From Candidatus Lokiarchaeum ossiferum (GTDB taxonomy: Archaea; Asgardarchaeota; Lokiarchaeia; Sigyniarchaeales; Promethearchaeaceae): DNA of 32,000 nt. The DNA is taken from contig CP104013.1 of assembly GCA_025839675.1 (NCBI GenBank), positions 510,001 to 542,000 on the forward strand. The letters run 5' to 3'. The translations under genes were made by a program, and so were the position numbers. The notes beneath the pieces are model-generated. The model was not told the origin of the DNA, ran no database searches, and was given only the letters and a program-made list of their open reading frames with translations. Below, one piece after another: positions 1-32,000 of the stretch; the first letter of the stretch is position 1; each line of letters begins with the position of its first letter.

Positions 1-216
1 AAATGTCACCGAAATAGTGGTCGTTGTTTGGCGAGATTTCCCTTCCAGGCGAAAATCTTCGGTTTCTGGCTTTCGCCCAAAAAATACATCCAAAGCCTTC
101 ATTAAATTCGATTTGCCCGCATTGTTTTTACCCACAAAAACCATATAAGGATATAAATAAAAGGTATCGTCCTTGATAGATCGAAAATTTGTGATTCTAA
201 CTTTTTGCATCTTCAT
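1..216 (-). CDS. P-loop ATPase, OLD/AAA15-family-like; N-terminal fragment, gene continues past the left edge
   Basis: Absent from the ORF track because it has no stop inside the window. My reverse-strand translation from the ATG at 216-214 reads MKMQKVRITNFRSIKDDTFYLYPYMVFVGKNNAGKSNLMKALDVFFGRKPETEDFRLEGKSRQTTTTISVTF. The I.NFRSI strand plus Walker A GKNNAGKS (about nt 109-138) is the typical N-terminus of OLD/AAA15 ATPases (GajA/AriA/RloA-like). Same strand as the methyltransferase and 161 nt downstream of it. Confidence 0.6.
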   Translation of the reverse strand, partial: MKMQKVRITNFRSIKDDTFYLYPYMVFVGKNNAGKSNLMKALDVFFGRKPETEDFRLEGKSRQTTTTISVTF

Positions 217-377
217 TTTGATTCAAGATCTAGTTGATTAATTGGGACTATAAAGCTTCACTAGTTAGCATTTCCAATTTTGGCACATTTTTAGAAATTT
301 TGTCAAAATTAGAAGAAGAAAAGAAGGGATTTTGGTATTGAATATGTATCTACATGCACTAGACTCCCAAGAGAAGC

Positions 378-3341
378 TTAGAACCACTTGTCTTCAGTGA
401 TGGGATACATGGACCGCAAGGGATTAAATATCGGATGATCAAGAAAAGCAGTGATATTTTGGGTTAATGTAAGGTCCGTTTTACATTTGGAAAGAAAGGC
501 CAGAATACGAGACACCACGGATCCCGATTGTGTTGTAAAAGATAAGAGTTGTTGATCCTTTTTATCCGAGGCAACAAAATTCAAGTACATTTTCCACCAC
601 TCACGAAAATTAATTTTCGGGACACTTTCAAAGGAAAACGAAACAGTCGGAAACTGTGATTTGGTATATTCCCAATAGACCAACGGATAGATCAGCCGTT
701 GCTGCAGATATTTTCGCTCTTCATGATATTTTTCCCGATAGAGGGCAGTAGAACTTAAAATAATCAGATACTGACAAAAATGGGTTAATACCCCGCTATG
801 ATGAATTTGAGCCGGCATTGGAAGAAGTGAAATATAGGGATCATCGAGCACCCGTGAGGTTTCGGTGGTTTCACTAAACACCATCTTTTGGAGAAAGAAC
901 GAAGGTAGGGGAGAATTAAGGAGTGCCATCCATGCAAACAGATGATCTTCATATTCCTTTTTGGGGATAATATTGATCAATTTTTCGGTCGTGAGAAGGT
1001 CTCCCGATGAATCGAGAAAACAGACGAGTCGATTCCCCCGTAACACTTTGAAAATTAAGCGAGGCTGTGTTATTTTGTCGATCTTCCTTTTCAAGGAAAT
1101 TTTTTTGTTCTGCTGACTAGTTTTATCCCGAGTTTCATCGATTGACTTGAACTTCTCAAGGGTAGACGCCAGATCAATGAATTGCACCTTCGAAAGAGCA
1201 TATTTTTTCACATCGGGCACTTTATTTAACCAGAGTGTGTTTCCCGGTTGAAAGGCGGCTTTGATCTTATCAGGAATATACCAGCCCCGAAAGGCTTTTC
1301 CTTGATACATTGTGGTGAACGGAGAGGAATTTTCTGAGATCACCCGAAGCAACTGTTTTTCCCGATCGCTAAAGGGACGGAACAACACGAAATTCCCCTC
1401 TCGCATTAAGGCTTGGTTGCCAGTCCCGAGAAATTTAATCTGTTTGAAATTGGTGCGCTTCTTTAAGGGATACGCCGCGTAAATGTTCACATTATCTGTG
1501 ATTTCGGGAGTCTTTTGGGAAATGAAGGCGATTTGTTCCCCAATCACATCGGCAAAGCCCTGGCCCAAATCCAATAGGAGTTCGATCTTCGAGGCTAGAA
1601 GTAATTGTCTGACCTTGGCCCACGCGTTGTAAAATCCGATGCTTTTTGGCACCACATAACAAATGCGTCCCCCCAGTTTCACCATTTCTAAACTCCGTTG
1701 AATAAAAATGGCCGACGCTTCCCTCCCTTGGGCATAGTTTCGTGTCTTACAGATTTTTTTTTCAGCGAGGGAAAGAATGTTTCCATAGGGCGGATTTCCG
1801 ATCACCACATCAAAGCCGGCATTTTTTTGTGCTCCGGGTAAGAGATCGAGTAAGGTGTCGGTGATCGAATTTCCCTGCCGAAGATGATGGACCATGGAAG
1901 GCAAAAGATCCTGGAACTTTGGTGCCACCTTCATCTCTGCAACCAAGGACAAAGCGAACCGAAGCTTCACAATTTCAATCGCGTCTTGCTCAATATCCAC
2001 TCCGTATAAGGAGCCCATAATTATTTTGCGCTTAATCAGATATTGCCACTGCGAATTGGTGTTGAAAGCTTCGAAATCTTCAAGGCTAAAATCTAACCCG
2101 CTTTCCCAATTTGGATCGGAAGATACGATTGGAGCCAAAATGGAGGAAATTTCGTCGGTCTTCAGCAAAGGAAATAATGCATGGGACCAAATGGTTCGCA
2201 AAACTTCCAAACACGCCAGGAGAAAGGCCCCGGATCCGCAAGCATTATCCAGAAGGGTAAACGGATCCAAAATCGACAGAATCACCTTACAGCTCTCGAC
2301 CTCCGATTTTTTCTCAAGCACGGGAATTATCGACGGAATGTTTTGGTGGGTTCCCTGATTATAGGCATCGGTAATTTGCGGATAGAGCGTGTTCTCAGCC
2401 AAAAACATCGTAATGGCTTCGGGAGTATAAAAAGCGCCGGTTTCCTTTTGCCCCCTTCCAGTTTTTGAAAGCGAATTGAGCGTTTTTTCAAAAATCGAGC
2501 CAAGGATCGCAGGAGATAGAGTCAAATCGGCCCCAACCTCAACTGATTCCTTGGTATTCCAGCGATATTTTCCAAAAAAGGTTAAAAGATATACAATCAT
2601 ATCATTAGAAATTTGCAGGTTCGGGAATTGTTTCTCCTTGTGTGATTTACTCGTCCCAAACATGTCGTTTAAGAAATTTACATAAAAATTGTCACCCTTT
2701 TGGGACATTGCCTTAAGTTTATTTTCAAGGAAAAATAAATCTTCATTGAATAGTCCTTTTTTCTCTATAAAATATAGATAGATCATTTGATTCATCAAGC
2801 GAAGAGCATAGCGCTTCCGATCCAGTTCCGTGGGGATGCTTGAAAAGGATGTTGCTAGGACATTACATTTTTCAATGAATTGCTGATATATTCTTTGAAT
2901 TCCATCCTGATTAGCAAATAACCCTTCAAAGGTCTCTGGATGATCATAGGACAGAGCATTCATTTTTTTCACTAAATTATCGGAGAGATTTGCCTTCGTG
3001 AATTTCAACTTGTGATATTTTGGGGGGCCCAATTTAGGTGTTTTTTTTTTCACAAATTCAAAGCTTTCAAAATTATAGGAAGTTATGAACAAATAAAGGG
3101 TATTTTTTCCCAATTCTGAATAAAAATGGTCCGGCGTTTCACCTTTTTTTAAATAAATCACTACACATGACTCCTTTGAAGCCGAAGTCAAACCAATGTT
3201 GGCGAAATTCTTATCTTTAATGGTAATCTGAAGAAAACCAACTTTATTAAAGAGAGAGACAACATCCCTTAAGGAATGAAGTGCTTCTATATCTAGTTTA
3301 TTTATCGCCATCATCGGATCTTGTCCGTAAGCTCTGACCAT
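378..3341 (-). CDS. N6-adenine DNA methyltransferase, Eco57I/type IIG-like large single-chain enzyme (987 aa)
   Basis: SAM-binding motif I is DNACGSGAFL (about nt 2222-2251). Catalytic motif IV is DVVIGNPPYG (about nt 1784-1813). GAFYTPEAIT lies upstream of motif I, as in gamma-class amino-methyltransferases. About 270 aa N-terminal and about 400 aa C-terminal extensions are unassigned; the C-terminal part is a likely target-recognition region. Confidence 0.85.
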   Translation of the reverse strand: MVRAYGQDPMMAINKLDIEALHSLRDVVSLFNKVGFLQITIKDKNFANIGLTSASKESCVVIYLKKGETPDHFYSELGKNTLYLFITSYNFESFEFVKKKTPKLGPPKYHKLKFTKANLSDNLVKKMNALSYDHPETFEGLFANQDGIQRIYQQFIEKCNVLATSFSSIPTELDRKRYALRLMNQMIYLYFIEKKGLFNEDLFFLENKLKAMSQKGDNFYVNFLNDMFGTSKSHKEKQFPNLQISNDMIVYLLTFFGKYRWNTKESVEVGADLTLSPAILGSIFEKTLNSLSKTGRGQKETGAFYTPEAITMFLAENTLYPQITDAYNQGTHQNIPSIIPVLEKKSEVESCKVILSILDPFTLLDNACGSGAFLLACLEVLRTIWSHALFPLLKTDEISSILAPIVSSDPNWESGLDFSLEDFEAFNTNSQWQYLIKRKIIMGSLYGVDIEQDAIEIVKLRFALSLVAEMKVAPKFQDLLPSMVHHLRQGNSITDTLLDLLPGAQKNAGFDVVIGNPPYGNILSLAEKKICKTRNYAQGREASAIFIQRSLEMVKLGGRICYVVPKSIGFYNAWAKVRQLLLASKIELLLDLGQGFADVIGEQIAFISQKTPEITDNVNIYAAYPLKKRTNFKQIKFLGTGNQALMREGNFVLFRPFSDREKQLLRVISENSSPFTTMYQGKAFRGWYIPDKIKAAFQPGNTLWLNKVPDVKKYALSKVQFIDLASTLEKFKSIDETRDKTSQQNKKISLKRKIDKITQPRLIFKVLRGNRLVCFLDSSGDLLTTEKLINIIPKKEYEDHLFAWMALLNSPLPSFFLQKMVFSETTETSRVLDDPYISLLPMPAQIHHSGVLTHFCQYLIILSSTALYREKYHEERKYLQQRLIYPLVYWEYTKSQFPTVSFSFESVPKINFREWWKMYLNFVASDKKDQQLLSFTTQSGSVVSRILAFLSKCKTDLTLTQNITAFLDHPIFNPLRSMYPITEDKWF

Positions 3342-3400
3342 TTGTTAAAAGAATTTACTGCCCTAATCAGTCACGAATCAACCTCTGAACTTTTTAGAAA

Positions 3401-3829
3401 TTAATAATCAAGAATGTTGATATTCCAACAGTTAAAATGCGAAATATTGCGTGTGAGAATGGCATCTGCACAAAAATATTTTGCCGAAGCTCCAATGATT
3501 AAATCGACCAGGTCGATAGGATTTCCTGCCACGATTTGTGCGGCCCGTTTTTTTCCCGCTAGCACCATAATAGCTTCATTTAATTCAAAAATTTCAAAGT
3601 GGGATAAAACCTTTTGAAGAATCCCTTCTTTCTTGGTAAACACTTCATCCCCTAGTTTATTTTTAGTATAATAGAGCCCCGTATATAATTCGCTAATTGA
3701 TAATAGCGAAAGTCCAATTGTCTCATCCTTCATCTTCTTCTGGAGTGTTGTAACATTATGACGACTCCTCAGGAGGTCAATCACAAAAGTTGTATCGGCT
3801 AAGATCATTTGTTTACTCAATCCGTCCAA
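3401..3829 (-). CDS. vapC: PIN-domain ribonuclease toxin VapC
   Basis: The N-terminal MILADTTFVIDLL carries the first PIN Asp. SISELY, DLVDLIIGA and the C-terminal ILTRNISHF match the PIN acidic-residue pattern. It overlaps the upstream antitoxin ORF by 13 nt. An alternative start at Met8 (nt 3808) is possible. Confidence 0.8.
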   Translation of the reverse strand: MDGLSKQMILADTTFVIDLLRSRHNVTTLQKKMKDETIGLSLLSISELYTGLYYTKNKLGDEVFTKKEGILQKVLSHFEIFELNEAIMVLAGKKRAAQIVAGNPIDLVDLIIGASAKYFCADAILTRNISHFNCWNINILDY

Positions 3830-4059
3830 GATTCGATAATCAGATTAGATTTCTTTTTATCATGCTTCCGGGCTTTCTTGATACCCTCTTCAAAAGAGTC
3901 AAATGCGTCCCAATCTTCCCAAATTCCCATAAATTCGAAGACATTTTTGCGTTTCTCTAAGATACGCTCCAAGACCCCTGAAAAACTTTCATTAGGACGC
4001 ATTAAGCGTTTCAACTTTACATAAATTTCTTCAGTAATGGAGATATTTTTTGATGCCAT
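3817..4059 (-). CDS. vapB: VapB-type antitoxin (archaeal small antitoxin family)
   Basis: 80 aa. The N-terminus ISITEEIYVKLKRLMRPNESFSGVLERIL matches the archaeal VapB pattern I.I.dEvY..L...K..gESFSdvi.rL. It sits immediately upstream of, and overlaps, the PIN toxin gene. Confidence 0.7.
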   Translation of the reverse strand: MASKNISITEEIYVKLKRLMRPNESFSGVLERILEKRKNVFEFMGIWEDWDAFDSFEEGIKKARKHDKKKSNLIIESWTD

Positions 4060-4097
4060 ATACTCATATGAGTATAGAGAATTTTCTTATATAAATG
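4059..4097 (-). promoter_or_regulatory. vapBC promoter/operator: TATA-like box plus a perfect 18-bp palindrome abutting the start codon
   Basis: On the minus strand, TTTATATAA (plus-strand 4087-4095) is followed 10 nt later by the perfect palindrome TATACTCATATGAGTATA (4059-4076). The last base of the palindrome is the A of the vapB ATG. Confidence 0.5.
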
Positions 4098-4565
4098 TTC
4101 ATGAGAAAATAACTTAGAACCCCCATAACAGGAGTACCGTCTATAATGGTTCAATTTTGGGTAGAATTATGGTCGGGAAGTGTATTTTCTTTTCTTACTT
4201 CAGGATGGTAAACTTAAAATAAGATTTATTTTTGGCTTTCCCAAAGTATTTGGTTATATTGACACATTCCCTTCGAGAATTTTAAATTTGTATTAAGTAT
4301 CCAAGAGGTTATAGTGAAATTGGATGTTCTCCGAGAAGGATCAGTTAAGATTTCTTGATTTCACCACTTTCTCCTTCGAAAATAAGCTAAAAATTAAAAT
4401 TCTTGTGAAAAGTTGCAAATTGTTCTCATCCAAAGATCGAACCATCTCAAGAGGAAGGATTTGAGCCTCATAATTTAGATATCATTGTCTCGCAACGAAA
4501 GAATTGTTTAAAAAAACAAAGATTTATAGGAACATTTGATACCATTGAAATTAGATAGTTTCCGA

Positions 4566-5342
4566 ATGAGTTCACCCGAGTCAATATTTCTCATAGTATC
4601 GATCATTTTCTTAATTTTACAGATAATTACAGCGACATTCTTAATTTATAATGGAATTAGAAATAAAATGGGGAATGTAGTAGTTTTAGGATTAGCAGTA
4701 TTTCTGAGTTTCAGTTCTTCAATTCTCGTTTTTGGGTTAAAACTCACTTGGGTTCAGGTTGTCATCCCGCTAATGTTTGCCTTTATTTTAATGGTTCCGT
4801 TTACTCAAATGACATTTCACAGAAACACCAAGATAAATTATCACAAAATCTACGCAATTATCTTATTTCTTTTTGTGGGAAAAGTAGTTTTTGCCAATCT
4901 CGAATACAAAAATAGTTTCGTAATCCTGTTCTTTTCTCTCTTGTTTGAATCTCTGTTGATGTTTATTTGTTTTTATTGGACAGGCAAATCTTCGATGGAT
5001 GCCTATAATGCAATTAAAATTGATCCTCTTGAACATTGGATAAAGATTAGACTAAAATATATGGGAATTATATGCAAAATCTACGCTTTCGCTGGATTTC
5101 CCCAATTTTTAATACTTATCGACCAATCTCATTTTATTGTAGGACAAGAAAGCCCAATTTCGGTGATCTCATTTGTAATTGTGTTGGTTTTCAATGCAAT
5201 TTTCTTGATTGGGATGATCTTAATTTGGGTTATGCCAAAAAAATTTAAAAATTATTTAAATCGAAAATCCCCACTAAAAAGTCAAAGTGATGAAGAATTA
5301 TCTGAAGAAGAGATAGAACATCAATTCATGGAGCGTAAATAA
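4566..5342 (+). CDS. Integral membrane protein, about 7 predicted TM helices with an acidic C-terminal tail
   Basis: The ORF track starts at a TTG (4536). The first ATG is at 4566 (MSSPESIFLIV...). I count seven hydrophobic stretches of about 20 aa by eye. The C-terminus is SDEELSEEEIEHQF. No family recognised. Confidence 0.6.
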   Translation: MSSPESIFLIVSIIFLILQIITATFLIYNGIRNKMGNVVVLGLAVFLSFSSSILVFGLKLTWVQVVIPLMFAFILMVPFTQMTFHRNTKINYHKIYAIILFLFVGKVVFANLEYKNSFVILFFSLLFESLLMFICFYWTGKSSMDAYNAIKIDPLEHWIKIRLKYMGIICKIYAFAGFPQFLILIDQSHFIVGQESPISVISFVIVLVFNAIFLIGMILIWVMPKKFKNYLNRKSPLKSQSDEELSEEEIEHQFMERK

Positions 5343-5612
5343 ATGGACTTGATCAATTACTTTGGGAATATCCTCGCAATGGAAACGGAGAAAAACCCCA
5401 TTGTTTGCAAGGGTTTAATTCGGCTTGCCCTAAGAGATATTTACCCAACCCCTCCCCAGCAATTGACCTTTTTCCATCTTAAAAAAATTTTTGAAGAGAG
5501 CTTACAAAAGAGATTACAAAAAATGCACATTGACAACGCAAATGAAATCTCCAATTTCTTGGTGGATGAGCTAACTAAAAAACAATCAATTCTGACATTG
5601 GGATTTTTATAA
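5343..5612 (+). CDS. Hypothetical small protein (89 aa)
   Basis: Its ATG directly abuts the stop of the upstream gene (TAAATG). GGAG lies about 10 nt upstream. It sits between the membrane protein and the kinase on the same strand. No motif recognised. Confidence 0.5.
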   Translation: MDLINYFGNILAMETEKNPIVCKGLIRLALRDIYPTPPQQLTFFHLKKIFEESLQKRLQKMHIDNANEISNFLVDELTKKQSILTLGFL

Positions 5613-5629
5613 AAAGGATAAAAATTTAA

Positions 5630-7939
5630 ATGATTCCTATAATATCGACTGAGATCCTTGAGTTCTTGAAATTTCTGCCAGATCCTGCCTTTATTATTAA
5701 TAATGAAGGCATTGTAGCCGGGTGGAATGAACCCATGGAAAAAATAACAGGTATTTTGGAAGAGAACATTCTCGGAAAAGGAGATTATGAATATGCCCTT
5801 CCTTTTTATGGGAAACGAAGGCCAATGTTAATAGATCTGGTTTCAAAATCAGAGAAGGATATTAAACAGTATTTTTCTTTGGTGGATCACCATGGAACTT
5901 CGTTAATAGGAGAGAATTATCTCCCAAAATTTAACAACGGTTCCCATTTCGAGATAAAAGCCAAACTTCTGCACAATCAAAAGGGAGAAGTGATTGGAGC
6001 AATTGAAATTCTGAAGGATATCACCGAAAGTGTTCAAGCGGAAGTAATGTTGGCAGAAAATGAAGAGAAGTTTAGTGCTTTTTTCCATGATTCTATGGAT
6101 GCGATTTTAATAACTAACATTGAGGGAAAAATTACTGAGTGCAACCAAAAAGCAATAAAATTGCTCGGATTTTCTCGAGAAAACTTATATATGAAACCTT
6201 TTCATGAATTTTTCCACGCTACAAAGCAGCAAGTATCAACACAACAATTTTTCCAAATATTGGATGTAGACCATGTTCAATTTGAAACTCAACTAACAAA
6301 AAAAAATAAATCTGTAATCTATGTGGAGATCCAAGCCATAAAGTTTGAAGTTGGCCAAAAACAAATGATTCAATGCATAATCCGTGACATCACTGTAAGG
6401 AAACTCGCGGAAAATAATCTAATCAAAAGCCGAGAACAACTAGCAGTGACTCTACGAGTTATTGGAGATGGAGTTATTACAACAGATACAAATGGAAAGA
6501 TTGTATTAATTAATAAAGTTGCGGAGAATTTAACTGGTTGGACTCAAGAAGAGGCGATTGGAAAAGATATTATGACTGTTTTTAAAATCATAGACACCGT
6601 ATCTTTAGAACCTCGAGAAAATCCAATCAAAAGAGCCATTAAAAATGGGGGATTTGAAGAATATATTCGAAAAACATCTCTTATCTCCAAAACTGGTAAT
6701 TCTTATTCCATATCAGAAAGTGGAAAGTTGATCTTAGATAAACAAAATCAAATCCAAGGTATTGTTATAGTTTTTCATGATATCACCGAGAAACAGAAAA
6801 TGGAAGAAATTTTCTATAAAAATCAGAAAATTGAATCTATTGGAGTATTGGCGGGGGGAATTGCCCACGATTTTAACAACTTTCTTACTACAATTTTAGG
6901 AAATTTGACGATTGCACAAACGAGTGGTGGAGATAATTCTGATTTGCAAGAAATCCTTGAAGAAGCTGAAAAAGCATGTATTCGTGCCAGAGATTTAACA
7001 AAACAATTATTAACCTTCTCTAAAGGCGGAGCTCCGATCAAAGAAATAACAACTATTCAGGAATTAATTTTAGACACCACCAATTTCACACTTCGAGGAA
7101 CAAAATGTGCAAAAAAGATCACATTTCAGGATAATCTATGGTCTGTAGACATAGATAAAGGTCAAATATCCCAAGTTTTGAATAATATTCTAATTAATGC
7201 AGATCAAGCCATGCCCAATGGGGGAACTATCGTTTTAGATGTTAAAAATATTATATCCGCACCACACCAAAAACCATTTTTAGCAAAGAATCAAAAATTC
7301 TTGCATATAAGTATCAAAGATGATGGGATTGGGATTCCTAATGAAAACTTATCACGAATTTTTGACCCTTATTTTTCGACAAAAGAAACCGGAAATGGGT
7401 TAGGATTGGCAGTTTCCTACTCCATAATAAAAAATCACGGAGGGGCACTTATAGTTGAATCAGAAGTGGGAAAAGGGACTACGGTTTCTATTTATTTGCC
7501 TGCAGTTGAGAATATTAAGAAAACCGATTCCAATGTGCGATACCTTTCAACGCCAAAAGGTGGAAAAGTTTTAGTAATGGATGATGACCCTACAATTTTG
7601 GAAGTCTTAGAAAAAATGCTCATTCTCCTTGGATATCAACCAGTAAAGACTACCACCGGAGAAGAACTGTTAGAAGTTTTTATGACCTTTCAAAAACAAT
7701 CAGAGAATATTTCCGCTGTCATTTTGGATCTCACTATTGCTGGAGGTATGGGTGGAAAAGAAACTATGGAAAAACTTAGAGAGATCTCTCCCTCTGTTAA
7801 TGCGATCGTTTCGAGTGGATACTCCAACGATCCTATAATGGCGAACTATAGCGCTTTTGGTTTCAAGAATCTGTTGGTTAAACCCTTTACAATTAATGAA
7901 CTGAAAAATGCGCTTCTTTCATTGAATCAAGAAATATAA
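5630..7939 (+). CDS. Soluble hybrid sensor histidine kinase: multiple PAS domains, then HisKA, HATPase_c and a C-terminal receiver
   Basis: PAS-like repeats include FHDSMDAILITNIEGKI and VIGDGVITTDTNGKI. The H-box is GGIAHDFNNFLTTILG (His codon 6866-6868). The N-box is NNILINADQAM. G-boxes are DDGIGIP and GNGLGLAVSYSII. The receiver has VLVMDDD, AVILDLTIAGGMGG and LVKPF. No TM segment. Confidence 0.9.
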   Translation: MIPIISTEILEFLKFLPDPAFIINNEGIVAGWNEPMEKITGILEENILGKGDYEYALPFYGKRRPMLIDLVSKSEKDIKQYFSLVDHHGTSLIGENYLPKFNNGSHFEIKAKLLHNQKGEVIGAIEILKDITESVQAEVMLAENEEKFSAFFHDSMDAILITNIEGKITECNQKAIKLLGFSRENLYMKPFHEFFHATKQQVSTQQFFQILDVDHVQFETQLTKKNKSVIYVEIQAIKFEVGQKQMIQCIIRDITVRKLAENNLIKSREQLAVTLRVIGDGVITTDTNGKIVLINKVAENLTGWTQEEAIGKDIMTVFKIIDTVSLEPRENPIKRAIKNGGFEEYIRKTSLISKTGNSYSISESGKLILDKQNQIQGIVIVFHDITEKQKMEEIFYKNQKIESIGVLAGGIAHDFNNFLTTILGNLTIAQTSGGDNSDLQEILEEAEKACIRARDLTKQLLTFSKGGAPIKEITTIQELILDTTNFTLRGTKCAKKITFQDNLWSVDIDKGQISQVLNNILINADQAMPNGGTIVLDVKNIISAPHQKPFLAKNQKFLHISIKDDGIGIPNENLSRIFDPYFSTKETGNGLGLAVSYSIIKNHGGALIVESEVGKGTTVSIYLPAVENIKKTDSNVRYLSTPKGGKVLVMDDDPTILEVLEKMLILLGYQPVKTTTGEELLEVFMTFQKQSENISAVILDLTIAGGMGGKETMEKLREISPSVNAIVSSGYSNDPIMANYSAFGFKNLLVKPFTINELKNALLSLNQEI

Positions 7940-8128
7940 AGCCACAAAATCAACCAATCCAATTATCTTCCTGTAAATTCAAGAAGTTTTTAATTCACGA
8001 ATTGAAGTCATGAAATCATCCTATTCTAATTTTAAGCCAAGTGGGATGGATTTGGAATTCTTGAGATGGAAGTGTAAAATTAAGTACAAATTTTCCCAAA
8101 AAAAAACCCCGTTTGTTCTTGGTCTATT

Positions 8129-8140
8129 ACTATAAATATT
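8129..8140 (+). promoter_or_regulatory. TATA-like box upstream of the giant-protein operon
   Basis: ACTATAAATATT ends 20 nt before the ATG at 8161. That spacing fits an archaeal leaderless or short-leader transcript. Confidence 0.4.
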
Positions 8141-8160
8141 AACTTATCTGAACGGATGTT

Positions 8161-11100
8161 ATGGCAGAAATCGGAACAAGTTTAAAAAACTCATCGAAAG
8201 TAAAACGATTTGTATTAGCAAGTTCGCTTATTGGGATAGTCACTATAAGTACATTTGTTGGAATGAATCTCAATCTTTTTGGCTTTGGGGAAGCCGATGG
8301 TATTTTTCCTGTTTTAATATCTCCCAATCCGAGTATGGAGTCTGATTTCTATGAGGGAGAACCGATTGTTTTTAATGCGACAGTATATAAAATTCTTAAA
8401 GGAGAGGTCGAGACAACAAGTGCGGATAATTTTAATTTCCAAACAGACTTGAATTTCACGTGGTATTTCCGGTCCATCGAATGGGAAACCCCGATTAAAC
8501 TATATGAAAGTCCCGGGGCAGCTCATATTGCGCTATCAGCTCTCAAACCAGGAACCTATGAAATTTCTGTGGAAGTGATAGGGATTGAAACGGATTACGA
8601 TCTTCTGAATCCTAATGATTATTTAATAGATAATGCAAGCGAACCGATTAATTATGCACTGGCTCAATTTACTGTTCACCCTCTTATTTCTTTAGATTCA
8701 TGGATTAGTCATCCCGCGGACTATTCGAATCATATTATGGGGGAACCGATCCAATTTAATGGAATCACACGATCGACGGTGAACTCTTCCGTCACCAATC
8801 ATTTGGTAGAAGCAAATGTAGATATTGTAAATCAAGTCACACATTTTATCGATCAAACCGAGTTAGAACAGGTTGTGACCTCCCAACTCCCCTTTTTAGA
8901 TGTATCCACTGTGGTAGGTTCCATTGAATATTTGGACCCTATCCAATTAGAGTATTTAATTCCTTCCAAAAGTGCCCAAATAGAATGGATTGATGATTAT
9001 ATTGATCCCCAGGGGCAGGTTACCCAAAATATTCTCATTGGTGATAACTATGATATCACGATAAACTCATTACCCATAGGATTTCACAGCATTCGAATGC
9101 AAGTTATGGATGAAACCACCAACTATACTTCAAGCTCAACAGTGAATCTGTGGATATCAAATTCAACCCAACCTACGGTACCCTATCTGCATGAATTTTA
9201 TAATGATCTCACAATGGAGGGAAATTTTATCCTTGATTGGGATGCCTCAATCCCAACTACCCCCAATACAATCATTCAGACATATGATATTCAACAAACA
9301 TCTCGCACCGATATTTTATACTTGGACGATCAAGAATATATCGAGGAACAATCCACTTTCTATAACATTTCTACCGAAACAACTTATAAAATGTTTGAGA
9401 ATTTCACTTCGACAACTGATTTTACCAAGTATGAAGAGGGAAAAGTGTGGTTCCGGGTTCGGGCTGTCGATAGTAATGGTATTTATTCCCATTGGACTCA
9501 ACCCATTGGAATGACCGTTGATCGGGCACCTTCAAATATATATTGTTCAGGTGTTTTTGGCGAAGACGCCGAAAGAATTGATCTCCATAGTACGGAGTAT
9601 ACTTCCCAGAAAGGTGAGATTATCGATGATCAAATCAATGATAATTTTTTAGAAACGGGAGAATTTCGACCGAACCCTGCATTTTTCGATCTATATGAGG
9701 GTCAATTCGAACAATCAGAAAATCGAAGTGAATTTGAAACGATTTATTCGCAGTTACCTTCCACTTCCATTGAGGAAGCAATTTCCATCTTGCAATACCA
9801 ACCCTTTAGCATTCACTTACAACAGGTCAACAGTTCACTCCCAATCGATCCAGATACCGAGGCAAATCAATTGCGTTACACTCTTATTTCAGATTTGGAT
9901 GGAAAATTATTTTCAGGAAAAGGTTATGGAGATACGATTCAAATCTCATGGGAGGAGCAGATTTATCCCTATTTAACCTCTCAAGAAATAGATTTTTGTG
10001 GTTTGAGTGTTGGGCACCATATCATGACCATTTTGATCCAAGATACTTTTGATTTAATATATCAACTCCCTTCCCTAGTGATAAATGTGTCTGAGTACAT
10101 TCCCCTTTGGGAAAATATCACACTGCAAACAACTCCTGAAAGTTTTTATGACTATACAGGCGATGGTCGTCACGATTTATCTGAAATAGTATTACAAGGG
10201 GACTTGCCCCATCTTAATCCATATTATCCCAATTGGGAATCAATCAAACCACAATATATCAAATATTGGTACTTTCAAGTCTTCCAAGAGTACGGAAATC
10301 AAAGTTTTGAAGAAATTTTCCAAGTAAATGCATCACATGTAAATACGACAGCCACCTCTTTCACCTATCTCGTCCAAGGATTGATTTCAAGTAACTATAC
10401 CTTCCATATTGCAGTTGAAGATGTTCATGGCCATGTATCCAATTGGAGTACCTCTCTTTTAATCGTCAATACATCTAATGCCCCTTTAGTAGCACCCTAT
10501 GATCATAAATTACCCATTTTATTGGATGCGGATAATCCCCCTCCAAATCCTGTAATTGGTCTTATAAATACCTATTATGCCGATGAAATTTCCCAGATTT
10601 CTACCGATGAACTTTTACTCTTGAATGCCTCTCAATCATCGGATCTAAATGGAGACAGTTTGGAATATACATGGCATTTTGATGGCTCGGGAATTGAAAC
10701 ATGGTACGAAAGCTATGATCTCCATGCAGAAGTTCTGGAGGTTAGTCCGGAAATCTGTGGAAACGATTTAGATCCAGAATTTGAACTCGATATGCGTGAT
10801 GGAGATCACTATGGGGATTGGGGTGTTCACGAAATCACCCTTGAAGTATTTGATGGAGTCACAAGTGTTAACACCAGTATTCTTGTGGAAATCATTCCTC
10901 CAAATGTCGCCCCTGAAATCACTGGACTCGCATTCTATAACGGTCATGTGGATGCTGCAACTTCACTAGCGTATATGTATGATGCCGAAACATGCATTCT
11001 TTATCCAGATCATCTCTTTCATTTTGATCATCTGCTAAACCCTCAAACTCTTAGTATTTCCTACATTCTTACCGATTTGACCAGCCAATCAACCTCATAT

Positions 11101-13050
11101 TTAGGGACAAAATCGATCCCGCGAGAAGAATTTAGTTTTGAAAATCCTCTTTTGAATCCAAATCGAGCGTTAGAATATGGAATTATTCTCCAACAAATGC
11201 AACCCGGATTTTACGATATAAATGCAACGATTTCCGATGGATATGTTTCTATCTCGTGCAACTTTTCGTTCGAAGTGAAAGTTGACATCACACCTTATGA
11301 TCTTGGGATAACCCTCAAAAATCAGAATGGTGGAGAAATTGAAAAAATTGACGGTAAATATACCATTTTACTCAACCAACCTTTAAAATTTGAACTCCAA
11401 TGGATTGATAATCACCCGGATTCACAAGCAGAAATTTCGGTGTCCGCTTCAGGATTGGGTGTAATTTATGAAGGTCCGGGCATTCGATTGATTGATAGTT
11501 TATCGGAAAAAAGTCATTTTACTAAAGGAGGGGAGACAGAATTGACCTTCACAGTTCGAGATCAATGGGGAAAATCCAATTCAACCTCAATAACGGTGAT
11601 GGTTTATTATGTCACCATCTTGAATGATGATAATACCAATACGGTTGCCCGGCAAATTGCAATTTCCAAGGAATATTTAGGACATGGATATTCGAAGCTG
11701 AATAATTTCGGGGATGTTGATCGTTCCGAGAAGTATGTTAATACGTGGAGTTCGGAACTCGGGGACGATCAAATTGATACTGATGATGGTTATTATGCAG
11801 ATACATATCTAAGTTTGGATCCTTCTATTTTTATGGATGCGGAGTATGTTAGGGTCTGGTTTCAACTCGATTCCCGATTTGATAAAGATTACTTGGAGTT
11901 TTATGATGGAGATGGGGATCTAGTCTGGAAAATACGGCGACATTCAGATAGTGCAACAGCAGGATATCAATATCTCGCGGGAGACAATACTTGGAAGAGC
12001 CTTTATCAAATGCAACTTTCCAGTACTCGAGATAATCTTGAAACCAATTATTTAAGTACCACATGGGAGCATAGTATCAATTCCCGGTTAGTCTATGTGG
12101 TGGTTCCGGGGGACACCGTGACTATGAAATGGAAAACAGGTTCAAAAGATGGAGCGCTTGCAAATGTTTTTGGAAAACGAGGATTTCGTATCGCTTACTA
12201 TGAAGCTCTAGGAGAATCGGAAATCAAATTACGTTCGCCTTTAGATTTAAATTTAGATAAGTTTAATGCCTTTTTGGGGTTGAATAAAAATGAACTTGTT
12301 GGAAATGTTTTAGGCACCGTCATAAAAGCGGTTTGGTATAAACTTATAGAAATCTGGTTTGAGAATGAGTGGGATTCTCGGTGGGTGGAATTTACAGAAG
12401 AAGTGGACTATTTAGGCGCATTAACCTTTGAAATTTCTGCAATGTATAATCGATTCACTTCCGAATTTCGAGTGAATCTCGATGTGGAATACGAGCCAAA
12501 AAAAACACCTGGTGTTGGTGCCGCCATGAACTCTGTTAAACTATCAGTTGGAGGATCGGGCACATTTGCCGCAATTATTGATCCTTTCCAATTAAAAGAA
12601 GCATCTATGAGCTTTTTTGGAAAGGCGAGCAAGGAGATCAGTATTGTCGCACTCATTGGGAAACTTCCAGGCATGTCAAAAATTGGATCGAGTATAAAAA
12701 AAGCCGATAAATACCTCGACAAATATGGATATGGATTCCCAAAAATTGATTTATATGTAGAATTTCGGATTTCTGGAGGATATCGATCGGATCTAGGGTG
12801 GTACGGATTATTTGAGGTTACTGTTGGGGCATCAATTACATTTTTCAAGAAATTAGTTCATCTAGGTGTTGATTTAGGAATGTATATTGGTGGAAGTCAG
12901 AAAAAAGGTTTTACTTGGGGAATTACCGCCAACGCGTATTTCAAAATTCGTCTGACATTAAAAGCACTAATAGGAAATTATTGGTGGGTTCCTGGAAGTA
13001 CCCTATATTCCAAGAAATACACCATCCGGGTGGTACTACCATTCTTTTAG
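8161..13050 (+). CDS. Giant secreted/surface protein (1629 aa) with Ig/FN3-like, PKD-like and CUB-like regions and a beta-strand-rich C-terminal module
   Basis: N-terminal signal/anchor is KVKRFVLASSLIGIVTISTFVGM. FN3-like segments end in FRVRAVDSNGIYSHWTQP (about 9180-9520) and HIAVEDVHGHVSNWSTS (about 10255-10470). A PKD-like segment reads SSDLNGDSLEYTWHFDG...GVHEITLEVFDG (about 10600-10900). A CUB-like segment reads DKDYLEFYDGDGD...GFRIAYYEAL (about 11790-12215). More than 20 N-x-S/T sequons by hand count. Confidence 0.8.
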   Translation: MAEIGTSLKNSSKVKRFVLASSLIGIVTISTFVGMNLNLFGFGEADGIFPVLISPNPSMESDFYEGEPIVFNATVYKILKGEVETTSADNFNFQTDLNFTWYFRSIEWETPIKLYESPGAAHIALSALKPGTYEISVEVIGIETDYDLLNPNDYLIDNASEPINYALAQFTVHPLISLDSWISHPADYSNHIMGEPIQFNGITRSTVNSSVTNHLVEANVDIVNQVTHFIDQTELEQVVTSQLPFLDVSTVVGSIEYLDPIQLEYLIPSKSAQIEWIDDYIDPQGQVTQNILIGDNYDITINSLPIGFHSIRMQVMDETTNYTSSSTVNLWISNSTQPTVPYLHEFYNDLTMEGNFILDWDASIPTTPNTIIQTYDIQQTSRTDILYLDDQEYIEEQSTFYNISTETTYKMFENFTSTTDFTKYEEGKVWFRVRAVDSNGIYSHWTQPIGMTVDRAPSNIYCSGVFGEDAERIDLHSTEYTSQKGEIIDDQINDNFLETGEFRPNPAFFDLYEGQFEQSENRSEFETIYSQLPSTSIEEAISILQYQPFSIHLQQVNSSLPIDPDTEANQLRYTLISDLDGKLFSGKGYGDTIQISWEEQIYPYLTSQEIDFCGLSVGHHIMTILIQDTFDLIYQLPSLVINVSEYIPLWENITLQTTPESFYDYTGDGRHDLSEIVLQGDLPHLNPYYPNWESIKPQYIKYWYFQVFQEYGNQSFEEIFQVNASHVNTTATSFTYLVQGLISSNYTFHIAVEDVHGHVSNWSTSLLIVNTSNAPLVAPYDHKLPILLDADNPPPNPVIGLINTYYADEISQISTDELLLLNASQSSDLNGDSLEYTWHFDGSGIETWYESYDLHAEVLEVSPEICGNDLDPEFELDMRDGDHYGDWGVHEITLEVFDGVTSVNTSILVEIIPPNVAPEITGLAFYNGHVDAATSLAYMYDAETCILYPDHLFHFDHLLNPQTLSISYILTDLTSQSTSYLGTKSIPREEFSFENPLLNPNRALEYGIILQQMQPGFYDINATISDGYVSISCNFSFEVKVDITPYDLGITLKNQNGGEIEKIDGKYTILLNQPLKFELQWIDNHPDSQAEISVSASGLGVIYEGPGIRLIDSLSEKSHFTKGGETELTFTVRDQWGKSNSTSITVMVYYVTILNDDNTNTVARQIAISKEYLGHGYSKLNNFGDVDRSEKYVNTWSSELGDDQIDTDDGYYADTYLSLDPSIFMDAEYVRVWFQLDSRFDKDYLEFYDGDGDLVWKIRRHSDSATAGYQYLAGDNTWKSLYQMQLSSTRDNLETNYLSTTWEHSINSRLVYVVVPGDTVTMKWKTGSKDGALANVFGKRGFRIAYYEALGESEIKLRSPLDLNLDKFNAFLGLNKNELVGNVLGTVIKAVWYKLIEIWFENEWDSRWVEFTEEVDYLGALTFEISAMYNRFTSEFRVNLDVEYEPKKTPGVGAAMNSVKLSVGGSGTFAAIIDPFQLKEASMSFFGKASKEISIVALIGKLPGMSKIGSSIKKADKYLDKYGYGFPKIDLYVEFRISGGYRSDLGWYGLFEVTVGASITFFKKLVHLGVDLGMYIGGSQKKGFTWGITANAYFKIRLTLKALIGNYWWVPGSTLYSKKYTIRVVLPFF

Positions 13051-13054
13051 GAGG
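13050..13054 (+). promoter_or_regulatory. Shine-Dalgarno-like GGAGG for the 2220-aa gene
   Basis: In TAGGAGGAAATCATAATG, the GGAGG overlaps the upstream stop codon and lies 8 nt before the ATG at 13063. Confidence 0.6.
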
Positions 13055-13062
13055 AAATCATA

Positions 13063-16000
13063 ATGAATAACATATATCAAAAAACAAGAAAGAAACTCAT
13101 ATTTGGATTACTTTTCGGGTTGATACTAAATCAATATATATCAACTTCTTTCCTAACGACTTATAAACCATTAGATGACGAAGAAAACCAAACAAATTAT
13201 TCCTCATTCCTGGATGAACTCACTCCGCTAGTGAATCAATCATCTATTACCAACAGAAATCAAGAAGATGAAAATTTGATTCAAAACACACCACAATCTC
13301 CCGCACCATCACTTTTGGAACAAATTTATAGAGGAAAAGACCAATTCACAGGATTTATAAAAAATGAAGGACAATTAGGAGATTTCAACAGTTATGTGGA
13401 ATATTATCACAATTATGAAAAGGGTAAACTCGGATTTGGAAGAAATCAGCTTCATTATGTTTACGCTCCCGATGCCTTGAGCACAGCAAGCACGAGTTTT
13501 TCAGTTCAATTTTTAGAGATCCCCGATCCGAAGATTCAAGCCTTTGATCAGAAATCAAGCTATCATAATATTTTGACAGCAAATTCAGATTTTGCACGAC
13601 TTCATTCCTACGAAACCTTAAAATATACTAGCCCTTCATTTAACATCGAAACGGAATTTTTTGGAGGAGATCATGGCAACATTAATGGATTGATTAAACT
13701 TCCTTCAATTTCAGCCTTGAAACAAGTTGTAATTCGAACTTCCGCTGGATTAAGTACCCATGTGATTGATAATCAGATTCAAGTTACACGGGAGAAATCA
13801 TCTGAAGTCCACCAAAACCCTCTTTTGTCTTTGTCCGAAATCTATGCATTTAGTGAGCAAGGAGAACTTTATGAATTGGGCTTCATTCAATTGGATTCTT
13901 TGTCAGTTGGATTCCAACTCATGAATATAAAAGATCCTGGACCATTTTATTTATACTTCGGTTCAATTCTCCCCGGAATGCAGAAAAATTCCAAGTTACC
14001 TCAATTTCAATCAACTCTAACCCAGCCATGGAGTGCTGCTGACGATGAAGATCCTCCCATCATCACCAATGTGAATTATGATCCTCAAGATCCGACCCCA
14101 TTGGACAATGTAAAAATAGTCGCCGATATAGAAGATATTTCTGGGATTAGTTTAGCCCGAGTCTACTACAGAGCATCAACCGATTACATTTGGCATAATT
14201 CCACCATGATTTTTGATACAGGAACAACATATAATGCATTCATTGGATATTTTGAAATGGAAACTTATATTGATTATTTTATTGAAGCGTTCGATAATTC
14301 AGTTGCATATAATTCGATCAATTCTACTACAGAATATTTTTACATCGATGTAATTGATGATGAAAACCCTCCAGAGGTTTCGAATATCCAAGTTTTACCG
14401 CTATATCCAAATGATCAAGATTCGATTTTAATTCAAGCCGAAATTATTGATATAAATAGTTTTTCTGCAGTCGTTCAATATCGAAACAAATCAAATGTTT
14501 GGAATAATGCAGATATGAATCATATAAGTGGAAATATTTATCAAACTTCCATATCAAATCAAACAGGCTTTGTAGAATATAATTTTTGGGTACAAGACAA
14601 TTCAATGAATATGAACAGTGCGGTCGTAAAAAATTCTAGTGAAAATTTTAACTTCACTTCAGTCGATACTCAACCTCCTGTTTTCAAATATCAATCTATC
14701 GTCCCAGGGTTTCCTACACCAGATGAACTTGTAACCATAACTACAAGTATTGAAGATAAAGGGCAAATGCAAAATGTGACTATAATTTATCAAGTTAATA
14801 GTGGACAATGGCAAAGAAAAAATATGACAAAGAAATCTGATTCCTTATATGATTATATAATTGGGCCCTTTGTATTATCCGACCACATAAATTACTATTT
14901 TGAAGCCTATGATACATTAAATCATCAGATAACTGTCGATAATAGTGGAATGTTCTATTATTTTGATGTAGAGGATAGATCTACAGCATTTTCTGATTCC
15001 TTCTGTTCATATTTTGGAGCAGGTGCTCATTCTAAAATTAAAACCCTCCAAGTAGATTCGGATGGATTTATTTATATTGCTGGTTCAACTCAGTCTTATA
15101 ATTTTCCCAGCACACCAGGTTCTTTCCAAGAAACGGGATTAAGTGAAGTGTGTGCATTTATCACAAAATTAACTCCAGATGGACGGGAAATGATTTTTTC
15201 CACATTAATAGGCTCTTCAACCAATGCCGTCTCGGCAGGAAATGAAACTATCATTGAGGATATTGCCTTAGATTCATCGAAAAATATTTATGCGGTGGGA
15301 TCCACAATGGGGCACAATTTTCCAATACAAGGCGAAGATGGGAAAACTCCCGTTCAAGAATACTGGACTTGGGGTTTAGAAGGATTTTTGTTGAAACTGA
15401 AACCAGATGGCACAGAACTTAGCTTTTCCACCTTTATTGGGGCGAGCACTGGACATGAAAATATTACCGCTGTGATTTTAGATGAACTCCGAAATATTTA
15501 TGTAACTGGTTCATCAACCTCATCTGATATGCAAACGACCGATGGCGCTTATCGCACTTCGAGTGACTTTACACTTCCAGCAGGAAATGCTTCAGGCATT
15601 TTGGCGAAAATTTCTCCTGATGGGACCACGTATGAATTCCTAACCTATTTGGGAGGTGAACGGGATTTTCGTCCCATGGATATTGCGTTAGACAGCCAAA
15701 AGAATATTTTTGTGGTAGGAAATGCAGAATGTGGTATGATGGATTGTACTATAGGAAGGATTGGCCCCTATCGGGAAGGTTTTATAACGGAAATCAGCAA
15801 TGATGGAACATCGCTTATCATGCAAAGATTCACTATTGGAAATGAATCCGAATATATTGAATCAATAGTAATTAGTAAAGATGATTACCCAATCGTGGCT
15901 GGTTACACAAATTCTTCCAGGTTGGAGTACGAATTTGGAGGGTTGTATTCTGAAAATATGGGGGGAAAATATGATGGATTTATTCTTACTTTAAAAAATG

Positions 16001-19000
16001 ATTCATCCGGAGAAATCTGCGCGGGAACATTTATTGGATCCGATCAGAATGATCAAATATATTCACTTTCACTAGATCCCCAAAATTCCGTATATGTCGG
16101 GGGAATTACAACATCCACCAATTTAACGCTTACGACTAATGCCTTCCAAAGTACCCATGGAGGCAGATTTGACAATTTCCTTTATAGATTGGATTTCAAT
16201 CTAACCACCATCCTCTATGGAAGTTATTTTGGAGGAAATTCGACTGATATCCTAACGGATATGGTATTAGATCCGAATTACTTCGCATATTTTGTCGGCG
16301 AAACAAACTCTCCCAATCTAGCAACACAGGATAATGCACTTCAAAGCACTTATCAAAGTGAAAGCTCGTATTTATTAAAAATCACACCACAACTTGCTGA
16401 AACCTCTGTGATGTTAAGTTCCCCGGAATTTATTCTGGCAGAACTTGGAAGTTCATTCAATATCTCATTGGAAGTTCAATCCTTCACAGGGATTTTTAAT
16501 GCATCGATTCATTATACCCTAGATAATCAGAATTGGATAACCATCCTCGCAGAAAGAAAAAATCTCACACACTATTCAGCTAGCTTAGGCCCATTTACAG
16601 CAGGTTCTAAAGTTAAATATTACCTTGAGGTCCGAGATCTTGCCGCACCAATGGAGCCGGTGATCAATAATAACTCAAATCAATTTTATCACATTATTTA
16701 TCCTCAAGCGGATTCCAGCGGGGATTTTTCTTCCCCAAACTGGAATATGTTTGAAGCCGTACAAGATAAAAATATACTTCGATTTACAGGAAATGCCACA
16801 GATTTAAACGATATTGCAGTCGTCAAGTTACATTATTCAGTAGATGGGGGTGATGAGAAGAGCTTCATATGTCAAGAGATTGAAAAGACTTATAATGAAG
16901 GAGAAATCAAGTGGGAAGTTACTTATCAAGCAATACTAGACTTTCTTTCGTTCGGAGTCGATGTAGAGTATTGGTTTCAAATTTTAGATAATTCGCTTAA
17001 TCACAATTCTATAAATTATCCAATCTATCATATTAGTTTTGAGGAAACGGATATAATCCCCCCCAATATCACTGAATTGACATTATCACCGATTTCACCA
17101 ACACAGAAAGATGAGATTCTGGTGACCGTCACAATTAGAGATGAGAACTCTATTGGATATACATTTATTAGGTATAGTCTTAACGGAGGAGTTTGGCAAG
17201 AACAAACACTTCAAGCATTAGGCAATGATCGATTTCAAGCAAATCTTGGTAAATTCCAGGAGTTCACCTCCATAAAATATTTCATTGGAGCATATGATCT
17301 TTCGGTAAATTCAAATTACCAAGAATTGAATAATGAAGGTCAAAACTATACTGTGCAAATCTGCTATCTCGATGAAATCAAACCAGAAATTCTGAACCTA
17401 AATTATCCAACAGAACCAATGTATACCAATCAACAGATATCAATTCAATTTGATGTATTTGACATATCAAATATATCTCAAGTAGAAATATTTTATCAAT
17501 ATATGGGAGAAAACTGGAATAGCTCAATTTTATCGCTAAACCAATCAAATCATTATGATTTAGAATTCAATACAGGAGAAATTAGAAATGAATTCCAATT
17601 TTATCTCCGAGTAGTTGATAATTCTTCTCTCCATTTGTCAAAAATTTATAATAACCAAGGAGTGTTTTATAAGATTCCAATTCTTTCTCGTGAAACGGGT
17701 TCAATATGGCTAGACCATTCCACTAATGGAAATGAATTTTCAAATATTCGGGTTTTTGATCAAGATCAAAATCTAAATCGAAGGGAAATAGATTATATAA
17801 CAGTGAATGTAACATCCTCAGTAAATTTGGTTGAAAAAGAAATCCCTCTTTATGAATCAGGACTGGATACGGGTGTTTTTGTCGGTATACTCTGGTATAG
17901 TCCATTTAACGAAAACTTGGACATACAAATAGAGAATAGTGCAAATATATCAATCCAATATATAGATCCATCTTCTAATGAATTGGAGATTCAAGCAATT
18001 ACCTACAATTTCCAATGGTATGCCACTTCAATAGCACGCCTTACTTTTGATAAAATGACCTATTCGTTTAATGAGTCAATTTTAACTTCAATTATTGATC
18101 TCGATGCAAACAACAATTCAACAGAAATTGATACAGCTTACGTCCGAATTCGATCCACTTTAGATCGGAATGGTTTCCTTTTACCTCTTACAGAAACCCA
18201 TCCAAATTCAAGTGTATTTTTCGGTGCTTTTTCTGTCAATGAACAAGAAACGCGTTCTGAGAGTTATGAGATTTTTTGTTGGGATGGATGGAATGTATTT
18301 GCTGAATACTCAGATACTACACCCACGGACACAGTTCAATCTACTCTTACTGAAGAAATTAAATACTTATCGGATTCATCTCAAAATTCTTTTCATACTA
18401 CAATCTTCCCCATTCAACCTAAAAATGGTGATTTGGTAAGATTTATCATTAGCGTTCCTCTAAGGATGGGAGTTGAAGAAATTACAATTCATACAGAACA
18501 AAACCAGATAATTTTGAATAAGAGTTATTCATCCATATATGAAACAGTGTTTGTAGGATGGATTCTTGCTGAGGAAGAGGACCTTAAACTCACCTATCAT
18601 ATAAAATTGAAATTATTGGATGGAGAATTAATCGAAAGTAAGGATTACACTCTTGATCTATTACCAGCGAAAATTAATTTCCAATGCCATTATGAGCAAA
18701 GTGGAAGTAAGGCAAAGTTTGCTTTATTGTCATTTAATTCAAGAGATCAACCACTACCTGATGTGGAATACAATATATGGGGTTATAATTTAAACAATTA
18801 TCAATATCTTGATATGGTGGTTATCACATCTGAATCGGGAATTTCAACGTTTTATCTTGATCCAACAGAATTAGATTTGTCCATAGGGAGTTATAATATT
18901 TGGTTTGAAGTATCTAAACCAGATTATGATAATGTCATTATTGAATACATGATTGAAATTGTGTATGGAATACCTATGCATCGAGGGAGAAATGCAATTG

Positions 19001-19725
19001 AAATTGATTATAATTTAAAAATATCTTCGGTATGCACTGCAAATTGTTGGTTAGTGCTTGATGTCATGGACACCCCCGACTTAAGTAAGAAATATCAAGG
19101 ATATAGTTCATTACCATCTACATTTCTCGCGATGTATATCTATCAAGATTCTCCAAAAGCAAATTGGCCGGTTACTTCGATCACAATAGATACAGCTACT
19201 TCAAATGGTGCGTTATGGCAAAGTACATATGATTTTGAATCAGGTCAATTTATAACGAATGATTTCGAGGGAAATGTAGAAGTTGTTGAAAAAAACGAAT
19301 CTCAGTGGAAGATCCGAAATTCATATATGTATAAAGGATATTGGACTTCCCTGCATAGATCGAATAGGATATATCTAGCCGACCAACAACGATTAGTGAC
19401 AACTTACTATTCCAGCGATTATCAATACAGTGTCGAAAAACTTAATTTCTTCGCAACTTATGGTGTTATTGCCCGATCAGAGTTTGTCAATCAATATTAT
19501 GAGGAGGATTCACCCTATTATGCTGCGAGCATCCCTTCATCGGATAGTATAATTTCGATGGTAAGAAATTTTACCAACCTATCTCAATCATCCAATTTAG
19601 AACCTGTTGAATCCGATCAACAAAAAAATGAAATACACGTTGGATGGGAAATTGTACTCGGGGTAGGGTTGATTGGGATAATTTCGAGCTCACTGGGTGT
19701 ATTAGTTAAAAAGAAACGAACATAA
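13063..19725 (+). CDS. Giant surface protein (2220 aa): signal peptide, tandem ~100-aa Ig-like repeats, SBBP-type beta-propeller repeats, C-terminal TM anchor
   Basis: Signal peptide is KKLIFGLLFGLIL. Repeats begin PP.I.N / PPEVSN / PPVFKY / PPNITE / KPEILN (about 14050-14975 and 16410-17690). Beta-propeller repeats of the YIAGSTQSYNFPSTPGSFQ, YAVGSTMGHNFP, YVTGSSTSSDMQTTDGAYRT and YVGGITTSTNLTLTTNAFQSTHGG type span about 15000-16390. The C-terminus is IVLGVGLIGIISSSLGVLVKKKRT. Roughly 40 N-x-S/T sequons by hand count. Confidence 0.85.
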   Translation: MNNIYQKTRKKLIFGLLFGLILNQYISTSFLTTYKPLDDEENQTNYSSFLDELTPLVNQSSITNRNQEDENLIQNTPQSPAPSLLEQIYRGKDQFTGFIKNEGQLGDFNSYVEYYHNYEKGKLGFGRNQLHYVYAPDALSTASTSFSVQFLEIPDPKIQAFDQKSSYHNILTANSDFARLHSYETLKYTSPSFNIETEFFGGDHGNINGLIKLPSISALKQVVIRTSAGLSTHVIDNQIQVTREKSSEVHQNPLLSLSEIYAFSEQGELYELGFIQLDSLSVGFQLMNIKDPGPFYLYFGSILPGMQKNSKLPQFQSTLTQPWSAADDEDPPIITNVNYDPQDPTPLDNVKIVADIEDISGISLARVYYRASTDYIWHNSTMIFDTGTTYNAFIGYFEMETYIDYFIEAFDNSVAYNSINSTTEYFYIDVIDDENPPEVSNIQVLPLYPNDQDSILIQAEIIDINSFSAVVQYRNKSNVWNNADMNHISGNIYQTSISNQTGFVEYNFWVQDNSMNMNSAVVKNSSENFNFTSVDTQPPVFKYQSIVPGFPTPDELVTITTSIEDKGQMQNVTIIYQVNSGQWQRKNMTKKSDSLYDYIIGPFVLSDHINYYFEAYDTLNHQITVDNSGMFYYFDVEDRSTAFSDSFCSYFGAGAHSKIKTLQVDSDGFIYIAGSTQSYNFPSTPGSFQETGLSEVCAFITKLTPDGREMIFSTLIGSSTNAVSAGNETIIEDIALDSSKNIYAVGSTMGHNFPIQGEDGKTPVQEYWTWGLEGFLLKLKPDGTELSFSTFIGASTGHENITAVILDELRNIYVTGSSTSSDMQTTDGAYRTSSDFTLPAGNASGILAKISPDGTTYEFLTYLGGERDFRPMDIALDSQKNIFVVGNAECGMMDCTIGRIGPYREGFITEISNDGTSLIMQRFTIGNESEYIESIVISKDDYPIVAGYTNSSRLEYEFGGLYSENMGGKYDGFILTLKNDSSGEICAGTFIGSDQNDQIYSLSLDPQNSVYVGGITTSTNLTLTTNAFQSTHGGRFDNFLYRLDFNLTTILYGSYFGGNSTDILTDMVLDPNYFAYFVGETNSPNLATQDNALQSTYQSESSYLLKITPQLAETSVMLSSPEFILAELGSSFNISLEVQSFTGIFNASIHYTLDNQNWITILAERKNLTHYSASLGPFTAGSKVKYYLEVRDLAAPMEPVINNNSNQFYHIIYPQADSSGDFSSPNWNMFEAVQDKNILRFTGNATDLNDIAVVKLHYSVDGGDEKSFICQEIEKTYNEGEIKWEVTYQAILDFLSFGVDVEYWFQILDNSLNHNSINYPIYHISFEETDIIPPNITELTLSPISPTQKDEILVTVTIRDENSIGYTFIRYSLNGGVWQEQTLQALGNDRFQANLGKFQEFTSIKYFIGAYDLSVNSNYQELNNEGQNYTVQICYLDEIKPEILNLNYPTEPMYTNQQISIQFDVFDISNISQVEIFYQYMGENWNSSILSLNQSNHYDLEFNTGEIRNEFQFYLRVVDNSSLHLSKIYNNQGVFYKIPILSRETGSIWLDHSTNGNEFSNIRVFDQDQNLNRREIDYITVNVTSSVNLVEKEIPLYESGLDTGVFVGILWYSPFNENLDIQIENSANISIQYIDPSSNELEIQAITYNFQWYATSIARLTFDKMTYSFNESILTSIIDLDANNNSTEIDTAYVRIRSTLDRNGFLLPLTETHPNSSVFFGAFSVNEQETRSESYEIFCWDGWNVFAEYSDTTPTDTVQSTLTEEIKYLSDSSQNSFHTTIFPIQPKNGDLVRFIISVPLRMGVEEITIHTEQNQIILNKSYSSIYETVFVGWILAEEEDLKLTYHIKLKLLDGELIESKDYTLDLLPAKINFQCHYEQSGSKAKFALLSFNSRDQPLPDVEYNIWGYNLNNYQYLDMVVITSESGISTFYLDPTELDLSIGSYNIWFEVSKPDYDNVIIEYMIEIVYGIPMHRGRNAIEIDYNLKISSVCTANCWLVLDVMDTPDLSKKYQGYSSLPSTFLAMYIYQDSPKANWPVTSITIDTATSNGALWQSTYDFESGQFITNDFEGNVEVVEKNESQWKIRNSYMYKGYWTSLHRSNRIYLADQQRLVTTYYSSDYQYSVEKLNFFATYGVIARSEFVNQYYEEDSPYYAASIPSSDSIISMVRNFTNLSQSSNLEPVESDQQKNEIHVGWEIVLGVGLIGIISSSLGVLVKKKRT

Positions 19726-19762
19726 TTTTTTTTCATTTTTCTTCTTTACCACCGATACCATC
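19708..19762 (+). repeat. Direct repeat copy A (last codons of the 2220-aa gene, T-tract and downstream motif)
   Basis: AAAAAGAAACGAACATAA-T8-CATTTTTCTTCTTTACCACCGATACCATC. It matches 22727-22783 at about 49 of 57 hand-aligned columns. Confidence 0.7.
19726..19740 (+). terminator. Oligo-T tract, putative archaeal-type terminator of the giant-protein operon
   Basis: TTTTTTTTCATTTTT starts directly after the stop codon (19723-19725). Confidence 0.4.
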
Positions 19763-19923
19763 CTACTACCATACTTCACCCTTAGAAATCTTTAAAACCG
19801 GAAAATCACTTCTTGGCATATTATTTTTTCCACTTCTGAGAATCCTCATTATGAATGCATCTTGGCGAGATTGTCAAAACCTTTTTAACTCGGCTTGCCC
19901 AAAGTAAACCTAAGAGGAATCCT

Positions 19924-20391
19924 ATGAACTTTAAAATCGCCTTTAAGCAAACTGGTGCCGATAAAAAAAGTACCAATAATTTCCATCGCACGAATACCAT
20001 GTCTGTTTCGGAAGAAATCCTCCCCATCACCGTGCAACTCCCGATCGCTTACAATGGTCCTGCAAACAGCCAGAACCGAGAAATGCATTATACACCAGAG
20101 GATTTGTATTTGGGAGCTTTGGCCGGGTGTTTCTTTACCACCTTTAGTGTCGTGTCCAAAAACTCCAACTTTGCCTATGAAGCCTTGGATATTCAAGCCA
20201 CCGGGATCATGGAGGAAGTGGAAGGCGTGAAAATGATGTCGCAAGTCACTCTGACCGTTACATTAAGCATCTCCCCCGAGATAAGTGACAAATTGGCCTT
20301 CAAAATCCTTCAAATTGCCGAACAACGATGCCCCTTAGCCAATTCCGTGAAAACTAAAATCGAAACGAAGTTTATTCTCACCCATTCCTAA
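19924..20391 (+). CDS. OsmC/Ohr-family peroxiredoxin-like protein
   Basis: Both conserved Cys contexts are present: TPEDLYLGALAGCFFTTF and AEQRCPLANS. The ORF track starts at 19855. I prefer the ATG at 19924 (MNFKIAF, 155 aa) as closer to typical family length, but the start is uncertain. Confidence 0.75.
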   Translation: MNFKIAFKQTGADKKSTNNFHRTNTMSVSEEILPITVQLPIAYNGPANSQNREMHYTPEDLYLGALAGCFFTTFSVVSKNSNFAYEALDIQATGIMEEVEGVKMMSQVTLTVTLSISPEISDKLAFKILQIAEQRCPLANSVKTKIETKFILTHS

Positions 20392-20430
20392 AAACCCTAA
20401 AAAAACCCTAAAACCGAGAAGTGTTTGCCA

Positions 20431-20438
20431 TTTTTTTT
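20431..20438 (+). terminator. T8 tract downstream of the OsmC-like gene
   Basis: GCCATTTTTTTTCTC lies about 40 nt after the stop. Oligo-T is the archaeal termination signal. Confidence 0.35.
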
Positions 20439-20564
20439 CTCAAATATTTGCATTCCACCCGATTTTAGTCACTAAGGTCGCACTTTCTCGAGGAATTTAG
20501 CTCCTTTTTGGACCTTCCTTTGAGAAATCCCTAAATTTAAGTAATCGCTAAATCGAGTAATCCC

Positions 20565-22427
20565 TTATCCATCTCGCATTAATAATTTGTTGACATTCTT
20601 TTCTAACGCGATTAACTGTAATCTCTCGGAGATTGGTGCATTTTTGCTTTTAAGCTCAACCCATTTTTCAGCTTCCTTTAGATATTTGTCGTACTCGGTG
20701 GAAATTTTATCTAATAATTGAGACAGATTATGTTCTGCCGCAATTTTTTGAGCTTCAAGCATATAATTCGCATATTCATCGAGTTGAAAGTCTAATAATT
20801 TGAGTTTGGCTTGAAAAAAGTAAATTTCAGATAATAAGGAAAATGATTTTTCTTCCAATGCGATACTATGCAATTTATCCACTTGACTTTGAATTTCTGA
20901 AATAATTTCAAGATCGCTTGTTATTTCCAACTCTTTAAACAACAGATCACAAAGATTCACTAAAATTTGAATTTTTAACTCATTCTCGGCGGATTTTTCA
21001 ATTAATAGATAGGTTAACAGTATTCTGGCTTCAATTATATTCCGTAACGACCCCTTTTTTTTCAGAATTAATCCTTTCGCTAAGGTGAACCGAATTTTAA
21101 TTCGTAATAATTGATTATTTGCGTAGATTGCCTGTATCTTTTGAAGACAAGATTGAGCGGATTGCAGATTGTTTCGAGCTAAATAAATCTTCACTAAAAT
21201 AAATAGCAATTCGACATGGAAGATATCATCTTTAAATTTTAATTGCACATCCAGACTTTCGACGATGGACTTTTCAGCATTGGTATAGTCACTTTTTTCA
21301 AAATAAATGCTCCCAATATTGGCTAAATTTATTGCTATTTCTCGATTGTCAAGTAGCTCTTTATTGGTTTCGAGCGCTTTTTCATAATGACTTAGCGCAT
21401 TATCCAGCTTTCCTTGAAAGCGAAGAATTTCTCCAATATTATTATAGGACCTTGCCATCAACATTTTATCATTTAGAGTTTTAGCGATCTCCAATGCTTG
21501 AGTCGTAAATTTTAAACTTTCAGCAAAATCCCCCAATTGCATGTAGTAGAGCCCAACACAATGATTTCCCAAAGCTCTATCTTGGTCATTTCCATAATTA
21601 ATACTTCCTTCAAGTTGCAATTTGGCTTGATCAAGGGCGTTTTCTAATTCACCGATTTGCCAAAAATATCGTCCCTTATTGTAATTAAGTACAAATTTGC
21701 GTTTTTCTATTATAGGCTGTGGTAAATCTTGAATTTGGGGAAAAAGCGAATCACATTGTATTATACAATCATTTGCTTTCTCAAGAAGGCCAAGTCTTAG
21801 ACTGGCTTTGCCGATGGAAAGTAACGCATCTAACATTACTAAACGGTTTCCTATCGTTTTACTATTCTCATACACCCATTCCGCTGCTTTAAGGGCATCT
21901 TTGAACCAGCTTAAGGAGTAAAAAAGATCAATTTGTAAAAGAAAGAAGGCCAATTGCCCTTCTAAGGTTAATTTTTCCACCGAATCATAGTTAACTAATA
22001 ATGTGAGTGCTTCGTGATATTGGAAGTGAGCATATTTTTCTTTGGCTTTCTTTAATATCCCATGAGAATAATCCGGGACAAAATTATTTGAAAATGTGCT
22101 CTCCGTATGTGTGTTTGAAAGGGTTTGTTTATTGATGTCACCATTTAGGAGTTCGGATGAAAAATGTCGTTCGAGTAGACTCGTGATCACATCTTGGGAG
22201 AGCTTTATCGCATCATCAAATTCGGTCCCACGAATATCTCCATGTTTGTCAATGAAAAGAGTTACGGAATGAACGGGGAGCCCATGGATATATCGGAAAG
22301 TAAAAGGATAATGATCCCTTTCCACTTGAAATACATCTTCGGGTATCTGGAATTCAATCTGTTTTTTACATTTCCCACAATACATTGCAACAACATGCAT
22401 TTCCTTCGAATATTTCAACATCCCCAT
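20565..22427 (-). CDS. TPR-repeat protein (620 aa) with a small N-terminal CxxC-containing domain
   Basis: Multiple TPR-like units include ALGNHCVGLYYMQLGDFAESLKFTTQALEIAK, ARSYNNIGEILRFQGKLDNALSHYEKALE and AINLANIGSIYFEKSDYTNAEKSI. The N-terminus is YCGKCKKQIEF...HGLPVH. Confidence 0.8.
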   Translation of the reverse strand: MGMLKYSKEMHVVAMYCGKCKKQIEFQIPEDVFQVERDHYPFTFRYIHGLPVHSVTLFIDKHGDIRGTEFDDAIKLSQDVITSLLERHFSSELLNGDINKQTLSNTHTESTFSNNFVPDYSHGILKKAKEKYAHFQYHEALTLLVNYDSVEKLTLEGQLAFFLLQIDLFYSLSWFKDALKAAEWVYENSKTIGNRLVMLDALLSIGKASLRLGLLEKANDCIIQCDSLFPQIQDLPQPIIEKRKFVLNYNKGRYFWQIGELENALDQAKLQLEGSINYGNDQDRALGNHCVGLYYMQLGDFAESLKFTTQALEIAKTLNDKMLMARSYNNIGEILRFQGKLDNALSHYEKALETNKELLDNREIAINLANIGSIYFEKSDYTNAEKSIVESLDVQLKFKDDIFHVELLFILVKIYLARNNLQSAQSCLQKIQAIYANNQLLRIKIRFTLAKGLILKKKGSLRNIIEARILLTYLLIEKSAENELKIQILVNLCDLLFKELEITSDLEIISEIQSQVDKLHSIALEEKSFSLLSEIYFFQAKLKLLDFQLDEYANYMLEAQKIAAEHNLSQLLDKISTEYDKYLKEAEKWVELKSKNAPISERLQLIALEKNVNKLLMRDG

Positions 22428-22726
22428 GGTTGTATAGAATAAAGCAATTTTTTCTCAAAAAATTTGGGGTTTTTCCAGATCATGTCTATTTTTTCCAAAA
22501 ATTATTTTAGGACAAAAAAGAGTAGAAAGAGTTTCTTGAATACTATTTTTCTAATTTGAATATTTTAAGATATAAAATTCAATTTACCTCCAAAAAGGAC
22601 TAATAATAACTTCTTCCACCCGATACCAAGAATACAATAATGATATCTAGATTTCTTTGCCAAGAGTTCCGTTGTCATCTGAGAATCTACAAAACCTGCA
22701 TTCAGTTAAGTGAATTGAGCCCATGC

Positions 22727-22783
22727 AAAAAGAAATGAACATAATTTTTTTTTTTATTTTTCTCCTTCACCATAGATATCATC
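22727..22783 (+). repeat. Direct repeat copy B (ghost of a gene 3' end plus terminator) in non-coding DNA
   Basis: AAAAAGAAATGAACATAA-T11-ATTTTTCTCCTTCACCATAGATATCATC. The first 18 nt differ from copy A at a single position. No ORF ends here. Confidence 0.7.
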
Positions 22784-22958
22784 TCGCAAAAGAAGAGACA
22801 AACTGCATATGAAAATACAAATTTTTAATCAGATAATCCCTTTTAATTATTGATTTGTTCGTTAGGACTTTAGTAAACTTAAAATATGTATTTTTGGTAA
22901 TTCAACCTTCGTTTTTTCTTCTATAGAAATGAAAGATAAAATAATTGTGTTTCTTGAA

Positions 22959-24188
22959 TCAGTGATGATTTAATTCAGGTTTAATTTTTTCAATTATTTG
23001 CTTTTTGATTTCTTCTATAGAACATACCTTCTTGTTAAGACCAAAATTTTTATCATAAGGCCATAAAAATGCGGAAAAATACACAGATCTCTTCAATTTT
23101 AAACTGTCTTGATCAATAAACAACACATCAAACCAACGTTGATATTTCTGTTCAGTATCATTAAAAAAAGTTTTAGCTAAATCCCCAAAGACTCTATCGC
23201 TCTGATAACCCCATCGAGCCAGTCGCTTATCTCTAAAATTGGTTTTTTTTCCAACATTCTTTGATATTGTCATGTGCAGTGGAATTATCTTCTCATTAAT
23301 CCTCCAATACATAATCCCCACTATTCCTTCATATTGAGTTTCATTTTTAATACATTTTTCAATCAAAGACTCAATGAGGGGATCAATTTCTTTTTCATTA
23401 CGATATATTTTTTGTTCATTCTTATCAAATTTGACACAAAAATTTGAATCCAAATCAAAGATTTGAGTATCAAATGTGATATAATTTGATATCCAATCAT
23501 CCCAATTAAGAAAATCATCATCTTCTAGTTCGAGTTTCAACCAATGGTAGTTTTTCTTCTCCATGAGTTCCCATGAATCAATAAAATTTTTCATTATAAA
23601 CTGAATTTTATTATATTGGCGAAATTTGAAGAAATTCTTCACATTTGGTTGATTAAATTGTTGTAAAAATTGCATAAATCTTTTTTCTTCCGAGGAAATT
23701 CTATAATCGGAGAAATTTATCTCTTTTCTCCCATTTTCAAATATATTTTCAGCAAAAGAAATACTATCTGGGGATGGAGGTTTAATTTCTTGGATATTAG
23801 TATAATTCATTTCATCGTAATATGGGATATTCTCACTTCGTGAACGTACAAAATATTCAAAATAAGCCAAAAATTTGTTGAAATTGTCATTTGAATCAAA
23901 TTTTTTGACATCTAGGGGCCATACTTCTAATAATTTCAGAGAAAAAAAATTATCAACGAGTTTACCTACTTCCCCCGCATCATTTTTTAAATGACGTTCA
24001 ATTCGCTCCTTCATCAACTGAACTTTCTTCGTTGGATCTTTCTGTTTCTTCTTTATATAGTCATGACCTGATTTTCCTACATACAAAATGCAATTTTCGT
24101 TTTTAGTGAGGGGATCCAATCCACTAAAGCGATACACTCCAGGATTATTCAAAAATTCATAATCGGTGATTTTTGGTTCTTGTTTCAT
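22959..24188 (-). CDS. Hypothetical protein (409 aa) with an N-terminal GIY-YIG nuclease-like domain
   Basis: NPGVYRFSG...ENCILYVGKSGHDY...LMKERIERHLKN...LLEVWPL fits the GIY...YIG...R...H...E order of GIY-YIG nucleases (about nt 23900-24145). The remaining ~300 aa are unrecognised. Confidence 0.55.
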   Translation of the reverse strand: MKQEPKITDYEFLNNPGVYRFSGLDPLTKNENCILYVGKSGHDYIKKKQKDPTKKVQLMKERIERHLKNDAGEVGKLVDNFFSLKLLEVWPLDVKKFDSNDNFNKFLAYFEYFVRSRSENIPYYDEMNYTNIQEIKPPSPDSISFAENIFENGRKEINFSDYRISSEEKRFMQFLQQFNQPNVKNFFKFRQYNKIQFIMKNFIDSWELMEKKNYHWLKLELEDDDFLNWDDWISNYITFDTQIFDLDSNFCVKFDKNEQKIYRNEKEIDPLIESLIEKCIKNETQYEGIVGIMYWRINEKIIPLHMTISKNVGKKTNFRDKRLARWGYQSDRVFGDLAKTFFNDTEQKYQRWFDVLFIDQDSLKLKRSVYFSAFLWPYDKNFGLNKKVCSIEEIKKQIIEKIKPELNHH

Positions 24189-24455
24189 CTCTTAGCTTTA
24201 AATTATTGGATAAGGTTAAAAATGTATCGTCATTCAATTTTAGAACTAAATCTCCAATACCTATATTCAATTTATTCCCATCCTACTATAAATAAATATT
24301 GCTTAAATGAAAATTTTATTCGATTTTAGTTAAATATTATTAAAATAGGATATAAAGCATAATTATCAGTAAAATAGATATTGAAACATAAAATTTGGAG
24401 CATTTAGTTAATGAAATCTTATTCTTATAAAAAATAAGTTTTTATAAATTTATTA

Positions 24456-24483
24456 GGGGTTCGATTCCCCCTCAGAGCCGCCA
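24456..24483 (+). other. Isolated tRNA 3'-end fragment (T-arm, acceptor 3' strand, CCA); putative att core, not a functional tRNA gene
   Basis: The sequence is GGGG-TTCGATT-CCCCC-TCAGAGCC-G-CCA, with a canonical T-loop TTCGATT flanked by G4/C4-5. The upstream sequence (AAAATAAGTTTTTATAAATTTATTA) cannot supply D or anticodon arms or a complementary 5' acceptor strand. Confidence 0.65.
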
Positions 24484-24488
24484 ATCTC

Positions 24489-24506
24489 GTATTACAAGTG
24501 TAATAC
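24489..24506. repeat. Perfect palindrome GTATTACA-AG-TGTAATAC, 5 nt after the tRNA fragment
   Basis: The 8-bp arms are exact reverse complements. A further copy of the arm TGTAATAC lies at 24536-24543. Confidence 0.6.
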
Positions 24507-24905
24507 GTAATGATGTACCACAGGTGTGTTACTGGTGTAATACACTGAAAAAATCTATAATTGAATTATTTTGATCTAATAATTATTCAATATTATAATT
24601 TTATTAATCATTATACCTAATTATGAAGTAATTATAGCTGATATTAAACAAATTTGTGAAATTAGTGAAAATAGGGAAGATTTTTTAGAAGAAATATGCA
24701 ATAAATGGTATCATATTTCGATATCCCCTTATCCTTATGACTTTTTTGTAGCAGATAGAATTAATAATTCTTGGTATCCATCTTCAATTGAAGTAAACAT
24801 CCTATAGTTATAATAGAATTTATTTAGCTTGTCAAAATAAAAGACCACATTTACTTAAAGTCATTTATTAATAATGTCTTAAAGGGTTTTCATGAATCTT
24901 CCTTG

Positions 24906-25652
24906 CTATAAATTGAAATCTGTAATGTATTTTTGTTTTGAAGTTTGTAGGACCCTCTGATTTTCTACAAACTCTTTAATTATTGCACTGATTAAATCAA
25001 ATATATCCTGAGAGTGCATAGATCTAGAATTAAATTTTATCTCACCAGAGAGGTATAAACAAACAGTTTGGTATCTATTGTTGTAGGAATAACGTATACC
25101 AATCATTTTAAGAGGATATTTTTTAATATTAATTACAAATTTAGTGTGATCTATTCGAATTGATCCTTTTCCCCCAATTTCAGTAAGATTAGTGTTTCCT
25201 GGTGAATTTGGAATTACTTTAATCTCGACTAAATCATATTTTGTTAGAATTTTTTGAAATTGAGAAATAAAAAATTCGATTTTTTCAAAATTTATATAAG
25301 ATTTCCCAAAAATCTCTAAAAAAAAGTTTTCAATATTCTTTTTTACTTTTTCGCTTATTTCAGAAGGTAACAATAAATAGGGAGTATCTAAATCAGTATT
25401 TACAACATATACATCAATTATTTCAATTTGAGGTGTTTTCTTCTTTACATAAGATTGATTGAATATTGTTCTTTTTATATCCTTTCCAAAAGTGAATAAA
25501 TATGCATTTTTATCAATTTGTCGCATTTTAATAAAATGGATTTCAAATTGTTCAAAATATTTGTTGTTTATCTCTTTTTGGAGAAATAACTGAATCTTTG
25601 ACTCAATTTTTTTTCTATGTTCATAAATTTTGTAAATTTCGAGTTTTGTCAT
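24906..25652 (-). CDS. Hypothetical protein (248 aa), co-transcribed with the upstream ATPase
   Basis: Its start overlaps the ATPase stop by 32 nt. No motif recognised. Lys/Ile/Asn-rich composition, as in its neighbours. Confidence 0.55.
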   Translation of the reverse strand: MTKLEIYKIYEHRKKIESKIQLFLQKEINNKYFEQFEIHFIKMRQIDKNAYLFTFGKDIKRTIFNQSYVKKKTPQIEIIDVYVVNTDLDTPYLLLPSEISEKVKKNIENFFLEIFGKSYINFEKIEFFISQFQKILTKYDLVEIKVIPNSPGNTNLTEIGGKGSIRIDHTKFVINIKKYPLKMIGIRYSYNNRYQTVCLYLSGEIKFNSRSMHSQDIFDLISAIIKEFVENQRVLQTSKQKYITDFNL

Positions 25653-26733
25653 TCAATTTTGCCTCAGTTCTAAAAAATATTTGGATATATGGTTCTAAAT
25701 TTGGATTAATAGTATAAAAAATTGATCTTCCTTCAGGGTGATAAATAACGAACTTCTTTTCTTTAAGTTGGGATAAATGGTAAGAAACAGTGGCTTTTGT
25801 AAGATTGAATTTTTCAATTAGCTTGGATGCATAAACTTTCTGATTTCGGGATAAAATTAAGATTTCCTTTAAAAAATTCTTATGTTGATTGCTTAATTTT
25901 TCTAATTCTGTTATAAGGCTTAAATTCATTTCATCTCTCGCAAAATTTATTGATTCGAGAGTAAATTCATCTAAATTCAATAGAAATTGCTTTTTCACAC
26001 TTTTTATGAAAAGTCGAATATACATTTCGGGATTCCCACCGGAATACTTGAAAAAAAAGGAGTTAAAACTCAAAATGTCTTGTTTATCTCCCTTAAATTC
26101 TTGAACCAATATATCAAGAAGACTTTCTGCATTCTTTTCTGTTAAAGAATTAATATAATAAGTATTAATATTAGGAAACAAATTTAAAATTTCATCATTA
26201 TTATAGAAAAAAGTATCCACTGCCCAAGATGATATTATAAGTTTATTTTTGAAGTAATTTTCTTTTGAAGAGAATATATTAAAGAAATCTTTTCGTTTTT
26301 CACAAGAATCAAACAATAAAATATTGTACAATTGAGAATCATTTAGAATTTCATCTAATTTCTCCGGATTGTCCACATTTTGCCAATCAATATAGTTTAC
26401 TTTTAAATTATCTTCAATTTCTTTAATTAAAGAGAGAATTGTATTAAGATAAAGTGTTTTACCACTACCTTTAACTCCGACAAGGGAAATATGGATTGGA
26501 TCATCTTGATTATTAATGAAATACCCAACACTTTTTCCTAATTTGGCGATTAAGTCAAGATCCAGTGCAAGATATTCTAGATTATGAAATAAATATTTTT
26601 TTGTTAGGTTATAATTTAATAAATAGTTTGGAAATCCTTGATTTTCTAACCAGGACATGTAATTTTCAAATTTTCCATCTTTTCCTTCTTTATACGACAG
26701 TTTGAAAGCTTTTCTTAAATCAGTGTTTTTCAT
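25621..26733 (-). CDS. P-loop NTPase (AAA+/Orc1-Cdc6-like or archaeal-ATPase-like) fused to a C-terminal winged-helix (ArsR-like) DNA-binding domain
   Basis: Walker A is GVKGSGKT (about nt 26455-26478). Walker B-like is YNILLFDSCE. The C-terminal KLIEKFNLTKATVSYHLSQLKEKKFVIYHPEGRSIFYTINP is an ArsR-type HTH plus wing (about 25683-25866). Confidence 0.75.
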   Translation of the reverse strand: MKNTDLRKAFKLSYKEGKDGKFENYMSWLENQGFPNYLLNYNLTKKYLFHNLEYLALDLDLIAKLGKSVGYFINNQDDPIHISLVGVKGSGKTLYLNTILSLIKEIEDNLKVNYIDWQNVDNPEKLDEILNDSQLYNILLFDSCEKRKDFFNIFSSKENYFKNKLIISSWAVDTFFYNNDEILNLFPNINTYYINSLTEKNAESLLDILVQEFKGDKQDILSFNSFFFKYSGGNPEMYIRLFIKSVKKQFLLNLDEFTLESINFARDEMNLSLITELEKLSNQHKNFLKEILILSRNQKVYASKLIEKFNLTKATVSYHLSQLKEKKFVIYHPEGRSIFYTINPNLEPYIQIFFRTEAKLNDKTRNLQNL

Positions 26734-26840
26734 TTTTCATCCAGCATTAATAATTATATGAATTTCAAACAATTAAATCTTTTCGAACTATTAAAAAAGT
26801 GATGACAATTAAAATTTTTTAATTTAAACTAGGAAGAAAG

Positions 26841-26849
26841 TTTATATAA
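26841..26849 (+). promoter_or_regulatory. TATA-like box in the divergent intergenic region, candidate promoter of the plus-strand nuclease operon
   Basis: AAGTTTATATAAGGG lies about 75 nt upstream of the ATG at 26924. No alternative was examined experimentally. Confidence 0.3.
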
Positions 26850-26923
26850 GGGAGTTAATTCTAATCGTTTGATAGGTTCGAAATGTATTAATCATTTGAA
26901 ATTGAAAAAATGGATTGAGAAAA

Positions 26924-27199
26924 ATGTCAAGGTATAAGGTAGTAAAGGTTATAGATGGAGATACTTTCGTTGTTTCACCTGGTTGGTCATGGAAAGGCAA
27001 AAAAGGAAATCGAGTTAGACCTGAAGGGTATGATGCCCGTGAATTGAACCAATATGGAGGAAAAACAGATATGAAAAAACTTGAGAAACTTATCTTAGGA
27101 AAAACAATTGAAATCACTAAAAATATAAAATTTAGCTATAATCGGTTGTTATATGTTGTAAAATATCGAGGAAAGGATTTAAAGAATTCTATGAAGTGA
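26924..27199 (+). CDS. Miniature staphylococcal-nuclease (SNase/thermonuclease)-like protein (91 aa)
   Basis: KVVKVIDGDTFVV corresponds to the SNase VIDGDT Ca-site Asp. RVRPEGYDARE corresponds to R35/D40/E43 of FRLLLVDTPE. KFSYNRLLYVVKYRGKDL corresponds to YGRGLAYIYADGK with R87. The ORF track starts at the TTG at 26915; I use the ATG at 26924. Confidence 0.6.
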   Translation: MSRYKVVKVIDGDTFVVSPGWSWKGKKGNRVRPEGYDARELNQYGGKTDMKKLEKLILGKTIEITKNIKFSYNRLLYVVKYRGKDLKNSMK

Positions 27200-27228
27200 A
27201 GAGAAATTGTGGATGTGTGTGAAAAAAA

Positions 27229-27468
27229 GTGTATAGATTAACATATAGAGATAAAAATGGATACAAACGATATTGTAATTCGGGAAAATTGGTTCATCGT
27301 CATGTTGCCGAATGTAAATTAGGCAGAAAGCTTCGTCGAGGTGAAGTGGTGCATCATAAAAATCGAAATAAAATGGATAATAGCCGATCGAACTTGTGGG
27401 TATGTAAAAGTCAAACGCAACATGAATATTATCACAAAAAAGATAAACGAAACACTGGGAGATGGTAA
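27229..27468 (+). CDS. HNH endonuclease (small, HNH_3-like, 79 aa)
   Basis: VHRHVAECKLGRKLRRGEVVHHKNRNKMDNSRSNLWVCKSQTQHEYYH matches the pattern HR.v.e..lGr.l..ge.VHHkN.nk.DNr..NL......H. The start is GTG; there is no in-frame ATG upstream of the motif. Confidence 0.8.
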   Translation: MYRLTYRDKNGYKRYCNSGKLVHRHVAECKLGRKLRRGEVVHHKNRNKMDNSRSNLWVCKSQTQHEYYHKKDKRNTGRW

Positions 27469-30400
27469 ATATGTCAAAAACTGCAGTTCCTGTAAATAAT
27501 GAGTCTTTTACAGTCAAATTCTGGAAAAATTTAATAGATTATTATTTTGAAATGCCTAATTTATGGACAGAAGAATTTTTGAGTTTAAAGAACTTCTCCC
27601 ATTTTCAAAGCAAAATAATAGGGCAAAGTTTGAAAGATTGTTCGAAGTATAGGTCAGATAAGGCAACAAATATACGAAACGTATGGGGTGAGATTTTAAA
27701 AGAACTTCCAAAACTTGATCAACGCCTTGGCCAAATAATATATCGCTACATTAAAACCAAAGTCAAACAAAATATAGAAACCATAAATGCAAGCAAATTT
27801 GGATTTGAAAAAGAATTTGATGCACAATTACTGATGGAAAATCAAACAATTGATAGTCATTTTTCAAATATTAATAAAGAATCATTGAAGAAAGGAGAAT
27901 TCATAAGTACAGAGCATCAAGACCTCCTTCCGGCAACCTTAACTATCGAAACTGATCAAGAATCGAGAGAAATTAATATTCAATTGATGCAAGTTCTTCA
28001 TAAAGTATTTATTTCAAAAATTAGTAAAGAAAATCGAAGAAATGCTCAAAAATTCTTTGATTCAATGTTGGAAGGATATAAAATATGGGAAACACAAAAT
28101 CAAGGGAAAAAGAATTTTATTTCCCGTTCAAAAGACCAATATAAGAAATTAAAAAAGAATCTAAACATTCTAAAAGAATACTTAACTTCAGGGGAATTGA
28201 AAGATATATATTCTGAGCTGGTTGAAACATTAAATAAAACCTCATATAAAGGTGCCAGTTTTCCTTCATTTCCTGGAATTATTCGTAAGGAAGATCTTCA
28301 ACATGCTCCCCCAACAAATTTGGATCTGTTTCAATTTATAATCCCAGCATTCGGTATGGGATGGGACTTTAATAAGAATATTTATCTCAATTTCATTGGA
28401 ATTAATCAAGTACTTCTAGAAATTCAAAGAGAATTGGAAGAAGAAGATCCTAATTCATCTAAACTTCAAAAAATTAAGGAGATTCAAACCAAACTGGTGC
28501 AATTCTTTTCCAGAAATTACATAATTGACATAAGTGACTTTTCTCCCGATGATTTAATGGCAATATACGCGATAATGGAGGATTCTGGTAAGCAAAAAGA
28601 AATTTTTGGAGAAATATGCTCAGAATATAGAACTTCAATTGATGGGATACAATTATTTGACATTCAATTTGGGAGAAACAATTATCCTTTAGAAATTGAA
28701 ACGAGTAATGAAATTACGAACAATACTCTCAATGTCTTCATTATGGTGAATAATTGGGGAAAATCCAAAGAATTTCCTTGGAAAGATGGTGTGAATAATA
28801 TATTACCAGATATGTTGTTGACATTATTAGCTAATGCAGGTATTTGGCCAAGTAAAATTGCAGTTTATGTAAAGAGTATGGATTTTGAATTAGCCCAAGA
28901 CGAAAGATGGGATTATGAAAAAAGGATCTACAGAATATTGAAATCAATATTAGATGGTACGATACTTAAAGTTTTAATGGATCTTGGAGGAAAAGAAAAC
29001 CGAAACATTGACCAAGAGATGATTAGATTAAATTCAAATGATGATATCTTAGTCATCCCAATTCTTAATCAATTGTCTTCAAAATTAGGTAAAAAAAGCA
29101 ATCTCCATCGGTATTACTATGAATTAATTGAAGTTACTACAATCTTAAATCGTATTATCGATCATAAAGAATTCGGCCCAAGTGAGAATTTTTCATCCAA
29201 AAACATGTGTCTTACTCATATACAAGAAAAAATAATTAATTCAATACAAAGTCAGGACGAGAAAAACTGCTTTATCATTCAAATGTTCAATCGATTATTT
29301 GATATGAAGAATTTATTTGAAACAAACAATATGTGGAATAAATTTAATGAAAATGAACAAAAAATGATTTTACAATTATTTAATGAGAAGTTTTCTCAAA
29401 ATTTCGAGTTTCATGATGTGTATGATGTTAGTTATTCATCTCAAGAAGAAAACTTGAAATTGAGAGCGAGTCTTTTTGAAACAAAGTCAGGGACAAAAAA
29501 AATCCTCCCTTATTACTATATAATTCACAGGATATTACGAATTCGAGCAAAAGATACTCCATTACTAGATTTTTTAAAAGGTTGTGAGAATGATAGTATT
29601 GATTTATTCGAGCAAAAAATAAAGGAATATTTTGACGATCCCTTGACTAAAAAAGCTTTAACCTATTTACCGGGAATATTTGTTAAACCAGGTGCTTTAT
29701 TTCCACGTTTAATGAATACTTCTTCATCTTTGAGAAAAAACTTTGGTCTTGGATTGCATTTAAAGTTTAAAGAAGAAAAAACAACATATTCGGATGTTTT
29801 AGTAATCAATATTGAAGGAACGACGCTCAATAGTAATCAATTTGATGAAAATCAGCAAGAACGTATTATTCGAATTAGTGTTTATCAATATTCTTTGAAG
29901 AAGAAACCGAGAGTAATTTTTGATGAATTTTTCTTTAAAAATTCGACAAAAGAAGTGGATTACGATAAAATCATAGAAAATACCGTGATTTCCACTTGTG
30001 CATCCACTAATATCCCCATTATTGTACGAGCAAAAAACCGTTCAAAATCTGGTGATTGGTTAGCAAATAAAGTGGATACTGAGGAAATATCAAAAAACGC
30101 ATTAATCAATAATGAAACATGGCGTGATTTTATAAGATATTCAAGGAGTAAAGGAAATCAAGACAAGAATATACCCCTAGTTGGATATATCAAAAATTAT
30201 GTGCCAATTCCTTATGTGAAATTAAAATCATCTAATTCATCAGTTCGGGTTTTAAAGTTGAAGTTTATTTCTCAATTCGTTGAGCAAACCGAAATGGAAG
30301 AGTATGAATCTTTCATATACTTAATTTTCAAGGGAACTGATCAGAAAGGGACAAATTTACTATATGCTCATGCAAGTGCCTTGCTTTCTTTCACAAAAAA

Positions 30401-30617
30401 AGGGGATGCTCTCACAAATTCTGAAGAAAACAATATCTTTGATCTTCTTATTTTAAGTGCGGCACTCGGTGATGAAAAAAGAAGTATTGGTCTTTCTGGA
30501 TTAGAAAGATTATTTGTTTATCCTTATACGGATGTAAGCTTCCGGATATATGGTCCTGCAATATTCTTATATGGATTAGAGGCGATAACTTATGCAAAAA
30601 GAAATGAATACGAATAA
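27462..30617 (+). CDS. Large hypothetical protein (1051 aa), no recognisable catalytic or binding motif
   Basis: A long uninterrupted ORF. Its start overlaps the HNH stop (ATGGTAA) and its end overlaps the next ORF by 26 nt, implying translational coupling. The sequence is Lys/Asn/Ile/Glu-rich with no P-loop and no TM segment. Confidence 0.75.
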   Translation: MVNMSKTAVPVNNESFTVKFWKNLIDYYFEMPNLWTEEFLSLKNFSHFQSKIIGQSLKDCSKYRSDKATNIRNVWGEILKELPKLDQRLGQIIYRYIKTKVKQNIETINASKFGFEKEFDAQLLMENQTIDSHFSNINKESLKKGEFISTEHQDLLPATLTIETDQESREINIQLMQVLHKVFISKISKENRRNAQKFFDSMLEGYKIWETQNQGKKNFISRSKDQYKKLKKNLNILKEYLTSGELKDIYSELVETLNKTSYKGASFPSFPGIIRKEDLQHAPPTNLDLFQFIIPAFGMGWDFNKNIYLNFIGINQVLLEIQRELEEEDPNSSKLQKIKEIQTKLVQFFSRNYIIDISDFSPDDLMAIYAIMEDSGKQKEIFGEICSEYRTSIDGIQLFDIQFGRNNYPLEIETSNEITNNTLNVFIMVNNWGKSKEFPWKDGVNNILPDMLLTLLANAGIWPSKIAVYVKSMDFELAQDERWDYEKRIYRILKSILDGTILKVLMDLGGKENRNIDQEMIRLNSNDDILVIPILNQLSSKLGKKSNLHRYYYELIEVTTILNRIIDHKEFGPSENFSSKNMCLTHIQEKIINSIQSQDEKNCFIIQMFNRLFDMKNLFETNNMWNKFNENEQKMILQLFNEKFSQNFEFHDVYDVSYSSQEENLKLRASLFETKSGTKKILPYYYIIHRILRIRAKDTPLLDFLKGCENDSIDLFEQKIKEYFDDPLTKKALTYLPGIFVKPGALFPRLMNTSSSLRKNFGLGLHLKFKEEKTTYSDVLVINIEGTTLNSNQFDENQQERIIRISVYQYSLKKKPRVIFDEFFFKNSTKEVDYDKIIENTVISTCASTNIPIIVRAKNRSKSGDWLANKVDTEEISKNALINNETWRDFIRYSRSKGNQDKNIPLVGYIKNYVPIPYVKLKSSNSSVRVLKLKFISQFVEQTEMEEYESFIYLIFKGTDQKGTNLLYAHASALLSFTKKGDALTNSEENNIFDLLILSAALGDEKRSIGLSGLERLFVYPYTDVSFRIYGPAIFLYGLEAITYAKRNEYE

Positions 30618-32000
30618 AAATCCTATTCCAATTCCATTGTTATTTGGAGAAGCATACGAATTAGGTAATTATATGGGAATGCTTTCAGTTGTAGAAAGTA
30701 TTAAGAATAAAAAGATGCTCTCGTTAAAAGCAAATGGAGATGTCTTTAATCCCATTGAAATTGACGTAGAATGCATTCAAGATTTTAGTATCCAATTTGA
30801 GAGAATGTATGGAATAAATTTTATTGAACTAAAAGAGATCTTTGCTCGACTAAGACCTTTAGGAGAAACAATTTCAATTGAAGATCAACTTTTTCGATTT
30901 AACTCGGATTTACATGAATTTGGAAAGACAATTGTTCACAGATCAGTTAAAAGTCGTAGTAATTTCGTCAAAGTATCCCAATCTGAAATAGAGATATTGA
31001 TTAAAGAATTAACAAATGAAATTAATGGAGTAAATTTTGTATTAGAAATTATTTCCGGTTTTTTTGATGGTCAATCGTTTGTTGAATGGTGTGAATTGCA
31101 ATTTCATGATGATTTTAACATTTTAATTGAAATGAATCTTTATGATGAGCAAAATCCAGAGAATCACGCAAAAAAACCAGATCTAATGGTAGTTCAAAAC
31201 AAAAAAGTGGTTTTAATCGGCGATATTAAATCATATTTTCCATTCATTAGACAAAATCGAACAAATCGGTTAAAAGATGCCTTAAATCAAATTCCGGTCG
31301 AAGGATTAAATAGTGAAATGTTAAAAGATTCATCATTTGTTCCTGAAGCCCTGTATTTGAATGATTTTGTAAAACGATATAATCTTTTGACCCGGTATTT
31401 TAAAATGATGATGTATGTTGAGATCATTTATCAAAATAGTGATGAACTCTTTCAACAGAATCCTTTATTTAGTATTGTTGTGCTTCCTGGAAAATCTGTA
31501 TTATTCCATTTCCAAAATTATTCCGATTTTGAAGAAAAACGCGAAATCCTCTTGAAAACAATTCCGTTTAAGATCAAAGATCCAAATTCTTGTGATTATG
31601 ATATAAAAGAAAAGATACTTAATGAGCATCAAGTTGATTTGGAATATGATTTATTAACAGGAGATAGATATATCGAACCAAATAATGAGAAAGGACAGTA
31701 TCTAATACGAGAAAGATACTATGATAGACCAGAAGACCTAACGATTCCCTTAGGTAAAATCCCCGTTTTTTCAGCAGCGGAAGAAATAAAAACAGCAATA
31801 GAACCTCCTATTGCTAAAGGATGGAAAGGTACACCTGTGTTAAATATTCAAACACTACATTTGAAGAAAATAATTAAAAAGTTAACACAGGAAAACTCAA
31901 AGTTCCACTGTATTATTGATGGATCAGACCAAGGAACAGGTAAAAATTTCTCGTTTGCTAAATATATCAAGTATCTTGATAATGAGGATATAGAACAATC
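30592..32000 (+). CDS. Hypothetical protein, 5' part only (469+ codons, open to the window edge); PD-(D/E)xK nuclease-like motif and a P-loop-like motif
   Basis: Absent from the ORF track. I translated every codon from the ATG at 30592 to 32000 without meeting a stop (MQKEMNTNKNPIPIPLLFGEAYELGNYMGM...). KKPDLMVVQNKKVVLIGDIKSY (PD at 31177-31182, DIK at 31222-31230) fits the PD-x13-DxK pattern. FHCIIDGSDQGTGKNFS (31921-31947) resembles helicase/NTPase motif I, with Asn in place of Thr/Ser. Confidence 0.7.
   Translation, partial: MQKEMNTNKNPIPIPLLFGEAYELGNYMGMLSVVESIKNKKMLSLKANGDVFNPIEIDVECIQDFSIQFERMYGINFIELKEIFARLRPLGETISIEDQLFRFNSDLHEFGKTIVHRSVKSRSNFVKVSQSEIEILIKELTNEINGVNFVLEIISGFFDGQSFVEWCELQFHDDFNILIEMNLYDEQNPENHAKKPDLMVVQNKKVVLIGDIKSYFPFIRQNRTNRLKDALNQIPVEGLNSEMLKDSSFVPEALYLNDFVKRYNLLTRYFKMMMYVEIIYQNSDELFQQNPLFSIVVLPGKSVLFHFQNYSDFEEKREILLKTIPFKIKDPNSCDYDIKEKILNEHQVDLEYDLLTGDRYIEPNNEKGQYLIRERYYDRPEDLTIPLGKIPVFSAAEEIKTAIEPPIAKGWKGTPVLNIQTLHLKKIIKKLTQENSKFHCIIDGSDQGTGKNFSFAKYIKYLDNEDIEQ

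What the first reader, a model, noticed from the sequence alone, without database searches (positions are those of the whole stretch)
26924..32000. Candidate undescribed defence or mobile system: coupled operon of SNase-like, HNH, a 1051-aa unknown, and a PD-(D/E)xK plus P-loop-like protein
Four plus-strand ORFs are packed as one unit, with a 29-nt gap, then a 7-nt overlap (ATGGTAA), then a 26-nt overlap. Three of them carry different nuclease signatures: SNase VIDGDT/R..D..E/R, the HNH pattern HH-N-DN-NL-H, and PD-x13-DIK. The last adds an NTPase/helicase-like motif I at the window edge. The largest protein has no motif I can recognise. The locus is markedly more AT-rich than the left half of the window. 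It is divergently paired with an ATPase-wHTH gene and begins 2.4 kb from a tRNA-fragment junction. I recognise no capsid, integrase, transposase or polymerase. Multiple nucleases, a big unknown scaffold and NTPases in an island context are the hallmark of prokaryotic immune systems. The nuclease-helicase fusion resembles Nhi or Hachiman only in general logic. I cannot map the gene set to any named system.
Basis: partly seen in the sequence, partly recalled or inferred. Interest (0 to 1): 0.75.

Follow-up and report, generated by a model that had tools for sequence, protein, structure and literature searches.

The report
Archaeal Argonaute-like plus nuclease-helicase gene pair
The two large genes in this Lokiarchaeum locus form a rare gene pair conserved across archaea: an unannotated protein whose predicted fold best resembles Argonaute/NurA, and a nuclease-helicase, probably making an undescribed immune module that works like bacterial DdmDE.

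Summary
Four tightly packed plus-strand ORFs lie at 26924-32000 of a Candidatus Lokiarchaeum ossiferum window. The functional unit is not those four genes.

Only the 1051-aa protein (C) and the next gene (D, 1202 aa when completed from a longer contig) are conserved partners. C has 13 relatives among 1.84 billion representative proteins. In all nine loci with enough DNA, a D homologue follows C directly. These loci come from Lokiarchaeia, Archaeoglobus, Thermococcus and unclassified archaeal contigs.

D has an N-terminal PD-(D/E)xK nuclease and an SF2 helicase core with all motifs invariant. C matches no sequence model. Its AlphaFold model (pLDDT 79.5) finds Argonautes first, then NurA and RNase H folds, at weak scores. 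Profile comparison with pAgos is negative.

The SNase-like and HNH genes are lineage-specific accessories. The operon continues beyond the window with an FRG-UDG gene. No relatives were found in viral, phage or plasmid collections.

Best reading: an undescribed archaeal defence cassette working like DdmDE, pPIWI-RE or Cascade-Cas3, without belonging to any of them. The Argonaute-like assignment and the defence role are inferred, not shown.

The parts
27462..30617 (+). Gene C (1051 aa; NEF87_000470). It is the core component 1 and an orphan family. The predicted architecture ends in a Rossmann-like (MID-like) domain and an RNase H-like (PIWI/NurA-like) domain.
   Evidence: It is 100% identical to a L. 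ossiferum hypothetical protein. Only 13 relatives were found in 1.84 billion representatives. The AF2 model has pLDDT 79.5 and pTM 0.81. Foldseek top hits are RsAgo, SIWI, TtAgo, MjAgo, NurA and TM1739. No sequence-family hit was found in any of 11 members.
28245..28367 (+). The most conserved motif of C: Y262-x-G-K/A-S-F-P-x-F-P-G ... G298-x-G-W301. Its function is unknown.
   Evidence: These columns are invariant in alignment A1.
29043..29441 (+). Beta-alpha-beta-alpha-beta-alpha-alpha-beta segment of C (residues 528-660), read as a Rossmann-like, MID-like domain. It carries invariant H549, Y553 and Q607.
   Evidence: Secondary structure of the model and invariant columns. The MID assignment is inferred from topology and position, not from a superposition.
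29754..30593 (+). RNase H-like (PIWI/NurA-like) C-terminal domain of C (residues 765-1044). The acidic residues E785, D821/E822 and D1024 are the candidates for an active site. There is no acid after strand 4 (K858-N859).
   Evidence: The order b1-b2-b3-a-b4-a-b5 is seen in the model. E785 and D821/E822 are lost in the four Thermococcales-type sequences (P0011-P0014), while D1024 is kept in 10 of 10.
30604..32000 (+). Gene D, core component 2. The window holds residues 1-465 of 1202 (an alternative start is at 30592). It has an N-terminal PD-(D/E)xK nuclease followed by an SF2 helicase. The gene ends 3.6 kb further on, outside the window.
   Evidence: The full gene was recovered on Logan contig SRR22273277_286. 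ResIII hits 6 of 8 members and DEAD hits 2 of 8. Foldseek gives UvrB at 3.8e-9 and 253 SF2 hits at E <= 1e-3.
31177..31230 (+). PD-(D/E)xK core of D: P192-D193 ... G206-D207-I-K209. Invariant E16/E19 lie upstream on helix 1, and Y265/K267/Y271 lie downstream.
   Evidence: These positions are invariant in 8 of 8 family members.
31924..31947 (+). Helicase motif I (Walker A) of D: S441-D-Q-G-T-G-K447-N448. The GKN is unusual and reads GKT in the Thermococcus/Pyrococcus members.
27229..27468 (+). HNH_3 endonuclease (79 aa). It is an accessory gene, translationally coupled to C.
   Evidence: Pfam HNH_3 9.7e-10 and PHROG HNH families. In L007 a different HNH (HNH/HNH_5-type, 74 aa) occupies this place. 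It is absent in the other loci.
26924..27199 (+). SNase-like small nuclease (91 aa). It is an accessory first gene, seen only in the L. ossiferum locus.
   Evidence: VIDGDT / RxxxxxDxxE / R motifs are in the sequence. PHROG 452 'endonuclease' scores 5e-6. There is no Pfam or PDB support.
25621..26733 (-). Divergent 370-aa P-loop ATPase with an ArsR-type wHTH. It is a probable local regulator and is not conserved with the pair.
   Evidence: HTH_5 2e-5, SdpR/ArsR 7e-11 and a Csa3-like wHTH 1e-7. In L007 the divergent gene is instead an HFX_2341_N/DUF6293 (Csa3-like) wHTH protein.
24455..24487 (+). tRNA-like 3' fragment (T-arm, acceptor strand, CCA). It is a possible integration scar marking the island edge.
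   Evidence: The sequence is. No tRNA gene was called in the window or in the loci scanned, including the downstream extension L010. Only a weak T-arm match was found. No second copy lies within the 20 kb downstream that is held.

Best explanation
The real entity is a two-gene, translationally coupled cassette found only in archaea. I call the genes C and D.

D is a fused PD-(D/E)xK nuclease and SF2 translocase/helicase. This is shown by invariant motifs and fold.

C is an orphan protein of about 730-1120 aa. Its predicted structure ends in a Rossmann-like domain followed by an RNase H-fold domain of the PIWI/NurA type, and overall it matches long Argonautes best. This is inferred from weak fold matches only.

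The proposed mechanism is inferred by analogy with DdmDE, pPIWI-RE and Cascade-Cas3:
1. C is the sensor. It binds a nucleic-acid signature of an invader, most likely a small guide paired to target DNA, or a D-loop/R-loop.
2. C itself is probably a poor or inactive nuclease. There is no family-wide DEDX set.
3. C recruits or unlocks D.
4. D translocates on the displaced strand using ATP and cuts it with its N-terminal nuclease, destroying plasmid or viral DNA.

In L. ossiferum the cassette is embedded in a five-gene co-directional operon: SNase-like, HNH, C, D, FRG-UDG. The extra nucleases and the glycosylase-like protein are lineage-specific add-ons. They may act in guide generation or target clean-up, which is speculative. 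The operon lies in an AT-rich island that also carries ArdC-like, NERD-STAND and SNF2 genes.
For: Conserved pairing:
- A D homologue starts within -29 to +5 nt of the end of C in nine independent loci (window/L001, L007, L012, L013, L014-16, L017-18, L019, L020, L028).
- The two proteins diverge in parallel: C/D identity is 56/62%, 24/31% and 20/23%.

Distribution and context:
- The family is rare and patchy: 13 relatives at E <= 1e-3 in 1.84 billion representative proteins.
- Named sources are Lokiarchaeum, Odinarchaeota, Archaeoglobus, Thermococcus and Pyrococcus.
- In T. chitonophagus and in L028 it is a stand-alone two-gene insertion among housekeeping genes, at different sites.
- Neighbours elsewhere are defence genes: pAgo plus SLFN, McrBC plus a DEAD helicase, an SMC/AAA_21 ATPase, Mrr and Cas6.
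- No relatives were found in IMG/VR, phage or plasmid collections.

D:
- PD...D-x-K, Walker A, PRK, DELTNS, DAS and RQVxKRxRG are invariant.
- ResIII and DEAD hits, SF2 folds, and one member hits Cas3 at 3.9e-5.

C:
- The model is confident (pLDDT 79.5, pTM 0.81).
- Argonautes hold the five best PDB ranks and seven of the top ten. NurA (2 entries) and the RNase H-like TM1739 fill the rest.
- Alignments span 727-888 columns with RsAgo, TtAgo and MjAgo.
- The viral library returns only RNase H domains.

The mechanism of the analogue comes from 10.1101/2024.05.10.593530 and PMC3702460.
Against: - The Argonaute-like call rests on Foldseek alone. The best E is 1.5e-3, TM-scores are 0.13-0.28 and rmsd is above 11 A.
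- No Pfam Piwi or pPIWI-RE hit was found in any of 11 members, even at E <= 10.
- hhalign against a seven-sequence pAgo profile gives probability 0.3%.
- PDB profile searches are empty.
- DdmE was not among the top 50 PDB matches of C, nor DdmD among those of D.
- The classical MID Y/H/R-K-Q-K pocket cannot be identified.
- NurA matches nearly as well, so a guide-independent RNase H-fold nuclease is not excluded.
- The domain order in D (nuclease then helicase) is the reverse of DdmD.
- The D model is poor overall (pLDDT 61, pTM 0.38).
- Walker A reads GKN rather than GK[ST] in most members.
- No experiment, no small-RNA/DNA data and no proof of a defence phenotype exist.
Confidence: 0.5

Rival explanations
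1. This is a guide-independent helicase-nuclease machine. C is a NurA-like RNase H-fold nuclease or scaffold. Together with the SF2 nuclease-helicase D it resects or shreds DNA ends or modified DNA. It would resemble HerA-NurA, AddAB/RecBCD or a type III/ISP-like restriction enzyme, acting as innate restriction without guides.
For: NurA (2ygk, 7f6d), TM1739 and TdpAB are among the Foldseek hits, with TM-scores normalised to the target (0.26-0.38) higher than for the Argonautes. Asgard and Archaeoglobus members keep acidic residues at E785, D821/E822 and D1024 that could form an RNase H-type site. ResIII is the only Pfam family hitting D.
Against: NurA partners are HerA-type hexameric ATPases, not SF2 helicases. 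The four Thermococcales-type sequences have lost E785 and D821/E822, so nuclease activity of C is not a family-wide requirement. C is 730-1120 aa with a Rossmann-like domain before the RNase H fold, and its 727-888-column co-linear matches to long Argonautes are not explained by NurA of about 330 aa. No methyltransferase is adjacent in any locus.
Confidence: 0.22
2. The pair is a maintenance, replication or transfer module of an integrated mobile element rather than host immunity. For example it could be a replicative helicase-nuclease plus an initiator or scaffold.
For: The window locus is AT-rich, lies 2.4 kb from a tRNA fragment and sits near an ArdC-like anti-restriction gene. The Archaeoglobus-type locus has an archaeal integrase and RHH genes 1.4 kb downstream.
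Against: No relatives were found in 2.9 million IMG/VR contigs, 50,697 phage records or 72,556 plasmids. In T. chitonophagus and L028 the two genes stand alone among housekeeping genes with no integrase, Rep or capsid gene. No polymerase, primase or Rep motifs were found. Anti-restriction and defence genes commonly share islands.
Confidence: 0.1
3. All four or five co-directional genes (SNase-like, HNH, C, D, plus or minus FRG-UDG) form one obligate multi-nuclease system. This is how the first reader framed it.
For: Gaps and overlaps of 29 nt or less link SNase-like, HNH, C and D, and 20 nt separate D from FRG-UDG. An HNH gene also precedes C in the second Lokiarchaeial locus.
Against: The SNase-like gene and FRG-UDG have no counterpart in any other locus. 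The two HNH proteins belong to different HNH families (HNH_3 versus HNH/HNH_5), and in L007 the HNH is separated from C by 152 nt. Seven other loci have C-D only.
Confidence: 0.1

Closest known systems
DdmDE (Vibrio cholerae plasmid-defence module: DdmE long-C pAgo plus DdmD helicase-nuclease)
   Same: Both are two-gene modules. One protein has an Argonaute-type fold lacking an intact DEDX tetrad. The other, of about 1200 aa, combines an SF2 helicase and a PD-(D/E)xK nuclease. Neither has a methyltransferase or a CRISPR array.
   Different: No sequence relationship was detected: the PADLOC-DB v2.0.0 scans gave no Argonaute or DdmDE-type hit for either protein. DdmE and DdmD structures were not among the top 50 PDB fold matches. 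Domain order in D is nuclease then helicase, the reverse of DdmD. Gene order is sensor first. The module is archaeal only. C is up to 350 aa longer than DdmE. The MID pocket residues could not be identified.
pPIWI-RE three-gene system (REase, DinG-type helicase, pPIWI-RE; Burroughs, Iyer and Aravind 2013, PMC3702460)
   Same: A highly divergent PIWI-like protein is genetically coupled to a restriction-endonuclease-fold nuclease and an SF2 helicase. The distribution is patchy and typical of horizontal transfer.
   Different: Here the nuclease and helicase are fused, and the PIWI-like gene comes first. The pPIWI-RE order is strictly REase, DinG, PIWI, and the system is bacterial only. No Fe-S cysteine cluster is conserved in D (invariant list). 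No Pfam pPIWI-RE hit was found.
Long prokaryotic Argonautes with co-encoded nucleases (long-A with Cas4-like ACE1, long-B with nuclease or PLD)
   Same: Argonautes are the best fold matches, and the size of the Thermococcales members (727-813 aa) is similar to long pAgos. There is an operonic nuclease partner. One family member sits next to a canonical pAgo in an Odinarchaeota contig.
   Different: There is no Piwi HMM hit, and profile-profile probability is 0.3%. The partner is a large helicase fusion rather than a small nuclease.
HerA-NurA and NurA-like defence pairs (for example TdpAB)
   Same: There is an RNase H-fold domain of the NurA/PIWI type next to an ATP-driven DNA motor.
   Different: The motor here is a monomer-type SF2 helicase, not a HerA/FtsK hexamer. 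C is two to three times the size of NurA.
Type I CRISPR Cascade-Cas3
   Same: The logic is a target-recognition component that hands DNA to a nuclease-helicase fusion. One D-family member weakly matches Cas3 (3.9e-5).
   Different: There is no HD domain, no cas genes and no CRISPR array or repeats. The nuclease is PD-(D/E)xK.

Membership tests
DdmDE | DdmE-type (long-C) pAgo recognisable by sequence or profile | tested here: not met
   PADLOC gave no Argonaute or DdmE-type hit for C or any of 11 family members at E <= 1. No PDB sequence hit was found, including with a profile.
DdmDE | Argonaute architecture (N, L1, APAZ, L2, MID, PIWI) without a DEDX tetrad | tested here: inconclusive
   Foldseek places Argonautes first, but with E about 1e-3 and TM 0.13-0.28. 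The Rossmann-like plus RNase H-like order is read from model secondary structure. No family-wide acidic tetrad exists. No domain-level superposition was possible.
DdmDE | Partner with an N-terminal SF2 helicase and a C-terminal PD-(D/E)xK nuclease | tested here: not met
   Both domains are present, but in the reverse order. PD-(D/E)xK lies at residues 16-271 and the helicase motifs at 441-836.
DdmDE | Use of a 5'-phosphorylated DNA guide and recruitment of the helicase-nuclease to a D-loop | not testable with these tools
   This needs biochemistry. The feature is described in 10.1101/2024.05.10.593530.
pPIWI-RE system | Strict three-gene order: REase, DinG-type helicase, pPIWI-RE | tested here: not met
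   There are two genes, with the PIWI-like gene first and the REase fused to the helicase, in all nine loci.
pPIWI-RE system | DinG-type helicase with an Fe-S cysteine cluster | tested here: not met
   No cysteine appears among the 46 invariant columns of the D alignment. Pfam hits are ResIII and DEAD only.
Prokaryotic Argonaute (Pfam Piwi, PF02171) | Significant match to a Piwi profile | tested here: not met
   No hit in 11 members at E <= 10. hhalign against seven pAgos gives probability 0.3%. Sub-domain hhalign runs also gave nothing.
Prokaryotic Argonaute (Pfam Piwi, PF02171) | MID 5'-end binding pocket (Y/H/R-K-Q-K) and a C-terminal carboxylate | tested here: inconclusive
   Invariant H549, Y553, Q607, K494 and D498 lie in or next to the Rossmann-like segment, but they do not reproduce the spacing of the motif. 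The strongly conserved C-terminal RLFxxPYxD motif is reminiscent of RLPxTxYYAD in pAgos but was not aligned by hhalign.
HerA-NurA | NurA-fold nuclease paired with a HerA/FtsK-type hexameric ATPase | tested here: not met
   NurA is among the fold hits, but the partner is an SF2 helicase.
   No PADLOC hit was found for D or its family apart from a weak Cas3 hit in one member.
Type III restriction (Res/Mod) | A Res helicase-nuclease with an adjacent Mod methyltransferase | tested here: not met
   ResIII is marginal in D (23.0 bits against a cut-off of 22.5). No methyltransferase was found in any of the loci.
Virus or plasmid core module | Homologues present in viral or plasmid genomes | tested here: not met
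   There were no confirmed relatives in IMG/VR, INPHARED phages or PLSDB plasmids for C or D. BFVD returned only RNase H domains.

The most novel reading that the evidence does not exclude
C founds a new, archaea-specific clade of Argonaute/PIWI-superfamily proteins that is invisible to sequence profiles. It uses guides to license a fused PD-(D/E)xK-SF2 nuclease-helicase. This would be an archaeal counterpart of DdmDE and Cascade-Cas3, present in Asgard archaea and in cultivable hyperthermophiles.
Probability: 0.35. Interest if true: 0.85.

Novelty: new variant of a known kind. Interest (0 to 1): 0.68.

Why it matters
Surveys suggest archaeal immunity is under-sampled. About a third of archaeal genomes show nothing beyond CRISPR and R-M (PMC12988326). 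Both proteins here are annotated as hypothetical, and current family libraries recognise only a generic helicase signal in D.

If the reading is right, a third lineage besides DdmDE and pPIWI-RE has coupled a PIWI-type sensor to a helicase and a restriction-fold nuclease. That would argue for a recurrent design principle. It would also extend the PIWI superfamily in Asgard archaea, the lineage relevant to the origin of eukaryotic Argonautes.

The hypothesis is directly testable. The cassette is only two genes, and it occurs in cultured Thermococcus chitonophagus and Pyrococcus kukulkanii, which are close to genetically tractable Thermococcales. A thermostable, possibly programmable nuclease-helicase system would also be of biotechnological interest.

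Tried and rejected
- Word-indexed homologue searches with C, D and the C alignment returned only self or one relative, because AT-rich words saturate the candidate list. The exhaustive HMMER scan was needed.
- The genome-contig scan with the D profile found only one locus that was already known.
- hhalign of C against a pAgo alignment built from plasmid-borne and Odinarchaeota pAgos found nothing. This covered whole length, MID-PIWI and PIWI only, in local, low-mact and global modes.
- PDB sequence and profile searches for C, D and the SNase-like protein were empty.
- A search for a second copy of the tRNA fragment, or a full tRNA gene, to delimit the island found none within the 20 kb downstream that is held.
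- No CRISPR array or other repeats were found.
- Literature searches by accession or locus tag and for divergent PIWI clades found no prior description.
- I rejected Hachiman, Nhi, type III R-M, Cas3 and HerA-NurA membership, as well as a virus or plasmid core module, for the reasons given in the membership table.

Full report
**Source and observation**

The 1051-aa product is 100% identical to hypothetical protein NEF87_000470 of Candidatus Lokiarchaeum ossiferum, on a 6.03-Mb record. So the window is Asgard archaeal chromosome.

- SNase-like: 26924-27199.
- HNH: 27229-27468.
- A 1051-aa ORF, here called C: 27462-30617.
- A fourth ORF, here called D: from 30592 or 30604, running off the window.

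The spacings are as stated. Two start codons are ambiguous. C may start at M4, as in NCBI's call and in the homologues. D may start at 30604, as in the gene calls. Coupling stays tight either way.

GC falls to 0.25-0.32 over 22-32 kb, against 0.32-0.45 further left. A T-arm/acceptor/CCA-like fragment lies at 24455-24487. No tRNA gene is called anywhere in the window, and the fragment gets only a weak Rfam T-arm match.

**Completing the locus**

An exact-protein look-up placed the window on a 167-kb Logan contig and gave 12 kb of sequence beyond nt 32000.
- D is 1202 aa.
- 20 nt after its stop comes a 643-aa FRG plus family-4 UDG fusion on the same strand (FRG 6.7e-16, UDG 4.3e-7).
- Next come an ArdC-like anti-restriction gene on the minus strand (PHROG 5.6e-20; ArdcN and MPTase-PolyVal), a 1563-aa NERD-STAND protein, a CBS protein and an SNF2 helicase.

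So the operon in this organism has five co-directional genes, and the surroundings are a typical defence or mobile island.

**What is conserved**

C has no hit in Pfam, PADLOC, NCBIfam or PHROGs. An exhaustive HMMER scan of 1.84 billion representative proteins found only 13 relatives at E <= 1e-3, of which seven are below 1e-30. Full-length members are 727-1121 aa and 18-29% identical to C, apart from a 56% Lokiarchaeial relative.

Source names place them in Lokiarchaeum, Odinarchaeota, Archaeoglobus, Thermococcus chitonophagus, Thermococcus spp. and Pyrococcus kukulkanii. All are annotated as hypothetical.

I looked up the genomic context of nine family members. In every locus with DNA downstream, C is followed within -29 to +5 nt by a 941-1239-aa protein that aligns with D over its whole length. 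In one Odinarchaeota contig the sequence ends inside C. C and D diverge in parallel: 56/62%, 24/31% and 20/23% identity.

The SNase-like gene occurs nowhere else. The second Lokiarchaeial locus has an HNH of a different family (HNH/HNH_5 rather than HNH_3), 152 nt upstream of C. The remaining loci have neither.

In T. chitonophagus and in a related metagenomic contig the pair stands alone among housekeeping genes, at different chromosomal sites. Elsewhere its neighbours are a canonical pAgo plus a Schlafen-like gene, McrBC plus a DEAD helicase, an SMC/AAA_21 ATPase, Mrr and Cas6, or an archaeal integrase.

Rarity, patchiness across archaeal phyla, a self-contained cassette and defence-gene neighbours form the usual signature of an immune module. 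No relative of either protein was found in IMG/VR, GenBank phages or PLSDB plasmids.

**Protein D**

The family alignment shows these invariant features:
- An N-terminal FGExxE helix and R118.
- P192-D193 ... G206-D207-x-K209, followed by Y265/K267/Y271. Together these make a complete PD-(D/E)xK (RecB/Cas4-like) signature.
- Walker A S-D-Q-G-x-G-K-N/T, motif Ia P-R-K, Walker B (D/E)-E-L-T-N-S, D-A-S, G-T-x-S-L-A-F-G and R-Q-V-x-K-R-x-R-G.

Pfam ResIII hits 6 of 8 members and DEAD hits 2 of 8. One member matches type I-D Cas3 at 3.9e-5.

The AF2 model is mediocre overall (pLDDT 61, pTM 0.38). Its core still retrieves 253 SF2 helicases at E <= 1e-3, led by UvrB, DEAD-box proteins, Chd1, RapA, RadD and RIG-I.

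D is therefore a nuclease-helicase fusion with the nuclease at the N-terminus. About 350 C-terminal residues remain unassigned. The GKN Walker A in the Asgard and Archaeoglobus-type members is unusual. The Thermococcus/Pyrococcus members have GKT.

**Protein C**

With a 13-sequence alignment, AF2 gave a confident model (pLDDT 79.5, pTM 0.81).

Foldseek against the PDB returned no strong match, but the top of the list is coherent:
- Rhodobacter sphaeroides Argonaute: E 1.5e-3, probability 0.99. One alignment spans 815 columns.
- SIWI.
- Thermus Argonaute: 727 columns.
- Methanocaldococcus Argonaute: 888 columns.
- QDE-2 MID-PIWI.
- NurA, TM1739, TdpAB and RNase H domains.

The viral structure library returned only RNase H domains.

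In the model, residues 765-1044 have the b1-b2-b3-a-b4-a-b5 order of an RNase H fold. They are preceded by a b-a-b-a-b-a-a-b segment (528-660) that reads as a Rossmann-like domain in the position of MID.

The most conserved residues lie outside any recognisable catalytic motif:
- YxGKSFPxFPG and GxGW at 262-301.
- N458, K494, D498, H549-x-Y-Y-Y553, Q607 and S756.
- G908 and Y968.
- The C-terminal GDEKG...RLFxxPYxD1024...P motif.

Acidic residues sit at RNase H-type positions (E785 on b1, D821/E822 on b3) in the Asgard and Archaeoglobus-type members. They are lost in the four Thermococcales-type sequences (P0011-P0014). The position after b4 is K/Q-N, not Asp. So there is no family-wide DEDX tetrad, and C is probably not the main nuclease.

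**Limits of the Argonaute reading**

- No Piwi, pPIWI-RE or NurA Pfam model hits any of 11 members, even at E <= 10.
- A profile-profile comparison with seven bona fide pAgos gives probability 0.3%. Domain-restricted runs give nothing.
- TM-scores are low (0.13-0.28).

I regard an RNase H fold of the PIWI/NurA type as likely. I regard a true Argonaute-like sensor as about even odds.

**Mechanism**

The combination matches two described systems.
- In DdmDE, a catalytically inactive long-C pAgo loaded with short 5'-P DNA guides binds plasmid DNA, forms a D-loop and loads the DdmD helicase-nuclease, which degrades the displaced strand (10.1101/2024.05.10.593530).
- In the pPIWI-RE triad, a divergent PIWI is encoded with a restriction-fold nuclease and a DinG helicase (PMC3702460).

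By analogy, I propose that C senses invader nucleic acid and recruits or activates D, which translocates and cuts. The shown steps are the gene pairing, the domain content of D and the fold class of C's C-terminal half. The inferred steps are guide use, the C-D interaction, the direction of action and the defence role.

This is function-level similarity, not membership:
- Sequence models do not match.
- D's domain order is the reverse of DdmD.
- The gene order and number differ from pPIWI-RE.
- No Fe-S cysteines are conserved.
- The family is archaeal only.

**Rivals**

- A guide-independent NurA-like nuclease plus helicase machine remains plausible (about 0.2).
- A mobile-element maintenance function is unlikely, given the stand-alone chromosomal cassettes and the absence from virus and plasmid collections (about 0.1).

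**Novelty and verdict**

I found no description of these proteins by accession or locus tag, or in the pAgo and archaeal-defence literature searched. The finding is real and interesting. It is a rare, archaea-specific, previously unannotated two-gene cassette. It probably represents a new variant of the design in which a PIWI-type sensor is coupled to a helicase-nuclease effector, and it occurs in cultivable hosts where it can be tested.

Noticed in passing
window 26897-26898 (loci L002, L004, L005): Contigs assembled independently from three sequencing runs (SRR32148620, SRR32148621, SRR32148622) all begin 27-28 nt upstream of the SNase-like ATG. They run 7-10 kb through the operon, and the longest ends at the far side of the ArdC-like gene. 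This could mark a strain-level junction or cassette boundary. If the runs are RNA-seq, it could mark a transcript start. The library type is unknown.
   Followed up: partly
L011 7099-13013 (Odinarchaeota contig JBHLPY010000149.1): A C-family member lies about 500 nt downstream of a canonical Piwi-domain pAgo (801 aa) and near a Schlafen/AlbA_2 gene. A classical Argonaute and the Argonaute-like orphan therefore sit side by side in one island.
   Followed up: partly
L001 16771-18702 (about 34.2-36.2 kb in window coordinates, outside the window): A 643-aa fusion of an FRG domain with a family-4 uracil-DNA-glycosylase-like domain starts 20 nt after D on the same strand. It is an unusual architecture that may sense or process modified or uracil-containing DNA.
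   Followed up: partly
L010 15626-21605: An ArdC-like anti-restriction gene (ArdcN plus zincin; PHROG anti-restriction 5.6e-20) is divergent from a 1563-aa NERD-STAND NTPase. Anti-defence and defence genes sit back to back.
   Followed up: no
window 31924-31947 and D-family alignment A4: The Walker A of D reads G-x-G-K-N in the Asgard and Archaeoglobus-type members but G-x-G-K-T in Thermococcus and Pyrococcus. An Asn in place of the Mg-binding Ser/Thr is unusual for an active P-loop.
   Followed up: partly
window 24488-24560: Just after the tRNA-like fragment there are two short imperfect palindromes (GTATTACAAGTGTAATAC and GTGTTACTGGTGTAATACAC). They may be an att-site or terminator element.
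   Followed up: no
window 22959-24188 (-): A 409-aa ORF with no family hit starts with a GVYRF...ILYVGKSG pattern reminiscent of a GIY-YIG nuclease motif. This is a motif-level impression only.
   Followed up: no
L020 and L017 versus L028: In T. chitonophagus and in one related metagenomic contig, the C-D cassette sits immediately downstream of the aIF5B (IF-2) gene. In another Thermococcales-like contig it is inserted next to a diphthamide-synthase gene instead. The same cassette therefore occupies different sites.
   Followed up: partly
window 8161-19725 (+): Two giant adjacent ORFs of 1629 and 2220 aa fill the GC-richer left half. The second has faint SBBP repeat hits. They are probably surface proteins and are unrelated to the finding.
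   Followed up: no
L007 5573-6391 (-) versus window 25621-26733 (-): In both Lokiarchaeial loci the gene divergent from the operon encodes a wHTH protein with Csa3-like similarity. The N-terminal domains differ: a P-loop ATPase here, and an HFX_2341_N/CARF-like Rossmann domain in L007. This suggests ligand- or nucleotide-controlled regulation of the cassette.
   Followed up: partly
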